In this document: positions 1 through 64,000 of the stretch, piece after piece
Numbering within the stretch: position 1 is the first letter of the stretch
How the letters are laid out: every line of letters starts with the position of its first letter
Sequence record: MT129652.1
Length of the DNA: 64,000 nucleotides
Strand: one strand, 5' to 3'
Source of the DNA: Escherichia phage MN01
Position numbers and translations under genes: made by a program
Notes under the pieces: generated by a model
What the model was told of the DNA's origin: nothing
The model's database searches: none
What the model saw: the letters and a program-made list of their open reading frames with translations, nothing else

Positions 1-2
1 AA

Positions 3-194
3 GATACTCGTGGCTATCCATTTGATAAAAAGAATGTACGCGATTGTGCAGCATGGATAACCGGAAACCCTGAAATTGGGGTCATGTTATCTACTGAAGC
101 AAATGACATTCTGGATGCTGGCTGGGTTAAAGCTCAAGAACCGCCTACTGATATTGATGACCAGATTTTTAATGCTTTCATGAAGCGAGGTTAA
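3..194 (+). CDS. 41: C-terminal fragment of replicative DNA helicase gp41 (5' end outside window)
   Basis: Frame-3 reading frame open from window edge to TAA at 192-194; sits immediately upstream of the gene 61 region as in T4. Sequence identity not checked against gp41, assignment by synteny. Confidence 0.4.
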   Translation, partial: DTRGYPFDKKNVRDCAAWITGNPEIGVMLSTEANDILDAGWVKAQEPPTDIDDQIFNAFMKRG

Positions 195-195
195 T

Positions 196-387
196 ATGAC
201 TGCAATGTGTACGGGCTCTAAGATTTCGGTCTTCCAGATTTTTGAAGAATATGAAATCGTGTCGCAAGACCAAGAAGCAATCCATGTTATTGCTGATGAT
301 GGGGTTACCTGGATTATTCCGTTGTATCATGAAGACACTTATGAAGTGACTGATGCAAATGGTGATAAAGCTATCTTCGTTGTATAA
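196..387 (+). CDS. small acidic protein (63 aa) in the slot next to gene 41 where T4 carries dmd (61.5)
   Basis: ORF in track; starts 2 bp after the helicase stop; positional analogy only, sequence not recognised. Confidence 0.3.
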   Translation: MTAMCTGSKISVFQIFEEYEIVSQDQEAIHVIADDGVTWIIPLYHEDTYEVTDANGDKAIFVV

Positions 388-406
388 ATAGCGGAAAGGG
401 GGTGTT

Positions 407-574
407 ATGAAAACATTCAAAGATTTTATCAACGAAGATATGGTTGCCGGTGATGCAGGCGGAAACCCAACTAATATCGCAACAGGTACCACTTCCGGGG
501 CAGTTGTCAATAAAGGCCCTGAACAAATCCCATCAAAAAAGCGTAAGAACAAAGACGATAAACCTACAGTATAA
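407..574 (+). CDS. small hypothetical protein (55 aa, basic C-terminus), probably late-expressed
   Basis: ATG at 407 preceded by GGGGG Shine-Dalgarno and a TATAAATA late-promoter motif at 383-390; not in ORF track (<60 aa). Confidence 0.3.
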   Translation: MKTFKDFINEDMVAGDAGGNPTNIATGTTSGAVVNKGPEQIPSKKRKNKDDKPTV

Positions 575-606
575 TGGTCCTTCGGGGCCATTGAAATGAG
601 GAAACT

Positions 607-1635
607 ATGTCATATATTGATAAAGAATTTGCAGTCAGAGCTTTATCGTATCAACCACGTTATAGAGAAGTCACCGGGAGCACATTTAAGGCAAACTGTC
701 GTTGCAAGGTTTGCGGTGACTCTCAGAAAGATTCACACAAGGCCCGATTCTGGGCGTATACCAATCCGGCTGACGGTGCGGTTTACGTGAAATGTTTTAA
801 CTGTGACTACTCCACGCATATAAGCAAATACATAAAAGAGTTTGAGCCTGATTTACATCGGGAATATATGGTTGAGAAGTATAAGGAGAATGCCTTTGGC
901 AGACAACGTAATGAAGTTGCAGAAACTCCGAAAGAACCAGAAAAAACTCCGGTTATTGAGCAACTTGCTTTTTGCGAAAGAATCGATACTTTACCAGAAG
1001 CGCATCCGATAGTTAAGTATGTAAAAAGTCGGTGTATTCCGAGCAATGTTTGGAACCGGTTATGGTTTACAAACAAATGGCCTGCATTAGTTAACTCCGT
1101 TAATCCTGGGACGTATAAGAATGAAACGAATGAACCACGCTTGGTTATTCCTATCTTCAACGGCAAAAAAGAAATCGAATCTTTCCAAGGACGAGCTCTT
1201 CGCAAAGATGCACCACAAAAATATATCACAATCAAAGCCCACCCAGAAGCTTCCAAAGTCTATGGTGTAGACAAGATTGACGAACGCAAGCGCGTGTGGG
1301 TAATGGAAGGTCCGATTGATAGTTTGTTTATCCCTAACAGCATTGCGATAACCGGTGGAACATTAGCATTGGAAGCCGTTCCTTATGCAGAAACCCGAGT
1401 ATGGGTAATGGACAACGAGCCAAGACATCCTGATACGATTAAACGTATGAAGAAACTTGTTGAAGCCGGTGAAGCCGTTATGTTCTGGGACAATGCACCA
1501 TGGCATACGAAAGACATAAATGAGATGGTTAAATCAGAGGGTGCAACCCCTGAACAAATCGAATCATATATGGCCGATAACGTTACTCAAGGGCTGCTGG
1601 CGAGAATGCGACTTTCGAAGTACGCAAAAGTTTAG
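607..1635 (+). CDS. 61: DNA primase gp61
   Basis: 342 aa, same length as T4 gp61; N-terminal Cys-rich zinc-binding region (CRCKVCGD...CFNCDY) and overall similarity to T4 primase as I remember it. Confidence 0.9.
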   Translation: MSYIDKEFAVRALSYQPRYREVTGSTFKANCRCKVCGDSQKDSHKARFWAYTNPADGAVYVKCFNCDYSTHISKYIKEFEPDLHREYMVEKYKENAFGRQRNEVAETPKEPEKTPVIEQLAFCERIDTLPEAHPIVKYVKSRCIPSNVWNRLWFTNKWPALVNSVNPGTYKNETNEPRLVIPIFNGKKEIESFQGRALRKDAPQKYITIKAHPEASKVYGVDKIDERKRVWVMEGPIDSLFIPNSIAITGGTLALEAVPYAETRVWVMDNEPRHPDTIKRMKKLVEAGEAVMFWDNAPWHTKDINEMVKSEGATPEQIESYMADNVTQGLLARMRLSKYAKV

Positions 1636-1832
1636 GAAGGGATTCCGGTAAAGTAACCGATGATGGAATGGATATGTTCCATTGTGACCTGGGGTAAGTG
1701 TACCCCTTGTGATGCAGCGATAGGCACAACCAGTAAGTTCCACAGAAAAACATCAAGAGCTAAAAAGCCCATGATTAGTTTTTTGTCTTTCTTACTGGTT
1801 AATTTCCAAATCTGATAGAATAATGTTCCCAT
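1632..1832 (-). CDS. small membrane protein (66 aa)
   Basis: Minus-strand ORF with one hydrophobic helix; shares LWNxxVxPxA core with the adjacent minus-strand ORF. Confidence 0.35.
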   Translation of the reverse strand: MGTLFYQIWKLTSKKDKKLIMGFLALDVFLWNLLVVPIAASQGVHLPQVTMEHIHSIIGYFTGIPS

Positions 1833-1840
1833 AGTTCCAC

Positions 1841-2038
1841 CTATACAAGGCCGATTAATGCCAGTGAAACATCTACAACCGATTCGAGCGCGACGACTGG
1901 TAATATAATACCATATGTCAATGCAACAGGAGCAACAATGAAGTTCCAGAGTAGAACTGAACAGAGCACCGAAAGGACCAGAATCGTTCGCTTACGACTG
2001 CCTTTGATGGCTTGAATTAGACTAGATAGTTTTAGCAT
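1841..2038 (-). CDS. small membrane protein (65 aa), paralogue of 1632-1832
   Basis: Internal Met of ORF 1841-2068 preceded by strong AAGGAGGA Shine-Dalgarno and a CATAAATA late-promoter-like motif; two hydrophobic segments. Confidence 0.35.
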   Translation of the reverse strand: MLKLSSLIQAIKGSRKRTILVLSVLCSVLLWNFIVAPVALTYGIILPVVALESVVDVSLALIGLV

Positions 2039-2122
2039 ATATCCTCCTTTCTTGTATTTATGCTTCAAACCAATACGATATAATTAACATACAAATAACA
2101 TGAATTGATAAGGAAAAATATA

Positions 2123-2641
2123 ATGGCTCATTTTAACGAGTGTTCTCAACTGATTGCGGGTGTTGATAAAGCTGAAGAAGCTTATGACAATGCAATTATC
2201 GAAGGTACTGACCCGCTGCAGATTATGCTTGATATGCAGAAATCTTTGCAGGTCCGGTTGGCTACTGAAAAACCAGAATATAACTCACATCCAGATGAAT
2301 TGGCTACTGCAGGTGATGTTGTTACCTGGCTCCGCAACCAGAAAGATTATATTGATGATGAATTCCGCGAACTGATTACTGCATTAGGTGGCATGTCCAA
2401 TGGCGAGAAAGCTGCCTCGGCCGTATGGAAACCATGGAAAGCACAACATGGTGAAATGCAGCAAACCCTGATTAACGATTTGTCTCCTGAAGACCAGCTC
2501 GAAATTAAATTCGAAATGATTGATATCCTGCACTTTGTTCTGAACATGTTCCATGGTCTTGGTCTATCTGCAGAAGAAATCTTTAAACTGTATTACCTGA
2601 AAAACGCTGAGAACTTTGCTCGTCAGGACCGAGGTTATTAA
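2123..2641 (+). CDS. 56: dCTP pyrophosphatase (dCTPase-dUTPase) gp56
   Basis: Translation from MAHFNEC aligns along its length with T4 gp56 as remembered, including the conserved C-terminus EEIFKLYYLKNAENFARQDRGY; start moved to the internal Met matching the T4 N-terminus. Confidence 0.85.
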   Translation: MAHFNECSQLIAGVDKAEEAYDNAIIEGTDPLQIMLDMQKSLQVRLATEKPEYNSHPDELATAGDVVTWLRNQKDYIDDEFRELITALGGMSNGEKAASAVWKPWKAQHGEMQQTLINDLSPEDQLEIKFEMIDILHFVLNMFHGLGLSAEEIFKLYYLKNAENFARQDRGY

Positions 2642-2922
2642 TGGCTCGTTTAAATAAACGTCAGCTTAAGAAAGCTCGTAAGAAGCATATTAATGATATA
2701 ATTGAAAACGCTAATGTTGAAATCTTTGTAGAACTTTTAGCCAATCAACTAAAAAATTTATCTAAACAAGAAATTGCTATGAATACTGAAAATGCTAAAA
2801 ATGTAATCGAAACTCATAATGTTTTTGCCCAAGCTACTGCTGAATACATTGCTAATCCTACTGCTGAAAATCTAGCTAAAATGACCGAAGCCAATAAAGC
2901 AGTCCAAGCCGCCAAATTGTAA
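2641..2922 (+). CDS. hypothetical protein (93 aa)
   Basis: ORF in track, start overlaps gp56 stop (ATGA-type coupling). Confidence 0.4.
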   Translation: MARLNKRQLKKARKKHINDIIENANVEIFVELLANQLKNLSKQEIAMNTENAKNVIETHNVFAQATAEYIANPTAENLAKMTEANKAVQAAKL

Positions 2923-2924
2923 GT

Positions 2925-2932
2925 TATAAATA
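2925..2932 (+). promoter_or_regulatory. T4-type late promoter motif TATAAATA upstream of soc
   Basis: Exact TATAAATA about 30 nt upstream of the soc start, followed by AAAGGAGA Shine-Dalgarno. Confidence 0.6.
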
Positions 2933-2963
2933 CACCTGTAATTAAACATCAAAGGAGATAATT

Positions 2964-3197
2964 ATGGGTGGTTTCGTTAATATCAAAACCTTTACGCATG
3001 CAGCTGGTGAAGGTAAAGAAGTTAAAGGTACTGAGGTTTCAGTTCCATTTGAAATCTATTCTGATGCGCATCGTATTGCTAATGCTCATTATCAGACTTT
3101 CCCTTCGGCCGTTGCAGCCTATTCTACTGTAGTGACTGATGCTGCTGACTGGAAGACCAAGAATGAGGCAATGTTTACGCCGACCGATATTGTTTAA
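2964..3197 (+). CDS. soc: small outer capsid protein Soc
   Basis: 77 aa; motifs VNIKTF, YSDxHxIxxAHYQTFPS and AAYSTV match T4 Soc as remembered; late promoter and strong SD upstream, terminator downstream. Confidence 0.8.
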   Translation: MGGFVNIKTFTHAAGEGKEVKGTEVSVPFEIYSDAHRIANAHYQTFPSAVAAYSTVVTDAADWKTKNEAMFTPTDIV

Positions 3198-3202
3198 TTA
3201 TA

Positions 3203-3228
3203 GGGACTCTTCGGAGTCCCTTTTTGCT
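3203..3228 (+). terminator. rho-independent terminator (UUCG tetraloop hairpin + T-tract) after soc
   Basis: GGGACTC-TTCG-GAGTCCC followed by TTTTT. Confidence 0.6.
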
Positions 3229-3273
3229 TTTAATAGAAGCGGTATAATTATTTCAATTACAGAGGAGAATACT

Positions 3274-3471
3274 ATGTTAAACCGTTGGATTAAACCAAAT
3301 AAAGCTTTAGATGAAATTATTGCTCATGATGTCCATTTTAAGTATGGATTGGGTGTGTTTGATGAGGTTATCGTACATTCATTCATGATGCATGACGATG
3401 ACTCTTTAGAATTCAATATTGAAATCCGATGTGATGATGGTAAAGTTGAATTTAAACGAGGTTTCCTATGA
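3274..3471 (+). CDS. hypothetical protein (65 aa)
   Basis: Internal ATG of track ORF 3139-3471 preceded by AGAGGAGA SD and a TATAAT -10-like element. Confidence 0.35.
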   Translation: MLNRWIKPNKALDEIIAHDVHFKYGLGVFDEVIVHSFMMHDDDSLEFNIEIRCDDGKVEFKRGFL

Positions 3472-3809
3472 TTAGTTGGCTCAAGAATTTATTCAAGACT
3501 AAACCTGGTGAGGGTGTGGTTCCAGTTAACGTGCCAGATGTTAAGCTAAGAGAATATGTTTACATGGGCGACGGCATGATGGAAGAAGTGGTCAAATCGA
3601 AATCAAAAGACCTATATTCTACAATGTCAGAAGAAGACTTACAAAAACGTTTAACTCGACTGCAAGAACAAAGAGCTCAAGCGCAAAGCAGTATCGATAC
3701 TACTTCGATTGTGGTCACCGCTGCTGCAGTCAGTTCGTGGACCGGTGATTCGTCTTATTCCTCCTATGATTCGGGAAGCTGTGATTCGTCTTCCAGCTCG
3801 TGTGATTAA
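3468..3809 (+). CDS. hypothetical protein (113 aa) with Ser-rich C-terminal tail
   Basis: ORF in track; C-terminal 35 residues are mostly Ser/Asp/Tyr/Cys. Confidence 0.4.
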   Translation: MISWLKNLFKTKPGEGVVPVNVPDVKLREYVYMGDGMMEEVVKSKSKDLYSTMSEEDLQKRLTRLQEQRAQAQSSIDTTSIVVTAAAVSSWTGDSSYSSYDSGSCDSSSSSCD

Positions 3810-4004
3810 ATGAGAATTACAAGTTGGCTTAAAGATTGGTTGGTTACTCCAGGGATTGATGATTCCTGGGTGGCCAGAGCCGAGGAAGAAATGCAGCGCG
3901 AAGCCGAAGAATGGGCCGTTAACGGGCTTAAAGCCATGCAGGAAAAGAAGACCGAACGAGCAGCGCTTAAACTGATGCGTGATATCTACGGAGATAAATC
4001 ATGA
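3810..4004 (+). CDS. hypothetical protein (64 aa)
   Basis: ORF in track, abutting the previous stop. Confidence 0.3.
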
Positions 4005-4146
4005 CACAAGAAGACGCTGAACGCCGGGCAAAAGAAGCGCTGGATTTGCTTTTGAAAATTGGCAGTAAAATGATGGAAGAAAACGAAAAGTACATCAAGG
4101 AAAATAAAGTTCCTGATGGTCCATTAGTTGGTAAGAGGAAATCATT

Positions 4147-4635
4147 ATGAAAGTATATGAATTAGAATTCTATGTCCGTGATTCCGCTGGACAGACACGA
4201 CCTTACGATGCTACCGCATGCCTTATCATGGTTTACAATGGCATGGATTCGGTCACTGCATTGGAAACAAAATTAATGAACCTGACGATGCCAGAAAACG
4301 TTATGCTGAAAGTATTTCATAGAAAAAACGTTAATGTGGCCGAAGGGTGCCCGTTTACTGTTTCCGAAGCTCTGCACATCAAAGGCTATCGTTATCCGGA
4401 CCATTATGCAGAAGGAACCGCGGATATTTTCTATAAAGATACTGATAAAAATTCCAATGAACGTCTTCAGGGTCGCACTTATCTGATTTCTGCACCTGAA
4501 GACCTTACTGAAGTCGAACGTCAGATTTGGAAACACTTTGATATCGGCTTGCGCTTTACTTTAACAGAAGAAGCTCTGCGCGATACTAAAATGCGTGCTC
4601 GTATGTATGGTTACGGTCCTATCGGTGGTTACTAA
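4147..4635 (+). CDS. hypothetical protein (162 aa)
   Basis: ORF in track with AGGAAATCATT-ATG start context; lies in the soc-to-mod region (T4 mrh/srd neighbourhood), identity not established. Confidence 0.45.
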
Positions 4636-4789
4636 TGGATTTATTTGAACTTTTTGAAGAGCCTAAAGCTCCTACGGAAGCCCGTGTTGACCTAGTTGAC
4701 GAACTTGATGCGATTATACAGAAGCACGGTTTTAGCCTCCCAATGGAAGTTCTACGCGACCTGGCCTCATATTATGACGACCCACCTCC

Positions 4790-5065
4790 ATGGGCACCAT
4801 GGGTGAAACAATGAACTGGTTAACAAATATTCCCACATCGGCGCTGGATATCGACCGTAAACATGCTCATAAGGAAATCGAGCAACAAAAAATTAATCGG
4901 TTACAAAGGCTTAAGACTGAATCCGAGACAATTAAAGCCGAACGACCGACAGAATCGAAAAGTTCTTACTCATCATATCAATCTCCTAACTCATCATATC
5001 AATCTCCTATTGGCATGGCCGTAGACATTGCAGTCTTTGGCGTTCCACTTGGAGTGTTTAAGTAG
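4790..5065 (+). CDS. hypothetical protein with tandem SSYQSP repeat
   Basis: ORF in track; contains a 2 x 21 nt direct repeat encoding SSYQSP-SSYQSP. Confidence 0.35.
   Translation: MGTMGETMNWLTNIPTSALDIDRKHAHKEIEQQKINRLQRLKTESETIKAERPTESKSSYSSYQSPNSSYQSPIGMAVDIAVFGVPLGVFK
4968..5010 (+). repeat. short tandem direct repeat (2 x about 21 nt) inside coding sequence
   Basis: tcatcatatcaatctcct occurs twice in tandem. Confidence 0.7.
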
Positions 5066-5121
5066 TTTACTTACTCCCCTCCTAATGACATAATGGTCTT
5101 TCTTACAACAGAGAGACCATT

Positions 5122-5682
5122 ATGAACATCATCAAATCTGATACCGAACCCAACCAGTTAAAATTTAGTGAAATGGAGATAGCTTCATTATTTGAATGCC
5201 GCACATCAAAGGTTGATAAGACCTTGCATTCAAATGTCAACTCAATCATCAAGTCAAGGTTGTCTATACCCGATACAGTCTTGTGGCGCGGAGTAACCCA
5301 GCAAGAGATTGATTTGTTAGATGAAGCAAAAGAATCAATGCAACCTTTTGAATTTGGACGGGTAACCTCCTTTACAGAAGACTATGGTATTGCCAGGGAT
5401 TTTGCTGCAATGGAATATGTGACTAGGACTATCGTCAGATTGAATCAGACCAAAGCTTTTTGTTACCATGATGCGATGCGCAAAATCGCGCTTGACGTTC
5501 CACTGGAATTCTTCAATACAGCTTCTGGTTCCGCCCGGGCAGCTACATTAAGGCGCGAAGAATACATGGACATGATTGATTCTGAGCTTGAATGGTTTGT
5601 TCCAGTTGACCAGAAATTCGTGGTAGTTGACGCTGGATTTGTTGGTGATTATTATGTTCTTGACTGTGTACAAGAGCAATAA
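5122..5682 (+). CDS. ADP-ribosyltransferase, ModB-like
   Basis: 186 aa; R-S-E class ART triad in order: LWRG (Arg), TSFT (STS-like), ELEWF (E-x-E); sits in the modB slot upstream of dda. Confidence 0.5.
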   Translation: MNIIKSDTEPNQLKFSEMEIASLFECRTSKVDKTLHSNVNSIIKSRLSIPDTVLWRGVTQQEIDLLDEAKESMQPFEFGRVTSFTEDYGIARDFAAMEYVTRTIVRLNQTKAFCYHDAMRKIALDVPLEFFNTASGSARAATLRREEYMDMIDSELEWFVPVDQKFVVVDAGFVGDYYVLDCVQEQ

Positions 5683-5726
5683 GACACGTTAAGATGTTCC
5701 TATCAACTACTGATGAGGATAATAAA

Positions 5727-6341
5727 ATGCTGTACACTGATGACGTTTTGAATGGAATTATTGACACTGCCGCTTCTAGCGAGTCTTTTCGTGACCAATG
5801 TCAAGCTGAGATTGATGCTCTTTATACAGATAATGAGCAATCAGTACTCTGGCAGTGTATGGAAAATAAACCCGACCTGATTCAAGAAGACTTGTCCAGG
5901 ATTATCCGCAACAATCTGAATACTGCACCGCCGGCAGCATTGTTCCGTGGTATATCAAAGAAAACCATGGAATACCTGGAAGATTTAAGATATGTTGGTG
6001 CAATAATTGAGTTCAACCGTGTGATGAGTTTTTCCAGAGACTGGCAGGTTGCAAGAAATTTTGCATCATACAGTTTCTATGGCACAAGGAACATTTTCTG
6101 TATAAACAATGCACCATATGCGTATAACTATCAGGAAGCAATCTTCAAAATGATTTGCGGTGCTCCTCCCGAAGAGTTCAATGGTGCATATCCAGAAGCA
6201 ACCAGGAAGTCAAACCTACACCTGGTTAATGATGAGGATGAGTTTATGTTTCCCGCTGGGACTACGCTTCGCGTAGACTTGATTGAAACTCACCCATTGA
6301 ATAACCTTTATACTGTTTGGCATTTGACTGTTTTGAACTAA
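5727..6341 (+). CDS. ADP-ribosyltransferase, ModA-like
   Basis: About 204 aa from internal ATG with GAGGA SD; FRG, MSFS and EDEFMF motifs in ART order; paralogous to the preceding ORF. Confidence 0.5.
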   Translation: MLYTDDVLNGIIDTAASSESFRDQCQAEIDALYTDNEQSVLWQCMENKPDLIQEDLSRIIRNNLNTAPPAALFRGISKKTMEYLEDLRYVGAIIEFNRVMSFSRDWQVARNFASYSFYGTRNIFCINNAPYAYNYQEAIFKMICGAPPEEFNGAYPEATRKSNLHLVNDEDEFMFPAGTTLRVDLIETHPLNNLYTVWHLTVLN

Positions 6342-6400
6342 CCAAAGACCTTAGAACCATTATACGCAGTAAAAATAAAAGCGTTAAAGGTGAAAAAGTA

Positions 6401-6430
6401 GTGTACATGAAAGATGAACAGTGTATAATA
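6401..6430 (+). promoter_or_regulatory. early-type promoter (GTGTACA -35, 17 nt spacer, TATAAT -10)
   Basis: Member of a repeated promoter cassette family; followed by conserved leader CATACTGAGTTACC. Confidence 0.55.
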
Positions 6431-6476
6431 ATTTCATACTGAGTTACCAAATCGTCCGTAAGATGAGAAAAATAAC

Positions 6477-7220
6477 ATGAATATGTCAAAAGAAGAGTTT
6501 GAATTAAAAGTTTACAAACGTCGCGAGCATACCAAAACGTCTGCAAAACGTCGTAACAAGGATTTCAATCTGTCTAGTAAGTATATTGCTAATCTTTTGA
6601 AACAAGAATTCTGTGCGTATTCTGGTGAACGTTTTGATGAAAATTCAACTCAAGATAAAGTTTCCTTTGAACGCTTTAACAATGATATAGGTTATATTGA
6701 AGGCAATGTTATCCCTGTCAAAACTAAGTACAACGGTTTACGTGCTGATTTATCTCTTGATGAACTTAAACGTGCACAGACTCGTTTGGCGGTGCGTATT
6801 AATGGCGGTTCTAAGATGCCCAATAGTTTTAAAGTAACTCCTGATGGCTATTATAAAATTCGCAAAATTGTTAAAAATATTAAAGATACTGAACGTGGAA
6901 TCAAGAAGCGTCAAAAACATTTAAAAGAGCTTTATAAAAGTGGCGCTAAAGATACCACCCCTTCTGTGATTGCAGTCAAGGCTCGTATACATGGACAAAT
7001 GGCTTCCATTGGAACTAGTCAACGTGGACTGAAAATGGTTATGGGTGGTCCTGACTGGCGTCTGAAAATGAAATCATCTGACGCTGAAACGCGTTACGAT
7101 ATGTATGATAAAATTATTCAAGGTCTGGAGCGTTTAGATAAGTTGTCATTCATTGACCGTCTTAAACTGAAACGTGGCCTGCCTTTGAACGCGTCAATTT
7201 TTAAACTGATTAGAGGTTAA
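6477..7220 (+). CDS. basic protein (247 aa), possible degenerate HNH-type (Mob-like) endonuclease
   Basis: Very Lys/Arg-rich; region SFERFNNDIGYIEGNV resembles the DRxDN..GY..N core of phage HNH_3-type nucleases. Assignment tentative. Confidence 0.35.
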   Translation: MNMSKEEFELKVYKRREHTKTSAKRRNKDFNLSSKYIANLLKQEFCAYSGERFDENSTQDKVSFERFNNDIGYIEGNVIPVKTKYNGLRADLSLDELKRAQTRLAVRINGGSKMPNSFKVTPDGYYKIRKIVKNIKDTERGIKKRQKHLKELYKSGAKDTTPSVIAVKARIHGQMASIGTSQRGLKMVMGGPDWRLKMKSSDAETRYDMYDKIIQGLERLDKLSFIDRLKLKRGLPLNASIFKLIRG

Positions 7221-7221
7221 T

Positions 7222-7521
7222 GTGATGTACTACGCATATGTGCTGGTCCACAAAGATAAAGATGGTTTTGAACACCCATTGGAGTATAATGGAAAGGTTA
7301 CCTTATACACCACAAAAGCGGGCGCAGAATATGAACTTGCCAACTATTCATATACTACAAACCGATATTTAAGTATGGGACGTATTGAAACCAGTTACAT
7401 TCCCAGGAAGTGGTGGTTTGATAAACGGGAAACAAAAACAGTTTTTCCTACTGAAGAACACGCACGAGAATTGAAACAGGTTTTATATACTTTATATGTT
7501 AAGCGAGTAAAATTGGCATGA
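7222..7521 (+). CDS. hypothetical protein (99 aa)
   Basis: ORF in track; stop overlaps dda start. Confidence 0.4.
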   Translation: MMYYAYVLVHKDKDGFEHPLEYNGKVTLYTTKAGAEYELANYSYTTNRYLSMGRIETSYIPRKWWFDKRETKTVFPTEEHARELKQVLYTLYVKRVKLA

Positions 7522-8846
7522 TTAAATTTGAAGACTTGAACACAGGACAAAAAGAAGCTTTTGATTATATCACTGAAGCTATTCAGCGACGTTCAGGGGA
7601 ATGTATCACTCTGAATGGTCCAGCTGGCACAGGTAAGACCACTCTGACAAAATTTGTCATTGACCACTTAGTGCGTAATGGAGTTATGGGAATTGTGCTC
7701 GCTGCACCAACTCACCAGGCGAAAAAAGTTTTATCTAAATTGTCTGGTCAAACAGCGAATACAATCCATAGTATCTTGAAGATTAACCCGACCACATATG
7801 AAGACCAAAACGTTTTTGAACAGCGCGAAATGCCTGACATGTCAAAATGTAATGTTCTGGTTTGCGATGAAGCAAGTATGTATGACGGGTCTCTGTTTAA
7901 GATTATTCTTAACTCTGTTCCTGAATGGTGTACTATTCTTGGGATTGGTGATATGCACCAGCTGCAGCCGGTTGACCCAGGAAGTACACAACAAAAGATA
8001 AGTCCATTCTTTACGCATCCTAAGTTCAAACAGATTCATTTGACTGAGGTCATGCGAAGCAATGCTCCTATCATTGAAGTGGCGACAGAAATTCGCAATG
8101 GTGGTTGGTTCCGCGACTGTATGTATGAAGGTCATGGCGTGCAAGGTTTCACCTCACAAACTGCTTTAAAGGATTTCATGGTAAACTATTTCAGTATTGT
8201 AAAAGATGCTGATATGTTGATGGAAAACAGGATGTATGCATACACGAATAAATCAGTTGAAAAACTGAACAATATTATTCGTCGCAAGCTATATGAAACG
8301 GATAAAGCATTTTTACCGTATGAAGTCCTGGTTATGCAAGAGCCGCACATGAAAGAGCTGGAATTTGAAGGTAAGAAATTCAGCGAAACCATTTTTAATA
8401 ATGGTCAGTTGGTTCGCATCAAGGATTGCAAATACACTTCCACCATTCTCCGTTGTAAAGGCGAATCGCACCAGTTAGTGATTAATTACTGGGACCTGGA
8501 AGTTGAGTCAATTGATGAAGATGAAGAATATCAGGTTGACCGCATTAAAGTTTTACCAGAAGACCAGCAACCAAAATTCCAGGCATATCTGGCGAAAGTT
8601 GCTGACACATACAAACAGATGAAAGCCGCTGGTAAACGTCCAGAGTGGAAAGACTTCTGGAAAGCGCGCAGGACCTTTTTGAAAGTTCGTGCTCTTCCGG
8701 TCAGTACAATCCACAAGGCCCAGGGCGTTTCAGTGGACAAAGCATTCATCTATACTCCATGCATCCATATGGCCGAAGCTTCATTAGCGAGCCAGTTGGC
8801 TTATGTTGGAATCACACGAGCGAGGTACGACGCATATTATGTATAA
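7518..8846 (+). CDS. dda: Dda DNA helicase (SF1B)
   Basis: 442 aa; Walker A GPAGTGKTT, Walker B VLVCDEASM; length and position as in T4 Dda (439 aa). Confidence 0.9.
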   Translation: MIKFEDLNTGQKEAFDYITEAIQRRSGECITLNGPAGTGKTTLTKFVIDHLVRNGVMGIVLAAPTHQAKKVLSKLSGQTANTIHSILKINPTTYEDQNVFEQREMPDMSKCNVLVCDEASMYDGSLFKIILNSVPEWCTILGIGDMHQLQPVDPGSTQQKISPFFTHPKFKQIHLTEVMRSNAPIIEVATEIRNGGWFRDCMYEGHGVQGFTSQTALKDFMVNYFSIVKDADMLMENRMYAYTNKSVEKLNNIIRRKLYETDKAFLPYEVLVMQEPHMKELEFEGKKFSETIFNNGQLVRIKDCKYTSTILRCKGESHQLVINYWDLEVESIDEDEEYQVDRIKVLPEDQQPKFQAYLAKVADTYKQMKAAGKRPEWKDFWKARRTFLKVRALPVSTIHKAQGVSVDKAFIYTPCIHMAEASLASQLAYVGITRARYDAYYV

Positions 8847-9084
8847 AGTACATAAAGAAGATTTAGATAATCTTATCTATGGTATTCAGGACGCGGTTGA
8901 ATTTTTCGAAGATAATCCGACTATCGTCGTGCAGGGTAATTACGTTTTGCTGGAACTGAATCTTATTCGGAAACGTATGGCCGCGATTGAATATTTTAAC
9001 AATGAAGAGCCAGGGATTTTTATCTCCGACTATGTTGCTGGTGAAATTCAGAAATTAAAAGAGATGTGCGATGGTTGCTGGTGA
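8839..9084 (+). CDS. hypothetical protein (81 aa)
   Basis: Internal ATG overlapping the dda stop (ATGTATAA); C-terminus altered by the tandem duplication at 9034-9113. Confidence 0.4.
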   Translation: MYKVHKEDLDNLIYGIQDAVEFFEDNPTIVVQGNYVLLELNLIRKRMAAIEYFNNEEPGIFISDYVAGEIQKLKEMCDGCW

Positions 9085-9113
9085 AATTCAAAAATTAAAA
9101 GAGATGTGCGATG
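9034..9113 (+). repeat. perfect-but-one tandem duplication, 2 x 40 bp, spanning the dexA translation start
   Basis: gttgctggtgaaattca[g/a]aaattaaaagagatgtgcgatg occurs twice head-to-tail (9034-9073, 9074-9113). Confidence 0.85.
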
Positions 9114-9794
9114 ATTGATGCTATTATTGACTTTGAAACTCTGGGAAACGGCTCGAAGGGAGCCGTTATTGACCTGGCTCTGATTACATTCGAATCTGAC
9201 CCTGCTATTGTGGAATCATTCGAAACCCTGGTTAATCGCGGCAAACGTATTAAGTTCAGTCTCGAATACCAAAAAGGTAAGCGGTTGTTCGACACAACAA
9301 CCATGGGTTGGTGGAAAAAGCAATCAGCGGAAGCCCGTGTTAACTTGGCTCCTTCTGCACAAGATGTTGATACTCTGACCGGTATCCAACAAGCAATTGA
9401 TTATCTGAATGGTAATGGAATTAACAAATACGAAAGCCTTATGTGGTGTCGTGGAATGTCTTTTGACTTCCCGTTGTTTGTTGACCTTATCCGCGACCTG
9501 CAACGCAATGAGGGGATTCCTGAGCGCGAATTGAATACCTATGACCTGGAGCCGGTTGTATTCTGGAACCAGCGAGATATCAGGACAGCCATCGAAGCCC
9601 TATCACTCGTCCGTAAGATGTGTGAAACTCCATTACCGAAGGGGACTTTAGATGGATTTGTGGCGCATGATTCGGTGCATGACTGCGCGAAAGATATTTT
9701 GATGTTGAAGTATGCCCAGCGCTATGCTCTTGGTTTAGATGAAGTTCCTTCCGAAGAAGATGCAGACCCATTATCTTTACCGAAAAAACGATAA
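9111..9794 (+). CDS. dexA: exonuclease A (DexA), DEDD-type 3'-5' exonuclease
   Basis: 227 aa, identical in length to T4 DexA; N-terminal IIDFETLG matches the DEDD exo I motif. Confidence 0.85.
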   Translation: MIDAIIDFETLGNGSKGAVIDLALITFESDPAIVESFETLVNRGKRIKFSLEYQKGKRLFDTTTMGWWKKQSAEARVNLAPSAQDVDTLTGIQQAIDYLNGNGINKYESLMWCRGMSFDFPLFVDLIRDLQRNEGIPERELNTYDLEPVVFWNQRDIRTAIEALSLVRKMCETPLPKGTLDGFVAHDSVHDCAKDILMLKYAQRYALGLDEVPSEEDADPLSLPKKR

Positions 9795-9800
9795 AAAGTA

Positions 9801-9830
9801 GTGTACAAGGCCAATGGAAAGAGACATAAT
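9801..9830 (+). promoter_or_regulatory. early-type promoter (GTGTACA -35, CATAAT -10)
   Basis: Cassette family member; followed by stem-loop CATCAACTACTGATG and SD AGGA. Confidence 0.55.
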
Positions 9831-9861
9831 TATCTCATCAACTACTGATGAGGATAACAAA

Positions 9862-10119
9862 ATGATTACTTCTTTTGAAATTGGCCAACAATATGAAATG
9901 TCTGCTCTTCAAGCTGCTGAAGCAGGTCTGACTAAAGCGTTTGAATGTGCATTTACAAATATTCGTGGTAAAATCTTTACTGTCAATAAAATTGCGGTAT
10001 ATGATAAAGAAACAGACATGAACAAAGGCATCTACTTGAACGTGTCAAACGCAAAAGGTCGTCGTGAAATTATGGTTGTACAACCTAACCAACTGGCGAT
10101 GTTCAATAAGGTTGCATAA
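9862..10119 (+). CDS. hypothetical protein (85 aa)
   Basis: Internal ATG of track ORF 9814-10119 placed right after the leader stem-loop and SD. Confidence 0.4.
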   Translation: MITSFEIGQQYEMSALQAAEAGLTKAFECAFTNIRGKIFTVNKIAVYDKETDMNKGIYLNVSNAKGRREIMVVQPNQLAMFNKVA

Positions 10120-10874
10120 TGAAACCAGAATTTATTGACTTTGATGTTGTAAGCATGTATGTTCGCCCAATTAAACCATTAAAACTTGAGAAACAAAATA
10201 TGACTATTGAAATTAACAAAACTTATCAACTGATTGAACCTATTATTCAAAACGCAGCTATGGTTTCTGGGTATAATACTCTGACTGATGCTTTAGGCGA
10301 AGGTGAATTTATTGTTGAAACTTTTGTAAAAAGTAACTGGTTTGATAAAGCATATATTCTACATGCACGTCGCCTTGATACAAATGAAGTAGAAAAAATT
10401 ACGGTTTATGAAGCTGAGATTGAACTCTTCAAAGAAGTTGAAGAAACTCCTATCAAAGTTGGTAAAACCTATCAGCTTATTGAAGATGCTAGTCAGTTTG
10501 GAAAGACCGTTGCAATGCATGCTGGTTGGCGCGTACTGAAAGGTATTTTTGGATTTGCTCCATTTACCGTTAAAACAGTTAAGTACCACAATCACCAAAG
10601 CATCTTTGAATTTACTGCGGTCAATGAATCAGGTGACAATCTTGAAGCTATCCTTTATCCGCGTGAATCTGTACTGCTGGAAGAAGTTAGCGAACTGGGT
10701 GACCCTATTGACTTGCTGTGTAAACCAGTTCAAATCAAACGCCCATTTAACAGTTCCATTTGTGGTTGGGTAACAGACCAGTGGATTGAAGAGGGTGTTG
10801 AACTCCTGAACGTTGTTCATGCTGGTGAATTTACTGTTGTACCACGTTCCATGGTTGTTGAAATTTTTAATTAA
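10119..10874 (+). CDS. hypothetical protein (251 aa) with internal repeat
   Basis: ORF in track; internal repeat KTYQLIE(x2); C-terminus paralogous to ORF 10954-11514. Confidence 0.5.
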   Translation: MKPEFIDFDVVSMYVRPIKPLKLEKQNMTIEINKTYQLIEPIIQNAAMVSGYNTLTDALGEGEFIVETFVKSNWFDKAYILHARRLDTNEVEKITVYEAEIELFKEVEETPIKVGKTYQLIEDASQFGKTVAMHAGWRVLKGIFGFAPFTVKTVKYHNHQSIFEFTAVNESGDNLEAILYPRESVLLEEVSELGDPIDLLCKPVQIKRPFNSSICGWVTDQWIEEGVELLNVVHAGEFTVVPRSMVVEIFN

Positions 10875-10882
10875 ATTTAAAG

Positions 10883-10911
10883 TGTACAAACTCTTGGGGT
10901 CGGAGTATAAT
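10883..10911 (+). promoter_or_regulatory. early-type promoter (GTGTACA -35, TATAAT -10 inside GGGGTC/GACCCC inverted repeat)
   Basis: Cassette family member. Confidence 0.55.
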
Positions 10912-10953
10912 GACCCCACTGGAGAATAAACTTATTAACCAAGAGAGAAAATT

Positions 10954-11514
10954 ATGAAAGTTGAAGCTGGCGAAATCGTTCGCGTATCCAAAAAATCTCG
11001 TTCAAGAGCTGCTGGACGTTTTGTTGAGGTTGTCAGTATTCGTGCTGATATTTTTGTTGACCATCCTGATAATGAAGTAAAGGTGCGTATCATTCCCAAA
11101 AATGGTCAGACTGAAACTCAATTCGCTTATGTACGTGCTAAATTCCTGGAATCAACTGCTATCACTGCCACCAACCTCCCTGTGGTTGAAGAAGTTGAAT
11201 CCCATGATGGATATGTGTGCGAAAGCAATGATATTCGTGGCGTAATTGCTCAAGACGTTGAAACCATTGACCAGTCTCATGTTGGGGTTGATTTTAAATG
11301 GAAATTGGGCAAAGGTGTCTTTTTTGTTTCACCTAAACCGTTTGAATATGTTGACGAACCTTTTGGTACTTATGAAACCACTAGCATGTCTGGTTACATC
11401 ACAGACCAGTGGGTTGAAGAAGGCGTTAAGCTCTATAACATCGTGTTCCTTGGAACCTTTAAGGTGGTTCCTGAAAGCTTTATCGTTGAGTATGCTGATA
11501 TTCATCGTGCCTAA
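10954..11514 (+). CDS. hypothetical protein (186 aa), paralogue of 10119-10874
   Basis: Shared C-terminal block ITDQWVEEGVxLxNxVxxGxFxVVP. Confidence 0.5.
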   Translation: MKVEAGEIVRVSKKSRSRAAGRFVEVVSIRADIFVDHPDNEVKVRIIPKNGQTETQFAYVRAKFLESTAITATNLPVVEEVESHDGYVCESNDIRGVIAQDVETIDQSHVGVDFKWKLGKGVFFVSPKPFEYVDEPFGTYETTSMSGYITDQWVEEGVKLYNIVFLGTFKVVPESFIVEYADIHRA

Positions 11515-11562
11515 ATTATAAAAATGATAGGGTAATTTTGCCCTATCAATGAGGAGAATATT

Positions 11563-11787
11563 ATGTTTAATGAAGATTGTGTAACCACTTCCCTGACCGC
11601 TGAAGAGTTTTGGGATACTGCTGAAAGTGATAAAGTGATTGTGAAGAAAAACATCAATGAATTTCTTTGCACCACTGATATCATTTATGTGTATGCAGAC
11701 AAAGACGCAGAACTACCTAGCTATGCACTGTTCCGCGAAGAATCAGAAAATGGTACAGATTTTTGGAAGGAGATTTATAATGTCTAA
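11563..11787 (+). CDS. hypothetical protein (74 aa)
   Basis: ORF in track with GAGGAGA SD; overlaps next start. Confidence 0.35.
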   Translation: MFNEDCVTTSLTAEEFWDTAESDKVIVKKNINEFLCTTDIIYVYADKDAELPSYALFREESENGTDFWKEIYNV

Positions 11788-12151
11788 ATTTGAAACTGAT
11801 AAGTGGTATTATTTTAAAGATAATGTTGCTGAAAGCAGATTCCGTTTGTTATGCTCTGATAATGATAATATAGCCAATGCTATAATCAATGGCGAGGGAT
11901 TTAGACCAGTCAGAATTGAAGATGGTGATGTGTATAAAATGGAATTATCAACTGGTGAATTTGTGAGCCTATTCATAAAGGAAGATGAATTCCGTTTCTT
12001 TGAAGAAGAAAAAGATGACGATACTGAAGATGAATGCGAAGACGCAGCTCCATCTGAGCCAAGCGAATTCCCTTTGACTAAAATCACCATCTCTAATAAC
12101 TCCGAAGCCTGGACCGTTTACCAGATGTTGAAAGCACACTTTAAGGAATAA
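11780..12151 (+). CDS. hypothetical acidic protein (123 aa)
   Basis: Internal ATG of track ORF 11657-12151 preceded by GGAAGGAGA SD; Asp/Glu-rich segment. Confidence 0.4.
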   Translation: MSKFETDKWYYFKDNVAESRFRLLCSDNDNIANAIINGEGFRPVRIEDGDVYKMELSTGEFVSLFIKEDEFRFFEEEKDDDTEDECEDAAPSEPSEFPLTKITISNNSEAWTVYQMLKAHFKE

Positions 12152-12152
12152 C

Positions 12153-12329
12153 ATGCCACTTTATGATTACAAATGTCAATCTGATGACTGCGCGAAAGAA
12201 TACGAAAAAATCAAGAAAATCTCTGAAAGAGATAATGATGTTTGTCCTGATTGCCATCGGCTGGCTGTTCGGTTAGTCTCGGCTCCTAAACATGTTAATG
12301 GCGGTTTTTACGACCTGCTGACTAAGTGA
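12153..12329 (+). CDS. small zinc-ribbon protein (58 aa, CxxC...CxxC, FmdB-like)
   Basis: Self-translated; not in ORF track (<60 aa); YKC..C...CPDC pattern. Confidence 0.45.
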   Translation: MPLYDYKCQSDDCAKEYEKIKKISERDNDVCPDCHRLAVRLVSAPKHVNGGFYDLLTK

Positions 12330-12335
12330 GAAATT

Positions 12336-12596
12336 ATGAAATACATTAATCGTTCTATTGCCGCGCTGGTGCTGGCGGTTTCATTGGCTGGTTGTACTGA
12401 TGCAGATAACGCCATTCGTGTATTAGATGCAAACGGCTATGAGCAAATCCAAATCACCGGTTATAACTGGTTGGGTTGCTCTGAAGATGATTTTCAGCAT
12501 ACTGGTTTTACAGCCGTAGGCCCAACTGGTAAGAAAGTTAAAGGAACTGTTTGTTCTGGTTTGCTGTTTAAGAATTCAACCATCCGATTTGAATGA
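12336..12596 (+). CDS. small lipoprotein (86 aa)
   Basis: Signal peptide with lipobox LAGC. Confidence 0.5.
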   Translation: MKYINRSIAALVLAVSLAGCTDADNAIRVLDANGYEQIQITGYNWLGCSEDDFQHTGFTAVGPTGKKVKGTVCSGLLFKNSTIRFE

Positions 12597-12603
12597 GGCT
12601 ATT

Positions 12604-13008
12604 ATGTTTAAAATTGGAAAGAGTTATTGCATTAAAGATTTAGATGGCTTCCTTAAACATGTCGGTATGCCCGGTAGCATTTTGAACCAACAAGGAACCT
12701 CTATTATTGATTTGGTTACTACCAAAGAGTTTTCAGTCACTAAGATGGAAGCAAATGTTGTTACGGAATTTAGTACTATCGATGGAACTGGATTTTCTTT
12801 CCATAGTCGTAATGGAACCGGTCTTATTTTTGGTGATGAATTTAAATATTTTGAAGAAACCCCGATAAAGGAATGTGATTCTGAAATAACCGAACAGGAA
12901 TCAAAAGAGGATATCGTTGTTACCGGTGGCGATGTTATTATTACGGTTAAAACTGAAGTCGGACGCCTACAAGCTATTAAAATGTTAGAGCAGCTTCGAT
13001 TCAAATAA
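12604..13008 (+). CDS. hypothetical protein (134 aa)
   Basis: First ATG in frame after a GAGG SD; the track's upstream start is a TTG. Confidence 0.4.
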   Translation: MFKIGKSYCIKDLDGFLKHVGMPGSILNQQGTSIIDLVTTKEFSVTKMEANVVTEFSTIDGTGFSFHSRNGTGLIFGDEFKYFEETPIKECDSEITEQESKEDIVVTGGDVIITVKTEVGRLQAIKMLEQLRFK

Positions 13009-13029
13009 AAGGCCTTCGGGCCTTTTTGC
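13009..13029 (+). terminator. rho-independent terminator (GGCC-TTCG-GGCC + T-tract)
   Basis: UUCG tetraloop hairpin followed by TTTTT. Confidence 0.55.
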
Positions 13030-13073
13030 TTTAAAATATGTGACTTATAATACCTCCATACACAAGAGGAAAG

Positions 13074-14906
13074 ATGATGATTAATAATGAAATTAAAGTA
13101 CTCTCGGACGTTGAGCATATCAAAAAACGTTCCGGGATGTATATTGGTTCCAGTTCAAATGAAGCGCATGAGCGATTCTTGTTTGGTGAATATAAGTCCG
13201 TAAGCTATGTTCCTGGTATTGTAAAACTGATTGATGAAATTATCGATAACTCTGTTGATGAAGCAATTCGCACCAGTTTTAAATTTGCCAATAAAATTGA
13301 TGTCCAAATTAAAGATAATCAGATTTCGGTTTCCGATAATGGCCGTGGTATTCCACAGGCAATGGTTACAGACCAAAACGGTGAACAAATCCCTGGCCCT
13401 GTTGCAGCATGGACTATTCCAAAAGCTGGTGGTAACTTCGGCGATGATGCTGAACGTAAAACTGGCGGGATGAACGGCGTCGGGTCTTCTCTGACCAATA
13501 TTTTCTCTGTATTGTTTACCGGGATTACCGCTGATGGTGCAAATGAAATCACCGTTAACTGCTCCAATGGTATGGAAAACAAATGTTGGTCGACTAAGAA
13601 ATCAAAAGGTAAAGGTACGACTGTTATATTTATTCCAGACTTTAGTCACTTTGAAGAAAATAGTCTGTCCCAGATTTATCTGGATATTACATTGGACCGT
13701 CTGCAGACTCTTGCGGTTGTTTATCCGGATATTCAGTTTACCTTTAATGGTAAAAAGGTTGATGGTAATTTCAAAAAGTTTGCCAAGCAATTCGGAACCG
13801 AAGTTGTTATCCAGGAAACTGATACAGTATCGATGGCCTTTACGACTAGTCCGGATGGTTTCCGTCAGTTGACTTATGTCAACAACATTCATACAAAGAA
13901 TGGTGGGCACCACGTTGAATGTGTTATGGATGATATCTGTGAACATCTTCAACCAGCCATTAAACGCAAATATAAAGGCATTGAGGTGACCAAGGCACGA
14001 GTTAAAGAATGTCTCACCATGCTTATGTTCATCCGCGATATGAGCAACATGCGATTTGATTCCCAGACTAAGGAGCGATTGACTTCTCCGGCTGGTGAAA
14101 TTCGAAATCACATTAAGATTGATGCCAAGAAAATCGCGCAAGCTATTCTGAAAAATGAACCGCTGATTATGCCGATTGTTGAAGCTGCATTAGCCCGTAA
14201 ATTGGCAGCAGAGAAAGCAGCAGAGACAAAGGCGAATAAGAAAGCTTCGAAGGCCAAGGTGCAGAAACATATCAAGGCAAACGAATGGGGTAATGATAAA
14301 CTGGAAACGACTCTGTTCCTGACCGAAGGTGATTCCGCAACCGGTCCATTTATCAAGGTTCGCGACCGTGAATTGCAAGGTGCTTATCCGTTACGCGGTA
14401 AGTTCAAAAACACATGGGGTCTGAAAGCTGTTGACGTTATGAAGAACGCCGAAGCCTTTGATGTGTGTGCGATTACTGGTTTAACGATTGGACAACCGGC
14501 CGAGAATATGAATTACCGAAACATTGCTATCATGACAGATGCGGATGTGGATGGTGTCGGTAGTATCTATCCATCGTTATTGGCGTTTTTCAGTAACTGG
14601 CCAGAGTTGTTCCATGAAGGACGAATTCGCTTTGTGAAAACTCCTGTTATTATTGCGCAGCTCAAAGATAAACAAGAATGGTTCTATTCTCTTCCTGACT
14701 ATGAAGAAGCTAAGGATAAACTTCCGAAGCACACCATCCGATATATCAAGGGGCTTGGTTCTCTGGAAGATGCCGAGTACAAACGCGTATTGCTCGAACC
14801 GGTATTCGAAGTTGTTGAATTACCTGACAACTGGAAAGAACTGTTCGAAATGCTCTTCGGTAAAGATTCCCAGCAGCGTAAAGATTGGATGAATGCGACA
14901 CTATAA
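13074..14906 (+). CDS. 39: DNA topoisomerase II large (ATPase, GyrB-like) subunit; single ORF equivalent to T4 gp39 fused to gp60
   Basis: 610 aa; GHKL ATPase N-terminus; C-terminal 150 aa carry the gp60-type block IAIMTDAD.DG.GSIYPSLL.FFSNWPELF..GRIRFVKTPVIIAQ in one uninterrupted frame. Confidence 0.9.
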   Translation: MMINNEIKVLSDVEHIKKRSGMYIGSSSNEAHERFLFGEYKSVSYVPGIVKLIDEIIDNSVDEAIRTSFKFANKIDVQIKDNQISVSDNGRGIPQAMVTDQNGEQIPGPVAAWTIPKAGGNFGDDAERKTGGMNGVGSSLTNIFSVLFTGITADGANEITVNCSNGMENKCWSTKKSKGKGTTVIFIPDFSHFEENSLSQIYLDITLDRLQTLAVVYPDIQFTFNGKKVDGNFKKFAKQFGTEVVIQETDTVSMAFTTSPDGFRQLTYVNNIHTKNGGHHVECVMDDICEHLQPAIKRKYKGIEVTKARVKECLTMLMFIRDMSNMRFDSQTKERLTSPAGEIRNHIKIDAKKIAQAILKNEPLIMPIVEAALARKLAAEKAAETKANKKASKAKVQKHIKANEWGNDKLETTLFLTEGDSATGPFIKVRDRELQGAYPLRGKFKNTWGLKAVDVMKNAEAFDVCAITGLTIGQPAENMNYRNIAIMTDADVDGVGSIYPSLLAFFSNWPELFHEGRIRFVKTPVIIAQLKDKQEWFYSLPDYEEAKDKLPKHTIRYIKGLGSLEDAEYKRVLLEPVFEVVELPDNWKELFEMLFGKDSQQRKDWMNATL

Positions 14907-14911
14907 ATAGA

Positions 14912-14919
14912 TACGGGAG
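14912..14919 (+). promoter_or_regulatory. late promoter motif TATAAATA
   Basis: Exact motif followed by AGGAGA SD and a 50-aa ORF (14949-15101). Confidence 0.5.
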
Positions 14920-14948
14920 AATATTCTCCCGTCTTATAGGAGAAGTCC

Positions 14949-15101
14949 ATGAAAAAGTGGTGGGTTACGTTGTCAAATGGCGAATACGGTTATCTGTGGG
15001 CCGATACTAAACCTCTGTTTGCATCCTTTGTCACCATTATGTGCGAGACTTGGGATGGCGAATACTATACCGCATATGGGCAAGTCTATAAAGTTGAGTA
15101 G
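14949..15101 (+). CDS. small hypothetical protein (50 aa), Trp/Tyr-rich
   Basis: Self-translated; late promoter and SD upstream, terminator downstream. Confidence 0.35.
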   Translation: MKKWWVTLSNGEYGYLWADTKPLFASFVTIMCETWDGEYYTAYGQVYKVE

Positions 15102-15104
15102 CCA

Positions 15105-15130
15105 AAAGGACCTTCGGGTCCTTTTTTATT
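15105..15130 (+). terminator. rho-independent terminator (AGGACC-TTCG-GGTCCT + T-tract)
   Basis: UUCG tetraloop hairpin followed by TTTTTT. Confidence 0.6.
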
Positions 15131-15177
15131 ATGTACAAGCCACAAAAATTACGTTAAGATATCCTTGAGGTGAACAT

Positions 15178-15477
15178 ATGATTATGTCTGACGGAAGTTT
15201 AGTTAATCTGCAGAATGTTGCACGTTGTATTATGGAAGCTGGTCTGAGGAAGGTACAGGAGCTCCCAGATAGCGACAGGAAGCGAAGTTACTTGTTGGCT
15301 GTAAGAGCATCAGCCATGAGCATTAAGGCTGGCCAGAAGGTTCCTGAGGAGCGAATTGAAGCACTCCTTGCATTGATATACCATGGCCAAGAACATAAAG
15401 CTACCATGCGTAGTATGAGAAAAATATTGCAGGAGATTGGAAATGACAAACTTCAAAGTGAATATGGAACTGTTTGA
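15178..15477 (+). CDS. hypothetical protein (99 aa)
   Basis: ORF in track with GAGGTGAACAT-ATG context. Confidence 0.35.
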   Translation: MIMSDGSLVNLQNVARCIMEAGLRKVQELPDSDRKRSYLLAVRASAMSIKAGQKVPEERIEALLALIYHGQEHKATMRSMRKILQEIGNDKLQSEYGTV

Positions 15478-15646
15478 TAAGGCTATCCATAAAGAATACC
15501 GTGTTATCCAACGATTTTTTGATATAAGAGAAGCTGAAGAGTTTAAAGAACGCTTCAAAGAAATCCGTATTAAAATAGCTTCAGACACCGCAACAAAGGA
15601 TGAACTTCTTGAAGTTGCAGAATTAATCAAACGTAACATAAAGTGA
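15437..15646 (+). CDS. hypothetical protein (69 aa)
   Basis: ORF in track, overlapping the previous ORF in another frame. Confidence 0.3.
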   Translation: MEMTNFKVNMELFDKAIHKEYRVIQRFFDIREAEEFKERFKEIRIKIASDTATKDELLEVAELIKRNIK

Positions 15647-15653
15647 GAAAAAC

Positions 15654-17888
15654 ATGATTTTAGAAACTGAAAAGGAAACAATCCTTGGTAATGGTGCCAA
15701 GGCATCAGCATTCACAATCCAGGCATCTCCAAAGGTGTTTAAGATTCTGACCAGCGACCTTTACACAAATAAGGTGCGTGCAGTTGTTCGTGAGCTGATT
15801 ACCAATATGATTGATGCTCATATGCTCAATGGCTGTCAGGATAAATTCATTGTCCAAGCTCCTGGTGAACTGGACCCACGTTTTGTGTGTCGTGACTTTG
15901 GTCCGGGTATGAGTGATTTCCAGATTCGTGGTGATGAAAATACTCCAGGTCTGTATAACAGTTTCTTTGCATCATCCAAGGCTGAATCCAATGATTTTAT
16001 TGGTGGCTTTGGTCTGGGTTCTAAATCTCCGTTCAGTTATACAGAGACGTTTAGCCTGATTTCGTATCATGATGGCCAAGTTAATGGTTATGTCGCTTAT
16101 ATGGATGGCGATGGTCCACAGATTAAGCCGACCTTTAGCGAACCAATGAAACCCGGTGACCGTACGGGGATTGAAGTTGTTGTCCCGGTTGATAGTAATG
16201 ATTTTGGTAAGTTCCGCCACGAGATTTCATATATCATGCGCCCATTTGCTGGACTGGCTGAAGTACAAGGCGTAGGCGAAATTAATTACTTCCCGGAATT
16301 TGATGATTATTATGCTCCAGAGCGTATTGATTATAGCAGCCCAGAACGTTATGGTCTTTATGCAATTTACGGTGGAATTGTTTATCCAATTGCCGACGGT
16401 TATACAAAGAAAACCTGGATGACCGCCAAAAATGATGTTGTCTTTATTAAGTTCCCGATGGGTTCGTTGGATATTGCACCTTCTCGCGAAGCATTATCAC
16501 TGGATAAACGTACGGTCGCAAATATCGTTGAACGTATTGAATCCCTTGATAAGAAAGTCATGGAAGATGATTGTAAGAAATGGCAGGAATCAGAATGTAT
16601 CCGCCACACGTATCGCGAATTACAGAGTCTGAGTTATGAAGCTCGTAATTTTCTGAAAGCTCGTAATGCTGAAACGAAATTTACGAAATCGCAATTGACC
16701 TTTAACCAGATGTATGAAATGTTCGAGCTGGACAAAGACCTTATTAATGCCGGGGTTGTCTATGATATCTATAGCACTACCCGTCTGAAACGTCTGCGTA
16801 ACTCAAGCTCGAACACGAATACTGCAAGCCTGACGAGCATGTTTGGTATTCAGAATAATACCTTGAACATTGTTATTGACGATGCTAAAGGGCGAATTGC
16901 GATGATTCGGGGCATCAGTTCAATGCTGTATGACACCAGCGCGAAAGCCAAAAAGCTCAAAGCATCTGGTAAAGTCCCGACTGTACAAGGTAGTAGTCTA
17001 TTGTTCGTTGACCCAACCAGCGAAATTCAAACACGTCTGATGGTTCAACTTCAAGAACGATTTAAAGGCGATACAGTTAATATCTATCGTACGTCTGAAC
17101 TGACCGCCCTTGTAAAAGACTGGATTCCGGTTGCTGACCCGAAAGCGCGCGTTAAGTCAAAGACTCCATCATTGATTCGTTGGACTAAAACTAATGGCAA
17201 ATGGCAGTCTGTTGAAGAATTTACATGTGCAGCTGATGCAGAGGAAATCGATGGTTATGCTGTATTCATTAACCGCAGTAGCATTTCCCCGTTGAATCAA
17301 GAATATGGCACCACGACCTTCGGGACCCAGACATTGTGTAAACTGGCAAACCTGTTGGAAATCAATGAATTCTGTGTTATTCGTCCACAGCTTCAGAAAA
17401 AGGTTACCAAGCTGGCGCAGTGTGATTGTTTGATTGAAGCTGCAGTCAATCGTTATGTGGAATTGATTGATTCAGTTGATGCGGACCAGTACATTGCCGC
17501 TTCAAGCCGTTCGCGTTATTATATTCCTATCCTGTCTGAATATGCGGAACTGAATTTTATGTTCAAGTATTTTTATGCAAAAGATGTTCAGAAAGATGTG
17601 AATACTGACTATGCCGAACTAATGCAGTTCAATAAGTTCTTTGCTTATAACGCATATAACAGTGGAACGGTTGATAAGACCATGCAGGAAACTCTGGTCC
17701 TTTGTAATAAGATTTATGACGACCTGACCAAAAACGCTTCGGTAACAAGTGATAAAATGGTTTTTGAATTTGAAAAGAATCACCCGATTGTTTCACACTT
17801 TTTATATAACCGTAACGCCATGTCAACTGAACAAGTACAGAACGTTGCTCAAATCATGAAGGCCGTGGAAGCGGCCAATAAGGAATAA
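15654..17888 (+). CDS. rIIA: rIIA (rapid-lysis / RexAB-exclusion protein, GHKL ATPase-like N-terminus)
   Basis: 744 aa (T4 725 aa); directly precedes rIIB; N-terminal ATPase-like motifs. Confidence 0.85.
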   Translation: MILETEKETILGNGAKASAFTIQASPKVFKILTSDLYTNKVRAVVRELITNMIDAHMLNGCQDKFIVQAPGELDPRFVCRDFGPGMSDFQIRGDENTPGLYNSFFASSKAESNDFIGGFGLGSKSPFSYTETFSLISYHDGQVNGYVAYMDGDGPQIKPTFSEPMKPGDRTGIEVVVPVDSNDFGKFRHEISYIMRPFAGLAEVQGVGEINYFPEFDDYYAPERIDYSSPERYGLYAIYGGIVYPIADGYTKKTWMTAKNDVVFIKFPMGSLDIAPSREALSLDKRTVANIVERIESLDKKVMEDDCKKWQESECIRHTYRELQSLSYEARNFLKARNAETKFTKSQLTFNQMYEMFELDKDLINAGVVYDIYSTTRLKRLRNSSSNTNTASLTSMFGIQNNTLNIVIDDAKGRIAMIRGISSMLYDTSAKAKKLKASGKVPTVQGSSLLFVDPTSEIQTRLMVQLQERFKGDTVNIYRTSELTALVKDWIPVADPKARVKSKTPSLIRWTKTNGKWQSVEEFTCAADAEEIDGYAVFINRSSISPLNQEYGTTTFGTQTLCKLANLLEINEFCVIRPQLQKKVTKLAQCDCLIEAAVNRYVELIDSVDADQYIAASSRSRYYIPILSEYAELNFMFKYFYAKDVQKDVNTDYAELMQFNKFFAYNAYNSGTVDKTMQETLVLCNKIYDDLTKNASVTSDKMVFEFEKNHPIVSHFLYNRNAMSTEQVQNVAQIMKAVEAANKE

Positions 17889-17889
17889 T

Positions 17890-18867
17890 ATGTTTAATAT
17901 CAAATGTATGTCTAAAGCCGAACAAGCTGATGTGGTCCAGATGTATTCAACGGGCAATTATACCCAGCCTGAATTGGCAGAATATTTTGCTGTGTCCGTT
18001 GACACCATTCGCCGCGTTTTGAAAAATGATAAAGAATCAAAATTAGCTAGAACCATTTCCGCATCACTGAAAGCAGCTGTTGGTGTGGCGATTAATGCTC
18101 CGGTGACAGTAACGGTTGAAGTCCCGGTTGCTGATACAATCGGCGGTAGCCGCCCGGAAATCGTATGGAACGCATCAAGCAAATTCGTTTCCATCACCGA
18201 AGGCCGCACGGTCTGGAACGCAACAAAAGACCATAAACACTTTGATGATATTATTCAGGCATTGATTGAATTCCGGTATGAAGATGCTATCGAGTTTATC
18301 TCTATCAAAGCTGCAGTGCAAAAATATGTGAAAGGTGATGTGCGTATTGAAGGTGGTAGCCTGTTCTATCAGGGAATTGAACTGCGCTCTGGTTTGGTTA
18401 CTCGTATCATCGATTCAATGCAAAATGGCGAAGACTTTGAATTCTATCTGCCATTCCTTGAAAATCTCCTTGAGAACCCGAGTGAGAAAGCTGTACAGCG
18501 TTTGTTTGACTTCTTGGTTGCTAACGATATCGAAATCACCGAAGATGGCCATTTCATCGCCTGGAAAATGGTTCGTTCAACCTACAAAGATTGCCACTCA
18601 AATACATTCGACAACAGCCCTGGTCAATATGTTAAAATGCCGCGCTCTCGTGTGAATGACAATGACGAACAGACCTGTTCAACTGGGCTGCACGTTTGTT
18701 CTAAAGGTTATATCGGAAGTGGCTTTGGTCATGGTGATGGGCGCATCGTATCCTGTAAAGTTCACCCGCGCGATGTTGTAAGCATCCCGGTGGATTATTC
18801 CGATAGTAAGATGAGGGTTTGCGGTTACCTGGTTCTTGAAGATGTGACCGAACGTTTCAATGATTAA
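17890..18867 (+). CDS. rIIB: rIIB
   Basis: 325 aa (T4 312 aa); immediately follows rIIA with a 1-nt gap. Confidence 0.85.
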   Translation: MFNIKCMSKAEQADVVQMYSTGNYTQPELAEYFAVSVDTIRRVLKNDKESKLARTISASLKAAVGVAINAPVTVTVEVPVADTIGGSRPEIVWNASSKFVSITEGRTVWNATKDHKHFDDIIQALIEFRYEDAIEFISIKAAVQKYVKGDVRIEGGSLFYQGIELRSGLVTRIIDSMQNGEDFEFYLPFLENLLENPSEKAVQRLFDFLVANDIEITEDGHFIAWKMVRSTYKDCHSNTFDNSPGQYVKMPRSRVNDNDEQTCSTGLHVCSKGYIGSGFGHGDGRIVSCKVHPRDVVSIPVDYSDSKMRVCGYLVLEDVTERFND

Positions 18868-19351
18868 ACAAACAATTGCTAAAGATGGCTCGGCTCGTGG
18901 TATTGTCCACGGGCTAGGTCACACGCCTGAATACATTGTATGGATTGGCATGAAAGCTCGGTGTTGCAATCCAACACATATTAGTTATTCTCGATATGGC
19001 GGTCGGGGTATCACTGTTTGCGATGAATGGCTGCATGATTTTGAAAGATTTTATACAGATATGGGGCCACGACCCACTGACAAACATCAACTTGACCGAA
19101 CAGATAACGATAAAGGGTACTCTCCCGATAACTGCAGATGGGTTAGTCCAGGCGAGAATGCTTTAAATAAGCGCCCGTATAATAACAACAAGTCTGGATT
19201 TAAAGGAGTCTCGTTTGATAAACGAGCTTTGAATAAACCATGGCGAGCCACTATTATGCGAAATAAAAAACAAATTCAAGTCGGAGCTTTTGCAACTCCA
19301 GAAGAAGCAAATGAAGCTCGATTAAAATATATGGAAGAACACAATGTCTAA
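18860..19351 (+). CDS. HNH-family (HNH_3-like) endonuclease with C-terminal AP2 DNA-binding domain
   Basis: 163 aa; EYIVWIGMKARCCNP...GGRGI.VCDEW N-terminal block, LDRTDNDKGYSPDNCRWVSPGENALNKR HNH-like core, GFKGVSFDKRALNKPWRATIMRNKKQIQVGAFATPEEA AP2 motif; start overlaps the rIIB stop. Confidence 0.7.
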   Translation: MIKQTIAKDGSARGIVHGLGHTPEYIVWIGMKARCCNPTHISYSRYGGRGITVCDEWLHDFERFYTDMGPRPTDKHQLDRTDNDKGYSPDNCRWVSPGENALNKRPYNNNKSGFKGVSFDKRALNKPWRATIMRNKKQIQVGAFATPEEANEARLKYMEEHNV

Positions 19352-19553
19352 AGAAATGTTAGGTTTCCAAGCACGTGTAGTTGAAGAATATGACCAGCTG
19401 GTTTTGAAAATCAATGCTCTTGAAGAGTTTATCAAGGGTGGAGTTTTTGAAACTCTTGATATCCGTCAACAAGGTCTTTTGATTGCCCAACTGGATGCGA
19501 TGGGCGCATATGCTCATGTACTGGCAATCCGTATCTCTTATTTTGGTGAATAA
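19344..19553 (+). CDS. hypothetical protein (69 aa)
   Basis: ORF in track, start overlaps previous stop. Confidence 0.35.
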   Translation: MSKEMLGFQARVVEEYDQLVLKINALEEFIKGGVFETLDIRQQGLLIAQLDAMGAYAHVLAIRISYFGE

Positions 19554-19556
19554 ATT

Positions 19557-19826
19557 ATGATTAAGCATTTCAATGTGTCAGACCGTGACATCAAAGTTTC
19601 AAATCTCCGGGGTCACCATTATGCAGGAATAGTTTACTGTGGTAAGCTCATCAAGCATGAAGGTGATGTTCACTATGGCTGGTTGGAATGTGATGAAGTA
19701 GTTGTTGGGGAATTCCCTGACCCGGATTCTGATACATTTGATGCTAATGACCGTTTGTACTATGGCGAGCTTCATATCCGGGGAATCGTCGGTATCGATG
19801 AGGTAAAAGATGATTCAGAAGAGTAA
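19557..19826 (+). CDS. hypothetical protein (89 aa)
   Basis: ORF in track. Confidence 0.35.
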   Translation: MIKHFNVSDRDIKVSNLRGHHYAGIVYCGKLIKHEGDVHYGWLECDEVVVGEFPDPDSDTFDANDRLYYGELHIRGIVGIDEVKDDSEE

Positions 19827-20403
19827 AACATGGGAGCATCTGAAAAAGATGCCCTCCTTTCTTTATACAAAAGAAGACTTAACCCCTGAATCTCTACAAA
19901 AGATTGTAGACACAGCCAGGTATTCATTGCGTAAAGACCCAGGTCAAGACCGTGAGCAAGTCATGCAAAGATGTATGGTGGCTACAATGGCCGAACAAGC
20001 TATTGCTAAATGGACCTCCGGCTTTTTATGTGGCGGCGATGAAGATTACGATAATCCTTATTCCTTTGCATTTGATGTAGTTTCGAAGGAAGGAGTAAGA
20101 ATCGAAGTCAAGACCCATCAGTCTGGTTCCAAATGGATATCCGTGCATACTGGCCACCAGGGTGATTATCCACATGGTTACGGGATTAATCTTGGTCCTT
20201 TTATGCAGCACAAGCTTGCCGACCTTATGATTATGCTCGATGTAAAAGAGACTCTCAAAGGTTATAGATTTAAACCAAAATTCCTTGCTGGACCTGGTGC
20301 TTTCGTTCCTGAGTCTGGTCTTGTGCAGAAGTCACAAGGGGATGGCTGGTACCTCCGTTCTTGTTCAGAAGAAAAATTTCCCTATCACCGGTTTACAAGC
20401 TGA
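19810..20403 (+). CDS. putative PD-(D/E)xK nuclease in the slot of T4 denB (endonuclease IV)
   Basis: 197 aa (T4 DenB 185 aa); candidate catalytic signature FDVV...RIEVK; position downstream of rIIB as for denB. Confidence 0.45.
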   Translation: MIQKSKTWEHLKKMPSFLYTKEDLTPESLQKIVDTARYSLRKDPGQDREQVMQRCMVATMAEQAIAKWTSGFLCGGDEDYDNPYSFAFDVVSKEGVRIEVKTHQSGSKWISVHTGHQGDYPHGYGINLGPFMQHKLADLMIMLDVKETLKGYRFKPKFLAGPGAFVPESGLVQKSQGDGWYLRSCSEEKFPYHRFTS

Positions 20404-20448
20404 ACCAACCATGTAATAATGTCCTCACACCAACAAATGAGGACATTA

Positions 20449-20726
20449 TCATGGAACAAGTTACTACTCAAAACATCAAACAAATTCTTATTCAAGCACT
20501 CAAAAACAACAACATCAATTTTCCAACCCATGAAATTTTTGATGTGGTATTCAACGAAGTCCAGGGTCAAGTTGCATATTATGACGTTATCATTTATCTT
20601 TCAGAATTTGAAGTCTACCACCTGACTGAAATCGCTTTCTATCTCTATCGTGGGACTGCAGATTTTACCGGGGTCGTGAATGCAGTTGGTGCATATAAAG
20701 AAGTTAAAGAACAAATGCACAATTAA
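20449..20726 (+). CDS. hypothetical protein (92 aa)
   Basis: Internal ATG of track ORF 20361-20726 preceded by GAGGA SD. Confidence 0.35.
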
Positions 20727-20736
20727 TTAAAAAGTA

Positions 20737-20766
20737 GTGTACATCAGTATGGAGTCTATGTATAAT
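20737..20766 (+). promoter_or_regulatory. early-type promoter (GTGTACA -35, TATAAT -10 inside CAGTATGG/CCATACTG inverted repeat)
   Basis: Cassette family member. Confidence 0.55.
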
Positions 20767-20802
20767 GATTCCATACTGAGTTACCAAATACTGGAGAATA
20801 AA

Positions 20803-20958
20803 ATGAAACCTGCTCAATATGCAATGACTTTATACCTTGAAGTTAATGGCGATATTACTGAATTTTTTAAATTAATGCAACAGCGCGGAAAAAGTTTTGC
20901 AGTTACTGAGCGTCAATTTTACGCGTGTCGCAAAAATACATACAATCGTTATGCATGA
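20803..20958 (+). CDS. hypothetical protein (51 aa)
   Basis: ATG after CTGGAGAATAAA leader. Confidence 0.3.
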   Translation: MKPAQYAMTLYLEVNGDITEFFKLMQQRGKSFAVTERQFYACRKNTYNRYA

Positions 20959-20968
20959 GGAAAATAAA

Positions 20969-21229
20969 ATGGATATCAAATTATATTACGCTAAACACAA
21001 AGTTACAGGTAAAGTTGTTGCTGCTATGTACGATGCATCAGGTGAAGATGTTACTACGGAATTATCCCTTTCTAATTGTAGATTTCTTCGTCCTTTGCTA
21101 GCGTCAAAAAAAGATTTACAAAAACTTATCGACGGTAAATTAGATAATGTCGATGGTATAGATATTCATTATGAACTCCGCCATGCACTGACTGATGGGT
21201 TTATGGAAATAAAAGAGATAGTATTATGA
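20969..21229 (+). CDS. hypothetical protein (86 aa)
   Basis: Internal ATG of track ORF 20897-21229 after GAGGAAAATAAA. Confidence 0.35.
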   Translation: MDIKLYYAKHKVTGKVVAAMYDASGEDVTTELSLSNCRFLRPLLASKKDLQKLIDGKLDNVDGIDIHYELRHALTDGFMEIKEIVL

Positions 21230-21319
21230 GTAGCAAAACTTGGTGCCTTATCTGGATATTGTGTATCCCAGTAATTTGCGTTTGTTTTAGTTTATTATTA
21301 ATGAAACTTGCATAAAAGA

Positions 21320-21349
21320 GTATACATCTCCAGTGGTTGTAGTATAATG
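21320..21349 (+). promoter_or_regulatory. early-type promoter (GTATACA -35, TATAAT -10)
   Basis: Cassette variant, followed by TATCAACTACTGGAGATGATT-ATG. Confidence 0.45.
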
Positions 21350-21501
21350 AACCTATCAACTACTGGAGATGATTATGAAAAAGTTACTTAAAGCCATTTG
21401 GAACATGTTTGTACTGTTTGTTGTCCTGAGCATTTTCCCAATTGTTTTTATGATTGACCATGTACGTGTTTACTTTAACTATTTCTTTTGAGGATAATAT
21501 T

Positions 21502-21648
21502 ATGATAGTTATGAAAAAGTTTAAAGAATATCATTGCTATGAATGTGGCAAAAAGATTGATTCTATTCATTCATTAAGCGTCTTTTCTTTTGATAATTTA
21601 AACTATGCACACATTTGGTGCCTTCGTGGAATGACTAAATTTAACTGA
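21502..21648 (+). CDS. small Cys/His protein (48 aa, CYECGK...HIWC)
   Basis: Internal ATG of track ORF 21454-21648 after GAGGA. Confidence 0.3.
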   Translation: MIVMKKFKEYHCYECGKKIDSIHSLSVFSFDNLNYAHIWCLRGMTKFN

Positions 21649-21658
21649 GGATAATATT

Positions 21659-21865
21659 ATGAATTACAATTCACAATTTCAGAAATCCAATCGTCGCTTT
21701 GACTTTATGTTCAAGTTTATCATGGCGATGATTATCCTGATTTTCATTGGTGCCATTGCAATGATTGGTTTCCAGCTCTGGATTGCTGCTGAAGTGTTCA
21801 CACAAATCCAGGATAATGGTTTGAAGTCTGTTGTTGATGTAATTTGGAATGGAGCTAAGCAATGA
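21659..21865 (+). CDS. small membrane protein (68 aa)
   Basis: ORF in track; long hydrophobic helix. Confidence 0.35.
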   Translation: MNYNSQFQKSNRRFDFMFKFIMAMIILIFIGAIAMIGFQLWIAAEVFTQIQDNGLKSVVDVIWNGAKQ

Positions 21866-22107
21866 AACTTTTTAAAGACATTGCAGTTGGTGAAAAATTT
21901 GTCCTGGGTAATGGTCAACAACTGATTCGCATTTCGCCTTTGATGGATAACAGCGAGCGCCCTGTGCGCACTGAAAACTGTTTGGATTATCCTTTTTATC
22001 AGAAGCGTTTTGCAATTGAAAATAATACTGAGTGCTTCACAGTTGATGAACTGATGGAATCATCAGAAGAAGTTGACTTGTGGGATGGCGCAGTTGATGT
22101 AGAATAG
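21862..22107 (+). CDS. hypothetical protein (81 aa)
   Basis: ORF in track; ATGA-coupled to previous. Confidence 0.35.
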   Translation: MKLFKDIAVGEKFVLGNGQQLIRISPLMDNSERPVRTENCLDYPFYQKRFAIENNTECFTVDELMESSEEVDLWDGAVDVE

Positions 22108-22136
22108 TGTACAAACTTTTGGGAGCAGAGTATAAT
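22107..22136 (+). promoter_or_regulatory. early-type promoter (GTGTACA -35, TATAAT -10 inside GGGAGC/GTTCCC inverted repeat)
   Basis: Cassette family member. Confidence 0.55.
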
Positions 22137-22175
22137 GTTCCCAGTGGATAATAAAATTTAGCTGAGGAAATCATT

Positions 22176-22520
22176 ATGTCTAAAGTATTTTTTGGTAATC
22201 GCAACATTATGTTCTTTAAACAGATTAGCGTATCAGAAGCATTTGATTTAAGTTATTCAGGCGGTACAAAAGCTGTTAACCTTAAAAATTTGATGTCTGC
22301 AGAATTTGCATTCTATCAGGACCCTGAAACTGGTTTCTACAAATTTATTAAGTTCCGCATGACTATGGACCGCGATTATCGTGATGTTTATTATACAAGT
22401 TATGAAAGTGTTATCAATGCAATTCGTGAAGCTTATGGATTGGATTCGTTGTCGCTTGACCGCCTGTATAATGCAAGCCTTTACACCAGTGGATTTATTT
22501 TAGAACAGCTTCAAAAATAG
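22176..22520 (+). CDS. hypothetical protein (114 aa)
   Basis: ORF in track with GAGGAAATCATT-ATG context. Confidence 0.4.
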   Translation: MSKVFFGNRNIMFFKQISVSEAFDLSYSGGTKAVNLKNLMSAEFAFYQDPETGFYKFIKFRMTMDRDYRDVYYTSYESVINAIREAYGLDSLSLDRLYNASLYTSGFILEQLQK

Positions 22521-22549
22521 TGTACAAACTCTTGGGGTCTGAGTATAAT
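22520..22549 (+). promoter_or_regulatory. early-type promoter (GTGTACA -35, TATAAT -10 inside GGGGTC/GACCCC inverted repeat)
   Basis: Cassette family member. Confidence 0.55.
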
Positions 22550-22593
22550 GACCCCACTGGAGCACAAAACTTTAACTTACTGAGGAAATTAAT

Positions 22594-23043
22594 ATGAATA
22601 CTTACATGACCCGTCGTGACGTACTGAATGCTGGCGCTACTACTGTTGCTTATATCCATAATGGTAATTATGTTGCAGGTCGCCCGACTAAAGAAGCTAT
22701 CACTCAACCAGGTTTTTATTTCGTGGTTAAAGGTGAAGGTGAATCACGTATTGTTGCCGCACGTTTTTATGTTGGTAACCAACGTTCACAACAAGGGTTT
22801 GACACTGTATTAAGTCACATCCGCAAACAGCGTTCGCAACTGTCTCGCACAATGGCGAACAATGGGGTTATCTATGAAGTCCTGTTTGTCCCAGTTTCTA
22901 AAATGAAACCTCTGACAACTGGTTATGGTAAAGGTCAAATTGCGATGGCGTTCACTCGCTCACATAGTTCTGATTGCCAGACCCTTTCAGAAATGAATCG
23001 CATGCTTGCTGATAACTTTAAATTCATTCTGCAGAGTTATTAA
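22594..23043 (+). CDS. ndd: Ndd (nucleoid disruption protein)
   Basis: 149 aa; close match to T4 Ndd as remembered: [53 protein letters not shown]. Confidence 0.8.
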
Positions 23044-23044
23044 T

Positions 23045-23125
23045 ATGAGTAATTTCCATAATGAACACGTGATGCAATGGCATCGTCATAATCTGAAATT
23101 AACTGGCGTCTTTGGACGCCCTTGA
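23045..23125 (+). CDS. stp: Stp (suppressor of three-prime phosphatase; 26-aa peptide)
   Basis: Self-translated [26 protein letters not shown], near-identical to T4 Stp as remembered; not in ORF track. Confidence 0.8.
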
Positions 23126-23132
23126 GGAAAAT

Positions 23133-23285
23133 ATGAAATTTGTTCATGGCGTAGCTTTTTTCTGTTGGTCATTTTTATTTGTTGGAACATTAATAACTGG
23201 AGAAACTTCAGTATTTCTGCAGTCAACAGCTCAAGGTGTATTAGCGACTTTAACACTATTTAAATTATTGGATAAAAATGATTAA
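23133..23285 (+). CDS. ac: small membrane protein in the position of T4 ac (acridine sensitivity)
   Basis: 50 aa hydrophobic ORF immediately after stp; T4 ac is 51 aa in the same position. Confidence 0.45.
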   Translation: MKFVHGVAFFCWSFLFVGTLITGETSVFLQSTAQGVLATLTLFKLLDKND

Positions 23286-23418
23286 GAAAATCCTGGGCTA
23301 CTCGTTAGCCCTTGCTGCCTTATTGGTGGCACTGTATTATGGAGTTGTGTTTGCATTAGTGCAGGTTGTGCTTTTTATTTCTGATGCTATAATGGCAGTA
23401 CATTCGTTAATCTGGTAA
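23278..23418 (+). CDS. small membrane protein (46 aa)
   Basis: Self-translated hydrophobic ORF between ac and gene 52. Confidence 0.3.
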   Translation: MIKKILGYSLALAALLVALYYGVVFALVQVVLFISDAIMAVHSLIW

Positions 23419-23426
23419 GGTGATAT

Positions 23427-24806
23427 ATGTCTGACGTTTTAAGTATGATGTCCAAACAGTTCAGTGATTCTATGGGGACCCTTAACCCACGCAGTTTAAA
23501 AGACATTATTGATGTGGAAGCATTGTCATATGCTATCTACACTGTGGAAGGTCGTGCCATCCCAAACATGATTGATGGTTTTAAACCAGTTCACAGATTT
23601 GTTATGGCGAGAGCATTAGACCTGGCTCGCGGTGATAAGAATAAATTCCATAAGGTTGCATCCATCGCAGGGGGCGTAGCTGATTATGGTTATCACCATG
23701 GCGAAGCATCAGCGGAAGAAGCAACTTCTGGTCTGGTCGCAACATATAAAAATGAATATCCTATGTTTGATGGGCAAGGTAACTTTGGTTCCAGAATGGT
23801 TCCAGAAGCATCATCAGCTCGTTATGTATTCGCAAGGGTTTCAAAGAACTTTTACAACCTGTTTAAGGATACAGAATATGCTCCGGTCCATCCTGATGAA
23901 GAACATAAGCCTCCTGCTTTTTATCTTCCTGTTATTCCTACTGTATTACTTAACGCCACTTCTGGGATTGCTGTTGGCTTTGCTACTGATATCCTTCCTC
24001 ATTCGTTCCAGGACGTCAAGGAAGCTGTTAAAGCTATCGTGGAAGGTCGTGAGCCGGTTGCTCCGAAAGTAAAATATCCAGAATTCCGTGGTAAAGTTGT
24101 TGAGCTGGAAGAGCCCGGTAAGTATGAACTTCATGGCACGTACAAAATGACCTCCAGGACTCAAATGGAAATTACTGAAATCCCAGTTCAATGGAACCTG
24201 GAAAAGTATACAAGTAAAATCCTGGACCCGCTGGAAGAGAAAGGTTTTATCACCTGGAAAGATAACTGCGGCGAGCATGGTTTTGGGTTTAAGATTAAAT
24301 TCCGCAAAGAATACAAGTTGGATGGCACTGAAGAAGAGAATCATGAGAAAATCATGAAAGACTTTGGTCTGATTGAGAAGCTCTCCCAGAACTTAACTGT
24401 GCTTAACCACAAAGGCAAATTGGCTGAATATACCAACACGCTTGACCTGATTCGCGATTTCGTTGATGTCCGTAAGACTTATGTTCAAGTGCGAATTGAC
24501 AGTAAGATTAAAGAAACTGAAGCGGCATTTAAACTGGCCCGGGCAAAAGTCTTCTTTATTAAAGAAGTGATTGATGGTAAGGTTGTTATCCAGGGGAAAC
24601 CTCGTAAGAAGTTGATTGAGGAGCTCCAGGCGAGTGAAATATATGGCGATTATGCAGAGAAGTTAGTGGCGATGAACATCTACCATATGACCTCTGATGA
24701 AGCTAAGAAGCTTGCGGATGAAGCTAAGGCTAAGAAAGCTGAGCATGAGTACTGGAAGACAACTGACGTTAAAACTGAATACCTTAATGATTTGGAGGCT
24801 CTATGA
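23427..24806 (+). CDS. 52: DNA topoisomerase II medium (GyrA-like, DNA-cleaving) subunit gp52
   Basis: 459 aa (T4 442 aa); N-terminal winged-helix/catalytic region DGFKPVHRF...ASIAGGVADYGYHHGEAS similar to T4 gp52. Confidence 0.9.
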   Translation: MSDVLSMMSKQFSDSMGTLNPRSLKDIIDVEALSYAIYTVEGRAIPNMIDGFKPVHRFVMARALDLARGDKNKFHKVASIAGGVADYGYHHGEASAEEATSGLVATYKNEYPMFDGQGNFGSRMVPEASSARYVFARVSKNFYNLFKDTEYAPVHPDEEHKPPAFYLPVIPTVLLNATSGIAVGFATDILPHSFQDVKEAVKAIVEGREPVAPKVKYPEFRGKVVELEEPGKYELHGTYKMTSRTQMEITEIPVQWNLEKYTSKILDPLEEKGFITWKDNCGEHGFGFKIKFRKEYKLDGTEEENHEKIMKDFGLIEKLSQNLTVLNHKGKLAEYTNTLDLIRDFVDVRKTYVQVRIDSKIKETEAAFKLARAKVFFIKEVIDGKVVIQGKPRKKLIEELQASEIYGDYAEKLVAMNIYHMTSDEAKKLADEAKAKKAEHEYWKTTDVKTEYLNDLEAL

Positions 24807-24897
24807 GTTTTGGAGTTGAGTTTGCATTGCTTTGTATTTTCGCGGCAATCGCAGGTGTGATTGTTGGTATGTTTATTGGTAATAAGATAGATAAAGA

Positions 24898-24925
24898 CTA
24901 GGACCCTTCGGGGTCCTTTTTTATT
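24898..24925 (+). terminator. rho-independent terminator (AGGACCC-TTCG-GGGTCCT + T-tract)
   Basis: UUCG tetraloop hairpin followed by TTTTTT. Confidence 0.6.
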
Positions 24926-24946
24926 TTAAAATATTTTAAAAAAGTA

Positions 24947-24976
24947 GTGTACATGACCCTTGACCTGATGCATAAT
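24947..24976 (+). promoter_or_regulatory. early-type promoter (GTGTACA -35, CATAAT -10)
   Basis: Cassette family member with CATACTGAGTTACAC leader. Confidence 0.55.
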
Positions 24977-25025
24977 GATTCCATACTGAGTTACACAATG
25001 AATCACAAAAACTTTGGAGAATAAA

Positions 25026-25241
25026 ATGTTTACTGCACAACAGAATGAAGGTCAAGAATACATTAACGCTAAATTCAAATCCAATAAAGAAGCTTGCTAT
25101 TACTACTTTGACATGTTCAAACTGGCGAATTCTAAAGAAGAACGTAAACAAGCGATTGATGTTATTGTTTCCACTTCCCATATGAAACGTACTGTGGTAC
25201 AATCATATGCATCAAATTACATGAAATCTATTAAGGGATAA
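25026..25241 (+). CDS. hypothetical protein (71 aa)
   Basis: ATG after CTTTGGAGAATAAA leader; internal start of track ORF 25014-25241. Confidence 0.4.
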   Translation: MFTAQQNEGQEYINAKFKSNKEACYYYFDMFKLANSKEERKQAIDVIVSTSHMKRTVVQSYASNYMKSIKG

Positions 25242-25243
25242 TT

Positions 25244-25852
25244 ATGAACAAGCTAAATTATATCGTTAAATGCTCCCAGAACGCTCTACATGAGACTGAT
25301 GTTAATGCTCTGGTGTTTGTATACAAAAACAACTTCGTGAGTCCAGAGGTTGTTTTAGGCCAGCAGAACACGTCAATTGATAGCGTACAGACATTGTTGA
25401 ATAACAACTATGTTGAAGCTTCTGGTGATGGTTTGATGATTACAGAAAAAGGTGTTGACCTTATTCTGGATGCAGCAGAACTGTGGGCGAATGAAAATAA
25501 TCCTGACCTTCTGGAAGTGAAGAAGACAAGAACAAAACGCGGTGTGACTGATGAAATGGAAGCGACTGCAGAATATATCAAAGAGCAATTGTTGTCTATT
25601 GGTATTGACTTTAAGAGCATTTCAGAAGACCGCAGCAATCTGATTGTGAAGTTCAAACGTGTCAAGACACTAAAACAGATTGATGTGCGTCGTGATGGTC
25701 AGATTCGTGTGCATGCGTATAATACTGAACAAAAGATAGTAAAACAGTTTACAGACGTGGGATTTAGCGTTAAAGTAGGTGGATTGAATACCTACATTGA
25801 CAATCATATGTCAACTGAAAACATTCAACATGTTATTAACATCTTAAAGTGA
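25244..25852 (+). CDS. motA: MotA, activator of middle-period transcription
   Basis: 202 aa (T4 211 aa); SGDGLMITEKGVDLILDAAELWANENNPDLL parallels T4 MotA SGDGLIITGEAQDIISNAATLYAQENAPELL. Confidence 0.8.
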   Translation: MNKLNYIVKCSQNALHETDVNALVFVYKNNFVSPEVVLGQQNTSIDSVQTLLNNNYVEASGDGLMITEKGVDLILDAAELWANENNPDLLEVKKTRTKRGVTDEMEATAEYIKEQLLSIGIDFKSISEDRSNLIVKFKRVKTLKQIDVRRDGQIRVHAYNTEQKIVKQFTDVGFSVKVGGLNTYIDNHMSTENIQHVINILK

Positions 25853-25862
25853 GGAAATTATT

Positions 25863-26039
25863 ATGAACATCTATCTGATTAAGTACTTAAAAGATGGTAA
25901 AGAACGTGATTACCAAATCCCCGCAAAAAATGAATATGATGCGTGCGTTCGCCTTGGTCAGATTCATGGCGATGACCGTGAATATCGCGATGATGTTGAA
26001 ATTGAAATCCAATCTGTAACTTTGAAAGTGAGAGGCTAA
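25863..26039 (+). CDS. small hypothetical protein (58 aa)
   Basis: Self-translated ORF with GAGGAAATTATT-ATG context; not in track. Confidence 0.3.
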   Translation: MNIYLIKYLKDGKERDYQIPAKNEYDACVRLGQIHGDDREYRDDVEIEIQSVTLKVRG

Positions 26040-26041
26040 TT

Positions 26042-26374
26042 ATGAATAAGCTGAATATTGTTAATGAATTGCGTGCTTGCGTAGAACCTACTCAAGAGGG
26101 TTGGGATGTTTGGTATCATGGCGCTTACCTTGGAACTATTGTCAAGGTCAAAGCTGGTCAGTATCTTATTCATCGTCAGGATGATGCAGTAGCTCCGTTT
26201 GGTGCACGCAAGAACTTCATGGCGGCGATTGGTGCCTTTGTCCCAGCAGCATATGAAGTATATAAAGCTGACTACAAAGAATACCAGGAATCACAACCAG
26301 TTATTCGCTCAATTGGTGTTAATAAAGCTCAACAGAAAAGTCTGTGGCAACGTGTTAAAGGTTGGTTCAAATGA
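26042..26374 (+). CDS. hypothetical protein (110 aa)
   Basis: ORF in track. Confidence 0.4.
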
Positions 26375-26859
26375 ATCCATTAAAAGGTAAAGAATTATCC
26401 TTTAAAGACCGTATGGCTTTATTAGATAAAGCTCTTTCTCGTGAAACTCCTGAAAGTCTCGCTGCTAAATTACAGGCATATGGTGATTACGCTGAATATA
26501 CAGAAGAGGATGTTTTAGAAGAAGTCCCGGAAATCTGTTGGCAGATTGCTCATTGGAATAACAATGAAAAATATCAGCGACGGATTGTATGCGCAGCCAA
26601 CCGCTTTAAGTTAAAAGATGGTGGGACTCTGGTTATTCCTGGTGCCAGACATTATTCAAAAGATATGGCAGAAGTGCTTGACCAGGTAAGTGATAAACTT
26701 GTGTCAGACCATGTTTGTGGTGACGACCAAGGGTTCATTGACCAATACAGCAATTACTGGACCCGTGAAGAAGCGATGATTATTGCGACTTATGCAAATC
26801 AGGTGCGTATTGAACGTGGTGGTAGTGAAAAAGAACTTTATTCAGAGGACCTTTATTAA
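26371..26859 (+). CDS. hypothetical protein (162 aa)
   Basis: ATG overlapping previous stop; blocks [15 protein letters not shown] and [10 protein letters not shown] suggest an enzyme, family not recognised. Confidence 0.45.
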
Positions 26860-27137
26860 TGAACCTTAAACAACTCCAGATTGATGCAATCGAAAACCAT
26901 ATCAATCATATCAAACGTCTGAACACCATGATGGAAGACAATTGGGGAACTTATGTTAACCAGCCGGCTTGGGATGCTTTAGACCATGAATATATAAAGG
27001 ATATTAGTGATAACACGTATAGAGTTAGAGAAGGTCTGAAACCCTTCCTGCGTGATATGTATATTGCAACTAATAAAGAAATTATCAGTTCTCTTGAATA
27101 TCAATTAAGGAAATTGCATGAACAACCTGGTAGCTAA
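26859..27137 (+). CDS. hypothetical protein (92 aa) in the slot of T4 arn
   Basis: Length equals T4 Arn as remembered (92 aa) and it lies between motA and asiA; sequence identity not established. Confidence 0.35.
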   Translation: MNLKQLQIDAIENHINHIKRLNTMMEDNWGTYVNQPAWDALDHEYIKDISDNTYRVREGLKPFLRDMYIATNKEIISSLEYQLRKLHEQPGS

Positions 27138-27370
27138 GCACGATTTCAATAAGGCGTCTGTCCATAAGGATAAGAAGAAAACTGAAATGCAGTCCAAACG
27201 TAAGCAGAAGCACAAGGGGAATCATTATGAGTCATAACTTAGAGAACACCATTACTGGCCAGCGTACACGCGAACAGTCTTGCTTTGAGGAATTCCTTGG
27301 AGCAGATTTTAAGTTCCAGGAACCAGTTGAACAGATGTATCAGGAATATGTTGTACAGATGGAAAATCAT

Positions 27371-27400
27371 GTGTACAACCCAGAGGAATAATAGTATAAT
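27371..27400 (+). promoter_or_regulatory. early-type promoter (GTGTACA -35, TATAAT -10) upstream of asiA
   Basis: Cassette -35/-10 with 17-nt spacer. Confidence 0.5.
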
Positions 27401-27449
27401 ATCCTTACTGAATAATTGAATGTCTTATTGAATACTTGAGTAAATTAAA

Positions 27450-27725
27450 ATGACTAAATTTGAAATCGTTTCTGAAATTGTTACTGTAACTTCAATTTTG
27501 ATTAAAACCGACCGGGAAGATATTACGATGAAGCGTGATGTATTTATCGCGTTTTTGAATGAGTTGGGATTGAGAAATGAGAATGGGAATGAGTTAAACA
27601 ATGTATCGTTTAACAAGTTGTTTAAAAGTTTATCTGAAGATGAAATTGAACAAATTATTGAACAATTTAACGAAGGATTCGAAGATATACACCGTTATCT
27701 TATGATGTATACCTCCGGATTCTAA
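27450..27725 (+). CDS. asiA: AsiA anti-sigma-70 factor
   Basis: 91 aa; VTVTSILIK, FIAFLNELG and EQFNEGFEDIHRYLMMYT align with T4 AsiA as remembered. Confidence 0.85.
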   Translation: MTKFEIVSEIVTVTSILIKTDREDITMKRDVFIAFLNELGLRNENGNELNNVSFNKLFKSLSEDEIEQIIEQFNEGFEDIHRYLMMYTSGF

Positions 27726-28375
27726 CGTGTACGCCCAAGCGTACGACCTGCTTGTCCACACATAGCAGAAAGCCTATCAAAACCAAGGTTAGGTTTTTGC
27801 TTATACCAGTACAGTGAGACTGTGCCTGCATAAACGTTTTCCAAATTAAAGAACGGGCAGCTGAACATATATGCGAAGCTGCTTTTTTTCTTTGTTGGTA
27901 AGAATACAGATTCCGTACTGGATTCAAAATAATTACCATTAACCCCCGCCAAATATTCCGCCGAAGTTTTATCTATTGGAAACCCACCTAAATTTTTTTC
28001 GTCGACTGTATCAGGCAATATCCCCTCGTATCCCACCATATCCACAAAGTAGTTAAGGTTAGTTGGTCTAAAAGAATATATTGCTGTAAAGTCTGCCCCA
28101 CTTGACGAGTGGACTATCTGGATTTGCTCGATAGCTGCAATTTTAAATCTGTTATCCTGGTCTTGCCTTATCATTTCAGTGTATGAGGCATATGAAGCAT
28201 CCCTGTACGCATCTAAAAGTGCATCACCTTTATACCAGATTACCGCCATTAAAAATAATAGAACAATAACTAGTACCCGGGAAAAAACAACTTTCCCGGT
28301 CGCATTATCTTTAAAAATTCTATCAAGAAGTCCAAAAAGTAGGTCGGGTATTGATATTCCTACTTTTGGTTCCAT
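27722..28375 (-). CDS. t: holin T
   Basis: 217 aa (T4 218 aa); single N-terminal transmembrane segment with large C-terminal domain; late promoter upstream on the minus strand. Confidence 0.85.
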   Translation of the reverse strand: MEPKVGISIPDLLFGLLDRIFKDNATGKVVFSRVLVIVLLFLMAVIWYKGDALLDAYRDASYASYTEMIRQDQDNRFKIAAIEQIQIVHSSSGADFTAIYSFRPTNLNYFVDMVGYEGILPDTVDEKNLGGFPIDKTSAEYLAGVNGNYFESSTESVFLPTKKKSSFAYMFSCPFFNLENVYAGTVSLYWYKQKPNLGFDRLSAMCGQAGRTLGRTR

Positions 28376-28392
28376 ACTTTTCTCCTTTAAAG

Positions 28393-28400
28393 ATATTTAT
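28393..28400 (-). promoter_or_regulatory. late promoter motif (TATAAATA on minus strand) for t
   Basis: TATTTATA on plus strand, 18 nt upstream of the t start codon. Confidence 0.55.
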
Positions 28401-28412
28401 AGCGCTTATGTA

Positions 28413-29195
28413 CTATAGCCAGGAGCCGTAGATAGTGCCTGTAGCGCCCCATGAAGGAGAACTTCCGAATACAGCTCGTCCAGCTCCGCCTTGTGAGCCG
28501 TATGTAACGCTTCGTCCGTAAGCACCGCCACCAGCCCCGCCCGCATCGCCACCATTACCACCACCCCACTGTCCGCCAAAGCTACCACCGCCACCTGGGC
28601 CTGTATAACTAGCGTTGCCACCTGGGTTTACGGCACCATTAGTACCACCTAATCCATATGGTCTACCGCCACCGCCACCGGCAGTACCAGCTTCAAGCCA
28701 AGAGTTATTTGAAGCGCATCCGGCACCACCGCCACCACCTGAAGCTATAACGCCATAGTTCCAGATACGGAGTCTGCCTCCAATGTCGTTTTGAATTACA
28801 TCACCGCCATTTGTACCTGCTATCCAAACACGGGTCCCACCATTACCACCGCGTCCCCACATATGAACCCCACCATGAATATTCAAAGTAACATATTCAT
28901 TAGGAGTATCACCGTACATAAAGAACAATGGAACATCTTTAGTATAAGATACTAAATCACCTGTGATATTAAACACAATAGGGGCAGCACCGGCTTCAAA
29001 ACAACGGTCTCTAAACCATTGCCCGTTAAAGTTATGGTCGGCTCCAAGCGTGTGAATTACTTCAACAGATCGACCTATCATATTACTCATCCAAAATGGA
29101 ACACCCATTCTTAATCTTACGGCTGCTCCTGCCATCCAAGGGTCTCCAGTTTGTACCCTTGCAGACCATCCTACCCACGGTCCTTCAACTGCCAT
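28413..29195 (-). CDS. 38: long-tail-fibre tip adhesin gp38 (T2 type, glycine-rich motifs)
   Basis: N-terminal domain close to T2 gp38 as remembered ([50 protein letters not shown]); C-terminal half has poly-Gly motifs separated by variable segments; start set at MAVEGPW with GGAGG SD. Confidence 0.85.
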
Positions 29196-29207
29196 ATAAA
29201 CCTCCAA

Positions 29208-29221
29208 GGGGCCGAAGCCCC
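29208..29221 (-). other. stem-loop (GGGGC-UUCG-GCCCC) in the 37-38 intergenic spacer
   Basis: Perfect 5-bp stem with UUCG tetraloop on the minus-strand transcript, just upstream of the gp38 SD. Confidence 0.5.
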
Positions 29222-29226
29222 TCTTA

Positions 29227-32200
29227 TTATTTTAACAATGATTTAACTAAAGATTTAAGTTCTTCAATCTCTGATTTCAATTCTGCTATTTCAGCAGTAT
29301 GCTCATTGATTGCAGCTGTATTTAAACCAATTACACCGTTATAGTTCAAACGAAGTAAAGCTTCACCATCAGGGTCACCTTCAACCAATTCAGGTAAAAT
29401 AGCTTGAACTTCTTGGGCAATTAAACCAGCATTAGGTTCCCATTTCTGATTACCTTCCTCATCTAGGCCTCGCTTCTGCATATAAGTGTAACCGTTAATT
29501 TTAGAAAGCTTCTGAGAAGCATTTTCAAATTTAACAAGGTCCTTTTTAACACGAATATCAGAGCGGACATAAACATCTCGAACATATGTAGAATAGGCAT
29601 CACTTTGTTGGACTAAATGACCGAAAGAAATAATAGCTCGTCCTGTTTCGGTCCACAAAGCACCGGTGGTATCCCAAAGACCTTCATGGATATGGTAAGA
29701 GCTAGACCATGAAGCAATATGAACACCATTGGCAACCATATTGATTCGGCCGTCACCACCATGAACTAATCCGGTATCATTATCACCAATAACAAGACAC
29801 GGGCCTGTCCATACAGGGTCACCACCACCAGCTGATAATCTTGCTCCAGTTTGAACCATGTTAGGAACATACAAAACTCCGTTATGATGGAATTCATATA
29901 TAGCTTGTGGGTCGGAACCGTTTTCCTGGTTACCTACACGAATAATACCTTGCGCCCAGTTATTAGTAATGCGTCGCATACCAAAATCAACACCTGATAT
30001 GAATCCTTCACCAGTAATACCTGATTTTCCTTTGATAATAGGATAATAACTATCATTACCAACATTACCAAAATCCACAAATACCGGTGCTTCTTGCTTC
30101 CATTGATTACCAAAACCACCACCTTGGTGAGCCGTCCAGACAGAGCCATTAATAAAAAGCCGGTCCCTATTAAAATTAAAAGTGGCTGAACCTTGTGGGT
30201 TTAAAGCAATATCACCACCTGCATTAATATTAACACCCGAATTAGTTTGAAAACTATAAAATGATATAGCATTATCAGCACCACCGTTACCTACATACCA
30301 GTTATCAATACCAGCTTTTTGTCCTTTCAAATAACCAGATTCGGTTGCAGCACTGTTAATAACAATAGCATCCGAGTTTACATTCAGAGTTAAACGGCCG
30401 GTCATTGTATCGCCGCCTTTACCAACACGAGTATTCACCGCCGCGTCAAGGTTAGTAGCACCGCTATACTTGTTCCAAATAGAACCTGCAATATTACCAT
30501 CAGTATTCATGAAAGCTGTACCGGCATATAAGCGGTTCTGAGCCATGAAGTTACCTTCTTTGGTAAAGCGCCAATATTTTAATCCTGTAGCATCACCATC
30601 ACCAAGCAAATCACCTTGAGCAACAATTCGGTATTCGCTCGTAGCTCGGTCCATACCTTGAGTAACGGTTATATTCGAATCGATATTTTTCTGCTTAGTA
30701 ATAGGATAAAATGCTTGAGTTGCAGCATCGAGCGTTTGATACACCAGAGCTTTAGTCGTGTTCTGGTTGGCATAAGATGCACCGTTACTATTAGGGAATT
30801 CCAATGCACCATTACCCCTAAAATAAACCTGGTCTGCTTCTAAGTTAGGGATTTTAACACGACCAGTGTCTAACATAATACTTAATGGGCGTAATGGGCC
30901 TAATCCGCCACTTTCGCCGGCATTAACATTGGTCGGGATAATATGCAGCTGGTCTTCCGAATTTCGAAAAATAACACCGTACTTGTCGTTCCAAATACGA
31001 AGTCCACTAGCAGCGCGAACTTTAATTTCATTGGAAACATACAGATTGCGTTTTAAGGATGTATCTTGATTGACAGTCAATCCTTCAATTACATTCATGG
31101 TACCATTTAAATAGGATTCGACTTTACCTGCTGTAGTTCGTTGAATATAATGCATCCAGCCGGTAGCATCAGATGTTTCCATTACGTTTTTACGGTCGCC
31201 ATCGACACTAGTAAAGGTATTACCCCAAACGCTGATAGTCATATTATCAACTGAACTACTTCCTGTTGTATTTCCTTTAAAAAGCACTGTCGAAGCAGTA
31301 CTGAGACCATCAATATTAACCGAACCACCACGGACTTCAACGTTACCAGGAGTAACCAACAACCCACCATCGGTGTTAACGTTTGTTACACCTTTGCCAC
31401 GAAAATAATGGTGATATTTGCCGCTTTGGTGATAACCTAAAAGAGTTTGACCGTCGCCGAAGCCGTTTTTATCATTAGTAGTATTAACAATAACTAATGG
31501 ATAGTTTTGAGTTGTAGGAAGAATTAAATCAGAACCGTTGGTTGAATAACCCGCAACTAACTGTTTAAGGCTTGTAACTTCAGTTGGAGTTGTAAGTAAA
31601 GTATAAGCTCCATTATTAACTGTATGGAACTGGCCATCTTGCTTCCATTTCAAACCTGTGTTATTGTCGCCAAGTGCGATAGCAGACGGACCTAATGTTG
31701 AGTATCCTGAGCTATCCCCAGGTAGGCCAACGGAAAGAGAATTTGATGTTTTGACATCGCCATCTGCATTAAATGACCAAAGATACTTAGCTGTTCCGGC
31801 TGTAGAAATAGAATGCCATGAAATACCATTTACATTATTAAGTTCACGATACCTAATTCCATCGACAGCGTGTCTACTTATTCTAAGATAGTTAATAGCT
31901 GTTGCGCTTGAACTTGCAGGATTATTATTTGCTAATGAAGATATATCATAATCAAGAGCTGATTTATTACCAGTATCAACGGTATTAGTATAAATTACTG
32001 GAGATTTCACCGATGTTCCGCTGGAAATAGACGGAGCATAAAATAAACCGTCACCGTTGAATGCAAAAATATTAGATGTTGAATTAGTATAATCCTGGAC
32101 ACGAACGTTCAAGATTTGCTTGGTAGTTCCTGGGCGTGATTGTGAATAAATTATGCCTCTTTCACGTGCATCAGCCAAATCCTGGAATCGAACGTGGGTG

Positions 32201-32553
32201 GTTCCTGTACCCCGTACAAGAACTTCACCGTTATCTGTCATTAGGCGAGATTTTGCTGTGATATCACCATTTGCTGTTACACTTCCGGATGTCGCATAAC
32301 TACCTGTTTGGGTAAAAGTACCATTCAGGGCATAATCACCGGTCTGATTGTAATTTCCTTTATGAATAACATTACCATCGATATTACCACCTTTAGCAAA
32401 GCCAAGGTCGATAATAGCTCCAGTGTCGTCTTTAGTAAAAAGTAAGCGGTCTTTCAGGTTGATAGCCAGTTCACCTTCAGCAAGAACTGTTGGCGCCGGA
32501 CGAACGCCGGCAACCTTACTTCTTTTAAATTGTATTTGTTTTAAAGTAGCCAT
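29227..32553 (-). CDS. 37: long tail fibre distal subunit gp37 with C-terminal intramolecular-chaperone-like domain
   Basis: 1108 aa; N-terminal 60 aa nearly identical to T4 gp37 as remembered; C-terminal about 110 aa ([15 protein letters not shown]...coiled coil) resembles tail-spike auto-processing chaperone domains. Confidence 0.9.
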
Positions 32554-32561
32554 AATGCCTC

Positions 32562-33209
32562 TTAATAATATCCAAAATCTTGTACGGAGTCTTTAAGAAC
32601 GATTTGGTCAAAACGAGGCACATGGGCCGGGTCTGATGCTGGGTTCCTAGAGAAGAAATTAGGTGCTGACAAGTTACCTGTCATTGTTTGCAATGTACTA
32701 TTATTTAGTTCCACTTGTTGTTGGTTGGTTACATTACCAAGACCGACTTGAGCTTTTGATGGAGTGTTCCCTGGAGAAAATACACGACCTGTTTCATCAT
32801 AAATGTGACGAGCTAACGTATCACCCATAACAGTAAGACGTTTTGCTCCTGTCGTAGTGTCAGGGTCAAAAATAACAAATGGTGTTCCTGTTTCAGTCTC
32901 AAATCCAAACGGTCCTTTAATACGGAAAGATGCTGTAAATGGTGCTCCACCTGTTCTCGCTCCCAACTTAATCCCGTAACCATTTGAATCGTTAAATGTC
33001 AGGCCTTGTTCGAAATACACATTTGCTTTATAATTACCACCCAGAGCTTTAGAAACAAAATCGTTATCGACTGCTTGTGGCTTGTTATATTCGGAATAAA
33101 TTTTATAAGTTTTGAAATATAAGTCATTGCTGACTGGTGTTAATGGGAAATTACCCTGGTGCCAGAGGACCGAACCTCCGGCTGTTGAGCCTAGTTTTAA
33201 ATCTGCCAT
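32562..33209 (-). CDS. 36: long tail fibre hinge subunit gp36
   Basis: 215 aa (T4 221 aa); between gp35 and gp37 as in T4. Confidence 0.8.
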   Translation of the reverse strand: MADLKLGSTAGGSVLWHQGNFPLTPVSNDLYFKTYKIYSEYNKPQAVDNDFVSKALGGNYKANVYFEQGLTFNDSNGYGIKLGARTGGAPFTASFRIKGPFGFETETGTPFVIFDPDTTTGAKRLTVMGDTLARHIYDETGRVFSPGNTPSKAQVGLGNVTNQQQVELNNSTLQTMTGNLSAPNFFSRNPASDPAHVPRFDQIVLKDSVQDFGYY

Positions 33210-33244
33210 TTATAAGTCCTCTTCAACCGGCATATGATATTTTG

Positions 33245-33252
33245 TATTTATA
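33245..33252 (-). promoter_or_regulatory. late promoter motif for gene 36
   Basis: TATTTATA on plus strand, upstream of the gp36 start on the minus strand. Confidence 0.5.
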
Positions 33253-33258
33253 ACGAAA

Positions 33259-33280
33259 AAAGGACTCCGAAGAGTCCTAT
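33259..33280 (-). terminator. probable terminator after gene 35
   Basis: Hairpin AGGACTC-UUCG-GAGUCCU followed by a U-tract on the minus-strand transcript. Confidence 0.45.
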
Positions 33281-34407
33281 TGTTTTTCTCGTAGTTCGGC
33301 TGCGTATATCTTGCCGGCTCTCGGAGCTTGTGCATCTGGGAATGTTACAATTGTATTACCTGTATTTGTTGCATCGTTTGCATATGACATCCTTATGCCG
33401 TTGACACCAAATTCAGCTGGTTTGAATGCCGAGTCGCCTCTGGTTATCTCACCAATAACAATATTACGTATTGACCCTGTTCCAGTAGCTACAGTTCTTG
33501 ATGTTACTACCGTAAAGCCATCAGCTCCCGCTGGAATCTCGACATATCTTTCGAAACTCGCCCAAGCCCCGGCTGGAACGTTTGCTGCAATATCGATGTT
33601 TGTATTTGATATTGGAGCAGTGCTAGGGCTTTTAAAGAATCGAACCGAAGTCCTTACAGTTCCGGCGGCTTTCAGTTCTGCGTCAAATGACATCTGAAAC
33701 TTCAAGTAAAGCACATCCAAAGGTAAAAGGTTATAGGTATCCATAGGAGTCACCAGGTCCTCTGTGGGAAACCTTTTAATTGTGGTTGGTGTTCCATCAC
33801 CTGTTGATGAATACGTGCTCTCGTCTTCCGTTATGCGCACAGGATAGCCTGTTGCCCCTATATCACTAAAGGTATCATAAACGACTTCAAGCGGAGTCGA
33901 AACATCCTCAACTAACTTCCCGTCATTATACTTAACATGCTCCGAAACAATTACGTTCCTGCCGGTTATGTAAAAAGCCGAGTACGATGTATCAACTTTA
34001 TCAATCAACCATTTCTCTGGGAATGCTCTTGAACCACATTTACGGAACCAGTCAATTAATGTCTGTGATGCATTTAGTTTCCCAGAAGAAATAAAAGCAA
34101 TCAATCTTCCAGCTGGTACAGATTCCACAAAGGTGATTAATGCCTGACTGATTACATCGTGTGAGCTAGTTAATGAATAGTTTTTTGTGTTAACAATTTT
34201 ATTCGTAGTTGTATCAATTTCTAATAGAGTCAAACCATTACCAAAAGTAGTTGGTCCGATTCGTTCATCCTGGAATTTGATATACGATTTCACCGTGGAA
34301 AGAGTACAGCTCCCTGCTATACTCATTTTAAATTTAACGGCATTATTTTCTGATATAACTGGCGTTTGGACATATCCTTGTCCAAACTCTGCCATAAATT
34401 TTTCCAT
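33277..34407 (-). CDS. 35: long tail fibre hinge connector gp35
   Basis: 376 aa (T4 372 aa); syntenic between 34 and 36. Start may be the fifth codon (MAEFG). Confidence 0.75.
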   Translation of the reverse strand: MEKFMAEFGQGYVQTPVISENNAVKFKMSIAGSCTLSTVKSYIKFQDERIGPTTFGNGLTLLEIDTTTNKIVNTKNYSLTSSHDVISQALITFVESVPAGRLIAFISSGKLNASQTLIDWFRKCGSRAFPEKWLIDKVDTSYSAFYITGRNVIVSEHVKYNDGKLVEDVSTPLEVVYDTFSDIGATGYPVRITEDESTYSSTGDGTPTTIKRFPTEDLVTPMDTYNLLPLDVLYLKFQMSFDAELKAAGTVRTSVRFFKSPSTAPISNTNIDIAANVPAGAWASFERYVEIPAGADGFTVVTSRTVATGTGSIRNIVIGEITRGDSAFKPAEFGVNGIRMSYANDATNTGNTIVTFPDAQAPRAGKIYAAELREKQ

Positions 34408-34415
34408 ATTACCTC

Positions 34416-37400
34416 TTATTCAATCCATTCAAACTTAACGGATTTAGTGGTCGGGTCTGGGATGATACGTACGTTACCGATACGTAACCAATCGAGAATG
34501 GTTAAGTTCCCCATCGTTGTGTTGTCAGCCGGTAATGCACCAACATCCTCTGCAGACGGAGGGTTATCCGCGGTGTAAACCATTGCGAAAGTCGTCCATG
34601 CGGATTTATTTTTCTGCCATGTACGAGTATAACGAATAGTACCACCGTTCAATCCAGTTGGATAGCAAACCCAATCTTGATAACATGAATCCAGCGTATT
34701 ACCAAACTGAGTCAATGTACCAGGATATTTAATTTGTTTGTCACGAACTGAATAGTCAAACCATGTTCCGCGTAGTTTCTGTCCAGAGCTACCTAATACT
34801 TCATCACCAAGTGTACCATCATCATTACGATAACGAATAGCAGGCGAGGCGAAAGTTCCGTTTTCAGTTAACCAACCAGAAGCATTCCAAACTTCATCAG
34901 TTACCCCAGCAGGTTTAGTTTGAACCGTATCAATGTTTACTTGACGTTTTAACTTCATTGTCCAATAACCAGGGAACTGGCTATAAGTCGCTTCATCATT
35001 GATATCGACAGACCAGAAGCCAACAGTATCAGCAGTCGGAGCTTGTGCAATAAGACTCGGTTTCGTACCAAATACACGGACCGGAGCATTCACACGGAGT
35101 ACACCAGACATTGTATCACCAGCCTGGTTAACAAAGTTTCTATCAACAATTTCTACTGCGTTTTTCTCGGTCAGAACTTTAAATGCACCGCCACCATTTG
35201 CTATGATATTGCCAGCATCAAGAGTTTTGAGCACTAAATTCTGTGAGTTATCACCCAGAGACAAAGTTGCGCCAGAAGCTTCACCTGTTGTGGTTGCAAT
35301 AGTACGACCATTTAGAACGTAATTATTTTTGGCTTGAACATCGTTTCCGGCGCTGAGGTTGTTCAATACAGCAACATTACCCGAGGCGGTGTTTAATGTC
35401 AATACGTTAGTCGTATCGCCGATAGTCATTGTCGTTCCAGTGGAAGGAGCAGTGATTTTCCACTTGTTAGTTCCGTTAACAACATTCACAGTCCCGAACG
35501 TCGAAGTGCCAGCCGTTACATCAGTAAACACTGCAGTGCTCGTCGATACAACCGGAGCAGAGATATTTGTCTGTTTAGTGAGAGTTAATGCACCTTCAAC
35601 AGTCTGGGCAATATCACGACGAATAAATTGGGTCGAATCGAGACTATCAAGTTTTTCAGCATTAACAGCCATCGCATTTATCGGTAAGAAGTTTTGCAAT
35701 ACGCGGTTTAATTCGTAAGGCGAAACTGCATATCCAGATTTTGCATAGCTAACCAGTTTACTTGGGTCCGGAGTATACACACCATTTGCATATGTAAATC
35801 CTGCACCTGTCGTTGTAGTTGCGGCCGAAGTAGCTGCACCAGAAGATAAACGAACAAATCCTCGCAGTGTTTCAGATGATTCCCAGGTGGTTTCCGTTTG
35901 TGCAATATATTTCAGCGCAGACGGACTAATGGCCAAGACTTTTGATGTACCAGCGGTTGCTTCGGCGTTTGTCGCAATGCGAACAATACCTTCGGCATTT
36001 TCAGTAGCTTTTTTCGACATCAATTTAAGCGGGGTAACGATTGTTTTATCGTCAGTGCCGGTATTGACTTCGCCCTGAGTTGCTAATCTTGCTGTACCAC
36101 GTTGAGTCTCATTTGCTTCAAGAATATTCAGGCTATAATGGTCCCAGAGCGTCCCTGTTTCTACTAAACCACTTAATGCATTAACAGAAGTACGAGCAGT
36201 ATTATTAAATCTATTTTTAATTTTTAATGGAGTTGAGATACGAGTATCATCAGTTCCAGTATCAAATTCTGATTGCGTAGCAATCTCGGCTATGCCGGAT
36301 AATGTTTCTGATGCTTTACGGTCATTTAACGTTTTAGGAGTTACAGCTCTGGTATAATCAGTTCCTGCATTTGTTTCCGCCTGAGTAGCAATCTCGATTA
36401 AACCAATACGGGAATCAAGAGCAGTTTTGCGATGCAACATTTCTGGAGTAACGACTGCGTTTGCCCAGTCAGATTGAGAAGTACCGGCGATTACTTCACT
36501 TTCAACCGCAAGAATAACCGCGCCTTGCTGAGTGTAAGTAGCTTTGTACTGGTCAAGAGCTTTCGGAGAAACAACCAGATTAACCGTATTTTTATTATAA
36601 ACGTTTGTACCATTTAATTCACGCGAAGCAGCAGGAGTTGCACCAGTCGTTGAAACGTAAGTTACAATGCCGGATAGCGATTCTGAACCCTGACGAGCTT
36701 GCAGTTTCTTTGGAGTTATAATTGTGGTATCATCTACACCTGCATCAGTTTCTTGCTGTGTGGCGAGTTCTGCGAGCCCACGTCTCGTTTCTGTTGCCGT
36801 ACGTTCATTGAGTTTTTTCGGAGAAATAATTACATCATCAACAAATGCAAAATCACTGTTCTGATTTACTTGGGCAGTCGTTGCGATTCTGGCAATGCCT
36901 CGTTGGTTCTCTTTAGCAACACGGTTGGCTAAAGTCTGAGGGGTAATTGCGAGTTCTTTCTCTGGGTTATTTTCATGGTCAACGTTTGCCTGAGTCTGGT
37001 TTGCCAGAGCAATAACACCAAGACGTGCACGCGTGGAATCATTTAATGAGTCAACTCGTTCGACAGTCGGAACGTTCTGAGCGACAACCCAATAACTTTT
37101 TCCAGATACTTTATCTTCTGCATATGACAATTCAATAACCGGAGTATAACTGATATTACCGTTAAAGGTCAATGAATCAACCAACACCCAAGTTGTATCC
37201 GGTGGATACTCGGAACGTTTAGGGAATTGCAGTAATTTAATGTCAGATGCAATCTTATCGCCAACAGCAGCTCTTATATTAACAGTCTGTGATTTACGGA
37301 GATAGTTCAGTGCAATCTTAACGATGTCACCTTGTAAAACATCAGTTGGTAAATCGATATTAATCGTTGCCGGAGTTGAGTTATCTTCGCCAAATACAAT

Positions 37401-38372
37401 GATGCTTTCGTTTGGTAAAAGTTTAACACTATCGCGAATAATACGCAGACGAGTTTTATTATCACCGTCCCAGACATGCCAGAGTTTTTCTGCAGCATTA
37501 TAAACGAAGAAACCATCACCTGTGGTACGGAATTCCATTTGATGCTGACCAGCTTTACCAAGACTGGAACTGGTGTCAAAGGTTTCAACCATCAGGTGGA
37601 ACGTTGGCCCCATGCCATCGATATCAACAGATTTGACAATATCACCCTGGTTTGCATACTTAGGAAGAATGAAAGTAATCGGTGCACCAGTTGTATAACG
37701 ACGCATAATAAAGTCGCCAGCTTGTGCATGGAAACGTCCGGTCGACGGTTCTATTCTGATACCACGTTCTTCGTTACCTGCTTCCCAAAATTGCCATAAG
37801 CGGTTTGAAAAGATAAGCATGTTATAAGAGAACGGTTTGGTAATTAAAACTTCTGAATACTGATTACCAAAGCGAACAATCTTTTGGTTACCTGCCCCTG
37901 GTACGTTGCTTGACTGGATTTTAATTTCATTATAACCAACGTTCCCACCAATATCTTTAATAACGATGGTATCGCCGTCAACCGGGTTTGCAGGCAATGT
38001 AAATGTGGTAAAGCTTGCAGCTGAGTCGACTGCGATAAATTCCCCCGAGTTAAGCTGACGGGTTGGAGATGCAACAGTTTCCCATTTAGGGTCAGTACGA
38101 GTTGCCAACCAATACTGAGGCGTAAATGCTCCAGCAGGGGCCGGAATATCACGTTGAGCAACCCAAATACGGTTATCATTAATAACTGCAAAGTTCTTTT
38201 TGTATCCGCGTGTTGCATCATATTGTTGAACTGTGTTTTCTTCTATAAAGAAACCTACGTTAACGCCGTCTGATAAAACTGAGTAATCAGCTTTTGCGAC
38301 ATTAATGACTTTCTCACCAGCAGCATCGAGACCGGATGTTGCTCTGAATGCTGGTTTTAAAATATCGGCCAT
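34416..38372 (-). CDS. 34: long tail fibre proximal subunit gp34
   Basis: 1318 aa (T4 1289 aa); long stretches near-identical to T4 gp34 as remembered (e.g. NTVQQYD.TRGY, LLQFPKRSEYPP, PTVERVDSLNDSTRARLGVIALA, NLTI.DWLRIGNVRI.PDP..K.VKFEW.E). Confidence 0.9.
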   Translation of the reverse strand: MADILKPAFRATSGLDAAGEKVINVAKADYSVLSDGVNVGFFIEENTVQQYDATRGYKKNFAVINDNRIWVAQRDIPAPAGAFTPQYWLATRTDPKWETVASPTRQLNSGEFIAVDSAASFTTFTLPANPVDGDTIVIKDIGGNVGYNEIKIQSSNVPGAGNQKIVRFGNQYSEVLITKPFSYNMLIFSNRLWQFWEAGNEERGIRIEPSTGRFHAQAGDFIMRRYTTGAPITFILPKYANQGDIVKSVDIDGMGPTFHLMVETFDTSSSLGKAGQHQMEFRTTGDGFFVYNAAEKLWHVWDGDNKTRLRIIRDSVKLLPNESIIVFGEDNSTPATINIDLPTDVLQGDIVKIALNYLRKSQTVNIRAAVGDKIASDIKLLQFPKRSEYPPDTTWVLVDSLTFNGNISYTPVIELSYAEDKVSGKSYWVVAQNVPTVERVDSLNDSTRARLGVIALANQTQANVDHENNPEKELAITPQTLANRVAKENQRGIARIATTAQVNQNSDFAFVDDVIISPKKLNERTATETRRGLAELATQQETDAGVDDTTIITPKKLQARQGSESLSGIVTYVSTTGATPAASRELNGTNVYNKNTVNLVVSPKALDQYKATYTQQGAVILAVESEVIAGTSQSDWANAVVTPEMLHRKTALDSRIGLIEIATQAETNAGTDYTRAVTPKTLNDRKASETLSGIAEIATQSEFDTGTDDTRISTPLKIKNRFNNTARTSVNALSGLVETGTLWDHYSLNILEANETQRGTARLATQGEVNTGTDDKTIVTPLKLMSKKATENAEGIVRIATNAEATAGTSKVLAISPSALKYIAQTETTWESSETLRGFVRLSSGAATSAATTTTGAGFTYANGVYTPDPSKLVSYAKSGYAVSPYELNRVLQNFLPINAMAVNAEKLDSLDSTQFIRRDIAQTVEGALTLTKQTNISAPVVSTSTAVFTDVTAGTSTFGTVNVVNGTNKWKITAPSTGTTMTIGDTTNVLTLNTASGNVAVLNNLSAGNDVQAKNNYVLNGRTIATTTGEASGATLSLGDNSQNLVLKTLDAGNIIANGGGAFKVLTEKNAVEIVDRNFVNQAGDTMSGVLRVNAPVRVFGTKPSLIAQAPTADTVGFWSVDINDEATYSQFPGYWTMKLKRQVNIDTVQTKPAGVTDEVWNASGWLTENGTFASPAIRYRNDDGTLGDEVLGSSGQKLRGTWFDYSVRDKQIKYPGTLTQFGNTLDSCYQDWVCYPTGLNGGTIRYTRTWQKNKSAWTTFAMVYTADNPPSAEDVGALPADNTTMGNLTILDWLRIGNVRIIPDPTTKSVKFEWIE

Positions 38373-38403
38373 GTGCTTTATCCTTATTGATTTGGTATAT
38401 GTG

Positions 38404-38411
38404 TATTTATA
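38404..38411 (-). promoter_or_regulatory. late promoter motif for gene 34
   Basis: TATTTATA on plus strand about 30 nt upstream of the gp34 start on the minus strand. Confidence 0.55.
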
Positions 38412-38468
38412 TTGCTTTAAAAATTTTATGCTAATATAATCGAGTCAACTAATTGAACAGAGGTTCAT

Positions 38469-39413
38469 ATGAATTTAGATTTTTTACTCCCTGAAGAAGA
38501 CCGTCAAAAAGATGGTTTTCAGTTACTCGATTTTAGTCAGCTCATCATGGCTGCCGCCTTCCAGGAATTCGGCAAAGACGCAGGCTTTCCGAAAGTAACA
38601 ACTGCAATGACCAGACACCTGGTTCTGAACTCCATCCGAAAAAATATTGTGCAGTTCAAAAAGCTCGGTTATACGATTCCGATTATTTGTGTTGATAACT
38701 CGAAGAACGGTTATTGGCGCCGGACGAAATCTTATTATTATAAGAAAAACCGTGCGAAAGCTCGTGAAGAGTCTCAATTCGATTGGGAAGGTCTACATGC
38801 TGCCATGCACATCATCATCGATGAAATGGAAAAATACATGCCTTACATCGTGATGAATATGGATAAAGTTGAGGCTGATGACCATATTGCAGTATTAACG
38901 AAGTTGCTCACTGGTCTAGGACATCCGGTTATGATTGTTTCTTCGGATGGTGACTTTACGCAGTTGCATAAATTCCCTGGGGTGAAACAATGGTCCCCGA
39001 TGCAGAAAAAATATGTCAAAACTAAATCAGGCGATGCCCTTATGGATTGCGTGACAAAGGTTGTTAAAGGTGACAAAAAAGATAACGTGTCAAGCATCAA
39101 AGTTCGTGGCGATTTTTATTACACTCATGAAGAAGGTGAACGTACTCCGGCGACCCGTGCTGCTGAGCTTGAACAAATTGCGCTCAATTATTACGACCAT
39201 GACGTTTTGAAAACGCTTTTAACAGAAGAGCAATATAATAGATTCTGTGAAAACCAATTACTGATTGATATGGACTTTATCCCAACGGAAATATCCGCTT
39301 CAATCTTAGAACGATATAATAACTACGTTATCCCAGCCAAAAGTAAAGTTTATCCTTACTTTGTTAAGTCTGGTCTGTCTAAACTAACTGCAAATATTGC
39401 TGAATTTTATTAA
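38469..39413 (+). CDS. rnh: RNase H (5'-3' exonuclease, FEN-1 family)
   Basis: 314 aa (T4 305 aa); strong similarity to T4 RNase H as remembered (GYWRR..YYYKKNR.KAREES.WDWEG, YMPYIVM..DK.EADDHIAVL, SSDGDFTQLHK.P.VKQWSPM.KK). Confidence 0.9.
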   Translation: MNLDFLLPEEDRQKDGFQLLDFSQLIMAAAFQEFGKDAGFPKVTTAMTRHLVLNSIRKNIVQFKKLGYTIPIICVDNSKNGYWRRTKSYYYKKNRAKAREESQFDWEGLHAAMHIIIDEMEKYMPYIVMNMDKVEADDHIAVLTKLLTGLGHPVMIVSSDGDFTQLHKFPGVKQWSPMQKKYVKTKSGDALMDCVTKVVKGDKKDNVSSIKVRGDFYYTHEEGERTPATRAAELEQIALNYYDHDVLKTLLTEEQYNRFCENQLLIDMDFIPTEISASILERYNNYVIPAKSKVYPYFVKSGLSKLTANIAEFY

Positions 39414-39421
39414 GGTATATT

Positions 39422-39691
39422 ATGAAAGAGAAAAAAGTGAAAGTTGAATTTTGTCCTGATACTCATGGCGCTGAACTGGCCAAGCTGATTAAAGCTGCTT
39501 CCGATACCAAATTAAAAATGGAAGCATATGCAGACGAAATTAAAGACCTTAAAGATAAGGCAAAAACTGAATTAGGCGTTGACGGTAAGATGTTCAATAC
39601 ACAGCTCGGGCTGTATCATAAAGGCACTCGTGAACGTTTTGAAGATGAAAAAACCGAAGCTGTGGAGCTCTATGATGTCCTCTTTAGTTAA
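39422..39691 (+). CDS. dsbA: DsbA (dsDNA-binding late-transcription protein)
   Basis: 89 aa, same length and position as T4 DsbA. Confidence 0.75.
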   Translation: MKEKKVKVEFCPDTHGAELAKLIKAASDTKLKMEAYADEIKDLKDKAKTELGVDGKMFNTQLGLYHKGTRERFEDEKTEAVELYDVLFS

Positions 39692-39965
39692 TTTCGATAC
39701 ACAGAAAACTGAATCGCCTTCCGGGGCGATTAGTAAGCAGCAAAACGGGCTTGATATTGAAGCCATGGTTGAGTCAACTGAAATGTCTTATCTGGAAGCT
39801 GCGACTGCCTGGTTGGAAGAACGTGGAATTCCTGAAGGTAATTTTGCGCGATACATTCCCGCGGGAATTGTTGATAAGATTATGAATGAAGCATATGATG
39901 ATAACCTGCTTCGCCCAAGTATGTCTCGTACACAGAAAACTAATACGCTGGACTTTTTGTTATGA
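39672..39965 (+). CDS. 33: late transcription co-activator gp33
   Basis: Internal ATG (MMSSLVNF...) of track ORF 39579-39965; acidic protein immediately upstream of gene 59 as in T4; start overlaps the dsbA 3' end. Confidence 0.65.
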   Translation: MMSSLVNFDTQKTESPSGAISKQQNGLDIEAMVESTEMSYLEAATAWLEERGIPEGNFARYIPAGIVDKIMNEAYDDNLLRPSMSRTQKTNTLDFLL

Positions 39966-40630
39966 TTACGATTCGCATGCCTCCAAATAACAACCGATAC
40001 ATAAATGGTAAATCAGTATATCAACTGTACTTATCCATCAAACAGCATTTTTCGGGTCGTTATGATATTATCAAATATAACTGGACCATGCGAATCTCCG
40101 ATAGTGCTTATCAAAAACGTCGCGATAAGTATTTTTTCGAAAAGCTTAGCGATAAGTACACTCTCAAAGAATTAACATTAATATTCATGTCAAACCTGGT
40201 CGCGAACCAGGATGCATGGATAGGTGATATAAGTGATGCTGATGCTCTGATATTTTATCGAGAATACATTGGCAGACTTAAAAGAATTAAACAAGTATAC
40301 GAAGATGATATAAAGAATATCTATTACTTCAGTAAGAAAGTCGAAGTCAAATCGCTTCAAGAGATTTTCGAGTATAATACTAAAGTAAACACAAGTTATA
40401 TTTTCAAACTTCTCCAATCGAATGTTATCTCATTTGAAACGTTTTGTTTGCTTGATTCATTTTTAGGTATTATAAATAAACATGATGAACAGACCAACGA
40501 CTTGGTTTGGGAAAAGTATTCAACCAAACTAAATGCCTATAAGAAAATCTTAAATATCGATTCTCTTGAAGCTCGTAAATTGTTCATCGAGACCGTTAAA
40601 AACTGTCAAATAACGCTTCAAGCACTTTGA
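39962..40630 (+). CDS. 59: helicase loader gp59
   Basis: 222 aa (T4 217 aa); near-identical blocks to T4 gp59 as remembered (DGKSVY.LYL.IKQH, KYNW.MR.SD.AYQKRRDKYFF.KLS, SNLVANQDAWIGDISDADAL.FYREYIGRLK, YYFSKKVEV). Confidence 0.9.
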   Translation: MITIRMPPNNNRYINGKSVYQLYLSIKQHFSGRYDIIKYNWTMRISDSAYQKRRDKYFFEKLSDKYTLKELTLIFMSNLVANQDAWIGDISDADALIFYREYIGRLKRIKQVYEDDIKNIYYFSKKVEVKSLQEIFEYNTKVNTSYIFKLLQSNVISFETFCLLDSFLGIINKHDEQTNDLVWEKYSTKLNAYKKILNIDSLEARKLFIETVKNCQITLQAL

Positions 40631-40690
40631 AGTATAATTAATACGTAATCAAAACAACTGCTAAAAATCAAATAATCTAAGGAAAATCAT

Positions 40691-41602
40691 ATGTCTATGT
40701 TTAAACGTAAAAACCCTGCTGACCTGGCCGCTTCCCTTAACGCTCTGAAAGGCGGTTCTGGTTTCTCTTCTGACGATAAAAAAGAATGGAAACTGAAAGA
40801 TACTGATGGCGTCGGCTCTGCGGTTATTCGTTTCCTGCCTTCCAAGAATGAAGAAAATCCATCTCCGTTCATCAAGCTCGTTAACCATGGCTTTAAAAAT
40901 GCTGGTCAATGGTATATTGAAAACTGTACTTCTACTCACGGCGATTATGAAAACTGCCCTGTGTGTGCGTACATGAATAAGAATGACCTGTACAACACAA
41001 ACGAATCCGAATATCGTAAACTGAAGCGTAATACTTCTTACTGGGCTAACATCCTGGTCATTAAAGACCCTGCTGTTCCGTCTAACGAAGGTCAAGTATT
41101 CAAATATCGCTTCGGCAAGAAAATCATGGACAAAATTAACCAGATGGTTGAAGTCGATGTTGACATGGGCGAAACAGCTATTGATGTAACTTGTCCTTTT
41201 GAAGGTGCAAACTTTGTACTGAAATCTAAACTGGTTTCCGGTTATAAAAACTACGATGATTCCAAATTCATGAACCAGTCTGAAATCGCTGGTATCAATG
41301 ATGAAGCATTCCAGAAAAAACTTTGGGACGAAATGTCTGACCTGAATGAATTGCTGGTGTTTAAATCCCTTGAAGAGAATCAGAAGAAATTCTCTAAAGT
41401 AATGGGTACAGCTGCTCTCGGTGGTGCTGCTTCTAAAGCCGCTGCACAAGCTGATAAACTGGGCGCTGACCTGGACGATTTCGATAAAGATATGGAAGAC
41501 TTCACTTCCAGCAAACCTGCTAAGTCTGAACGCACTGCGACTGCTCCAAGCACTCCAGAGCCTTCCGATGATGGTCTTGACGACCTGCTGGCTGGCCTTT
41601 AA
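40691..41602 (+). CDS. 32: single-stranded DNA-binding protein gp32
   Basis: 303 aa (T4 301 aa); long identical stretches to T4 gp32 as remembered ([60 protein letters not shown]), acidic C-terminal tail. True start may be the second ATG (MFKRK). Confidence 0.9.
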
Positions 41603-41605
41603 TAT

Positions 41606-41634
41606 AAGGGGACCTTCGGGTCCCTTTTTTATTT
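41606..41634 (+). terminator. rho-independent terminator after gene 32 (GGGACC-TTCG-GGTCCC + T-tract)
   Basis: UUCG tetraloop hairpin followed by TTTTTT. Confidence 0.65.
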
Positions 41635-41644
41635 TCAAAAAGTA

Positions 41645-41674
41645 GTGTACAAGTCCTTTGAGCTAAGGCATAAT
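41645..41674 (+). promoter_or_regulatory. early-type promoter (GTGTACA -35, CATAAT -10)
   Basis: Cassette family member followed by CATCAACTACTGATA stem-loop and GAGGA SD. Confidence 0.55.
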
Positions 41675-41712
41675 GATTCCATCAACTACTGATAACAACT
41701 GAGGAAATAAAA

Positions 41713-42075
41713 ATGGAAATCGGCAAAAAATATGAGTTCAATCCACATCGTATTAAATCTTTCATTGATATTAGTTCATCGAATGCCAGTATGGTTGACA
41801 TCATCCAAGAAAATGGCGGTTGGTTTGAAGTTAAATCAATATCAAGTGCAGACGGATATGATTATGTAACCGAAATCATTTGTGCTAATGGTGCAATCTA
41901 TAATGATGATGGCATGGGTGATGATTATTTTGAACTTAGTGAAGAAGAGTTTTATTGCTTCCGCGAATACTCTAATTATGCAAAAACACCTTCAGGGGCG
42001 GTTTCTATTAATTGTGTTGTGGATGCTAATAACGTTGACCAAATCATTGAACTTTTGCAAAAAGCTTTCAAATAG
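41713..42075 (+). CDS. hypothetical protein (120 aa), member of a three-copy paralogue family
   Basis: Shares GK.Y...P..K..FI N-terminus and D.YFEL.E.EF core with ORFs 42426-42788 and 55416-55958. Confidence 0.45.
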   Translation: MEIGKKYEFNPHRIKSFIDISSSNASMVDIIQENGGWFEVKSISSADGYDYVTEIICANGAIYNDDGMGDDYFELSEEEFYCFREYSNYAKTPSGAVSINCVVDANNVDQIIELLQKAFK

Positions 42076-42137
42076 CAGTTTACAACGGGTCTATGGTTGA
42101 GATACTATAGACCTATCAACTACATGAGGAAAATAAA

Positions 42138-42365
42138 ATGGCTAAGGTTAATATTGATATCGTTGATTTTGAATACACTTACGAAGTTATTCGTAATCGG
42201 TATCCTTCTTTGTGTATGACTTACATTAAAGATACTGAAGTCTTTGGTATTCAAATTGAAGTCCAAGGTCCTCTTGAAGATATTACCCGCTTTATGCAAA
42301 ATGAATATTGTGACGGTATGTATCCAGAAGACACTAAATTTTATATGAATTTGATTGAAGCTTAA
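42138..42365 (+). CDS. hypothetical protein (75 aa)
   Basis: ORF in track preceded by promoter-like GTTTACA...TATAG and stem-loop/SD. Confidence 0.4.
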
Positions 42366-42393
42366 GTATACAAACAAACGGGAACATGATAAT
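42366..42393 (+). promoter_or_regulatory. early-type promoter variant (GTATACA -35, GATAAT -10 inside GGAACAT/ATGTTCC inverted repeat)
   Basis: Cassette-like architecture. Confidence 0.45.
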
Positions 42394-42425
42394 ATGTTCC
42401 CTCAATTGAATATGAGGAAATTAAA

Positions 42426-42788
42426 ATGGAAACTGGTAAATTTTACGTATTAGACCCTGCTGCCAAAAAACAATTCATCGCTGGTAGTCCTGATGATAAT
42501 TCGTGCATCGTCAAGTTGATGGAACAACACGGTAATTCCTTCAAAGTCCTGGATATGTGTTATATTGAAGGTGATTATTTTGTTGAAAAAGTTGAAATGA
42601 AAGATGGTACCATTCTGAATAGTATGGGTGATTCTGATGAGTACTTTGAACTTGGTGAATGGGAATTCCAACATTTCATGGAAGTTGATGGCGATGCACC
42701 TGTTGATACCCAAACCATTCATGTGCAGGTAAATCACAAAAATGCGGCAGAAGTTGTTGCCTTGATTAAAGCAACTTTTGGAATTTAA
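42426..42788 (+). CDS. hypothetical protein (120 aa), paralogue of 41713-42075
   Basis: See paralogue family above. Confidence 0.45.
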   Translation: METGKFYVLDPAAKKQFIAGSPDDNSCIVKLMEQHGNSFKVLDMCYIEGDYFVEKVEMKDGTILNSMGDSDEYFELGEWEFQHFMEVDGDAPVDTQTIHVQVNHKNAAEVVALIKATFGI

Positions 42789-42789
42789 C

Positions 42790-43044
42790 ATGACTAAAGA
42801 TGATTTCCTGGATGCAGTGGAAAAAGCCAGTGAACAATTTGAAGTGATGGGTGTGCGTTTGCATAAAGACAGAAATTATGGTCTGGATGTTCAAACCTAC
42901 TCATTATGGCTTGTGGGTGAGCACAGTCTTGCAACCAATCTTGTTATGGGTGTAGATACATATCCTTTATTAGTTAAGTTCAGAAGTATGGAAAAAGCCA
43001 ACAAGGAAATGATTAAACTTGGCAAATGGCTTGATAAAATTTAA
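42790..43044 (+). CDS. hypothetical protein (84 aa)
   Basis: Internal ATG of track ORF 42778-43044. Confidence 0.35.
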   Translation: MTKDDFLDAVEKASEQFEVMGVRLHKDRNYGLDVQTYSLWLVGEHSLATNLVMGVDTYPLLVKFRSMEKANKEMIKLGKWLDKI

Positions 43045-43050
43045 AAAGTA

Positions 43051-43080
43051 GTGTACAACCAAATGGGGCTATGACATAAT
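43051..43080 (+). promoter_or_regulatory. early-type promoter (GTGTACA -35, CATAAT -10 inside ATGGG/CCCAT inverted repeat)
   Basis: Cassette family member. Confidence 0.55.
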
Positions 43081-43121
43081 GGTCCCATACTGAGTTAACA
43101 ACTAAAACACTGGAGAATAAA

Positions 43122-43361
43122 ATGAAATTACAACGTGAGAGCATCAAAGATTCAGAAGTTAAAGGCAAATGGTACTTCACAATCCAAGGTAACAATCCAG
43201 AAGCTCTGGAAAAAGCTGAACAAGCTTTGTGTGAAATGGGTTGGAAAGATGAGTGTGATGGTTGCCCTCTTTATGAAGATGGTAGCTCATCCGGTTTCTG
43301 GATTTACCACTCTGACGTTGACCAATTTAAAGCTGACTGGAAAGTTGCCAAGAAAGCGTGA
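43122..43361 (+). CDS. hypothetical protein (79 aa)
   Basis: ORF in track after CTGGAGAATAAA leader. Confidence 0.4.
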   Translation: MKLQRESIKDSEVKGKWYFTIQGNNPEALEKAEQALCEMGWKDECDGCPLYEDGSSSGFWIYHSDVDQFKADWKVAKKA

Positions 43362-43371
43362 GGAAAATATA

Positions 43372-45147
<1,776 letters not shown>

Positions 45148-45148
<1 letters not shown>

Positions 45149-45345
45149 TGAATATTCGTATAGTAAACAATAGATACGGCACCAATGAGGTGCTGTTTGA
45201 AAAAATGAATATAAGTCTCGATGAACTGCCTAAAGAGAAAACAACTATTTTTGTTCAGGGCAAAGAACTTTATGTTATGCGCGTGATTAAATCGTATGAA
45301 TATGATGATTTCAATCGGTCTATCTGGTTTATTGTCGAGGTCTAA
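45148..45345 (+). CDS. hypothetical protein (65 aa)
   Basis: ORF in track, ATGA-coupled to td. Confidence 0.35.
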
Positions 45346-45406
45346 TGAAAATTCAAATTGCTGGTATTTTGTTTTTGGTCGTAATGGTCGGGCTTAACTT
45401 CCTACT

Positions 45407-45706
45407 ATGAAAGCCTGTCGGGTTGTTAACAAATATCAATCCGACTTTGATGTGAATATTCAACGGGGTACCATGTGGGGAAATCCATATAAAGATGGTA
45501 CCCGAGAAGAAAACATAAAGAACTTTAAAGAATATTTCATAGCAAAGATTAAATCGGGTGAAATCAAAAGAGAACACCTTGAAACCCTTCGCGGAATGCG
45601 ATTAGCGTGTACATGCAAACCGAAAGCATGTCATGGCGATGTTATCGCTCTGGTCGTTAACAAACTTTTCAAAGACACCTTTTCGCTCGAGGATTTGGGT
45701 GCATAA
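45407..45706 (+). CDS. hypothetical protein (99 aa) with CTCKPKACHGD motif
   Basis: ORF in track; the Cys/His motif recalls an uncharacterised phage domain family (possibly DUF4326-like, not verified). Confidence 0.4.
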   Translation: MKACRVVNKYQSDFDVNIQRGTMWGNPYKDGTREENIKNFKEYFIAKIKSGEIKREHLETLRGMRLACTCKPKACHGDVIALVVNKLFKDTFSLEDLGA

Positions 45707-45765
45707 ATACGATTCCGCTTCAGGGCACCGTGATATAATTATTTAAAATTTAATGAGAGGAAATT

Positions 45766-46011
45766 ATGAATTTACGATTTAAACGCCAGTCAGGTGAAGT
45801 CATTTTTGAAATGCCACAATTTACCGAACAGGATTTACCTGCCCCAAATTCTTATATCACTATTGACGGAATCAAATTTCTGGCCAAACGACATGAACGT
45901 GTCTACTGTCATGATTCAGCCGGTGATGTCCAGTCATATTTTGACATCACTGTTCAGTCAGAAGAAGAATATAATGATGAAATGACTTCGGAACTACCAG
46001 AGACAATTTAA
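45766..46011 (+). CDS. hypothetical protein (81 aa)
   Basis: ORF in track with GAGAGGAAATT-ATG context. Confidence 0.35.
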   Translation: MNLRFKRQSGEVIFEMPQFTEQDLPAPNSYITIDGIKFLAKRHERVYCHDSAGDVQSYFDITVQSEEEYNDEMTSELPETI

Positions 46012-46044
46012 GGTTCCCAACCCTTTTGAACTATAGAGGAAAAC

Positions 46045-48300
46045 ATGCAAGTACAAAAAAGTAGTGGTGTATCTCAAGATTTTGATGGCCAAAAAATTAT
46101 TAAAGTTCTTTCCTGGTCATGTGAAGGAACTAATATCGACCCATACGAATTATACGAAACAATTAAACCACATCTGCGCGATGGTATGACTACTCGCGAT
46201 ATTCAGACGGTTATCATCAAAGTATCTGCTGGGCTTATCTCGGTTGAAGAACCAGATTACCAATATGTTGCAGCGAAGGCTACGATGTTTGCTCTGCGTA
46301 AAGATGTTTATGGACAATTTGAGCCACGTTCTTTTATTGACCAGATTTCTTATTGTGTTAATGAAGGTAAATATGACCCAGAGCTATTATCAAGCTACTC
46401 GGCTGAAGAGATTACTTACCTGGAATCTCGTATTAAGCACGAACGCGATTTTGACCTGACTTATGCAGGCGCGATGCAGCTTAAAGAGAAATACCTGGTT
46501 AAAGATAAAACCACTGGGAAAATCTATGAGACTCCGCAATTCGCTATCATGGCTATCGGCATGGCACTGCACCAGGATGAACCAACGGACCGCCTGAAGC
46601 ATGTTTGCCGTTTTTATGATGCAGTATCCACGCGACAGGTTTCGTTGCCCACACCTATCATGGCGGGCGCCAGAACACCTACCAGGCAGTTCAGTTCCTG
46701 TGTGGTTATCGAAGCTGCTGACTCCCTGAAGTCAATCAATAAGACTGCTAACTCAATCATCGAATATATCAGTAAGCGTGCAGGTATCGGCATCAACGTT
46801 GGCATGATTCGTGCCGAGGGTTCGAAAATCGGTATGGGCGAAGTCAAGCATACTGGTGTTATTCCGTTCTGGAAACATTTCCAAACGGCTGTTAAATCAT
46901 GTTCACAAGGTGGAATCCGTGGCGGCGCTGCTACTGCTTATTATCCTATTTGGCATTTGGAAGTTGAAAATTTACTCGTTCTGAAGAACAACAAGGGCGT
47001 TGAAGAAAACCGCATCAGACATATGGACTATGGTGTCCAGCTGAATAACCTGATGATGGAACGACTGGCTAAGAATGATTACATCACTCTGTTTAGTCCG
47101 CACGAAGCTGGCGGTGAATTGTATTATTCATATTTTGATAACCCGGATAAATTCCGCGAGTTATATGAAGCCTTAGAAAAAGACCCGACAGTTCGTAAGA
47201 AGCGCATCAAAGCAAAAGATGTATTTGAATTATTCATGACCGAACGTTCCGGGACAGCCAGGGTTTATCCACAGTTCGTTGATAACGTGAATGACTACAC
47301 CCCGTTCATCCGTGATAAGGCTCCAATTCGTCAATCAAACCTTTGCTGCGAAATTGCAATCCCGACCACTGATGTAAACAGCGAAGATGCTGAAATCGGA
47401 TTGTGCACATTGTCTGCATTTGTTCTGGATAGTTTTGACTGGCAGGACCAAGATAAAATTAACGAGCTGGCCGAAGTACAAGTTCGTGCTCTTGATAACC
47501 TGTTGGACTACCAGGGGTATCCGGTTAAAGAAGCTCTGAAAGCCAAAAAACGGCGCAACCTGGGTGTTGGGGTTACTAACTATGCTGCATGGCTGGCAAG
47601 TAATTTCGCTTCATACGCTGATGCAAATGATTTAACACACGAACTATTTGAGAGATTACAATATGGCCTTATCCGTGCATCAATCAAGCTCGCCAAAGAA
47701 AAAGGACCTTGCGAATATTATTCAGACACTCGTTGGGCTCGAGGCGAATTACCTATCGACTGGTACAATAAAAAGATTGACCAAATCGCAGCTCCAAACT
47801 ACGTTTGCGACTGGGCGTTGCTGCGGGAAGACCTGGTTGCACACGGCATCCGTAATAGCACCTTATCTGCGCTCATGCCTTGCGAGTCGAGCAGCCAAGT
47901 TTCCAACTCTACAAACGGTATCGAACCTCCGCGCGGTCCAGTAAGTATCAAGGAAAGTAAAGAAGGTTCCTTTAATCAGGTTGTTCCAAATATCGAGCAC
48001 AATAAAGGATTGTATGATTACGCATGGGTGCTGGCTAAGCAAGGCAACAAACCTTATCTGACTCAAGTCGCGATTATGTTGAAATGGATTTGTCAGTCAG
48101 CATCGGCAAATACGTATTATGACCCGCAGAATTATCCGAAAGGAAAAGTTCCGATGTCAGTTATGCTTGACGACTTGATGTACTTCTGGTATTTTGGTGG
48201 TAAAAACCTTTATTATCATAACACTAGAGATGGTTCCGGTACAGACGATTACGAAATCGAAGCTCCTAAAGCAGAAGACTGCTCCGCCTGTAAACTTTGA
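46045..48300 (+). CDS. nrdA: aerobic ribonucleotide reductase large subunit
   Basis: 751 aa (T4 754 aa); class Ia RNR features including ATP-cone N-terminus and C-terminal tail Cys pair (CSACKL). Confidence 0.9.
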   Translation: MQVQKSSGVSQDFDGQKIIKVLSWSCEGTNIDPYELYETIKPHLRDGMTTRDIQTVIIKVSAGLISVEEPDYQYVAAKATMFALRKDVYGQFEPRSFIDQISYCVNEGKYDPELLSSYSAEEITYLESRIKHERDFDLTYAGAMQLKEKYLVKDKTTGKIYETPQFAIMAIGMALHQDEPTDRLKHVCRFYDAVSTRQVSLPTPIMAGARTPTRQFSSCVVIEAADSLKSINKTANSIIEYISKRAGIGINVGMIRAEGSKIGMGEVKHTGVIPFWKHFQTAVKSCSQGGIRGGAATAYYPIWHLEVENLLVLKNNKGVEENRIRHMDYGVQLNNLMMERLAKNDYITLFSPHEAGGELYYSYFDNPDKFRELYEALEKDPTVRKKRIKAKDVFELFMTERSGTARVYPQFVDNVNDYTPFIRDKAPIRQSNLCCEIAIPTTDVNSEDAEIGLCTLSAFVLDSFDWQDQDKINELAEVQVRALDNLLDYQGYPVKEALKAKKRRNLGVGVTNYAAWLASNFASYADANDLTHELFERLQYGLIRASIKLAKEKGPCEYYSDTRWARGELPIDWYNKKIDQIAAPNYVCDWALLREDLVAHGIRNSTLSALMPCESSSQVSNSTNGIEPPRGPVSIKESKEGSFNQVVPNIEHNKGLYDYAWVLAKQGNKPYLTQVAIMLKWICQSASANTYYDPQNYPKGKVPMSVMLDDLMYFWYFGGKNLYYHNTRDGSGTDDYEIEAPKAEDCSACKL

Positions 48301-48338
48301 TATAATTATGCTCATGGATGAGCTATTGAGGAAATAAA

Positions 48339-49517
48339 ATGAGTACAGTTTTTAATACCACTCCGGTGGATGTTTTAGCCGAGCCAATGTTCTTCGGTTC
48401 AGGATTGGGAATTGCCCGTTATGATATCCAGCGTCATAAAGTTTTCGAAGAATTAACAGAAAAGCAATTATCATTCTTCTGGCGTCCAGAGGAAGTAAAC
48501 CTGATGATGGACGGAGCCCAATTTAATAAGCTTCCTGAACATCAACAAAATATTTTTACCAACAACCTGAAGTACCAATCACTCCTGGATAGTATCCAGG
48601 GTCGTGCTCCAGCTGCAGCATTAGCCGCATTAGTTTCTGACCCAAGTCTTGATACATGGATTCAGACCTGGACATTCAGCGAGACAATTCACTCTCGTTC
48701 TTATACGCACATCATGCGAAATCTCTATACGGACCCGGCGAAGGTATTCGACGAAATCCTATTAGATGATGCAATCATGAAGCGAGCAGAATCCATTGGC
48801 CATTACTATGATGATGTTCTGAATAAAACTCGTCAATGGCAAAACCAGATTGCTTTTGTTGAACTGGCCAAAGAAACTCCCGAAGCGGACGAACGTTTGG
48901 AACGAGCTATCAAACAAGAAGCTATCGCCAAACGAGCATTGATGAAGTCTCTTTATCTCTGCCTGCATGTCATTAATGCCCTGGAAGCCATTCGTTTTTA
49001 TGTATCTTTTGCCTGTACTTTCAACTTCCATAAGAACATGGAAATCATGGAAGGCAATGCGAAGATAATGAAGTTCATCGCCCGTGATGAACAGCTCCAC
49101 CTTAAGGGGACCCAATATATTCTTCGTCAGCTGCAGACTGGTGTTGACGGTGACGAATGGGTTAAAATCGCTCACGAATGTGAAGCAGAAGCCGCAGCCA
49201 TTTTCATGGAAGTTAATCGCCAGGAAAAAGAATGGGCCGTGCATCTGTTTAAAGATGGTGGACTCCCTGGGTTGAGCGTCGAGATTCTTAACCGGTTCAT
49301 CGATTACCTTACGGTTTCTCGTATGAAGCAATGCGGCCTCCCGTGTGAAATCGTGTTAGAATCTACTAAGCACCCGATTCCATGGATTCGCGAATATCTT
49401 AACTCTGACAATGTGCAATCAGCACCACAAGAAGTTGAGTTGTCTGCTTACCTGGTAGCCCAGATTGACAATGACGTCGATGAGAACGTTCTTGCTGGTT
49501 TCCGTAAATATCTATAA
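48339..49517 (+). CDS. nrdB: ribonucleotide reductase small subunit, uninterrupted (no intron)
   Basis: 392 aa (T4 388 aa); di-iron ligand motifs (E..H pairs); continuous frame. Confidence 0.9.
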   Translation: MSTVFNTTPVDVLAEPMFFGSGLGIARYDIQRHKVFEELTEKQLSFFWRPEEVNLMMDGAQFNKLPEHQQNIFTNNLKYQSLLDSIQGRAPAAALAALVSDPSLDTWIQTWTFSETIHSRSYTHIMRNLYTDPAKVFDEILLDDAIMKRAESIGHYYDDVLNKTRQWQNQIAFVELAKETPEADERLERAIKQEAIAKRALMKSLYLCLHVINALEAIRFYVSFACTFNFHKNMEIMEGNAKIMKFIARDEQLHLKGTQYILRQLQTGVDGDEWVKIAHECEAEAAAIFMEVNRQEKEWAVHLFKDGGLPGLSVEILNRFIDYLTVSRMKQCGLPCEIVLESTKHPIPWIREYLNSDNVQSAPQEVELSAYLVAQIDNDVDENVLAGFRKYL

Positions 49518-49519
49518 GG

Positions 49520-49541
49520 AAAGGGCTTCGGCCCTTTTTGT
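49520..49541 (+). terminator. rho-independent terminator after nrdB (GGGC-TTCG-GCCC + T-tract)
   Basis: UUCG tetraloop hairpin followed by TTTTT. Confidence 0.55.
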
Positions 49542-49954
49542 CTATGAAACAAATCGCTGACGAATACAGTTTTATAAAATACGCGGAGTTAGAGTTAGTC
49601 GATGGTAAAATCCCTATCCTTACTCTCGCAAACAAGAAAAATGTTATCTATGCTATTTCAGTTGATGATGAACTAGTGTATATTGGTAAGACGAACAACC
49701 TTAAGAAGCGTATCAACTATTACCGGACTGCAATTAACCGAATCGAACAGACGAGTGATTCAAACAAATCCCGGATGATACATGAAGCTTTACAAGAAGG
49801 CAAAAAGGTGGTATTCTATGCACGACAATGTTTCAATCTGTCAATGACCAATGAACTTGGTACGATGTCAGTCGAAACGATGTCTCTGGAAGAGCCGATG
49901 TTCATCAAGCTTTTTAATCCCCCGTGGAATTACCAACATAAGGTGAAGAAATGA
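49538..49954 (+). CDS. denA: endonuclease II (GIY-YIG family)
   Basis: 138 aa (T4 136 aa); GIY-YIG-like VIYAISVDDELVYIGKT...R, position between nrdB and rnlA as in T4. Confidence 0.7.
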   Translation: MSMKQIADEYSFIKYAELELVDGKIPILTLANKKNVIYAISVDDELVYIGKTNNLKKRINYYRTAINRIEQTSDSNKSRMIHEALQEGKKVVFYARQCFNLSMTNELGTMSVETMSLEEPMFIKLFNPPWNYQHKVKK

Positions 49955-51087
49955 TTGAATTATATGATAACTTAATGAAGCTTTGCGCCGAATCTGATAA
50001 AGGTAAGTTTTTCTATACGGATTTTGTTTCTCCATTTGAAACTAAGTTCCGCATCTTTAGCTATAACTATGCTTCCTATAGTGATTGGCTCCTTGATGAT
50101 GCGCTGGAGTGCCGTGGCATTATGTTTGAAATGGGTGACAATGGTCCAGTTCGCATTGCTGCTCGTCCTATGGAAAAATTCTTTAATCTGGGTGAGAATC
50201 CAATGACCATGGACCTTAACCTTGATGAGGTTGTCCTGGTTACTGCAAAAGCTGATGGTAGCTTGGTTTCTACTTATATGGACCAGACTAATATCGCCTT
50301 TAAATCTAAAGGGTCAATCAAAAGTTCCCAAGCTGCTGAATCCTTGCAGGTGTTTAAACAAGAGCATCGCAGTGCATTCAGGGCTCGCGTAACTGAAATT
50401 ACTGAAGCTGGTTATACATGCAATATGGAATATGTTGCACCGACCAACCGCATTGTTTTGCCTTACCAGGAACGTGACCTGATTTTGCTGAACGTTCGTC
50501 ATAATGAAACGGGTGAATATATCCCCTATCAGGAACTGTTCAAAGATGCTGCACTCCGTCCTTTCCTGGTTGAAGCATATGACCCGGCAACCATTGAGAA
50601 TGTTCGCGGTATGAAAGAGATTGAAGGCTTCGTCTATGAGATGGCTAACGGTCAGAAGTTCAAGATGAAAACAGAATGGTATTGTGCTCTGCATCATACT
50701 AAAGACTCCATTAATAATAATGAGCGACTGTTTGAAGTTGTTGTTGCTGGCGGGGCAGATGATGTTATTGCCATGTTTACTGGCGATACTTATGCTCGTG
50801 AAAAAGTTACTGCCTTTACTGTAACGCATCTGGATTATCTGTCCAATACACTGGGATTGTTGCTTGATGCTCAGAAACAATTGGCAGGAAAAGACCGACG
50901 CGAGTTTGCGATTAAAGGTCAAGAGTTATGCAAACCATACCCGGGATTGTTCTCCGTATTAATGAACACCTATCAACGCCCACAGGAAACTGAACAAACG
51001 ATTGCTCAAATCAATAAAGTTTTCCTTAAAAATCATAAACTTTACATTCCGTTGGACTACCAAGCGGAAGTAATCCTTCCTGAATAA
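49951..51087 (+). CDS. rnlA: RNA ligase 1
   Basis: 378 aa (T4 374 aa); strong similarity to T4 Rnl1 as remembered (RIFSYNYASYSDWLL.DALECRGIMFEM, KADGSLVSTY nucleotidyltransferase lysine motif, APTNRIVL.YQE). Confidence 0.85.
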   Translation: MIELYDNLMKLCAESDKGKFFYTDFVSPFETKFRIFSYNYASYSDWLLDDALECRGIMFEMGDNGPVRIAARPMEKFFNLGENPMTMDLNLDEVVLVTAKADGSLVSTYMDQTNIAFKSKGSIKSSQAAESLQVFKQEHRSAFRARVTEITEAGYTCNMEYVAPTNRIVLPYQERDLILLNVRHNETGEYIPYQELFKDAALRPFLVEAYDPATIENVRGMKEIEGFVYEMANGQKFKMKTEWYCALHHTKDSINNNERLFEVVVAGGADDVIAMFTGDTYAREKVTAFTVTHLDYLSNTLGLLLDAQKQLAGKDRREFAIKGQELCKPYPGLFSVLMNTYQRPQETEQTIAQINKVFLKNHKLYIPLDYQAEVILPE

Positions 51088-51097
51088 TAAAAAAGGG

Positions 51098-51127
51098 GTG
51101 TACAAGCCCCTTCTTTCTATACATAAT
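51098..51127 (+). promoter_or_regulatory. early-type promoter (GTGTACA -35, CATAAT -10)
   Basis: Cassette family member followed by CATCAACTACTGATG stem-loop. Confidence 0.55.
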
Positions 51128-51158
51128 GGTTCCATCAACTACTGATGAGGACCAAAAC

Positions 51159-51392
51159 ATGTTAAACTTAATTACAAATGACAGAGTTACACAGGCATAT
51201 GGTGACAGAAATGATGGAATCTATGTCTACAAGGGAGACCGCCGGATTGGTTTCATTACTGACCTGAAGGCCAAATTGTTAAAAGAATTGAAAGCTCAAA
51301 CAAGTGATTCTGGGTTTAGAGCAAGAGCCAAAAAGAAAGATGAGCGCCTGGGTGCCAACTCTTTTGGTCCCCGGGGTTACAACCGCTACTAA
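51159..51392 (+). CDS. hypothetical protein (77 aa), paralogous to the N-terminus of the next ORF
   Basis: YGDRNDGIYVYKGDRRIGFITDLKAKL versus YGDRHDGIYVYKGTKKIGLMTDLRKKL in the next gene. Confidence 0.4.
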   Translation: MLNLITNDRVTQAYGDRNDGIYVYKGDRRIGFITDLKAKLLKELKAQTSDSGFRARAKKKDERLGANSFGPRGYNRY

Positions 51393-51405
51393 TGAGGAAA
51401 ATATT

Positions 51406-51909
51406 ATGGATATGCAACTGATTTCAAATGAAATGATTGTCAATGAATATGGTGACCGTCATGACGGAATTTATGTCTATAAAGGGACCAAGAAAATTGG
51501 TCTCATGACTGACCTGCGGAAAAAACTCGCCTCCAATAAAAAGTTGAAGGCGAAACAAAAAGAATATCGTGATAAAAAATCAGAAGAGCGGAAAGAAGCA
51601 CTGCATGAATCTGTTCCTGAAATGGTTGACTTCTTAAAGAACCATTTGGTTAAATATGATGCAGAAGTGTTCATTAACCAGACCCAACCTAATGTACATA
51701 TCAATGGATGTGTTTGTTATGTTGTGGTTGAACCCCTGACACTTCAACACCGCCTGGGAATTAAACACCCAGTGTTAACCCAGGATGATATGGCGGATGA
51801 AGTTGGTAATCAGTTCCGTATTTCAGCGTCTGACAGTACAAATCACATCCTCCTGAATGGTTTATCCCAGGATGATATTGTTGAGGTAATCATCAAGTTA
51901 TGCAAATAA
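51406..51909 (+). CDS. Alc-like protein (167 aa) in the position of T4 alc
   Basis: Length equals T4 Alc as remembered (167 aa); position between rnlA and the spanin pair; sequence identity not verified. Confidence 0.45.
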   Translation: MDMQLISNEMIVNEYGDRHDGIYVYKGTKKIGLMTDLRKKLASNKKLKAKQKEYRDKKSEERKEALHESVPEMVDFLKNHLVKYDAEVFINQTQPNVHINGCVCYVVVEPLTLQHRLGIKHPVLTQDDMADEVGNQFRISASDSTNHILLNGLSQDDIVEVIIKLCK

Positions 51910-52253
51910 GTAATCTCACTGCAGGGCTTATGCTCGCCCTGGTAGTAACCGCTGGTAGTGGTTTCTATCTAAAAGCAAAAGTAGATAATCTCAAGACAGA
52001 GGTTGCTGCGGTCACCAAAGTTGCAGAAGATAACGCGAAAAATCTGCAATCAGTAAAAGACCAGATTAATCAAATTAATCTCCTTGACCAGCAACGCCAG
52101 GAATATGTTGAACTTCTGCAGAAGGAAAATGATAAACTCCGTGCAGATGCAAAACGTACTAAGGTTGTGGCAGCAAAGCCTAAATTAGTTGAAAAACAGA
52201 TTAATCAGTCTTTTGATAAGTTCGCCCAGGACTTCCAGGAGCTCACCAAATGA
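51900..52253 (+). CDS. putative i-spanin (Rz-like; T4 pseT.3 equivalent)
   Basis: 117 aa; N-terminal transmembrane helix followed by a charged coiled-coil-like periplasmic domain; followed by an overlapping lipoprotein gene. Confidence 0.5.
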   Translation: MQISNLTAGLMLALVVTAGSGFYLKAKVDNLKTEVAAVTKVAEDNAKNLQSVKDQINQINLLDQQRQEYVELLQKENDKLRADAKRTKVVAAKPKLVEKQINQSFDKFAQDFQELTK

Positions 52254-52540
52254 TGAAATCTATCATGGCAGTATGTTTGGCTATTGGACTTGTTTCATGC
52301 GCCCAGAAGCCCGTTGTGGAGCCCACAATCCAAGTTCATCCTAATTGGCCAGTTGCATTGGCTGATTACAAACAACAATGGGAAGTGAAGGTAATTGAGG
52401 GTCAAGCCTGGGTTGGTATGCCTTTTGAAGCATCGCAAGAATTCAGGATTTGGATGAATGATGTAAAAAGGTATGTACATGACCAAAAAGGTATGTTATG
52501 TTATTATCGTTCTGAACTAAAAGAGGAACGTTGCAAATGA
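52250..52540 (+). CDS. putative o-spanin lipoprotein (Rz1-like; T4 pseT.2 equivalent)
   Basis: 96 aa; signal peptide with lipobox LVSC; ATGA overlap with the preceding i-spanin candidate. Confidence 0.5.
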   Translation: MMKSIMAVCLAIGLVSCAQKPVVEPTIQVHPNWPVALADYKQQWEVKVIEGQAWVGMPFEASQEFRIWMNDVKRYVHDQKGMLCYYRSELKEERCK

Positions 52541-52643
52541 TAGAGACCTGTAGCCTTGGTTGGGATATTGTTAGATTTGGTGCATTCTGTTTTTGTTTTG
52601 GAATTGCGGCCACTTTATGTATTCAAGGTCTTTTTGGAAAGTA

Positions 52644-52673
52644 GTGTACAAACTTATGGGAGCAGAGTATAAT
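52644..52673 (+). promoter_or_regulatory. early-type promoter (GTGTACA -35, TATAAT -10 inside GGGAGC/GCTCCC inverted repeat)
   Basis: Cassette family member. Confidence 0.55.
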
Positions 52674-52707
52674 GCTCCCACGGATTATAAAATTTGAGGA
52701 AATGACT

Positions 52708-53186
52708 ATGACTTTACGTGACAATTCTTTTGTATCTAATCCTGAATACATTTCAGGTGTCAAGTCTCCTGCATTACAAAAGCTCTTAAAATTAGGGTCC
52801 TGTGCAAGTACACCAATTGAAAAGAAGGCAACTTTTGATTTTGCTTGGGCTATGGTGGACGGTATTGATGTAGTAAGACAGGTAACTTTTTATGCTCCTG
52901 GGGCTATTAAGCCTTCGCAAATTATTAATCTGGATGGAAGTAATTATATTACTATTCAGCATTGGTATCGTATGATGCGACCTGTTTGGGAATACCCAGA
53001 ATTCATTGAAGAATACAATGAAAAAGAACGTATTCGTGAGCTAGTAAAAAGTTTTGAATATGCGGCTAAACGCCATGGTCAAATGCAAGCTGCTGCTACG
53101 CTTGGTGATGTTTCTGAAAGCGCAGCTTATGAAACTGGTAAAATCCTTAAAACTTGTCGCGGAGAACTTTATAAGGAGCTTGGTGT

Positions 53187-53190
<4 letters not shown>
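52708..53190 (+). CDS. hypothetical protein (160 aa)
   Basis: Internal ATG of track ORF 52672-53190, 7 nt after a GAGGA SD. Confidence 0.4.
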
Positions 53191-54408
<1,218 letters not shown>

Positions 54409-54409
<1 letters not shown>

Positions 54410-54606
54410 TGGCATGGCATCATGAAACCTGGGCAGTCGTTCATGTGGATGGTGGCCTAGTTGGAACTAACAATGGACAGTTCTGTGTATTCACTAGTGA
54501 ATCTAAAGCCTGGGAAGAATGTCTTAAATTAAGAGACAAAAACCCAGGTATTGAATTGACAGTAAAGCAAACTAAAATCCCATTACCATGGAAAACCTAT
54601 GAATAA
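54409..54606 (+). CDS. hypothetical protein (65 aa)
   Basis: ORF in track; ATGG start overlapping pseT stop. Confidence 0.3.
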
Positions 54607-54796
54607 TATCGAAAAGATTCTTCGTACAATCGAAGAGATTGAAAAACGTTACGAATACTTTTTCAGTGTATGGCCTTTAACCGATGGACGTATTGGCCTG
54701 GATGTAATGGACTATAAAGATGAAGACAAAGTCGATGGCGGTATCTTTAAATCCGCTCCAGAACTCTTGGCCTTCTTGGAAGAACATTATGTATAA
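54599..54796 (+). CDS. hypothetical protein (65 aa)
   Basis: ORF in track. Confidence 0.3.
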   Translation: MNNIEKILRTIEEIEKRYEYFFSVWPLTDGRIGLDVMDYKDEDKVDGGIFKSAPELLAFLEEHYV

Positions 54797-55076
54797 TAAA
54801 CATCATGAAATTGAAGAAGAAGCTTATAAAGAGCTTCAGAAACTGGTAGGGCAGAATATGTCTCCTGCTCTTATCAATAACCTGGCTGCACTGCGTAATG
54901 ACATCAACGAACGGTACAAGGGCGAATATTATGTTGAATTCGTTCCGCTGACTGAAGTCATTGACCGATTTATCGTTAATGTCAAGGTGCATACCGTCCA
55001 TTAACGCTTTAAAAATTTTATGGTATAATGGGGTCTAGGTCCTTTGGATAGCCCCAATAACTAAGCGAGAAAAGAA

Positions 55077-55355
55077 ATGTTTCCTACATATTCTGAAATT
55101 GTTAAAGTAGTTTTTAGTCAGATTTTATCTGATTATCTATACGAAAGCGTCGACACGTCGACTGAACTAAAAGTACACGGTCGTTTGTCTGCTATTCTGG
55201 AAATCATGTTCCCGGATGCAGTTGATGCAATCACTGTCAAACTCACGTCTGGTGCAGCATTCGCAATTGTTCCGTTTAAAATTGATGGAGCCACTTTGAC
55301 CGTTTCGTGCAAGGTTGACTTCCAGAATCAAACTGCAATTGCAGAAGCAATTTAA
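55077..55355 (+). CDS. hypothetical protein (92 aa)
   Basis: ORF in track with upstream TGGTATAAT extended -10 element. Confidence 0.35.
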   Translation: MFPTYSEIVKVVFSQILSDYLYESVDTSTELKVHGRLSAILEIMFPDAVDAITVKLTSGAAFAIVPFKIDGATLTVSCKVDFQNQTAIAEAI

Positions 55356-55386
55356 GTGTTTACTTTCACCACGGATGGTGTATAAT
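55356..55386 (+). promoter_or_regulatory. early-type promoter (GTGTTTAC -35, TATAAT -10)
   Basis: Sigma-70-like elements with 17-nt spacing upstream of ORF 55416. Confidence 0.45.
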
Positions 55387-55415
55387 GAATTTCATCAACA
55401 CATGAGGAAAACAAA

Positions 55416-55958
55416 ATGAGTAATTTCTTTGAAGAAGGCAAGTTTTACAAGTTCGCATCTGAAAATGCCAAAAAACAGTTTGTCTCCGGTGGTTGGGCAG
55501 CTAATTACCAAATTGCTGGATACATCGGTATGACTCCGTTTGAAGTGAAAATTGTACCTGATACTACGAGCGGTGGAAGAAAAGTTTGTGAGATTCGTTT
55601 GATTGATGAAAATGATTTTGTGGATTTGGCAAAAATATCTGGCGCGCAGAACAGGCATCATGGAGCAATGTTTGTTTCTGCTGGTCCATTGTCTGACGAA
55701 TTTGATTATTTCATCCAGGCGGAAGTTGGTGTTAAGCCAGAAGTTGAACCTGTGCCAGTAAAACTTGCATCAGTTTGGAAATTGCTTGTGGTTAAAAATG
55801 GCAAGATTGAGATTAACTCTCGTCATACGTCAAAAGAATATGCGGAAGGCGAAGCAGAGCGTCTGTTAAACCGTGGTACTGCAGAAGATTGCTATATTAT
55901 CAAAGGCGATATCGCAAAAGTTTCTATCGTTAAACAAGTTAAACAGGAGACAATCTGA
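55416..55958 (+). CDS. hypothetical protein (180 aa), third member of the GKFY...KKQF paralogue family
   Basis: N-terminus GKFYKFASENAKKQFVSG parallels ORFs 41713 and 42426. Confidence 0.45.
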   Translation: MSNFFEEGKFYKFASENAKKQFVSGGWAANYQIAGYIGMTPFEVKIVPDTTSGGRKVCEIRLIDENDFVDLAKISGAQNRHHGAMFVSAGPLSDEFDYFIQAEVGVKPEVEPVPVKLASVWKLLVVKNGKIEINSRHTSKEYAEGEAERLLNRGTAEDCYIIKGDIAKVSIVKQVKQETI

Positions 55959-56203
55959 TGCTTAGCGAAACCCCAATTACTGTTGAAGAGTTTCACGAAA
56001 AAGTGAAGGCATTTGCTCAAGAGATGATTAACCGCATATCACAGCGATTCCCTGCCGCGACTTTGCAAGTTATTCAGGAATCTGCACGCAGTTTTATGAT
56101 TGTCATTAATCCGAAAATTACTTTAAAAGGTGGTGACCAGTTGACCCAACTGAAATTGGGTTCTGATGGTCTGGTTGAAGCGCAGCGAGTGTATATTCAA
56201 TGA
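55958..56203 (+). CDS. hypothetical protein (81 aa)
   Basis: ORF in track; ATGA-coupled. Confidence 0.35.
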   Translation: MLSETPITVEEFHEKVKAFAQEMINRISQRFPAATLQVIQESARSFMIVINPKITLKGGDQLTQLKLGSDGLVEAQRVYIQ

Positions 56204-56535
56204 TGAATTTAATGGATATTTTCCAGGAAGCACTTAAAAATGATTTGGGTGACCATCGTAAGTTGGACCCGGAGACAGCTGCATTTATCAAAGTAACGCT
56301 TGCGAATGATGCTCTGTTTAAAAGTATCCACCCAAGCAATTATGATGCGGTTGTTATCACAGAAGCTCCTGTAGAAATTGGTGAGCGAATGTTTGGGGTG
56401 ATTTTTGACGATAAGAAAAAACGCTTCAGCGACGGTGATAGTATAATTACAACACATGTTAAGAGCATTACTAAATTGCGACATGAATTATATCGTGTTG
56501 AAACTATTAAAACCAATTATCTCGTGGTGATGTAA
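56200..56535 (+). CDS. hypothetical protein (111 aa)
   Basis: ORF in track; ATGA-coupled. Confidence 0.4.
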   Translation: MMNLMDIFQEALKNDLGDHRKLDPETAAFIKVTLANDALFKSIHPSNYDAVVITEAPVEIGERMFGVIFDDKKKRFSDGDSIITTHVKSITKLRHELYRVETIKTNYLVVM

Positions 56536-57117
56536 ATGAAACCAACTACTGTTCTGCAAATCGCATACCTTGTATCTCAAGAATCCAAATGTTGCTCCTG
56601 GAAAGTGGGAGCTGTTATTGAAAAGAATGGACGCATTATTTCTACAGGGTATAATGGTTCCCCTGCAGGTGGGGTCAACTGTTGCGAGCATGCGGAAGAG
56701 CAAGGTTGGTTACTGAATAAACCCAAACCTGTTCTCGTCCCTGGTCATAAGCCAGAATGCGTGAGATTCAGTAAGGTTGACCGTTTTGTATTGGCGAAAG
56801 CCCATCGCGAAGCCCATTCCGCATGGTCAAAGAACAACGAAATCCATGCTGAGCTTAATGCAATTCTGTTTGCAGCAAGAATGGGTTCGTCAATTGAAGG
56901 CGCTACTATGTATGTGACGCTTTCCCCTTGCCCTGACTGTGCAAAGGCAATTTCTCAATCAGGAATCAAGAAATTGGTTTACTGTGAAACGTATGACAAG
57001 AATATTCCTGGCTGGGATGATATCCTGAAGAATGCAGGAATTGAGGTGTTCAATGTGCCTAAGCGCAGTTTAGACAAATTGAACTGGGAAAACATTAACG
57101 AATTTTGTGGTGAATAA
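56536..57117 (+). CDS. cd: dCMP deaminase
   Basis: 193 aa, same length as T4 Cd; cytidine/dCMP deaminase zinc motifs CEHAE and SPCPDC. Confidence 0.85.
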   Translation: MKPTTVLQIAYLVSQESKCCSWKVGAVIEKNGRIISTGYNGSPAGGVNCCEHAEEQGWLLNKPKPVLVPGHKPECVRFSKVDRFVLAKAHREAHSAWSKNNEIHAELNAILFAARMGSSIEGATMYVTLSPCPDCAKAISQSGIKKLVYCETYDKNIPGWDDILKNAGIEVFNVPKRSLDKLNWENINEFCGE

Positions 57118-57350
57118 TGAAATTTCGTATGGTTAAAATAACCAGTCTTAGTCCTCGAGGGACGGGTATAATCTCTTTTTCGGTGGAATACAAAAAGTAT
57201 TTCTTCTCTCGCTGGAAGTCTTACTATAAATCCGAATGGATTGACGAAAGCATCCGGTATAAAACGGACCCGGTTTTTGAAAAATGTAAATCCCTGCTGA
57301 GTGCTCTAAAAGAGCGTAATGCAACCACTATTAAAACTGTTTTGGAATAA
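57117..57350 (+). CDS. hypothetical protein (77 aa)
   Basis: ORF in track. Confidence 0.35.
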   Translation: MKFRMVKITSLSPRGTGIISFSVEYKKYFFSRWKSYYKSEWIDESIRYKTDPVFEKCKSLLSALKERNATTIKTVLE

Positions 57351-57352
57351 TT

Positions 57353-57652
57353 ATGATTTTAACTGAACAAGAAACAATTCGTCTTCGTGAAAAAGTCAAG
57401 ACTATCTTGTCTGTCGGCTTTCATGAAGTTCTGTTTGAAAAAGCAGATGGTAGCATCCGTCGTATGACTTGTACTCGCGACCTGGACCTGCTTCCATATA
57501 AAGAAATCCAGGCCCCTGGGCCAGAAGTCAATAAAGAACCAGTTAGCTATATCCGGGTATTTGATACCAAGCTTAATGAATGGCGTTCATTCTGTTTCAA
57601 TAAATTGATTTCCGTGAATGGACTGCAGACCGAGACTCTGCTCGTTCTTTAA
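57353..57652 (+). CDS. hypothetical protein (99 aa)
   Basis: ORF in track. Confidence 0.4.
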   Translation: MILTEQETIRLREKVKTILSVGFHEVLFEKADGSIRRMTCTRDLDLLPYKEIQAPGPEVNKEPVSYIRVFDTKLNEWRSFCFNKLISVNGLQTETLLVL

Positions 57653-57683
57653 TGCTTCAAACAATGCATGCTATTATTAATAC

Positions 57684-58031
57684 ATGACCAAACAACATGG
57701 ATTAAATATGGAATTACCAATTAAAGCAGTAGGTGAATATATTATTTTGGTTTCTGAGCCAAAGCAAGCTGGTGATGAAGAAACTACAGCATCAGGTATC
57801 GTTATCGGAAAACTCCATCAGGGCGAAATCCCAGAGATGTGTGAAGTATTTTCGGTTGGTCCGGATGTTCCTGAAGGCTTCTGCGAAGTAGGTGATTTGA
57901 CTCCTCTTCCGGTTGGCAAGATTGCAAACGTTCCACATCCTCTGGTTGCACTGGGACTTAAGCAGGCTAAAGAAGTTAAGCAGAAATTTGTGACCTGTCA
58001 TTATAAAGCTGTTCCTTGTCTTTATAAGTAA
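57684..58031 (+). CDS. 31: co-chaperonin gp31 (GroES analogue)
   Basis: C-terminal 100 aa closely match T4 gp31 as remembered ([67 protein letters not shown]); start may be the internal ATG at 57708. Confidence 0.85.
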
Positions 58032-58040
58032 AATTAGCGT

Positions 58041-58048
58041 TATAAATA
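58041..58048 (+). promoter_or_regulatory. late promoter motif TATAAATA upstream of rIII
   Basis: Exact motif about 140 nt upstream of the rIII start. Confidence 0.45.
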
Positions 58049-58188
58049 ATAATATGGATTGGCTGCCGGACCAGTTAGTTAACCGGAGAATCCTAAACGG
58101 TGGACTACAACTGAGAGACTTGCCGAAAGGAAGTGAAATTCAGAAGAACGTGTCCACCAAATATTCACCTCATATTGAGGCTTCTAAA

Positions 58189-58443
58189 ATGTCTTTAAAC
58201 AAACAATTACAACACGCTCTCGAACTGCAACGCACTGCATGGAATAACGGTCACGAAAACTACGGCGCATCTATTGATGTTGAAGCCGAAGCACTGGAAA
58301 TTCTGCAGTATTTCAAACATCTTAACCCGGTTCAAACCGACCTTCGCGCAGTGCTCGAAGCAAAAGATGAACTGAAATTTGCTAAGCCGCTGGCATCTGC
58401 TGCCCGTAAAGCTGTTCGTCATTTTGTCGTAACCCTGAAGTAA
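58189..58443 (+). CDS. rIII: rIII (lysis-inhibition accessory protein)
   Basis: 84 aa from internal ATG (T4 RIII 82 aa); position directly after gene 31. Confidence 0.7.
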   Translation: MSLNKQLQHALELQRTAWNNGHENYGASIDVEAEALEILQYFKHLNPVQTDLRAVLEAKDELKFAKPLASAARKAVRHFVVTLK

Positions 58444-58841
58444 GCTGTAGGTGATTCGCTACCTTAGTGCGGCTAGAAAATCGAGGAGCCGTCGAACCGT
58501 CTGATTAATGATTTGCGAATCATTATAGTTTTAAGACCCCGGCAGTTTTACGGTGTACCTCTTGAATGTTATTCTTATAGCGGCAAGTGCATGCTACCCC
58601 GAGGTGATGGCCAATCGGGAGTACGCCTCAAGGCCTATATATCCATCAGTATATATCTTATCCTCGAGAAATCGAACCCGGAACCTTTAAGCTAACGGTG
58701 TGCAACAGATAAGAGCTATAAGGTATGATGACGAGGTTTATGGTTATCCTGTCGTTAAATATCCGAAACCTAATGTTCCCTTCGAGGGCTTGCGCAGGCA
58801 ATGTCAATAAGTCCTGCATTCTATTTTAAAGAGAATTTAAT
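58444..58841 (+). other. ORF-free, hairpin-rich intergenic region (candidate structured non-coding RNA or regulatory/origin region)
   Basis: About 400 bp with stop codons in all six frames (longest listed ORF 60 aa of implausible composition) in an otherwise densely coded genome; several local inverted repeats. Confidence 0.4.
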
Positions 58842-59003
58842 ATGGCTAAGAAAGAAGTTAAAGTTGTTGATGGCTCCTCCAAACGCGCTGGTTACAAGCG
58901 TGCGTCCAACAAGCGAATCAATCAGGTGACTGATAAACTTCAGGCTCGTGCTCGTGCGGTATTGCGTGCCGATGCAGCTTGCTTTGGTAAGCCGAAAGCA
59001 TAA
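58842..59003 (+). CDS. small basic protein (53 aa)
   Basis: Self-translated MAKKEVKVVDGSSKRAGYKRASNKR...; terminator immediately downstream; not in ORF track. Confidence 0.4.
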   Translation: MAKKEVKVVDGSSKRAGYKRASNKRINQVTDKLQARARAVLRADAACFGKPKA

Positions 59004-59006
59004 GTT

Positions 59007-59034
59007 CAGGGACTCTTCGGAGTCCCTTTTTTAT
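59007..59034 (+). terminator. rho-independent terminator (GGGACTC-TTCG-GAGTCCC + T-tract)
   Basis: UUCG tetraloop hairpin followed by TTTTTT. Confidence 0.6.
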
Positions 59035-59046
59035 TTTCATAAAGGG

Positions 59047-59076
59047 GTGTACAACAGGATTTACCCAGTGCATAAT
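59047..59076 (+). promoter_or_regulatory. early-type promoter (GTGTACA -35, CATAAT -10)
   Basis: Cassette family member with CATACTGAGTTACAC leader. Confidence 0.55.
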
Positions 59077-59117
59077 GATTCCATACTGAGTTACACAATA
59101 AAACACTGGAGAATAAA

Positions 59118-59486
59118 ATGAAAATCAATCTTAACTCATACATCAAAGGTAAAGACCACGACGGTTACAAAGCCATTGAAACTAAAGAAATGCAATGGCA
59201 CTTGTATAAAGAACAGTTTGAATTTGTTGGTTGTATGACTCCTGAAGGTCCTTCTGATGACTTCTCCTGGAAAATTATGGTAACAAACTTTTTTACTGGT
59301 GATACCTACGAACTGAAAACTTTGATTTTGGGTAAGATTCGTTGTAAGACCTATGAAGATGAAGAAACTGGTTATTCTGAAGATGTTACATGGTATCAAA
59401 ATGGTCGCACCACTGCAGACCTTCTGATTGAAAAAATGAAAGCTAAGGGTGAATTAAATTTAGATAATTGGATTAAAGTCGCATAA
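59118..59486 (+). CDS. hypothetical protein (122 aa)
   Basis: ORF in track after CTGGAGAATAAA leader. Confidence 0.4.
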   Translation: MKINLNSYIKGKDHDGYKAIETKEMQWHLYKEQFEFVGCMTPEGPSDDFSWKIMVTNFFTGDTYELKTLILGKIRCKTYEDEETGYSEDVTWYQNGRTTADLLIEKMKAKGELNLDNWIKVA

Positions 59487-59557
59487 AACAGTTTACTTTG
59501 GTACAGGTTATGATATTATAGACCTGTACCAACAAATGAAAACAACTGGAGAATAAA

Positions 59558-59923
59558 ATGAACTACATCAACTTTGAACGCAAATATGTTTCTAACTGCA
59601 TCCCAGGTTCTTCTGAAGTTATTTGCTTGTGGAAACACCAAAACGGTTCAGTTTGTGAAATTGAACAATATATGACTCCTAACTACGTTTATATGCGATT
59701 TGAAAATGGTATCACTCTTTCAATCACGATGGAAGGTTCGGTATTCAAAATCGCGTTAGATGATGATTTCCGTGAACGTGATTTAGGGACTCATCCTTGT
59801 TGGAATGGCGTTAATCGCAAGCTTCTGGTTAAAACTTGGATTCGTCACATCCTGAGCAACAAAGCAAAACCTGAACACCTGGAAGCAATCTTTGATGTAG
59901 TTCTTAATGAATTTGATATCTAA
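59558..59923 (+). CDS. hypothetical protein (121 aa)
   Basis: ORF in track after promoter-like GTTTAC...TATGATATTAT and CTGGAGAATAAA. Confidence 0.4.
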   Translation: MNYINFERKYVSNCIPGSSEVICLWKHQNGSVCEIEQYMTPNYVYMRFENGITLSITMEGSVFKIALDDDFRERDLGTHPCWNGVNRKLLVKTWIRHILSNKAKPEHLEAIFDVVLNEFDI

Positions 59924-59961
59924 TCTTAAATGGGGGCGAAAGCCCCCTTGAGGAAAATACT

Positions 59962-60249
59962 ATGTTTATGACTACTTACTTTGATACACGTAAAAATTTC
60001 TGTGAAGTTGTTTTCTCTAAAAAAGGTCCTAATGTTCCTGCTGGGTGTGAACCAACACGCGATTCCATTAAGAACTATGTTGATGTAGTTTGTCCACTAG
60101 AATTCAGGACTGTTAATGGACGTGATACGCTGGCAATCGCTAAGCTTAGACGCGACATTGATATTGACCCAATTGCAGCACGTGAAATTAATTCGTCTGA
60201 TATTAATGGCGGTAATGTTAAATCACACGGTTTCCAGATGAGGTTCTAA
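59962..60249 (+). CDS. hypothetical protein (95 aa)
   Basis: ORF in track with GAGGAAAATACT-ATG context. Confidence 0.35.
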   Translation: MFMTTYFDTRKNFCEVVFSKKGPNVPAGCEPTRDSIKNYVDVVCPLEFRTVNGRDTLAIAKLRRDIDIDPIAAREINSSDINGGNVKSHGFQMRF

Positions 60250-60443
60250 TGAAATTATTCTTATCACAAACTGTCCAGTTAAAAGGCGTAGGTATTCCTG
60301 GAATGATTTCTAAGGTATTGCCTGCTTTTCAATTAGGCAATACCCAAATTAAAGAAGCATATGCAGTCTTGTGGGTTGATGGAACTGAAGACGTTCGCAT
60401 GGGTGGTGAGTTGTCTGTAATCAAATGTTTAAAGCGAGGATAA
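60249..60443 (+). CDS. hypothetical protein (64 aa)
   Basis: ORF in track; ATGA-coupled. Confidence 0.3.
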   Translation: MKLFLSQTVQLKGVGIPGMISKVLPAFQLGNTQIKEAYAVLWVDGTEDVRMGGELSVIKCLKRG

Positions 60444-60444
60444 T

Positions 60445-60657
60445 ATGTTTAAGAAACTGATTCAGAAAATTTTGGGAACAGAAATGGTTGAAGTTACTTA
60501 TCGCGTGACTGACGTAAGTCCATGGACCCGAAATGTTGAACCATATACTAAAACAATTAAAATGCTGAAATCTGACGGCGGATTATCTATTAAAGACCGT
60601 CTACCTGGTTATGGTCATTGGGCTGATGTAGAGATTATCAGTGTCAAAGATGTCTGA
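60445..60657 (+). CDS. hypothetical protein (70 aa)
   Basis: ORF in track. Confidence 0.3.
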   Translation: MFKKLIQKILGTEMVEVTYRVTDVSPWTRNVEPYTKTIKMLKSDGGLSIKDRLPGYGHWADVEIISVKDV

Positions 60658-61108
60658 GTTAGAAATCAGAAGCAATTTTCCGTGGCCATCATGTGCATTA
60701 AGTAACTTTGCCAAATGGCCTTTTGTTATGGAGGGTATCCAGTTTGGAGGTCTCGAAGGCTTCCTACAAGGGTGCAAGGTGAGAAATCATGAACAACAAA
60801 AACGTATATTTGGGATGTCCGGATTGGCCGCACAGCAAAGTGGAAGAGCTTATGCAAGAGCTGCGGACCGTGGGACGCTTTTCTGGCTTGGAATTCCCTT
60901 TTCAAGATACTCTACAGCATGGAAAGAGTTGTATACAAATGCATATTTTGAAGCAGCACTCCAAAACGGGGGGTTTCGCGATGCGTTACAATCCACAAAA
61001 GGCAAAGTTTTAAAGCATTCGATGGCGAGTCACCTTACTGTTCATGATACAATATTGACTGAACAAGAATTTATTGACATACTTAACCAATTGAGAGATG
61101 CATTATGA
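60641..61108 (+). CDS. NADAR/YbiA-like (DUF1768) domain protein, T4 30.3-like
   Basis: 155 aa; FPWPSCALSNF...GIQFGGLEGFLQGCK...GFRDAL pattern recalls the NADAR fold; position upstream of ligase as for T4 30.x genes. Not verified by search. Confidence 0.5.
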   Translation: MSKMSELEIRSNFPWPSCALSNFAKWPFVMEGIQFGGLEGFLQGCKVRNHEQQKRIFGMSGLAAQQSGRAYARAADRGTLFWLGIPFSRYSTAWKELYTNAYFEAALQNGGFRDALQSTKGKVLKHSMASHLTVHDTILTEQEFIDILNQLRDAL

Positions 61109-61920
61109 AACCCGTTATTTTAACAGATATTGATGGCGTATGTTTGTCATGGCAGTCTGGCTTGCCTTATTTCGCTCAAAAATATAATTTACCCTTGGAA
61201 CACATCCTTAAGATGATTCAGGATGAAAAATTTGTGACGCCCGGGAAACTGTTCAATTGTGATGAAGAGTTAGGCGCACAGTTAATTGAAAAATATAACT
61301 GTTCGGACTTTATTCGCTATTTGTCTCCTTATGCGGATGCATTAAGGGTTATTAATAACATCAAAGAGCAATATGATTTTGTGGCTGTTACAGCCCTGGG
61401 TGATTCTATTGATGCTCGCCTGAATCGTCAATTCAACCTGAATGCTTTGTTCCCTGGTGCGTTTAAAGAAGTGATGATGTGCGGTCATACGGCATCGAAA
61501 GAAGAATTGTTTCAGAAGGCAAAAGACAAATATAATGTAGTTTGTTATATTGATGACCTTGCACACCATTGCGACCATGCGAGTGAAATCCTTGGGGTTC
61601 CGGTATATTGGATGGCCCGTGGCGAACGTGATGCTATTCCTAAAACAGCTTCCAAAGTTTTTAATTGGGACGATGTTGCTGGACAGCTTAAACTGAAACA
61701 CAAAGATGAACCAGTCAAACCAGAATACACCCCTGACGAACTCCGTAAACTGGGCGAGCTGTTTCGTGAAACTCGTCGTCTTCTGCAACAAGGCTGGCGT
61801 CCTGGACAACCATGGACTCCAGGATATAATCCAGCATATCCATATCAATATGGTCAACGCGTAGGTACGGGTATTGAATACTGGTACAATCAACCGACCG
61901 GTGGCCAAGGGGGTAATTGA
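61105..61920 (+). CDS. HAD-superfamily hydrolase-like protein with Pro/Tyr/Gly/Gln-rich C-terminal tail
   Basis: 271 aa; N-terminal ILTDIDGV matches the HAD motif I (DxDG); C-terminal about 45 aa low-complexity (GWRPGQPWTPGYNPAYPYQYGQ...GGQGGN). Confidence 0.5.
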   Translation: MKPVILTDIDGVCLSWQSGLPYFAQKYNLPLEHILKMIQDEKFVTPGKLFNCDEELGAQLIEKYNCSDFIRYLSPYADALRVINNIKEQYDFVAVTALGDSIDARLNRQFNLNALFPGAFKEVMMCGHTASKEELFQKAKDKYNVVCYIDDLAHHCDHASEILGVPVYWMARGERDAIPKTASKVFNWDDVAGQLKLKHKDEPVKPEYTPDELRKLGELFRETRRLLQQGWRPGQPWTPGYNPAYPYQYGQRVGTGIEYWYNQPTGGQGGN

Positions 61921-62198
61921 TGTTTGTCGTTCATACTATTTCAGACCGTGGTCCTGTCACCACAATGGATTACGGTCATGTTAACCAGTTTATTCGTCAT
62001 GTGAATCATAATTACTCGTTTGATATTAATCCGGCAAAAGATAATCCCGTTTGGCGTGAATGTGTTGAGCAAGGATTTATCTATGTTCACTTCATGACTA
62101 AAATGAAACCGGATGGTGCCACGAAATTTGTGTTCACTTATCATAAGCGGTTGGATTTGCTTTTGGAAGATGTGGCATATAATAGAGCCAACGACTAA
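61917..62198 (+). CDS. hypothetical protein (93 aa)
   Basis: ORF in track; ATGA-coupled. Confidence 0.35.
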   Translation: MMFVVHTISDRGPVTTMDYGHVNQFIRHVNHNYSFDINPAKDNPVWRECVEQGFIYVHFMTKMKPDGATKFVFTYHKRLDLLLEDVAYNRAND

Positions 62199-62207
62199 GA
62201 GGTGATT

Positions 62208-63740
62208 ATGATTTTAGATATTTTAAATGAAATTGCTGCAACCGATTCCACTAAAGAGAAACAAGCTATCCTGGAATCGTATTCTGATAATGAAACCCTT
62301 AAACGCGTGTATCGTTTGACATATTCCAAAGGCATCCAGTTCTATATCAAGAAATGGCCAAGCGCTGGGTTAACTACTCAAAGTTTTGGAATGCTGAATA
62401 TCGATGATATGCTTGACTTTATCGAATTCACATTAGCCACTCGTAAATTAACAGGTAATGCTGCAATTGAGGAATTATCTGGTTATATTGCAGATGGTAA
62501 AAAGGCTGATGTTGAAGTTCTTCGCCGTGTGATGATGCGTGACCTGGAATGTGGGGCATCCGTATCGATTGCGAATAAGGTTTGGAAAGGTTTAATTCCT
62601 GAACAACCACAGATGCTTGCTTCTTCTTATGATGAAGCAGGCATTGCTAAGAACATTAAGTTCCCGGCCTTTGCACAATTGAAAGCCGATGGCGCCCGGT
62701 GTTTTGCTGAAGTTCGTGGTGATGAGTTGGATGATGTTCGATTGTTATCCCGAGCTGGAAACGAGTATCTTAAGCTTGACCTCCTTAAAAAGGAATTGAT
62801 TGAAGCTACCCGTGAAGCGCGTGAGAGGCATCCTGAGGGCGTTTTAATTGATGGCGAGTTAGTATACCATGAGCAGAAAGTAGCTCCCCAGAATGATGGT
62901 TTGGGCTTCCTTTTTGACGATTCAGATGAGATTGCTCCTGCACAAGAAACTGCGGAATCAAGAACCTTTTCAAATGGTCTGGCAAACAAATCATTGAAAG
63001 GAACTATTTCTGCAGCAGAAGCTTCTTGTATGAAATTCCAGGTTTGGGATTATGTTCCACTGATTGAAGTCTATTCTGATGTTAAGATTCTCAATCCGTT
63101 GAAATACGATGTGCGTTTTGCTGTTCTGGAAAAGATGATTGCAGATAACGTGGTGCTGCATGGTTTTGACCGCATGATTCTGATTGAAAACCATGTTGTT
63201 AACAATCTCGATGAAGCGAAGGTTATCTATAAGAAATATGTAGATGAAGGCCTTGAAGGGATTATCCTTAAAAACATGGCATCGATTTGGGAAAACAAGC
63301 GCTCAAAGAACCTGTATAAGTTCAAAGAAGTAATTGACATTGCAATGGAAATCATTGGATATTACGAGCACGATAAAGACCCGAATAAGATTGGCGGTGT
63401 GGTGCTTCGTTCTTCTTGTGGTAAGATTACGAATAACTGTGGTTCTGGTTTTAAAGACACAACTCAAGTCAAAGATAAGAAAACCAAAAAATGGGTTACT
63501 ATTCCGATTGAGGAGCGTCATGAAATGGACCGTGAAGCCTTGATGGTTAAAGCCCGTAAAGGTGAATTGGTTGGAATGATTGCCGACTGTGAATGTAATG
63601 GTTGGTTGACTTCCGAGACTCGTAAAGATAATACGGTTGCATTGTTCCTGCCGATTATCAAAGGGTTCCGTTTCGATAAAGACCATGCAGACACATTCGA
63701 AGATGTATTTGGCGACTGGTCAAAGACTGGATTAAAATAA
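62208..63740 (+). CDS. 30: ATP-dependent DNA ligase gp30
   Basis: About 510 aa (T4 487 aa); extensive identity to T4 ligase as remembered (LNEIA...STKEKQAILE, KRVYRLTYS, adenylation lysine motif AQLKADGARCFAEVRGDELDDVRLLSRAGNEY, EGIILKN, SKNLYKFKEVID); start set at ATG 62208 rather than the track's GTG. Confidence 0.9.
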   Translation: MILDILNEIAATDSTKEKQAILESYSDNETLKRVYRLTYSKGIQFYIKKWPSAGLTTQSFGMLNIDDMLDFIEFTLATRKLTGNAAIEELSGYIADGKKADVEVLRRVMMRDLECGASVSIANKVWKGLIPEQPQMLASSYDEAGIAKNIKFPAFAQLKADGARCFAEVRGDELDDVRLLSRAGNEYLKLDLLKKELIEATREARERHPEGVLIDGELVYHEQKVAPQNDGLGFLFDDSDEIAPAQETAESRTFSNGLANKSLKGTISAAEASCMKFQVWDYVPLIEVYSDVKILNPLKYDVRFAVLEKMIADNVVLHGFDRMILIENHVVNNLDEAKVIYKKYVDEGLEGIILKNMASIWENKRSKNLYKFKEVIDIAMEIIGYYEHDKDPNKIGGVVLRSSCGKITNNCGSGFKDTTQVKDKKTKKWVTIPIEERHEMDREALMVKARKGELVGMIADCECNGWLTSETRKDNTVALFLPIIKGFRFDKDHADTFEDVFGDWSKTGLK

Positions 63741-63742
63741 CA

Positions 63743-63765
63743 AAGGGGCTTCGGCCCTTTTTTAG
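63743..63765 (+). terminator. rho-independent terminator after ligase (GGGC-TTCG-GCCC + T-tract)
   Basis: UUCG tetraloop hairpin followed by TTTTT. Confidence 0.55.
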
Positions 63766-63773
63766 TATAAATA
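63766..63773 (+). promoter_or_regulatory. late promoter motif TATAAATA
   Basis: Exact motif upstream of the partial ORF starting at 63799. Confidence 0.45.
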
Positions 63774-63798
63774 CATCATATTTTATAAGGAACCTATT

Positions 63799-64000
63799 AT
63801 GTCTGAACAATTAAATGAAATCTTTGACACCGATACAGAAGGTCTGAACTATCCTGTCATTGATATGAACCCGAAATACAAGGTCCCACAGGTTTGGCAA
63901 TTCGGTGTTCCTGGGACCAATTCTCTTATGGCTCGTTTGATGCAATTCACGGGCAAAGAAACAGTTAAACAATATAAACGCGGTGATGCAATTGCCGAGG
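63799..64000 (+). CDS. hypothetical protein, 5' fragment (continues beyond window)
   Basis: ATG with AGGAACCTATT-ATG context; open to the window end. Confidence 0.35.
   Translation, partial: MSEQLNEIFDTDTEGLNYPVIDMNPKYKVPQVWQFGVPGTNSLMARLMQFTGKETVKQYKRGDAIAE

Follow-up and report, generated by a model that had tools for sequence, protein, structure and literature searches.

The recurrent leaders described here are, with a probability that we place at about 70%, the complete 5' untranslated regions (20-45 nt) of immediate-early transcripts, forming the 3' ends of repeated promoter cassettes of the PeSL (promoter-early stem-loop) kind; the estimate jointly covers their explanation as a two-part sequence, a start element followed by a block carrying a RegB target. 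The window in which they occur, that is, the whole 64-kb stretch of DNA that was analyzed, belongs to a T-even phage of the VR7/SP18 group (Gaprivervirus) with a T4-like gene order. Each leader is composed of a promoter-linked start element and a Shine-Dalgarno block, and these two parts recombine freely. The leaders are a clear, largely ordinary case of known T4 biology, with no new mechanism. Our literature search found no description of VR7 promoters or leaders; the VR7 genome paper lay outside that search and may list them.

An early promoter specific to this clade, GTGTACA-N16-18-YATAAT, was found 13 times in the window, on the + strand only, against 0.02 copies expected, and about 20 early promoters were recognized once looser variants were included, with an A/T-rich upstream region (AAAAAGTA) preceding GTGTACA, as in PeSL cassettes. 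A generic sigma70 scan recovered the promoters, with totals not above those of shuffled sequences, and only the clade-specific pattern was informative. Every leader motif copy begins 6 nt past a -10 box, which implies that each motif comprises the predicted transcription start and the whole 5' untranslated region; the +1 position was assigned from this spacing and the C(-1)A(+1) rule. The logo of 31 promoters displays G-6, YCC at -3..-1, A+1, and T+2, in agreement with the C-rich -3..-1 region of the RB69 and RB49 early promoters (PMC1524935). The promoter of the copy at 5701 (GTGTACA-N17-TAAGAT) sits within the 3' end of modB, and the SP18 counterpart of this modA promoter has TAATAT as its -10 box.

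Two leader forms were far more frequent than expected. Form A (CATCAACTACTGATG, up to 2 mismatches) matched four times in the 64-kb window, at 5701, 9836, 41680, and 51133, all on the + strand, compared with 0.22 expected, a count reached in none of 100 shuffles. Form B (CCATACTGAGTTAC, up to 2 mismatches) yielded six matches over both strands compared with 0.28 expected; five are on the + strand (6434, 20771, 24981, 43085, and 59081), and the sole - strand match is the promoter spacer of the cassette at 20737, in which AGTATGG pairs with CCATACT. The A-type variants at 21351 and 42111 are genuine, consisting of ATCAACTAC and then a different Shine-Dalgarno block, and an additional A-type variant lies at 55389-55418. 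A third recurrent leader, termed form C (TATAAT-GACCCC-ACTGGAGAATAAAC...), was detected at 10882, 22107, 22520, and 52644. All leader sites listed in the initial annotation exist, to within about 5 nt. Its single form A consensus for four sites is borne out at 5701 and 9836 only, the copies at 51133 and 41680 ending in GAGGACCAAAACATG and TGATAACAACTGAGGAAATAAAAATG, respectively, and its form B with a downstream part holds for four of the five copies, since that at 6434 has the 5' element only. The cassettes and leaders are as follows.

5666..5701, + strand: early promoter of modA, with the -35 box GTGTACA at 5666-5672, a 17-nt spacer, the -10 box TAAGAT at 5690-5695, and the discriminator GTTCCT at 5696-5701.
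5702..5729, + strand: form A leader of modA, ATCAACTACTGATGAGGATAATAAAATG, with the predicted +1 at 5702, GGATAATAAAA at 5717-5727, and ATG at 5727-5729.
9801..9864, + strand: form A cassette of the ORF between dexA and motB.1, with the promoter at 9801-9830 and the leader ATCAACTACTGATGAGGATAACAAAATG at 9837-9864, including GGATAACAAAA at 9852-9862.
41645..41715, + strand: form A cassette 3' of gene 32, with the promoter at 41645-41674 and the leader at 41681-41715, whose Shine-Dalgarno block GAGGAAATAAAAATG stands apart from the hairpin and whose GGAA is a poor RegB match.
51098..51161, + strand: form A cassette 3' of rnlA (gene 63), with the promoter at 51098-51127 and the leader at 51134-51161, ending in TGATGAGGACCAAAACATG, whose GGAC is a poor RegB match.
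21320..21377, + strand: A-type variant cassette, with the leader ATCAACTACTGGAGATGATTATG at 21355-21377, to which the promoter spacer is reverse-complementary (fold -24.9 kcal/mol, z -6.0).
42078..42140, + strand: A-type variant cassette, with the leader ATCAACTACATGAGGAAAATAAAATG at 42115-42140.
55358..55418, + strand: A-type variant cassette, with a leader ending in TCATCAACACATGAGGAAAACAAAATG.
6401..6479, + strand: srd leader carrying the form B start element, ATACTGAGTTACC at 6436-6448, followed by srd-specific sequence that lacks GGAG.
20737..20805, + strand: form B cassette, with the leader at 20773-20805 and exact GGAGAATAAAA at 20793-20803.
24947..25028, + strand: form B cassette, with the leader at 24983-25028 and exact GGAGAATAAAA at 25016-25026.
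43051..43124, + strand: form B cassette 5' of frd.1, with the leader at 43087-43124 and exact GGAGAATAAAA at 43112-43122.
59047..59120, + strand: form B cassette, with the leader at 59083-59120 and exact GGAGAATAAAA at 59108-59118.
10882..10956, + strand: form C cassette of motB, with a stem GGGGTC/GACCCC across the -10 box, a leader starting with ACTGGAGAATAAAC, and, within this leader and distinct from the Shine-Dalgarno sequence, a RegB-type site, GGAGAATAAAC, at 10921-10931.
22107..22178, + strand: form C cassette, with GGATAATAAAA at 22146-22156 in the leader, 5' of the true Shine-Dalgarno sequence.
59548..59560, + strand: stand-alone ACTGGAGAATAAAATG Shine-Dalgarno module at an internal gene start, without a promoter.

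Multi-copy status is restricted to the VR7/SP18 genus, with 4-6 copies of form A and 8-13 copies of form B per genome. The modA leader is the same in VR7, VR20, VR26, and SP18, and the form B leader at 59083 (44 nt) recurs in 29 phage records at an identity of 99% or more. Conservation in related phages, on which the initial annotation had made its proposal depend, is found within the genus and partly beyond it. A scan of IMG/VR with the 14-base pattern ATAAT-N6-ATCAACTAC gave 120 matches, mostly due to chance; a stricter scan retained only VR20, VR25, VR26, and two unrelated metagenome contigs, adding no variation for covariation analysis. A short upstream ORF in the copy at 9836 (AUG AGG AUA ACA AAA UGA) was dropped as a candidate, since it lacks a Shine-Dalgarno sequence and the other copies do not conserve it. 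The leaders also likely correct an over-extension of the start codons of three genes, modA and two others.

The two-part anatomy is most evident in the distribution of conservation along the cassettes. Following the general G-6 … (C/T)CC-A(+1)-U(+2) context, family A continues with CAACUAC and family B with ACUGAGUUAC, giving the start elements AUCAACUAC in form A and AUACUGAGUUAC in form B. Across 11 form B cassettes, mean pairwise identity was 0.42 in the spacer, 0.92 in the -10 box, 0.95 over +1..+13, and 0.51 over +14..+26, so that conservation of the start element, unlike that of the 17-nt spacer, is on a par with that of the -10 box. Why the first 10-13 transcribed nucleotides should match a -10 box in conservation is a question of wider interest. 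Recombination of the parts is visible in VR7, where ATCAACTAC is joined to TGGAGAATAAAATG, in the modA leader of JS98 (ATCAACTGAGGAGAATAATATG), and in the srd leader, which carries the B element in the window phage and the A element in JS98 upstream of an orthologous 3' leader. We infer that the start elements are kept because they would set the start site, help RNA polymerase escape from very strong promoters, and provide an unstructured 5' end, although other causes of their conservation are possible.

The Shine-Dalgarno block corresponds to an experimentally defined site. The target consensus of T4 RegB/S1 is the 11-nt GGAGAAUAAAA, and GGAU is cut only when followed by a strict A-rich tail resembling AAUAAAA, the T4 motB.2 leader being one of the cleaved RNAs (Durand 2006, PMC1702504). 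The Shine-Dalgarno tail of form B is an exact GGAGAAUAAAA; this block is present in family B, form C, and several A variants, and its last A is the A of AUG. Exact GGAGAATAAAA occurs five times in the window, and GGAKRAYARAA eight times against 0.92 expected, on the early strand only. At position 4, GGAG is found in 4/5 form B copies and in the form C cassette at 10882, and GGAU in the form A copies at 5701 and 9836 as well as at 22146. The A-rich tail RAYARAA (positions 5-11) is carried by the five exact GGAGAATAAAA copies, by GGATAATAAAA at 5717 and 22146, and by GGATAACAAAA at 9852; the form A copies at 5701 and 9836 thereby read GGAUAAUAAAA or GGAUAACAAAA, that is, GGAU with a strict A-rich tail. 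The form B tails and these two form A copies are thus well supported by sequence as putative RegB targets. The copies at 51133 (GGAC) and 41680 (GGAA) are predicted to be poor RegB substrates, and the srd copy at 6434 has no GGA. The earlier idea that these leaders are RegB targets accordingly applies to part of the family, and because these copies are not good sites, RegB targeting does not account for the whole.

The predicted structure of the leaders and the gene content of relatives are consistent with this targeting. Form B leaders are predicted to be unstructured (minimum free energy 0 to -3.5 kcal/mol; site unpaired probability 0.70-0.91), as a single-stranded RegB target requires, and where the minimum free energy was 0, 200/200 shuffles folded at least as well. 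In form A primary transcripts, the predicted unpaired probability of the RegB sites was 0.53-0.75. The search for a regB homologue suggested by the initial annotation succeeded in VR7 (Pfam REGB_T4, E=3.8e-72; the gene lies outside the window) and in every close relative, the copies in EAWsc9, ECML-359, P8, and pEC-M719 being at least 98.7% identical. We infer from these relatives that the window phage probably carries regB as well. On the T4 model, the Shine-Dalgarno block would be used by the host ribosome and S1 for strong early translation; RegB, itself an early product, would then cut GG^AG or GG^AU, destroying the Shine-Dalgarno sequence; and the cut would expose the mRNA to decay via phage polynucleotide kinase and host RNase E/G, to which RegB has been linked in T4 (PMC3014915). 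The outcome would be a timed shut-off of early proteins. If so, the VR7/SP18 genus would have built the RegB "kill switch" of T4 into its standard repeated promoter-leader cassette, and the motifs provide about a dozen precise RegB target predictions per genome.

The alternative that survives best, albeit as a tentative one, is a promoter-embedded switch in which the form A hairpin would be the tip of a longer stem with the discriminator (-6..-1) as its 5' arm, so that read-through RNA would bury the Shine-Dalgarno sequence and be untranslatable and RegB-resistant, whereas RNA from the local promoter would be open. With the discriminator included, the form A stems extend to 7-11 bp, with energies of -11.9 (z -4.1), -8.5 (z -4.2), -6.0 (z -1.9), -8.0, and -7.8 kcal/mol, the longest being that of the 51098 cassette (-11.9 kcal/mol); the registers of these stems differ between copies. 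Furthermore, 13/20 cassettes fold at z < -2 with the -10 box or start site in the stem or at its edge. Burial of the start is predicted strongly at 5065, 20391, and 21320, where both the Shine-Dalgarno sequence and ATG are paired, and moderately at 9801, 51098, and 5666. In VR7, a compensatory change is seen in the 5065 stem, PeSL stem-loops "downstream of the -10" are a described subclass, and buried translation starts have a precedent in T4 (PMC3014915). However, in a chimera control, the native discriminators of the A1 copies ranked 3/30, 6/30, 5/31, 23/30, and 8/29 against borrowed ones, no better than the latter, which led us to reject co-adaptation of the discriminator and the Shine-Dalgarno flank and suggests that the extension is a generic effect of a C-rich discriminator facing a GAGG Shine-Dalgarno sequence. 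The copy at 41680 has no such stem, and terminator-like hairpins directly upstream of 41645 and 51098 probably limit read-through into these cassettes.

The form A hairpin itself, which the initial annotation had joined to the Shine-Dalgarno sequence as one module, is weak. The stem, CAUCA/UGAUG, has 5 bp around a 5-nt loop and folds at -2.5 kcal/mol when isolated. Its first C (T at 5701) is promoter position -1, so transcripts of the local promoter probably lack it. If transcription starts at A as predicted, only AUCA/UGAU pairs, giving 4 bp at about -1 kcal/mol (whole leaders -0.6 to -2.1 kcal/mol) with a pairing probability of 0.45-0.66, and the leader at 5701 has a z of +0.98; these values depend on the predicted start site. 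The hairpin is thus marginal in the primary transcript and substantial only in read-through RNA. The UGAUG 3' arm is missing from the A-type (A2) paralogues and from the JS98 and T4 homologues, which retain ATCAAC/CTAC and GAGGA, and at 41680 the Shine-Dalgarno sequence does not adjoin the stem. We consider it unlikely that a 5'-terminal hairpin CAUC…GAUG and the Shine-Dalgarno sequence joined to it make up a functional unit that stabilizes the mRNA 5' end or presents or occludes GAGGA, even though the 13-mer ATCAACTACTGAT is invariant in the four window copies and seven VR7 copies, some of them away from a Shine-Dalgarno sequence, the isolated 15-mer reaches z -8.2, and the sole orthologous change (ACTAC to ACTGC in the VR7 orthologue of the 41645 cassette) falls in the loop. 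Both arms are invariant in every orthologue seen and thus show no compensatory changes. In addition, GGA is outside the stem, which consequently neither presents nor hides the RegB site. We regard the hairpin as a side feature that belongs to a single sub-lineage (A1), and the sequence of its arm looks like a TGA duplication converting TGAGGA to TGATGAGGA.

An equally improbable reading is that the leaders have no function of their own but derive from a mobile cassette by recent copying or gene conversion and are conserved only through youth or homogenization. Their multi-copy status in this genus only would fit, as would the indel and replacement junctions that lie within them. Past the modA ATG, identity to SP18 falls within ~10 nt from 95-100% to 52-75%; a 162-nt ORF insertion is flanked by GGAGAATAAAATG and GGAAAATAAAATG; at frd.1, VR7 has a different promoter and leader joined at GGAGAATAAAATG, indicating a replaced cassette; and the genes at 41.7-43.1 kb stand in a permuted order whose junctions lie within cassettes. 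Several mosaic junctions with relatives fall exactly in leaders. Recent duplication or conversion should, however, homogenize spacer and leader alike, contrary to the identities of 0.42 and 0.95 reported above; moreover, JS98 and T4 have the A-type element and its CTACTGAGGA context at other loci, and the Shine-Dalgarno block matches an experimentally defined functional site. Synteny breakpoints coincided with cassettes in 7/34 cases against 1.14 expected (P about 3e-4) under a whole-sequence null, but under an intergenic-only null the enrichment was not significant (6/18 against 4.0 expected, P=0.19), so that the enrichment is anecdotal and the role in recombination draws on the individual junctions. 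Under the preferred reading, the same 13-25-nt blocks, because they recur before unrelated genes, would also serve as short homologies for swapping genes and promoters between related phages, in line with crossovers mapped between the -10 box and ATG in PeSLs (PMC2839356, PMC4122927). The leaders provide clean natural cases in which genes would have been swapped at regulatory repeats of 13-25 nt.

Also improbable is a broader proposal in which 5' ends beginning with AUCAACUAC or AUACUGAGUUAC would act as RNA tags dividing immediate-early mRNAs into two post-transcriptional classes, through a 5'-end binder or a different decay entry, with the A1 hairpin and discriminator added as a promoter-embedded switch. 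If this were true, small ORFs would be translated only from their own promoters and stay silent on read-through RNA, and the mobile cassette would carry a portable per-gene system of insulation and timing. Least likely of all is that the start elements are recognition tags by which a trans factor (protein or small RNA) sorts early mRNAs into two groups, or that the A-rich block before AUG is a RegA operator: two sharply distinct, highly conserved families do stand at the RNA 5' end and regA is annotated in VR7, but the search for an antisense or small-RNA partner found no complement of either element in the window or in 123 kb of VR7, an Rfam search of the window returned no family matches, no candidate binding protein was identified, and the RegA SELEX consensus AAAAUUGUUAUGUAA is unlike AAUAAAAUG.

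The preferred reading, of complete early leaders built from a start element and a RegB-type block, can be set against several known systems. The 5'-terminal stabilizer hairpins of the ompA type in E. coli mRNAs are far stronger than four mostly A-U pairs; the form A stem would likewise begin at transcript nucleotide 1, but has about -1 kcal/mol and is not kept in homologues. In the T4 genes e, soc, 49, and I-TevI, the start is buried in a hairpin of the long transcript and open when the transcript starts inside the hairpin (PMC3014915). The cassettes at 5065, 20391, and 21320, and to a lesser extent those at 9801 and 51098, are similar in that the predicted start lies inside a stem that pairs the Shine-Dalgarno sequence and/or ATG. 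The internal promoter of the T4 e/soc type is late, which makes it a switch between early and late expression, whereas in the window phage both transcripts would be early.

Direct homologues of the leaders exist in T4. The T4 motB.2 leader (ATAGCTACTGAGGATAATAAAATG) is a homologue of form A located after dexA, in the same position as the copy at 9836; the T4 sp leader, ending in AAACTACTGAGGAGATTATCATG, is a further direct sequence homologue; and T4 motB (TATAAT-GGTCCC-GTGGAGTATAAAA) corresponds to the form C promoter and leader of motB. T4 lacks the TGA duplication that makes the UGAU arm and therefore has no hairpin, and, in contrast to the multi-copy families of the window, this leader type was present as single copies in the 17 kb of T4 examined.

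The PeSL cassettes of RB49/phi1, PST/T4, and nt-1/KVP40 (Arbiol 2010, PMC2839356; Comeau 2014, PMC4122927) are defined to include the Shine-Dalgarno sequence and ATG. Like them, the window cassettes repeat a sigma70-type early promoter preceded by A-rich sequence, have stem-loops placed variably around that promoter, and carry a Shine-Dalgarno sequence and start codon at the 3' end; individual ORF indels or replacements between close relatives likewise have junctions between the -10 box and ATG. Stems are found across the -10 box, overlapping the -35 box, or immediately 3' of the -10 box, with covariation in form C and at 5065; the cassettes at 24947, 41645, 59047, and 6401 have no stem-loop. 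They differ in belonging to another genus with another consensus, GTGTACA … YATAAT, and in having a transcribed part that is highly conserved in two or three discrete families, of which the consulted sections of the PeSL reports make no mention.

The leaders also resemble the RegB/S1 sites of T4. Shared features are the exact 11-mer (n=5), the GGAU variant with a strict A-rich tail in two form A copies, short unstructured early leaders in which the last A of the site is the A of AUG, the presence of regB in the clade of the window phage, and, as in T4 motB, sites located in the leader 5' of the true Shine-Dalgarno sequence, seen here in form C. Unlike the T4 sites, those of the window are predicted, two form A copies and the srd form B copy depart from the consensus, and the leaders in which the sites lie are repeated and far more uniform.

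The window shares 91-97% identity with the Gaprivervirus phages EAWsc9, P8, VR7 and SP18 and follows the T4 gene order, with dda-srd-modA-modB … rIIA-rIIB … 52-motA-asiA ahead of the tail fibres and rnh-59-32-frd-td-nrdAB-denA-63-pseT … 30 after them. The two recurrent leader types of early genes described in the initial annotation, form A and form B, proved to be real, as CATCAACTACTGATG (up to 2 mismatches) was found 4 times against 0.22 expected from shuffling, and CCATACTGAGTTAC 6 times, including one match on the - strand, against 0.28 expected.

5701, 9836, 41680 and 51133, + strand: form A
6434, 20771, 24981, 43085 and 59081, + strand: form B
21351, 42111 and about 55389: A-type variants, the first two as claimed and the third additional

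The full form A consensus held at 5701 and 9836 but not at 51133, the 3' end of which is GAGGACCAAAACATG, or at 41680, where the Shine-Dalgarno sequence is displaced further downstream; similarly, form B at 6434 retains the 5' half, with the remainder absent.

Both motifs are leaders of early cassettes of the promoter-early stem-loop (PeSL) type. The early promoter of the clade, AAAAAGTA-GTGTACA-N16-18-(C/T)ATAAT, occurs in 13 copies against 0.02 expected, all on the + strand, or about 20 when looser variants are counted. The motif starts 6 nt after the -10 hexamer in every copy, including that at 5701, whose promoter (GTGTACA-N17-TAAGAT) lies within the end of modB; therefore, we infer that the motifs comprise the predicted start site and the entire 5'UTR of 20-45 nt. 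A logo of 31 promoters, drawn from the window and non-overlapping VR7 regions, revealed G at -6, (C/T)CC at -3 to -1, A at +1, and T at +2, in agreement with the C-rich -3 to -1 region of RB69 and RB49 early promoters (PMC1524935). Generic promoter scans were uninformative, and our literature search yielded no description of VR7 promoters. At two sites, terminator and promoter are compacted into a single element: a terminator-like hairpin at 51093-51112 (AAGGGGTGTACAAGCCCCTT, then CTTTC) holds the -35 box inside its loop, and the gene 32 terminator at 41606-41627 adjoins the 41645 promoter. Mechanical ORF calls began at 5694, 9814, and 51126 versus 5727, 9862, and 51159, at in-frame ATGs located 11-16 codons upstream and within promoter or leader. 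SP18 RefSeq modA is likewise annotated from an upstream in-frame ATG, and the VR7 and JS98 annotations use the downstream ATG, the one with the Shine-Dalgarno sequence. Calls at the upstream ATGs probably extend the ORFs too far.

Each leader consists of two separable parts, a start element (family A, AUCAACUAC; family B, AUACUGAGUUAC) and a Shine-Dalgarno block. Among the form B cassettes (n = 11), mean pairwise identity was highest at +1 to +13 (0.95) and across the -10 box (0.92), compared with 0.51 at +14 to +26 and 0.42 for the 17-nt spacer. Simple recent duplication is argued against, because the transcribed start is conserved like the -10 box whereas other DNA of the same cassettes is not. 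The 5' half of each leader is a start element that goes with the promoter; its role is unproven. Start elements and Shine-Dalgarno blocks combine freely, as exemplified in VR7 (ATCAACTAC with TGGAGAATAAAATG or GGAGAACAAACATG; ATCAACTAA with TGAGGAGAATAAAATG), in the JS98 modA leader (ATCAACTGAGGAGAATAATATG), and in the srd leader, whose 3' part is orthologous to that of JS98 but whose start element is of family B here and of family A in JS98. Alignment placed the T4 motB.2 (ATAGCTACTGAGGATAATAAAATG) and sp leaders in the same family as form A, and by sequence canonical form A looks like the T4-like ancestral type plus a TGA duplication, from TGAGGA to TGATGAGGA. A third leader type, "form C" (at 10882 and elsewhere), is homologous to the promoter and leader of T4 motB. 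A search for antisense partners of the start elements, covering the window and 123 kb of VR7, found none, and an Rfam search of the window returned no family.

In T4, efficient cleavage by the phage endoribonuclease RegB with S1 requires the 11-mer GGAGAAUAAAA, or more generally GGAGRAYARAA, in single-stranded form. A strict A-rich tail is the condition for cutting at GGAU, with motB.2 and 55.2 as the two cases; GGAA is cleaved poorly, and certain sites are located within the leader, ahead of the translation start (PMC1702504, Durand et al.). The form B tail is exactly this 11-mer, its final A doubling as the A of AUG; the window has five exact copies of it, and form B leaders are predicted to lack structure. 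Eight matches to GGAKRAYARAA were counted where 0.92 were expected, all of them on the early strand and 7 of them in promoter-proximal leaders. Form A at 5701 shares GGAUAAUAAAA with T4 motB.2, and the 9836 copy carries GGAUAACAAAA. The proposal that these leaders are RegB targets thus stands, as predicted sites, for the form B copies that have this tail, 5701, and 9836, but not for 51133 (GGAC) and 41680 (GGAA), both poor matches. A regB homologue, which the initial annotation proposed to look for elsewhere in the genome, is not within the 64-kb window but is annotated in VR7 (full-length Pfam REGB_T4 match, E=3.8e-72), as are regA and pseT, and is at least 98.7% identical across all close relatives. 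The VR7 regB leader is itself A-type (ATCAAACAAAAGGAGATAATCATG; VR7 record ~54910-54980), behind the promoter GTGTACA-N17-TATGAT, and its Shine-Dalgarno sequence contains GGAG, consistent with the self-cleavage of RegB known from T4. RegB cutting in T4 inactivates the Shine-Dalgarno sequence, and decay is hastened via polynucleotide kinase and RNase E/G (PMC3014915). The Shine-Dalgarno halves are predicted to be textbook RegB/S1 targets, and by analogy such inactivation with faster decay would be the best-supported function of the module's 3' half.

The stem-loop said to be fused to the Shine-Dalgarno sequence fared poorly. CAUCA/UGAUG forms 5 bp with a 5-nt loop at -2.5 kcal/mol in isolation, and with +1 at A the stem is reduced to AUCA/UGAU; whole leaders from that A gave -0.6 to -2.1 kcal/mol, with the 5' end paired about half of the time, and the 5701 leader folded no better than shuffles. 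The arms are invariant across orthologues, the sole change seen being in the loop, and neither the A-type paralogues of the A2 class nor the homologues in JS98 and T4 have the 3' arm. We consider the hairpin a minor feature specific to one lineage.

PeSL cassettes are defined by a stem-loop combined with an early promoter, a Shine-Dalgarno sequence, and an ATG, and their crossovers have been mapped to the interval from the -10 box to the ATG (PMC2839356, PMC4122927). Identity to SP18 falls from 95-100% along modB and the leader to 52-75% within ~10 nt past the modA ATG. A 51-codon ORF at 20806-20965, missing from VR7, is flanked by GGAGAATAAAATG and GGAAAATAAAATG, two Shine-Dalgarno module copies forming 13-nt repeats, and looks like an insertion or deletion via recombination between them. 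The gene frd.1 is preceded by a form B cassette here and by a different cassette in VR7, with the junction at GGAGAATAAAATG, and genes at 41700-43125 are permuted relative to VR7, with every junction in promoter-leader cassettes.

Window, 41700-43125: window-specific ORF, frd.3, frd.2, ORF254-like, frd.1
VR7: frd.2, ORF254c, frd.3, frd.1

Breakpoints were enriched at cassettes with P about 3e-4 under a whole-sequence null; because the intergenic-only null gave just P=0.19, the recombination role is supported by examples rather than statistics. The - strand tail-fibre genes 38, 37, 36, 35, and part of 34 (28410-35946) are ~67% identical to VR7 or unalignable, versus 85-96% elsewhere in the window. 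Gene content also differs from VR7 at 40600-40631, 54410-54593, and 45157-46035: VR7 carries the homing-endonuclease gene 32.1 between genes 59 and 32 as well as a mobE-like gene in the vicinity of pseT, and the window carries an extra ~0.9 kb between td and nrdA.

Adding the discriminator (-6 to -1) yielded a 7-11 bp stem over GAGGA (-6 to -11.9 kcal/mol, z -1.9 to -4.5), which can form only in upstream read-through RNA or single-stranded DNA. This stem matches the T4 e/soc logic and the PeSL stem-loop subclass "downstream of the -10". In a chimera control, any discriminator of this phage gave about -6.4 to -7.3 kcal/mol and the native ones were no better; therefore, there is no evidence for copy-specific selection. 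Stronger cases of extended-stem design are the cassettes at 5065, 20391, and 21320.

5065-5124: modB cassette, 15-bp inverted repeat CATAATGGTCTTTCT / AGAGAGACCATTATG, -20.2 kcal/mol, z -7.7
20391-20452: AATAATGTCCTCA … TGAGGACATTAT, Shine-Dalgarno region paired with the -10 box plus discriminator; -15.5 to -21.7 kcal/mol, z about -4.8
21320-21377: A-type leader CTATCAACTACTGGAGA, reverse complement of promoter spacer TCTCCAGTGGTTGTAG; 18-bp stem with one bulge across the -10 box, -24.9 kcal/mol, z -6.0
10882-10917, 22107-22142, 22520-22555 and 52644-52679: "form C" cassettes, 6-bp stem across the -10 box

In the VR7 orthologue of the 5065 stem, GGTC…GACC is replaced by GGCC…GGTC, a compensatory change from U-A to C-G. 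One arm of the modB repeat contains the -10 box and the other the Shine-Dalgarno sequence and ATG, the reverse complement of ATTATG being CATAAT. The stem predicted at 21320-21377 would bury the Shine-Dalgarno sequence and AUG in read-through RNA. The "form C" stem covaries among copies (GGGGTC/GACCCC, GGGAGC/GCTCCC, GGGAGC/GTTCCC); its counterparts are GGGGCC/GGTCCC in VR7 and GGGACC/GGTCCC at the T4 motB promoter.

Conservation in related phages was borne out inside the genus and, in part, outside it. VR7/SP18-group genomes each carry 4-6 form A and 8-13 form B copies. The form A leader was matched at full length in 57 phage records and the form B leader in 46, and 29 records share the 59081 leader at 99% identity or more; outside the group, matches are single or partial only. 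A low-specificity IMG/VR scan was uninformative. JS98 and T4 also have the A-type element and the context CTACTGAGGA, and the leaders are further members of already known kinds, namely PeSL-type cassettes and RegB/S1 targets.

Follow-up and report, generated by a model that had tools for sequence, protein, structure and literature searches.

Positions 13074-14906 of the Escherichia phage MN01 sequence analysed here (64,000 nucleotides of MT129652.1, hereafter the window) hold, with a probability of about 96%, a never-interrupted ("parental", empty-site) gene 39 encoding the GyrB-like large subunit of topoisomerase II in an SP18-like (Gaprivervirus-type) T-even phage. The reading frame is continuous, homologous to and colinear with the gp39 of its relatives, contains no sequence of the mobile element that interrupts the gene in T4, and retains its motifs; it is under purifying selection, and the partner subunit gp52 is encoded in the same genome. 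No observation in this analysis speaks against that reading. The gene is an ordinary one, well annotated and already known, in its usual form.

Gene 39, its product and its neighbourhood

The listing of ORFs gives a single plus-strand frame of 610 amino acids that begins with ATG; its residues 484-513 are the peptide IAIMTDADVDGVGSIYPSLLAFFSNWPELF quoted in the first-pass annotation. A second ATG at 13077 may be the true start, giving 609 amino acids, since it is the one that aligns with the annotated start in T4 and T6; in T4 the corresponding codons are GTG-ATG, and the annotated gene begins with the second of them. PHROG 543 ("DNA topoisomerase II large subunit") covers the product over its full length (E=2.6e-279), while PHROG 7229, the gp60-type family, matches residues 455-608 (E=3.7e-60). 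Neither GC content nor skew shows a discontinuity across the gene. Features of the gene, its upstream region and its partner are collected in Table 1.

Table 1. Positions in the window of gene 39, its domains and motifs, the empty site, the upstream elements and gene 52 (aa, residues of the gene 39 product)
Feature	Position	Strand	Evidence
Gene 39, uninterrupted topoisomerase II large (GyrB-like) subunit	13074..14906	+	ORF, PHROG 543, SP18/T6 homology
Hairpin AAAGGCC-TTCG-GGCCTTT	13008-13025	+	direct reading; identical in T4 and T6
MotA-box-like TGCTTTA, 12-nt spacer, TATAAT	13027-13033 (TGCTTTA), 13046-13051 (TATAAT)	+	direct reading; box/-10 arrangement conserved with T4/T6
RBS GAGG, followed by ATGs at 13074 and 13077	13066-13069	+	direct reading
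T4 gp39-equivalent part, aa 2-476	13077..14501	+	BLASTP against gp39 1-473, 350/475, 74% identity, E=0
T4 gp60-equivalent part, aa 476-607	14499..14894	+	BLASTP against gp60 28-159 (bypass removed), 92/132, 70%, E=7e-70
GHKL ATPase domain, aa 50-190	13221..13643	+	Pfam HATPase_c, E=2.1e-10
Transducer domain, aa 251-386	13824..14231	+	Pfam DNA_gyraseB, E=4.2e-15
QTK loop, aa 331-333	14064-14072	+	motif scan
Toprim catalytic glutamate motif EGDSA, aa 418-422	14325..14339	+	motif scan, T2/T6 alignment
Toprim metal-binding DxDxD (DADVD), aa 489-493	14538..14552	+	motif scan, alignment, DNA read directly
Codon G494 GGT, equivalent of T4 gene 60 take-off codon Gly46 (GGA)	14553..14555	+	sequence read, alignment
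Intact 64-nt empty site (stretch replaced by the ~1.1-kb MobA element in T4-clade phages)	14501..14564	+	four-way nucleotide alignment
TOPRIM_C (TOPRIM-associated C-terminal domain), aa 523-608	14640..14897	+	Pfam, E=9e-9
Gene 52, topoisomerase II medium (GyrA-like, DNA-cleavage) subunit	23427..24806	+	PHROG 551, E=9.3e-202; Pfam DNA_topoisoIV, E=4e-77

The GHKL domain has the catalytic Glu and Mg-binding Asn (E55 and N59 in EIIDN, nt 13236-13250), the adenine-binding Asp (D88 in DNGRGIP, aa 88-94) and the glycine-rich ATP lid (G-loop GGMNGVG, aa 131-137, from motif scan and alignment) of a B-type subunit of a type IIA topoisomerase, and the QTK loop is that of a B-type transducer. The sequence around this loop is NMRFDSQTK in the window, T2 and T6, and NMRLIRQTK in the T4 RefSeq gp39. 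The two Toprim motifs, EGDSA and DxDxD, lie on one polypeptide, as in other B-type subunits, whereas in T4 the split leaves EGDSA with gp39 and DxDxD with gp60, where it immediately precedes the bypass. The Pfam Toprim model PF01751 has no match in the product at E<=0.01, so the Toprim domain was assigned from its conserved motifs, from TOPRIM_C and from the colinearity of the region with the T6 structure. The GHKL-transducer-Toprim architecture is shared with bacterial GyrB and ParE and with the N-terminal half of eukaryotic Topo II, and structure matches include human Topo II alpha (E=4e-59) and ParE (E=3e-47); compared with GyrB, however, the gene 39 product is much shorter.

The genes around gene 39 form the canonical T-even set: upstream are a goF-like gene, 39.2 and 39.1, and downstream are three small ORFs followed by rIIA (15654-17888) and rIIB (17890-18867). 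The SP18 group has the same neighbourhood, with goF/39.2/39.1 upstream and small ORFs, rIIA.1, rIIA and rIIB downstream; over 12 kb, identity to pEC-M719-6WT.2, TH22/TH55, EAWsc9 and SP18 (Gaprivervirus) is 94-97%. The TGCTTTA and TATAAT elements are taken here, from the T4 MotA-box consensus, to be a putative middle promoter of gene 39; a generic sigma-70 and terminator scan reported neither the promoter-like element nor the hairpin upstream of the gene. The end of rIIB is overlapped by an ORF for a 163-amino acid HNH endonuclease with a weak AP2 match (18860-19351). Only five phage records contain this ORF (TH54, DCP80, two VR7 entries and phage 212); most other SP18-like phages have a deletion of about 500 bp in its place.

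Comparison with T4, T6/T2 and SP18-like phages

T4 gp39 and gp60 were taken from NC_000866, with the two gene 60 exons joined across the annotated 50-nt bypass, and compared with the window protein by BLASTP. Both halves match, and the two matches adjoin at residue 476 in one frame, gapless and free of stops. The first-pass annotation had described one ORF that carries both the GyrB-like ATPase region and a gp60-type C-terminal block, and the alignment to T4 agrees with that description. It had also put the gp60-like portion at the C-terminal 150 residues; the homology is clear, but the block is really about 135 residues long, because the first ~27-30 amino acids of T4 gp60 are element-encoded and have no counterpart here. 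The sequences found only in T4 in this comparison are those residues and the last 43 amino acids of gp39. These ends have been identified as the NTE and CTE encoded by the MobA element, not as ancestral topoisomerase sequence (bioRxiv 10.1101/2022.08.31.505936). The window thus differs from T4 in having none of the ~1.1-kb element, the 43-amino acid C-terminal extension of gp39, the ~30-amino acid N-terminal extension of gp60, or mobA/60.1. It also lacks both the GGA-UAG take-off stem-loop and the 50-nt gap of T4 gene 60.

The natural single-chain gp39 of T6 and T2 is colinear with the window protein. Residues 2-607 correspond to residues 1-604 of T6 gp39 (PDB 8ylu_C), with two single-residue indels, neither of them at or near the junction. 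T6 and T2 gp39 have the same domains, motifs and uninterrupted Toprim domain, and the window protein would pair with gp52 likewise; the differences are in identity (~74% amino acid, 71% nucleotide), in a C-terminus 2 amino acids longer, and in genus (Tequatrovirus as against Gaprivervirus-like). The topoisomerase II of T2 and of T6 consists of two subunits, gp39 and gp52, while that of T4 is the only three-subunit topoisomerase II known and has a ~70-amino acid insertion in Toprim resulting from the split (PMC11461880).

Much closer are the SP18-like phages. Amino acid identity of the gene 39 product is 99.0% to SP18 gp39 (YP_003934630, Gaprivervirus) and 99.5% to TH57 and UPEC07; in these three together with VR7, VR20 and VR25 the gene is the same, with a length of 610 amino acids and 97-99.5% identity. 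SP18 gp39 differs only by scattered, mostly synonymous substitutions (73 nucleotides, 6 amino acids). The 73 nucleotide differences fall in 73 codons, 67 of them synonymous and 6 nonsynonymous, and this balance indicates that the gene is under strong purifying selection. In a five-way protein alignment of the window, SP18, phage 212, T6 and T2, the homologue from Escherichia phage 212, which is 21 nt longer, was considered as a possible case of extra sequence at the MobA site. This was rejected, since its 7-amino acid insertion sits in the ATPase domain; the insertion lies within a mosaic patch in that domain of phage 212.

The empty site at the MobA insertion point

When the window is aligned at the nucleotide level with T6, T2 and the entire 39-mobA-60 region of T4, identity to T4 ends after 14500 (codon A476) and returns at 14565. 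The ~1.1-kb element found between these points in T4-clade phages is composed of CTE, mobA, NTE/homR, the 50-nt cassette and 9 nt, and a 64-nt deletion has been reported for clade-1 elements (bioRxiv 10.1101/2022.08.31.505936). The length of the window's empty site equals that deletion. SP18 and pEC-M719-6WT.2 share all 64 nt of the site and T2 shares 45 of them (70%), the same divergence as over the whole gene (71% at the nucleotide level).

At the T4 take-off codon Gly46, GGA is followed by UAG and the 50-nt gap. At the equivalent G494 of the window, GGT is followed immediately by GTC GGT AGT (V-G-S), all in-frame sense codons; the sequence there contains neither a stop nor a 50-nt gap, a second matched Gly landing codon is likewise absent, and the site is therefore not a bypass cassette. 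Across the junction, ITGLTIGQPAENMNYRNIAIMTDADVDGVGSIYPS of the window and ITGLVLGEKAENLNYHNIAIMTDADHDGLGSIYPS of T2/T6 are colinear residue for residue with no indel, so that a single ORF crosses the MobA site with no added residues, as in the uninterrupted T2/T6-type gene.

Relics of the element were sought by tblastn of the intact 272-amino acid RB55 MobA and of the CTE and NTE of T4 against the six frames of the window, and by blastn-short searches of the whole window for the 50-nt cassette and for the 1.1-kb element. The three protein queries gave only chance matches (best E 0.35-0.89), all outside gene 39, and the cassette gave nothing beyond chance 9-10-mers. With matches to cassette, element, MobA, CTE and NTE all at chance level in the window, the reading of a cryptic cassette was rejected. 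Neither MobA nor a replacement HNH endonuclease separates two topoisomerase ORFs here; the gene 39 frame is continuous and the window contains no MobA homologue. The earlier statement that the gene has no bypass, insertion or frameshift is upheld by the continuous frame, by colinearity with T2/T6 and by inspection of the junction, where no remnant of a mobile element was found.

Alternative readings of the uninterrupted gene

A continuous frame could also be the product of "hit and run" re-fusion, in which a MobA element once split gene 39 in this lineage and was later excised to leave one ORF. Such re-fusion is known in a clade of Aeromonas phages, but the re-fused ORFs there keep residues derived from CTE and NTE (bioRxiv 10.1101/2022.08.31.505936). 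Mobile HNH endonucleases do occur at other places in the genome, one of them at 18860-19351. However, residues 466-500 are colinear with T2/T6 and contain nothing extra, with no CTE- or NTE-like residues at the insertion site, and the CTE and NTE probes found only chance matches in the window. The constancy of the 64-nt site across SP18-like relatives and its unexceptional divergence from T2 are likewise against re-fusion, which is considered highly improbable. Had the element once invaded and the gene then been restored exactly from an uninserted relative, nothing of it would be visible now.

That the split gene or the 50-nt gap was lost or smoothed over in assembly or annotation is only a generic possibility for any single sequence, but 27 independently deposited genomes with at least 90% amino acid identity show the same unbroken gene, and the differences from SP18 and pEC-M719-6WT.2 are overwhelmingly synonymous and in frame; an artefact of this kind is scarcely credible. 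Nor does anything speak for a decaying, pseudogene-like copy that merely happens still to be open, for the catalytic motifs are all intact, purifying selection appears strong, the RBS and promoter-like context is common to T4 and T6, and gene 52 is intact. The chance that the gene is such a copy is close to negligible.

A different question is what the intact site at 14501-14564 makes of the SP18-like lineage. It includes the region reported to be nicked by MobA in T2, which lies approximately 20 nt upstream of the bypass insertion point (bioRxiv 10.1101/2022.08.31.505936). The window site is identical to T4 homR at 33 of 48 positions, compared with 35 of 48 for the known T2 target. The homR sequence alone does not block nicking by MobA, and only the bypass insert did (bioRxiv 10.1101/2022.08.31.505936). 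By analogy with T2, the window site might be susceptible to MobA, and the lineage might then be a naive, invadable target for a MobA-type element or, alternatively, one that was invaded once and precisely repaired; either is regarded as improbable, although less so than the readings above. Neither an invadable target nor a traceless repair alters what gene 39 is. If the site is invadable, Gapriverviruses could have, or come to have, a MobA/bypass element specific to their clade.

The predicted enzyme

The never-interrupted gene 39 would be translated conventionally into one polypeptide in which the GHKL ATPase and the transducer are joined to a complete Toprim domain. The cognate A-type subunit, gene 52, is present in the same genome, and the enzyme should therefore be a two-subunit topoisomerase II of the T2/T6 type, in which a gp39 dimer on a gp52 dimer would form a heterotetramer that relaxes DNA in an ATP-dependent manner. 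T4 topoisomerase II likewise relaxes DNA rather than supercoiling it. In the mechanism suggested by the T6 structures and established T4 biology, ATP binding would lead to closure of the N-gate, the Toprim/WHD centre would cut the G-segment, and the T-segment would be passed through, relaxing DNA during phage replication. Strand passage is predicted from the T6 enzyme, which has been characterised both biochemically and structurally and is ~74% identical; activity, quaternary structure and middle-promoter expression of gp39 are all expected by comparison with homologues. According to the T6 structural study, the C-terminus of gp39 takes part in the interface with gp52, and the phage enzyme has no GyrA C-terminal wrapping domain (PMC11461880). 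The TOPRIM_C region of the window protein is thus probably the part that would contact gp52.

The three-subunit enzyme of T4 is, by comparison, the derived form: the ~1.1-kb MobA homing-endonuclease element inserted inside the Toprim domain, divided the gene into 39 and 60 and carried the 50-nt bypass cassette with it. The T4 insertion is reported to be MobA-borne (bioRxiv 10.1101/2022.08.31.505936).

Frequency of the interrupted state and its meaning

Homologues of the gene 39 product were found by tblastn in 2,198 phage records, and all 27 records with at least 90% amino acid identity match in a single uninterrupted piece. A match covering at least 80% of the protein in one place was obtained in 1958 of the 2,198, but this is not taken as the number of unsplit genes because the search can join the T4 39 and 60 pieces. 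The frequency of the interrupted state was instead judged from censuses of the element and of MobA. Only 41 records, every one of them T4-like and with 95-100% identity, match 80% or more of the T4 element DNA; a few phages of Salmonella, Proteus, Acinetobacter and Shewanella have diverged matches to part of it. Coverage of the MobA protein reaches at least 80% (near full length) in 73 records. Interruption thus affects a few percent of records and occurs in no SP18-like phage among those listed.

Continuous gene 39 is the default and ancestral state. The first-pass annotation considered the continuous arrangement to be one known from some other T4-like phages; the arrangement is real, but this understates its frequency, as it is the default in the great majority of the roughly 2,200 records. 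Insertion of the element occurred independently in several clades, and inserted and uninserted genomes can be 96-99% identical in this gene, as are T4 and T2/T6 (Manning & Atkins, bioRxiv 10.1101/2022.08.31.505936). Since the continuous form is the default and the element comes and goes among near-identical Tequatroviruses, its absence says almost nothing about relatedness to T4, and the suggestion that the arrangement helps to place the phage relative to T4 is a weak one. Placement comes from sequence identity, which points to an SP18-like phage (99% at the amino acid level), with ~74% amino acid and 71% nucleotide identity to T2/T4/T6.

For annotation, the gene specifies the large subunit of a conventional two-subunit enzyme of gp39 and gp52, with no recoding to annotate, and beyond this the arrangement matters little. 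The intact 64-nt site could be used as a natural "empty-site" comparator in studies of the MobA target, although many such sequences already exist. More generally, the split gene with its bypass is recent, sporadic and borne by a mobile element, and its absence is to be expected and is unfit as a taxonomic character, a view that corrects a T4-centric bias.

Organization upstream of gene 39

The region immediately upstream of gene 39 carries a conserved block of putative regulatory signals, beginning with a hairpin (AAAGGCC-TTCG-GGCCTTT) that recurs without change in T4 and T6. Next come a MotA-box-like TGCTTTA and TATAAT, separated by a 12-nt spacer, and then the RBS GAGG; the generic scan of the window for sigma-70 promoters and terminators called neither the hairpin nor the MotA-box-like/TATAAT element of this block. 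Tandem ATG codons at 13074 and 13077 are both candidates for the start of gene 39. T4 has GTG ATG at this point while the window has ATG ATG, and because T4 is annotated from the second codon, the true product may be 609 amino acids. Farther upstream, two ORFs both match PHROG 622 and goF-like families, which suggests that 39.2 and 39.1 are flanked by a pair of goF-type genes that are duplicates or paralogues of each other.

Coordinates of features in and around gene 39
Feature	Location	Strand	Match or comparison
goF-like ORF upstream of gene 39	window 11657-12151	+	PHROG 622 / goF-like families, E=1e-30
goF-like ORF upstream of gene 39	window 12589-13008	+	PHROG 622 / goF-like families, E=9e-15
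Conserved regulatory block upstream of gene 39	window 13008-13079	+	
Perfect palindromic hairpin ACGGGAGAATATTCTCCCGT	window 14913-14932		
HNH endonuclease ORF, 163 aa	window 18860-19351	+	PHROG 374, E=8e-59
Gene 39 homologue of Escherichia phage 212	PQ765507 301-2154		compared with window 13074-14906

Variation in the gene 39 product

The phage 212 homologue is approximately 94% identical to the gene 39 product of the window (93.4% by tblastn, 94.6% by alignment). Within its ATPase domain, a locally divergent mosaic patch (amino acids ~80-210) contains a seven-amino acid insertion, KEHVKAK, while the remainder of the protein is nearly identical. A divergent patch with an insertion amid such near-identity suggests that this segment is recombinational and would derive from another T-even lineage. 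A different discrepancy directly adjoins the conserved QTK loop of the transducer domain on its upstream side: the T4 RefSeq gp39 (NC_000866) has NMRLIRQTKERL at amino acids ~326-330, in place of the NMRFDSQTKERL shared by T6, T2, and the window. The T4 sequence may be an old reference sequencing error (a compensated frameshift, for example) or a genuine T4-specific change.

Sequences 3' of gene 39

The palindromic hairpin lies 7 nt past the gene 39 stop codon, ahead of a 50-amino acid ORF (14949-15101), and was reported by the scanner only as a minus-strand terminator-like site. Beyond rIIA, the rIIB stop is overlapped by 8 nt by the HNH endonuclease ORF, in which a weak, sub-threshold Pfam AP2 match falls at amino acids 112-155. 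The complete region was found in only five phage records (TH54, DCP80, two entries for VR7 [VR7ORF292c], and phage 212), and tblastn gave no match to the ORF in pEC-M719-6WT.2, the closest relative. The 1.2-kb query matched SP18, TH57, UPEC01, PSD2001, and others in two pieces with a coverage of only 58%, so these phages lack approximately 500 bp. The ORF between rIIB and denB looks like a free-standing homing endonuclease that is polymorphic for presence or absence.

Follow-up and report, generated by a model that had tools for sequence, protein, structure and literature searches.

Homing endonucleases that combine an HNH(HNN) nuclease with an AP2 domain were reportedly described by Magnani et al. 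in 2004. Other freestanding homing endonuclease genes (HEGs) of T4-like phages are the T4 mob genes, which encode canonical HNH enzymes, and the seg genes, which encode GIY-YIG enzymes. Like the gene considered here, they are intergenic, present or absent among close relatives and associated with co-conversion of their flanks, and their expression is tightly limited; to our knowledge, none is located at the rIIB-denB.1 junction and none has a DR...Y core or an AP2 domain. The HNH-AP2 genes of the HNH_3 type, with an I-HmuI-like core (RB49/RB43, Xp10: PMC1524935, PMC2248197), are also freestanding, occur sporadically in phages including T4-like ones, and encode an N-terminal His-Me finger domain followed by AP2. 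The IPA-HNH HEGs of Vibrio phage ICP1 (gp59, gp115/116 and gp209) combine an HNH-like domain that is too divergent for HNH_3 with a C-terminal AP2 domain (Barth et al. 2023, PMC10448857). They are freestanding and found at boundaries of genetic exchange; the same study reports that T4 lacks them and describes no rIIB-linked lineage (PMC10448857). 'Hidden', out-of-frame HNH endonucleases have been described in mycobacteriophage methylase genes; for one such element, Pacc40, the authors obtained a match to PacI as well as BLAST hits named 'AP2 domain-containing protein' (Arsenault et al. 2025, PMC11855218). PacI itself is a restriction enzyme that is active with a tyrosine in place of the histidine (PMC5714182, PMC4081073). 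The His-Me finger classification assigns it to 'group 20' (PMC5714182), and 'H, DR, CxxCN' has been given as its set of catalytic residues, the tyrosine coming after the DR (PMC11529989); the roles of PacI residues used below are taken from these three papers.

We analyzed a 64,000-nucleotide stretch of Escherichia phage MN01 (MT129652.1; the window), in which a 163-aa ORF follows rIIB (Table 1). We consider it probable that this ORF is a freestanding HEG which has recently invaded some Gapriverviruses (T4-type coliphages similar to VR7 and SP18) between rIIB and denB.1, and that it encodes a PacI-type nuclease of the HNH superfamily joined to an AP2 domain. The gene is ordinary in kind; related IPA-HNH genes were described in 2023, and the copy in VR7 is already annotated 'HNH endonuclease'. 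For the annotation of the window, we regard the matter as settled in favor of an intact, recently mobile gene of homing-endonuclease type, not a broken one.

The gene and its protein at the rIIB-denB.1 junction

The first-pass annotation had placed an endonuclease-like gene directly behind rIIB, in a region leading into denB, and both statements were borne out. The ORF, with its ATG start, is real in the ORF list of the window, the upstream gene is rIIB, and the genes on the 3′ side are denB.1 (PF21825), a DUF7418 gene and denB (PHROG 1360). The start codon was said to lie inside the rIIB stop codon; the two genes do overlap by 8 nt (ATGATTAA), with the ATG (18860-18862) placed 2 nt upstream of the TAA (18865-18867) and not literally within it. 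The same start codon is annotated in VR7 and DCP80, and an equivalent TGATG overlap occurs at the rIIB/HEG junction of Morganella phage MP1. Inspection of the sequence upstream of the start revealed no Shine-Dalgarno sequence, and a search for a promoter or terminator belonging to the gene gave none that was convincing. Translation is presumably coupled to that of rIIB through the ATGATTAA overlap. At the other end, an upstream denB.1 ATG (19344) overlaps the HEG stop codon in carriers (ATGTCTAA), and the denB.1 ATG common to carriers and empty-site phages is at 19359. The window contains no paralogues of the HEG.

Table 1. Positions of features at the rIIB-denB.1 junction of the window
Feature	Position	Strand	Basis
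rIIB, upstream host gene	17890..18867	+	PHROG 609 'RIIB lysis inhibitor', E 8e-103
Mobile cassette (~605 bp): HEG, ~76 bp of rIIB 3′ end, ~37 bp of denB.1 5′ end	18784..19388	.	Carrier identity versus flanks
Carrier-specific rIIB 3′ end (..EDVTERFND-stop versus ..DDVTEQF-stop in empty-site phages)	18838..18867	+	Alignments
Putative freestanding homing-endonuclease-type gene, PacI-type HNH-like plus AP2	18860..19351	+	ORF, PHROG 374, AF2 model
8-nt overlap of HEG start codon and rIIB stop codon	18860..18867	+	Sequence
N-terminal domain, aa 17-105	18908..19174	+	Conserved R34, C35, YGGRGI 46-51, C54, W57, F64
Beta-beta-alpha-metal core, aa 77-103	19088..19168	+	D79 R80...Y87...N91 C92 R93 W94...N100...N103
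AP2 DNA-binding domain, aa 112-161	19193..19342	+	
denB.1 homologue (crAss001_48 family)	19344..19553	+	PF21825

The protein consists of an HNH-like (beta-beta-alpha-metal) N-terminal domain and a C-terminal AP2 domain. It has the His-Me finger fold, in which two antiparallel strands and then a helix form the metal site, and an AP2/ERF domain (PF00847), with a three-stranded sheet on a C-terminal helix and a profile match; the mean pLDDT of the AF2 model is 90.6. We assign the N-terminal domain as HNH-like because the PHROG 'HNH endonuclease' families 374, 953 and 3377 match the protein (E 8e-59 for 374, the best, to 2e-41), because a family-profile alignment relates it to I-HmuI, and because its fold matches that of PacI. 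Three further PHROG 'HNH endonuclease' families (99, 4578 and 3593), which we take to be of the canonical HNH-AP2 type, match only residues ~74/88-161, corresponding to the strand-2/helix part and AP2. An HNH_3-plus-AP2 architecture had been proposed at first, along with a profile search for both domains; the HNH-like domain and AP2 stand, but not the Pfam family. HNH_3 (PF13392) had no match in the protein even at E<=1, nor did it match the relatives P0122, P0030 and the Jerseyvirus ORF, and the Pfam and NCBIfam libraries returned no HNH model and only a sub-threshold AP2 match. The protein differs from HNH_3-type enzymes also in that the 60-aa region preceding the motif is unrelated to theirs. 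A single-protein sequence search of the PDB gave chance matches only (NEDD4, SusG); a profile search gave the 'lipoprotein' 9ome (E 0.016), through a short match to the strand-1/loop region.

Like the IPA-HNH proteins, the HEG product has an HNH-like domain missed by HNH_3 and an AP2 domain at its C-terminus, and it is homologous to ICP1 gp59 (BLASTP E 3e-6, 27% identity over 115 aa, HEG aa 27-132). However, gp59 has no YGGRGI box, and a lysine (QLDKD) stands where the HEG product has Arg80; we therefore place the HEG in a sister lineage and not in the same subfamily. The hidden arrangement of the mycobacteriophage HNH genes is found in the HEG family as well, in a Jerseyvirus DNA polymerase gene, although the mycobacteriophage elements are insertions within coding sequences in another frame, whereas the HEG in the window is a normal freestanding ORF.

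Distribution of the HEG and its cassette

The HEG is carried by VR7, DCP80 and TH54, and by phage 212 as a frameshifted copy in which 21 substitutions accompany a 2-nt insertion. UPEC01, CJ20, P479, SP18, YenP8, M719 and others lack the gene and have a clean empty site. Most sister Gapriverviruses have in its place a 33-nt spacer with a hairpin, and the empty-site sequence in non-carriers such as UPEC01 or SP18 is CTTGATGATGTAACTGAACAATTTTAAATTAATCGGGGCTTCGGCCCCTAATGAGGCTTTATG. Comparison of the rIIB-denB interval across relatives, which had been recommended as a check, thus shows a polymorphic gene missing from most sisters, in agreement with the original view of an insertion as opposed to a core gene.

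At the amino acid level, the HEG protein is 100% identical to its counterparts in DCP80 and TH54, and its identity to VR7ORF292c is 98.8%. The whole cassette is 99.0-100% identical among the window, VR7, DCP80 and TH54, as against 92.6-96.5% for the adjacent 600-bp flanks, and the mismatches nearest to it are at 18783 and at 19389/19397/19412. We propose that the rIIB and denB.1 segments at its two ends are co-conversion tracts. Since the 5′ part of rIIB in the window is identical to that of non-carriers and 30-39% different from that of other carriers, the cassette resides on different backbones. Carriers and non-carriers show fixed differences at 18846 and 18849, so the carrier rIIB 3′ end differs from what we presume to be the target site. 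An intergenic insertion with a clean empty site, an element that together with its short flanks is closer between phages than the backbone is, and a degenerating copy are the properties expected of a HEG. The selfish acquisition suggested at first pass is supported by the cassette-versus-flank identity, the decaying copy in phage 212 and the patchy presence. Judged from these comparisons, the spread of the HEG into the rIIB-denB.1 gap of some T4-like coliphages is recent, and the gene marks the junction as a recombination hotspot in Gapriverviruses.

Beyond Gaprivervirus, a gene 70% identical to the HEG lies at this rIIB junction in Morganella phage MP1, also with a stop/start overlap, and the location is thus common to the genera Gaprivervirus and Gualtarvirus. 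A shared position would be expected if the HEG were a vertically inherited accessory gene of the ancestral Straboviridae rIIB-denB region that was lost many times, neither mobile nor selfish, and that served the phage in host-DNA degradation with DenB or in exclusion of competing phages; its location among nuclease and host-shutoff genes (denB, ndd) and its presumed co-translation with an early gene fit such a role. We find this improbable. Vertical descent predicts that the HEG has diverged as its flanks have, yet the values are 99-100% versus 93-96%, with sharp boundaries at 18783 and ~19389, and the backbone of the window groups with non-carriers. Between the genera the HEG (70%) is more conserved than rIIB, which in MP1 is only 59% identical to that of the window, and phage 212, whose deposited genome is otherwise viable, has a frameshifted copy. 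Further family members are associated with DNA polymerase genes: one is encoded inside an intein-like insertion in that of a Jerseyvirus (L006), and tblastn detected the domain (aa 33-105; 7-105 in APSE-4) under the DNA polymerase genes of several other Salmonella phages and APSE-4.

The first-pass annotation had also raised a defence-related acquisition, and an anti-phage or anti-defence function is the least probable reading of all. What speaks for it is context of a general kind, namely the involvement of the rII locus in exclusion phenomena and the frequency of nucleases in conflict systems, and not evidence from the surroundings of the gene. PADLOC gave no match for the HEG protein or three neighbors, and the cassette consists of one ORF that brought no partner genes along.

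Active-site motif and comparison with PacI

The sequence LDRTDND (aa 78-84) had been singled out for its missing general-base histidine, and the absence is confirmed. The motif aligns to I-HmuI D74/H75/N87/N96, and in the family-profile alignment Arg80 falls on the general base His75, Asp79 on Asp74 and Asn100 on Asn96. HNH_3-type enzymes keep the Asp-His pair; the HEG family instead has Asp-Arg and a loop tyrosine, with the motif D79-R80-x6-Y87-x3-N91-x8-N100-x2-N103. Among 121 homologues, R80, N91, Y87, W94 and N103 are invariant and position 79 is D or E in 119. In 313 domain copies drawn from 150 diverse representatives, R80 is present in 303, N91 in 312, Y87 in 289, D/E79 in 256 and N103 in 257. 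D79, equivalent to D74 of I-HmuI and D92 of PacI, and N100 are conserved across the family, as metal ligands would be. Where Tyr87 has been replaced by Phe, Asp79 or Asn103 has been lost as well in 22 of the 24 cases (Fisher p 6e-13, relatedness ignored). C35, C54 and C92, with H76 or H17, are imperfectly conserved, as CCHC occurs in 118 of the 313 copies and C92 is Val in 68.

A gap-free alignment places LDRTDNDKGYSPDNCRW against PacI 91-VDRSDSFEGYSPQNARL-107, with D79, R80, Y87 and N91 on PacI D92, R93, Y100 and N104; N100 comes to lie opposite N113 when the register is extended by hand beyond the reported stretch. In one-to-one comparison only this 19-21-residue motif aligns, with 9 of 17 residues identical and ~7 bits, which is short and weak when taken alone, and PacI was not among the hits when the whole PDB was searched with profiles built from two different family alignments. 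The two proteins share the core register D-R-x-D-x4-G-Y-S-P-x-N-x-R (PDB 3LDY/3M7K), in which Asp-Arg ends strand 1, a tyrosine in the following loop replaces the histidine, and the helix contributes an asparagine. Outside the motif no sequence similarity is detectable. PacI is a 142-aa homodimeric restriction enzyme without AP2, and its active site is flanked by two structural Cys4 zinc sites; the phage protein has at most one Cys3His-like site, an N-terminal elaboration (RC...YGGRGI..C..W..F), a C-terminal AP2 domain and the behavior of a mobile gene. Asp79, Tyr87, Asn100 and Asn103 are the equivalents of the PacI metal ligands and tyrosine.

Because the conserved Asp-Arg...Tyr...Asn motif is used by the active enzyme PacI, a missing catalytic histidine in this very abundant phage protein family should not be equated with a dead nuclease. 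Arginine and tyrosine in place of histidine are a conserved, probably working design that PacI shares, and from the sequence we infer nuclease activity for the HEG protein. The first-pass view of a degenerate nuclease is not sustained, as the family conserves the entire motif, Arg80 included, and the motif matches that of PacI; nor does the motif hold an intact histidine elsewhere, the replacement being the tyrosine. The copy in the window is intact, and the degenerate one is the frameshifted copy of phage 212.

An unlikely alternative, though a better one than vertical descent, is that the N-terminal domain is a dead HNH derivative (like SMAD MH1). The protein would then be a two-module, sequence-specific DNA binder, for example a repressor of phage or host genes or a roadblock on them, similar to the AP2-containing CasPR anti-CRISPR repressors, and its patchiness would reflect accessory-gene exchange by ordinary recombination and not homing. 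The canonical general-base histidine is indeed absent, and the literature searched contained no report of DNA cleavage by a family member with the YGGRGI...DR...Y motif, nor do we know of one that cuts DNA. His-Me groups without both His and Tyr have been classed as inactive DNA or substrate binders (PMC5714182), and phage AP2 proteins can be pure repressors (bioRxiv 10.64898/2026.02.23.707548). Many relatives have 2-4 tandem copies of the domain, and degenerate copies keep Arg80, Asn91 and Trp94 while losing Asp79 and Tyr87, so part of the motif is presumably structural or DNA-binding. A pure binder, however, has no need of Asp79, Tyr87, Asn100 and Asn103, which are near-invariant and lost together, and the motif is that of an active enzyme. 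The hallmarks of homing also argue against it: the 605-bp cassette, 99-100% identical on backbones differing by 4-7%, the decaying copy, the same insertion point in a second genus and the intein-like Jerseyvirus insertion. Tandem copies are more typical of DNA-binding modules, yet they also fit single-chain pseudo-dimers of a normally dimerizing nuclease. Kinship with the CapR-AP2 'CasPR' repressors was rejected on comparison with the published description only, in which CapR Cys 33-58 and AP2 Arg 138/149 leave no room for a 95-aa HNH-like domain.

The N-terminal domain family comprises 111,408 clusters (50% identity) at E<=1e-3, and no Pfam or NCBIfam model was found for it. We suggest tentatively that this family (at least 111,000 clusters) may be a distinct His-Me catalytic class with an Arg-Tyr pair, of which PacI would be a rare restriction-enzyme offshoot from mainly phage-borne homing endonucleases, or else that the domain may serve chiefly to bind DNA and read its sequence, a role that its tandem arrays would suggest, and may depend on other nucleases for its spread. 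The second would be the more surprising. As a small, well-modelled protein, the 163-aa HEG product could provide the first biochemical anchor for more than 100,000 clusters that standard domain databases leave unmodelled.

A proposed route of homing

For the HEG as a PacI-type homing endonuclease, we propose that the invariant Tyr87 of the interstrand loop would activate or provide the nucleophile, by analogy with PacI, and that Asp79 and Asn100 (with Asn103) would hold a single Mg2+. For Arg80 we envisage a contact with the scissile phosphate or a lowering of the tyrosine pKa, and for the AP2 domain recognition of the site. The enzyme would probably act on the empty-site allele, which comprises the 3′ end of rIIB and the hairpin-containing spacer of 33 nt. 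The hairpin (GGGGCTTCGGCCCC) was rejected as the sole determinant because it recurs elsewhere in the window. During co-infection, a nick or break at the empty site could be repaired from the carrier genome, and along with the HEG such repair would transfer ~76 bp of left-hand and ~37 bp of right-hand flank. The gene is probably expressed at a low level, in coupling with rIIB translation through ATGATTAA.

An insertion between rIIB and denB

The window is part of the genome of a Gaprivervirus, a T4-type coliphage from the VR7/SP18 group, with 94-96% identity to DCP80, TH54, 212 and VR7 across the rIIB-to-denB region. The ATG of the ORF in question, referred to below as the HEG (putative homing-endonuclease gene), precedes the rIIB stop codon TAA (18865-18867) by 2 nt, so that ATGATTAA is common to both genes. 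The first-pass annotation was right about this overlap, with the correction that the start lies before the stop codon and not inside it. Neither a Shine-Dalgarno sequence nor a convincing promoter was found upstream of the ORF, and the same start is annotated in VR7 and DCP80.

Features of the rIIB-denB region and copies of the spacer hairpin in the window
Feature	Coordinates	Strand	Remarks
rIIA	15654..17888		first in gene order
rIIB	17890..18867		after rIIA
HEG	18860..19351	+	163 aa; between rIIB and denB.1
denB.1 homologue	19344..19553		crAss001_48 family; Pfam PF21825 'crAss001_48 related protein', E 7e-19
DUF7418 gene	19557..19826		between denB.1 and denB
denB			after the DUF7418 gene
91-aa ORF	20451..20726	+	directly 3' of denB
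Hairpin GGGGCTTCGGCCCC	29208..29221	-	
Hairpin GGGGCTTCGGCCCC	49522..49535	+	
Hairpin GGGGCTTCGGCCCC	59933..59946	-	
Hairpin GGGGCTTCGGCCCC	63745..63758	+	

Comparison of the rIIB-denB interval across T4-like phages identifies the HEG as an insertion. It is absent from six sister phages (UPEC01, CJ20, P479, SP18, YenP8 and M719), where a 33-nt spacer takes its position; this spacer contains the hairpin GGGGCTTCGGCCCC and supplies denB.1 with a Shine-Dalgarno sequence. Carriers have a diverged version of the final eight rIIB codons (..EDVTERFND* versus ..DDVTEQF* in non-carriers), and the right boundary of the insertion falls exactly at the denB.1 ATG. Carriers have an extra ATG upstream of denB.1 that overlaps the HEG stop codon (ATGTCTAA), and the denB.1 start may shift 15 nt upstream to it.

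The spacer hairpin, which is GC-rich and of UUCG type, cannot by itself be the target, since the window has copies at 29208 and 63745. Counting copies that are exact or have 1-2 mismatches gives 4 matches against 0.11 expected, and the element is most likely a general-purpose stem-loop found between genes in these phages. A second exchange point within the interval lies at the DUF7418 gene, where YenP8 and M719 instead carry a 321-nt ORF that looks unrelated (~53% mismatches in alignment).

Spread of the cassette

When the window, VR7, DCP80 and TH54 are compared, a cassette comprising the HEG with the short rIIB 3' end and denB.1 5' end (18784..19388) shows 99.0-100% identity, whereas the 600-bp flanks on either side reach only 92.6-96.5%. 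This contrast contradicts simple vertical inheritance with repeated loss. The 5' region of rIIB in the window is identical to that of non-carrier phages (0 mismatches per 100 nt) and differs by 30-39% from other carriers; thus one cassette resides on differing backbones. The mosaic segment itself, the 300 nt at 17890..18190, encodes an HTH-like rIIB N-terminus; it matches UPEC01, YenP8 and M719 exactly and is 30-39% different from VR7, DCP80, TH54, 212, CJ20, P479 and SP18, the remainder of rIIB being only 3-10% different from all ten.

The HEG copy in phage 212 has decayed, with a 2-nt frameshifting insertion and 21 substitutions. Morganella phage MP1 is of another genus and has an rIIB that is only 59% identical. 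Its version of the gene, 70% identical, occupies this junction too; it likewise overlaps the stop codon of rIIB (TGATG), and denB comes next. Family members also occur within polymerase genes. In the Jerseyvirus L006 (Salmonella phage vB_SenS_Psm147), an intact 247-aa member (2587..3330; motifs …YGARGITVF…MDRIDTDGNYEPGNIRF…SENCRN) is read in a frame other than that of the surrounding DNA polymerase CDS (1154..4252), and it lies within an intein-like insertion whose polymerase-frame translation begins CLHRH…, ends …VAHNC and has no stop codons. This arrangement resembles the 'hidden HNH' insertions in mycobacteriophage methylases (PMC11855218). By tblastn, the HNH-like N-domain (aa 33-105, or 7-105 in APSE-4) is also placed under the DNA polymerase genes of APSE-4 and several further Salmonella phages.

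Taken together, the cassette/flank contrast, the decayed 212 copy, MP1 and the polymerase-borne members show the classic behaviour of homing-endonuclease genes, which invade a site, co-convert its flanks, decay and turn up again at the same place. The suggestion of a selfish acquisition is thereby upheld by the presence/absence pattern, cassette versus flank identity, the decayed copy and the MP1 recurrence. A defence role, proposed alongside it, finds no support; PADLOC gave no match for the protein or three of its neighbours.

A PacI-type core

The C-terminal third of the protein (aa 112-161) is an AP2 domain, sub-threshold for Pfam AP2 with the single sequence (E 2e-4) and matched to solved plant AP2 domains by a profile of 101 family members (E 8e-10 and 5e-6). 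For the first 105 residues, Pfam and NCBIfam give no match, HNH_3 being absent even at E<=1, but PHROG families annotated 'HNH endonuclease' do match them (E 8e-59 to 2e-41). Of the HNH_3-plus-AP2 architecture originally proposed, the AP2 part and an HNH-like character therefore stand and HNH_3 does not. Alignment of the family profile to the I-HmuI HNH motif, using a sequence verified against the SPO1 record, pairs Asp79 with Asp74, Asn91 with Asn87, Asn100 with Asn96, and Arg80 with the general base His75, confirming that the histidine position reads arginine.

The same annotation considered the core possibly degenerate; it is instead a conserved variant. Residues R34, C35, G47, G48, R49, W57, F64, R80, Y87, N91, W94 and N103 are invariant in the query and its 120 closest homologues, with D or E at position 79 in 119/121. 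A full scan of 1.84 billion cluster representatives with just the N-domain returned 81,756 clusters at E<=1e-10, rising to 111,408 at E<=1e-3. Among 313 domain copies from the 150 best representatives, Arg80 is present in 303, Asn91 in 312, Trp94 in 309, Tyr87 in 289 (Phe in 22), Asp/Glu79 in 256, Gln/Asn100 in 260 and Asn103 in 257.

In PacI the catalytic histidine is absent and a tyrosine in the inter-strand loop does its job (PMC5714182, PMC4081073, PMC3384342); its catalytic residues have been summed up as 'H, DR and CxxCN', with the tyrosine after DR (PMC11529989). Family profiles were aligned to a PacI sequence verified against PDB 3LDY. The motifs align without gaps (window 78-LDRTDNDKGYSPDNCRW-94, PacI 91-VDRSDSFEGYSPQNARL-107), with 9/17 residues identical, D, R, Y and N among them. 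The alignment ends near PacI 109; extended by hand in gap-free register, it places Asn100 opposite Asn113 in PacI's CxxCN box. PDB-wide profile searches did not retrieve PacI, and the motif match is short and, taken alone, weak (~7 bits), but it agrees with an independent structural match. Motif alignment, structural match and the PacI literature together indicate that the non-canonical core is PacI-type, a core catalytically active in PacI. The phage family lacks the two Cys4 zinc sites of PacI, its candidate zinc residues being only C35, C54, C92 and H76, imperfectly conserved; conversely, the N-terminal elaboration RC...YGGRGI..C..W..F and the AP2 domain belong to the phage family and not to PacI.

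The main alternative to this predicted nuclease is a protein that binds DNA but has no catalytic activity, comparable to SMAD MH1 or to the CasPR repressors, which contain AP2. The missing histidine favours such a protein, as does the frequent occurrence of the N-domain in tandem arrays of 2-4 copies; the homing signature speaks against it, and so do the conservation of the residues equivalent to PacI's catalytic ones and the way they are lost together. Where Tyr87 becomes Phe, Asp79 or Asn103 is also gone in 22/24 (Fisher p 6e-13, no true probability since the sequences are related). Joint loss would be expected if Asp79, Tyr87 and the helix Asn act together, with Arg80, Asn91 and Trp94 required in addition for fold or DNA contact.

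The best-scoring N-domain relatives (P0121-P0270; e.g. P0122, P0125, P0141, P0147, P0159) have 2-4 tandem copies, covered by no Pfam model. Often one intact copy (D-R…Y…N…N) stands beside one without Asp79, Tyr87 and the helix Asn that retains Arg80, Asn91 and Trp94. Such proteins could represent pseudo-dimers within a single chain, or else DNA-binding modules strung together.

Proposed mechanism and known relatives

We propose that the PacI-type enzyme is synthesized at low level by reinitiation after rIIB translation, and that its AP2 and nuclease domains would bind the empty-site allele (rIIB 3' end plus spacer). Asp79 and Asn100 would hold one Mg2+, and Tyr87, assisted by Arg80, would activate or provide the nucleophile. 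Repair of the nick or break from a co-infecting carrier genome would then copy the cassette, carrier genomes being protected because their target site is split and its left half altered. The original reading is thus partly supported: atypical and selfish, not degenerate or defence-related.

The gene type is already known, since the protein is in GenBank (VR7ORF292c is named 'HNH endonuclease' by RefSeq), mobile HNH-AP2 genes were recognized in T4-like phages as early as 2004-2006 (PMC1524935), the IPA-HNH genes of ICP1 are HNH-like plus AP2 genes missed by the Pfam HNH_3 profile (PMC10448857), and a PacI resemblance was noted for mycobacteriophage 'hidden HNH' (PMC11855218). ICP1 gp59 aligns to the HEG protein (E 3e-6) and has Lys in place of Arg80. 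What is new is modest: a residue-level mapping of an abundant unmodelled family onto the PacI Asp-Arg/Tyr/Asn site, together with a clear natural instance of the family's recent spread. The 91-aa ORF beyond denB has no significant Pfam or PADLOC match; its VR7 counterpart, VR7ORF288c, is annotated 'similar to Staphylococcus phage G1 ORF058 putative HNH nuclease'.

Follow-up and report, generated by a model that had tools for sequence, protein, structure and literature searches.

Repeated cassettes in which an early promoter is combined with a stem-loop (PeSLs) have been described in phi1/RB49 (Arbiol et al. 2010, PMC2839356). The stem-loop takes five positions in these elements, the commonest being a place between the -35 box and the -10 box or an overlap with the latter, and the stems are usually polyG/polyC with G-T pairs marked (PMC2839356). 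The stem of PeSL211/210 cut downstream lacZ as much as rrnB T1 did (PMC2839356), and we located this element in RB49 as TTGACA-GGGGAT-cacgt-ATCCCC-TATACT, which is promoter-embedded and has no T-run. Arbiol et al. also speculated that a recombination protein may target the GGGG...CCCC stem, mapped a mini-circle crossover in the loop of a stem-loop, and mentioned "PeSL-like sequences" in JS98 (PMC2839356). They regard the T-even elements as analogs, so homology is not required for the PeSL class. PeSLs were later described in PST/T4 and nt-1/KVP40, with an AT-richer stem-loop of the form AGNA-loop-TCNT just upstream of the promoter (Comeau et al. 2014, PMC4122927). A related arrangement is known from the T4 genes e, soc, 49 and I-TevI, in which a late promoter lies inside a hairpin that sequesters the RBS (Uzan and Miller 2010, PMC3014915). 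Our literature search did not find PeSLs in Gaprivervirus or Dhakavirus, and it found nothing directly relevant on TSS or termination maps of T4-type phages.

The DNA analysed here is a stretch of 64 kb (the window) from a myovirus of T4 type that belongs to the VR7 group (Gaprivervirus, Tevenvirinae), and its closest GenBank records, EAWsc9, TH54 and VR7, showed 92-98% identity across most of the window. The + strand of the window corresponds to the direction of the T4 early genes. The genes come in the order rIIB, denB, ndd, 52, motA, arn and asiA, then a tail-fibre/holin block on the - strand (~27.7-38.4 kb), and after this block rnh, 32, frd, td, nrdAB, rnlA, alc, pseT, cd, 31, rIII and 30.

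The motif GTGTACA-N15-18-YATAAT had 13 exact matches in the window (6401, 9801, 10882, 20737, 22107, 22520, 24947, 27371, 41645, 43051, 51098, 52644 and 59047), all on the + strand, and only 0.01 matches were expected from shuffled sequence. When variant motifs (GTATACA, GTTTACA/T and GATAAT) were included, there were 18 sites on the + strand and 0 on the - strand, and the complete genome of the relative TH54 had 26 cassette-type promoters on + versus 0 on -. The initial annotation had listed 16 GTGTACA sites, and all of them exist, but three are variants of the motif and not exact copies: 21320 is GTATACA-N16-TATAAT, 42366 is GTATACA-N15-GATAAT, and the site given at about 55356 is GTTTACT-N16-TATAAT at 55358. 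An extra site at 5065 was absent from that list. One site (21468) was within an ORF and is probably spurious, and the other 17 cassettes are intergenic. We also scanned IMG/VR, where a loose motif returned mostly unrelated viruses and was unusable, and a subfamily-specific motif yielded no more than about 11 copies, in three or four genomes of VR type, so GenBank relatives were used instead.

The cassette sites are intergenic or adjoin a stop codon, and an A-rich stretch, typically AAAAAGTA, lies 5' of the promoters. Downstream comes a conserved leader of one of two types (GATTCCATACTGAGTTAC or GATTCCATCAACTACTGA), and the cassette closes at its 3' end with the downstream gene's SD and start codon, e.g. 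GGAGAATAAAATG at 20793-20805. The cassettes stand upstream of T4 early genes in the ndd, asiA, frd and pseT regions. The single strand, the intergenic location, the A-rich stretch upstream, the SD and ATG downstream and the early genes that follow support the earlier reading of these sites as early promoters, predicted to be of sigma-70 type, and transcription would start about 7 nt past the -10. N4-type hairpin promoters have a short stem with a 3-nt loop and are served by a phage-encoded polymerase, and this type was rejected because the -35/-10 spacing here is that of a normal sigma-70 design.

The -10 hexamer was found in the loop of a stem of 7-16 bp in 8 of the 17 intergenic cassettes (10882, 20737, 21320, 22107, 22520, 42366, 43051 and 52644; Table 1). 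RNA folding of these eight stems gave dG values from -11.9 to -21.3 kcal/mol, with z from -3.4 to -6.1 against dinucleotide shuffles. In the commonest register, a 7-bp stem encloses a 10-nt loop made of four nucleotides and the hexamer, and the 3' arm begins directly after the -10 and ends at about the presumed transcription start. For a statistical test, the spacer was paired with the 20 nt that follow the -10, and the best Watson-Crick stem was kept at each of 14 sites of the form GTGTACA (at most 1 mismatch)-N16/17-YATAAT. The mean stem length was above that of an arm-swap permutation of partners (P=0.001), and none of the 2000 shuffles of the spacer equalled it (P<0.0005), the signal being due to about half of the sites. 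Thus the arms are complementary beyond chance, which is the point on which the initial annotation had staked its claim, and every arm pair that it listed is present, most of the arms being longer than claimed. The inverted repeat is real, but it is not general to the promoter family, and the 16-pair stem at 21320 had been overlooked. No -10 stem was found at 6401, 9801, 24947, 27371, 41645, 51098, 55358 or 59047, and two to four cassettes had no convincing stem-loop of any kind. A GU-permissive scan of all YATAAT/GATAAT hexamers was noisy (17 hits versus about 8 expected), and the convincing hits were only those with a linked -35 motif. Rfam gave no family match at gathering thresholds across the whole window.

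Table 1 Coordinates of cassettes and promoters in the window (arms are given as 5' arm / 3' arm)
Feature	Position	Strand	Elements	dG (kcal/mol)	z
Focal cassette	20737..20805	+	-35 GTGTACA 20737-20743; -10 TATAAT 20761-20766		
Focal cassette, arms	20744-20756 / 20767-20779	+	TCAGTATGGAGTC / GATTCCATACTGA; 13 pairs	-19.3	-6.1
Focal cassette, translation start	20793-20796; 20803-20805	+	SD GGAG; ATG		
Cassette 10882	10882..10918	+	TGGGGTC 10895-10901 / GACCCCA 10912-10918; TATAAT 10906-10911	-17.4	-3.8
Cassette 21320 (GTATACA)	21320..21377	+	16-pair stem 21327-21342 / 21353-21369; TATAAT 21343-21348; SD GGAG of downstream small ORF 21365-21368, inside 3' arm	-21.3	-5.7
Cassette 22107	22107..22144	+	TTGGGAGC 22119-22126 / GTTCCCAG 22137-22144; TATAAT 22131-22136; G.T pairs		
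Cassette 22520, upstream of ndd	22520..22556	+	TGGGGTC 22533-22539 / GACCCCA 22550-22556; TATAAT 22544-22549		
Cassette 42366 (GTATACA)	42366..42401	+	GGGAACAT 42380-42387 / ATGTTCCC 42394-42401; loop exactly the -10 hexamer GATAAT 42388-42393	-11.9	-4.4
Cassette 43051	43051..43088	+	ATGGGGCT 43063-43070 / GGTCCCAT 43081-43088; CATAAT 43075-43080; G.T pairs		
Cassette 52644	52644..52680	+	TGGGAGC 52657-52663 / GCTCCCA 52674-52680; TATAAT 52668-52673		
Cassette 24947, other design	24900..24976	+	terminator AGGACCC-ttcg-GGGTCCT + T-run 24900-24927; promoter 24947-24976; no -10 stem		
Cassette 41645, downstream of gene 32	41606..41674	+	terminator AAGGGGACC-ttcg-GGTCCCTTT + T-run; promoter 41645-41674		
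Cassette 59047	59008..59076	+	terminator AGGGACTC-ttcg-GAGTCCCT + T-run; promoter 59047-59076		
Cassette 51098, stem over -35	51093..51127	+	AAGGGGT-gtacaa-GCCCCTT, then CTTTCT; promoter 51098-51127		
Cassette 5065 (GTTTACT-N17-CATAAT)	5065..5124	+	15-pair hairpin 5089-5103 / 5110-5124, beginning with the -10 (5089-5094) and ending on the start codon of ORF 5122-5682	-19.7	
Promoter 6401	6401..6429	+	no significant stem		
Promoter 9801	9801..9853	+	no -10 stem; small hairpin TCTCATCA-actac-TGATGAGG (9833-9853) in own 5' UTR		
Cassette 27371, upstream of asiA	27350..27400	+	promoter 27371-27400; inverted repeat GTTGTACA...TGTACAAC across -35		
Promoter 55358, T4-style (GTTTACT-N16-TATAAT)	55358..55386	+	weak 5-bp stem in spacer only		

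The stem-loop was placed around the -10 in 8 copies, as a UUCG terminator upstream of the promoter in 3, and over the -35 in 1-2. The three upstream elements (24947, 41645 and 59047) are textbook terminators with a G/C stem of 7-9 bp, a UUCG loop and a T-run, 17-29 nt upstream of the -35, and such an upstream terminator was present at 0 of the 8 cassettes with a -10 stem. The + strand calls of an independent terminator scanner were exactly these three elements and the one at 51098, and the same scanner called no -10 stem on the + strand. We found no T-run after the -10 stems, whose tails were CTGGAGAATA, GTTACCAAAT, TCAATTGAAT and similar, so they are not canonical intrinsic terminators, and this identity was rejected. 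At 10882, 20737, 22107, 22520, 42366 and 43051 the upstream stop codon was 0-10 nt from the -35. We observed that the -10 stems favour sites at which a stop codon abuts the -35, where a separate terminator would not fit.

To follow the arms among copies and relatives, 77 distinct cassette cores were collected from the window, six further Gaprivervirus genomes, the Dhakavirus VR5 and phage fDHCT2 (the Gaprivervirus records used were VR7, EAWsc9, TH54, TH41, TH15, TH44 and, in part, TH57). About 30 of the 77 cores had a stem around the -10, with at least 12 different stem sequences, and those from outside the window included ATGGGATA/TATCCCAT, TGATAGGGT/ACCCTATCA and AGTATGGGGA/TTCCCATACT. Compensated changes could be seen directly: the stem TGGGGTC/GACCCCA at 10882 corresponds to GTGGGGCC/GGTCCCAC in the TH41 ortholog, a change of T-A to C-G, and TGGGAGC/GCTCCCA at 52644 corresponds to TGGGAGT/ACTCCCA in a Tequatrovirus copy. 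The orthologs of 52644 in VR7, EAWsc9, VR5 and fDHCT2 have GCTCCTA, which gives G.T, and in fDHCT2 the stem of the 22520 ortholog, upstream of ndd, is a different one, CGAGAATC/GGTTCTCG. An alignment of the 21 distinct cassettes with a common loop-10 register showed changes on both sides in 5 of the 7 stem pairs, and the covariation score was 0.547 versus 0.272 in shuffles, with 0 of 500 as high. The columns were paired in 99% of cases versus 41-53% when the 3' partner was slid by 1-3 columns; the percentage of pairing is partly circular because the rows were pre-selected for pairing, but this circularity does not touch the slide control or the double-sided changes. The claim that compensatory change implies selection for pairing is thus borne out by the 5 double-sided pairs and by the shuffles, and these alignments support the view that selection would maintain the pairing of the arms.

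The kind of mismatch that the stems tolerate points to one strand. Our stem finder scored G.T and A.C mismatches alike, and by our own count the stem imperfections were about 10 independent G.T/T.G pairs versus 1 A.C, the latter at a stem end (binomial ~0.01). Examples are GCTCCCA to GCTCCTA and CTCCAGT to CTCCGGT; in the EAWsc9 ortholog of 42366, GGGAACAT has become GGGGACAT, which makes a G.T pair, and in the VR7 ortholog of 21320 a change of A to G does the same. In 7 of the 8 window cassettes the reverse complement folded less well than the + strand, the gap sometimes reaching 7-8 kcal/mol, for example -14.6 (+) versus -6.3 (-) at 43051 and -14.2 (+) versus -7.3 (-) at 22107. The G.T asymmetry and the better folding of the + strand therefore suggest selection on a + sense single strand, for which RNA is the simplest candidate, and we infer action at the RNA level. 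Among the three mechanisms proposed at the outset, a hairpin in read-through RNA is favoured by this asymmetry over a DNA cruciform or a protein binding site. The paired RNA would be read-through from upstream promoters because the 5' arm is upstream of the cassette's own start. A + sense single strand that tolerates G.T could also be DNA.

The initial annotation had also called for a test of association with junctions of gene gain and loss. Comparison of the window with seven close relatives, which gave 49 distinct edges of similarity breaks when the tail-fibre block was left aside, did not find enrichment of junctions at cassettes (4 of 16 cassette boundaries versus 29 of 85 others, Fisher p=0.84). 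After by-eye reassignment of 20737 and 59047, the cassette count was about 6 of 17, and there was still no enrichment. The similarity break versus VR7/TH54 begins at 20805, which is the end of the focal cassette. Single cases of module-like behaviour were seen in these genomes. The module formed by cassette 22107 (about 52 nt) separates the ndd.1 stop codon from the next SD; the window, TH41 and TH44 have it, VR7, TH54 and TH15 lack it, and EAWsc9 has a small ORF in its place. ORF 22176-22520 is flanked by cassettes 22107 and 22520 as near-identical direct repeats, an arrangement that would permit mini-circle recombination between neighbouring cassettes. Up to CATAATGATTCCAT, cassette 41645 has the same sequence in all relatives; beyond it the leaders and genes differ, which makes the cassette a mosaic junction. 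This cassette has no -10 stem, and its crossover follows the -10, outside any stem and within sequence that is conserved among the copies. The frd.2 and frd.3 modules between 41645, 42366 and 43051 have another order in VR7, TH15 and TH57, and TH57 has a 370-nt insertion at ~59020. Such cases fit the PeSL picture.

We therefore propose, with a probability of roughly 0.6, that these are composite cassettes of PeSL type in a Gaprivervirus-like T4-type phage, and that the -10 stems act in read-through RNA, most likely by attenuating or insulating. The proposed layout is an A-rich stretch, the -35 (GTGTACA, i.e. TGTACA), a 17-nt spacer, the -10 (T/CATAAT), a short conserved leader, the SD and the ATG, and the promoter would drive the host sigma-70 RNA polymerase early in infection. 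In the -10 class, the arms would occupy the spacer and the discriminator/+1 region, with the hexamer in the loop. The -10 stem could not form in the cassette's own mRNA because the 5' arm is upstream of its presumed start, and it would form only in RNA reading through from upstream promoters, where it would most likely be an attenuator or insulator of read-through expression. Attenuation has been reported for a promoter-embedded RB49 PeSL stem without a T-run (PMC2839356), and by analogy with this one reporter experiment, on a different stem in another genus, an attenuator role is the most likely one here. The stems without a T-run are candidates for attenuating read-through RNA, for affecting its processing or stability, and now and then for gating translation. 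The stems at 21320 and 5065 may additionally sequester the SD or the start codon; translation of the downstream gene would then be confined to the transcript of its own promoter. The cassettes are near-repeats of about 60-100 nt in direct orientation and would therefore be substrates for homologous exchange.

The stems that straddle the -10 may go beyond compact terminators and be a functional class of their own, which we consider rather unlikely. Such a stem ends almost at its own +1 and has no T-run, so it would tag only read-through RNA, and one gene would have two transcript populations with different fates. If this were true, the two populations could differ in processing, stability or translation, and the logic of the T4 "late promoter inside a hairpin" would extend to early promoters across Tevenvirinae; a cassette with a -10 stem does occur in Gaprivervirus, Dhakavirus-like and Tequatrovirus genomes. 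Translational gating as a general function, on the model of T4 e/soc/49/I-TevI, in which the hairpin hides the RBS on read-through RNA, appears quite improbable. All 5' arms of the -10 class are upstream of the presumed start, like those of the T4 late-promoter cases (PMC3014915), and the 3' arm at 21320 contains the SD GGAG and the stem at 5065 pairs the -10 with the start codon, but at 10882, 20737, 22107, 22520, 42366, 43051 and 52644 the 3' arms end about 13-40 nt before the SD/ATG. Gating cannot be the general function because the SD and ATG are free in these seven cassettes.

An action on DNA, as a cruciform or an ssDNA fold in replication or recombination, would modulate promoter opening (the -10 being single-stranded) or make the cassettes recombination hotspots that shuffle flanking genes, and we regard it as unlikely. 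It would agree with the proposal of Arbiol et al. for a recombination-protein target and with their mini-circle crossover in the loop of a stem-loop (PMC2839356), and also with the gain or loss of cassette 22107 as a unit and the crossover inside cassette 41645. A G.T pair is the least destabilising mismatch in DNA too, and + strand ssDNA is compatible with the asymmetry. However, a cruciform requires both strands to fold, and the - strand, which has A.C where the + strand has G.T, folds clearly more weakly, as at 43051 and 22107. A cruciform does not form readily from 7-bp arms with 10 nt between them, and it was rejected on the strand asymmetry and the long loop. Against a recombination hotspot stand the lack of junction enrichment at the cassettes and the 41645 crossover, which is in conserved sequence after the -10 and not in a stem. 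A palindromic operator, at which a dimeric phage or host protein bound across the -10 would switch early promoters off, is very improbable. The repeat is centred on the -10, which is an effective position for a repressor, and T4-type phages do shut off early transcription, but at least 12 unrelated arm sequences mean that there is no common recognition sequence, and the operator was rejected for having too many different arm sequences. Moreover, half of the promoters have no repeat, the register varies with loops from 6 to 13 nt, and a G.T strand asymmetry would be meaningless for a double-stranded DNA site. It is hardly credible that the complementarity has no function and arose by chance or through duplication of one ancestral palindromic cassette. 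Cassettes 10882, 22107, 22520 and 52644 are clearly paralogous (AAACTYTTGGG...AGAGTATAAT), so not all copies are independent, but the shuffle and permutation tests, the slid-partner control, the orthologous sites with changes on both sides, and the unrelated stems at 20737, 21320, 42366 and in TH54 argue against this.

On the preferred reading, PeSL-type cassettes are extended to the VR7/Gaprivervirus lineage, and the GGGAGY/RCTCCC subfamily further, to Dhakavirus-like and T4-like genomes. What would be new beyond the original PeSL papers is the quantitative covariation and the G.U strand asymmetry, which indicates action of the sense-strand RNA, and to these are added the complementary placement of the stem-loops and the finding of no statistical enrichment at junctions. 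For annotation and phage engineering, the cassettes mark predicted starts of early transcription units and intergenic modules that are gained or lost as units.

Compared with intrinsic terminators, the -10 stems likewise have a stable G/C-rich stem directly after an ORF on the transcribed strand, but the T-run is missing from them and true UUCG/T-run terminators are found at other cassettes of the window. The T4 e/soc/49/I-TevI elements also have a promoter inside a hairpin, a proximal transcript without the 5' arm and folding in read-through RNA only, and, at 21320 and 5065 only, a further likeness is that the 3' arm includes the SD or AUG; however, the promoters here would be of the early sigma-70 type and those in T4 are late, and most copies here leave the RBS outside the stem. 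The PST/T4 PeSLs are also from Tevenvirinae, with a T4-style -35 TTTACW there versus TGTACA/TTTACA here, and the stem-loop just upstream of the promoter in PST has its counterpart at 24947, 41645 and 59047. Comeau et al. 2014 did not describe G/C-rich stems around the -10, whereas such stems occur here and in a Tequatrovirus genome.

The closest likeness is to the PeSLs of phi1/RB49 (Krischvirus). Both are intergenic repeats with an A/T-rich stretch, a -35, N17, a -10, an SD and an ATG, and both have one stem-loop, often G-tract/C-tract, with G-T pairs and no T-run, which may lie inside the promoter and even over the -10. Both also form direct-repeat cassettes around small ORFs, with cassette gain, loss and mosaicism. 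The -35 is TTGACA there but GTGTACA here, and the two sets are not homologous in sequence. The cassettes here have conserved downstream leaders, functional data exist only for RB49/phi1, and the association with indels is statistically undetectable here. In the RB49 stretch that we scanned, both arms are in the spacer and abut the -10 (TTGACA-GGGGATC..GATCCCC-TATAAT), whereas here the arms straddle the -10, and this is a difference of register inside the described class. The relationship to PeSLs that had been suggested is upheld by the promoter, the stem-loop position and the SD/ATG, but the promoter-embedded geometry does not set these cassettes apart, because stem-loops overlapping the -10 were already published (PMC2839356). 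No new kind of element is revealed; the geometry is not new, and the cassettes extend the published PeSL design to another genus.

At promoter 5065, a 15-bp hairpin (CATAATGGTCTTTCT/AGAGAGACCATTATG, dG -19.7) begins with the -10 hexamer at its 5' end, and its 3' arm finishes on the start codon of ORF 5122-5682. The SD and AUG of this ORF would be hidden in read-through RNA, which starts at an upstream promoter, but would be free in the proximal transcript from the cassette's own inferred start. The promoter upstream of asiA has an inverted repeat across its -35, GTTGTACA...TGTACAAC, with 8 bp and a loop of 14 nt.

Two conserved sequences were also seen immediately 3' of the -10 in the early-promoter cassettes, leader A and leader B, and these would be the initial nucleotides of many early mRNAs. 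A small 5'-terminal hairpin is possible in leader B, for example TCTCATCA-actac-TGATGAGG at 9833-9853.

Promoter features and leaders in the window
Feature	Sequence	Position	Strand	Location
Promoter 5065 with hairpin	GTTTACT-N17-CATAAT	5065-5124	+	-10 hexamer at 5089-5094
asiA-upstream promoter with inverted repeat		27350-27400		inside 3' end of ORF 27227-27391
Leader A	GATTCCATACTGAGTTAC	20767-20784, 24977-24994, 43081-43098, 59077-59094		directly after -10
Leader B	GATTCCATCAACTACTGA	41675-41692, 51128-51145, 9831-9853		directly after -10

At 10912-10956 in cassette 10882, the sequence GACCCCACTGGAGAATAAAC 3' of the stem was similar to the SD-start module of other cassettes, ACTGGAGAATAAAATG, except that its ATG is gone. 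Downstream of it come another SD and then the real ATG at 10954. GACCCCACTGGAGAATAAAC may be the remnant of an older gene start, left behind by cassette recombination.

Homing-endonuclease-type indels were found at 18853-19356, where the HNH ORF 18860-19351 is absent from the relatives TH41, TH15 and TH44, and at 40600-40631 between genes 59 and 32, where VR7 and TH15 have an insert of about 683 nt, annotated in VR7 with a SegG-like endonuclease.

The AAACTCTTGGG...AGAGTATAAT cassette occurs in T4-like form in the Tequatrovirus LF73P1, at about 142413 and 81171 of its record, with the stems TGGGAGT/ACTCCCA and TGGGATC/GGTCCTG, and this cassette subfamily is older than the Tequatrovirus/Gaprivervirus split. 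In the Dhakavirus VR5, a MotA-box-like TGCTTA upstream of gene 32 (about 18880-18920) is followed by ATGAAGTA-gta-TATAAT-TACTTCAT, whose arms form a perfect 8-bp stem with the -10 in the loop. This site resembles a middle promoter, and the -10-in-loop design may therefore not be confined to early promoters.
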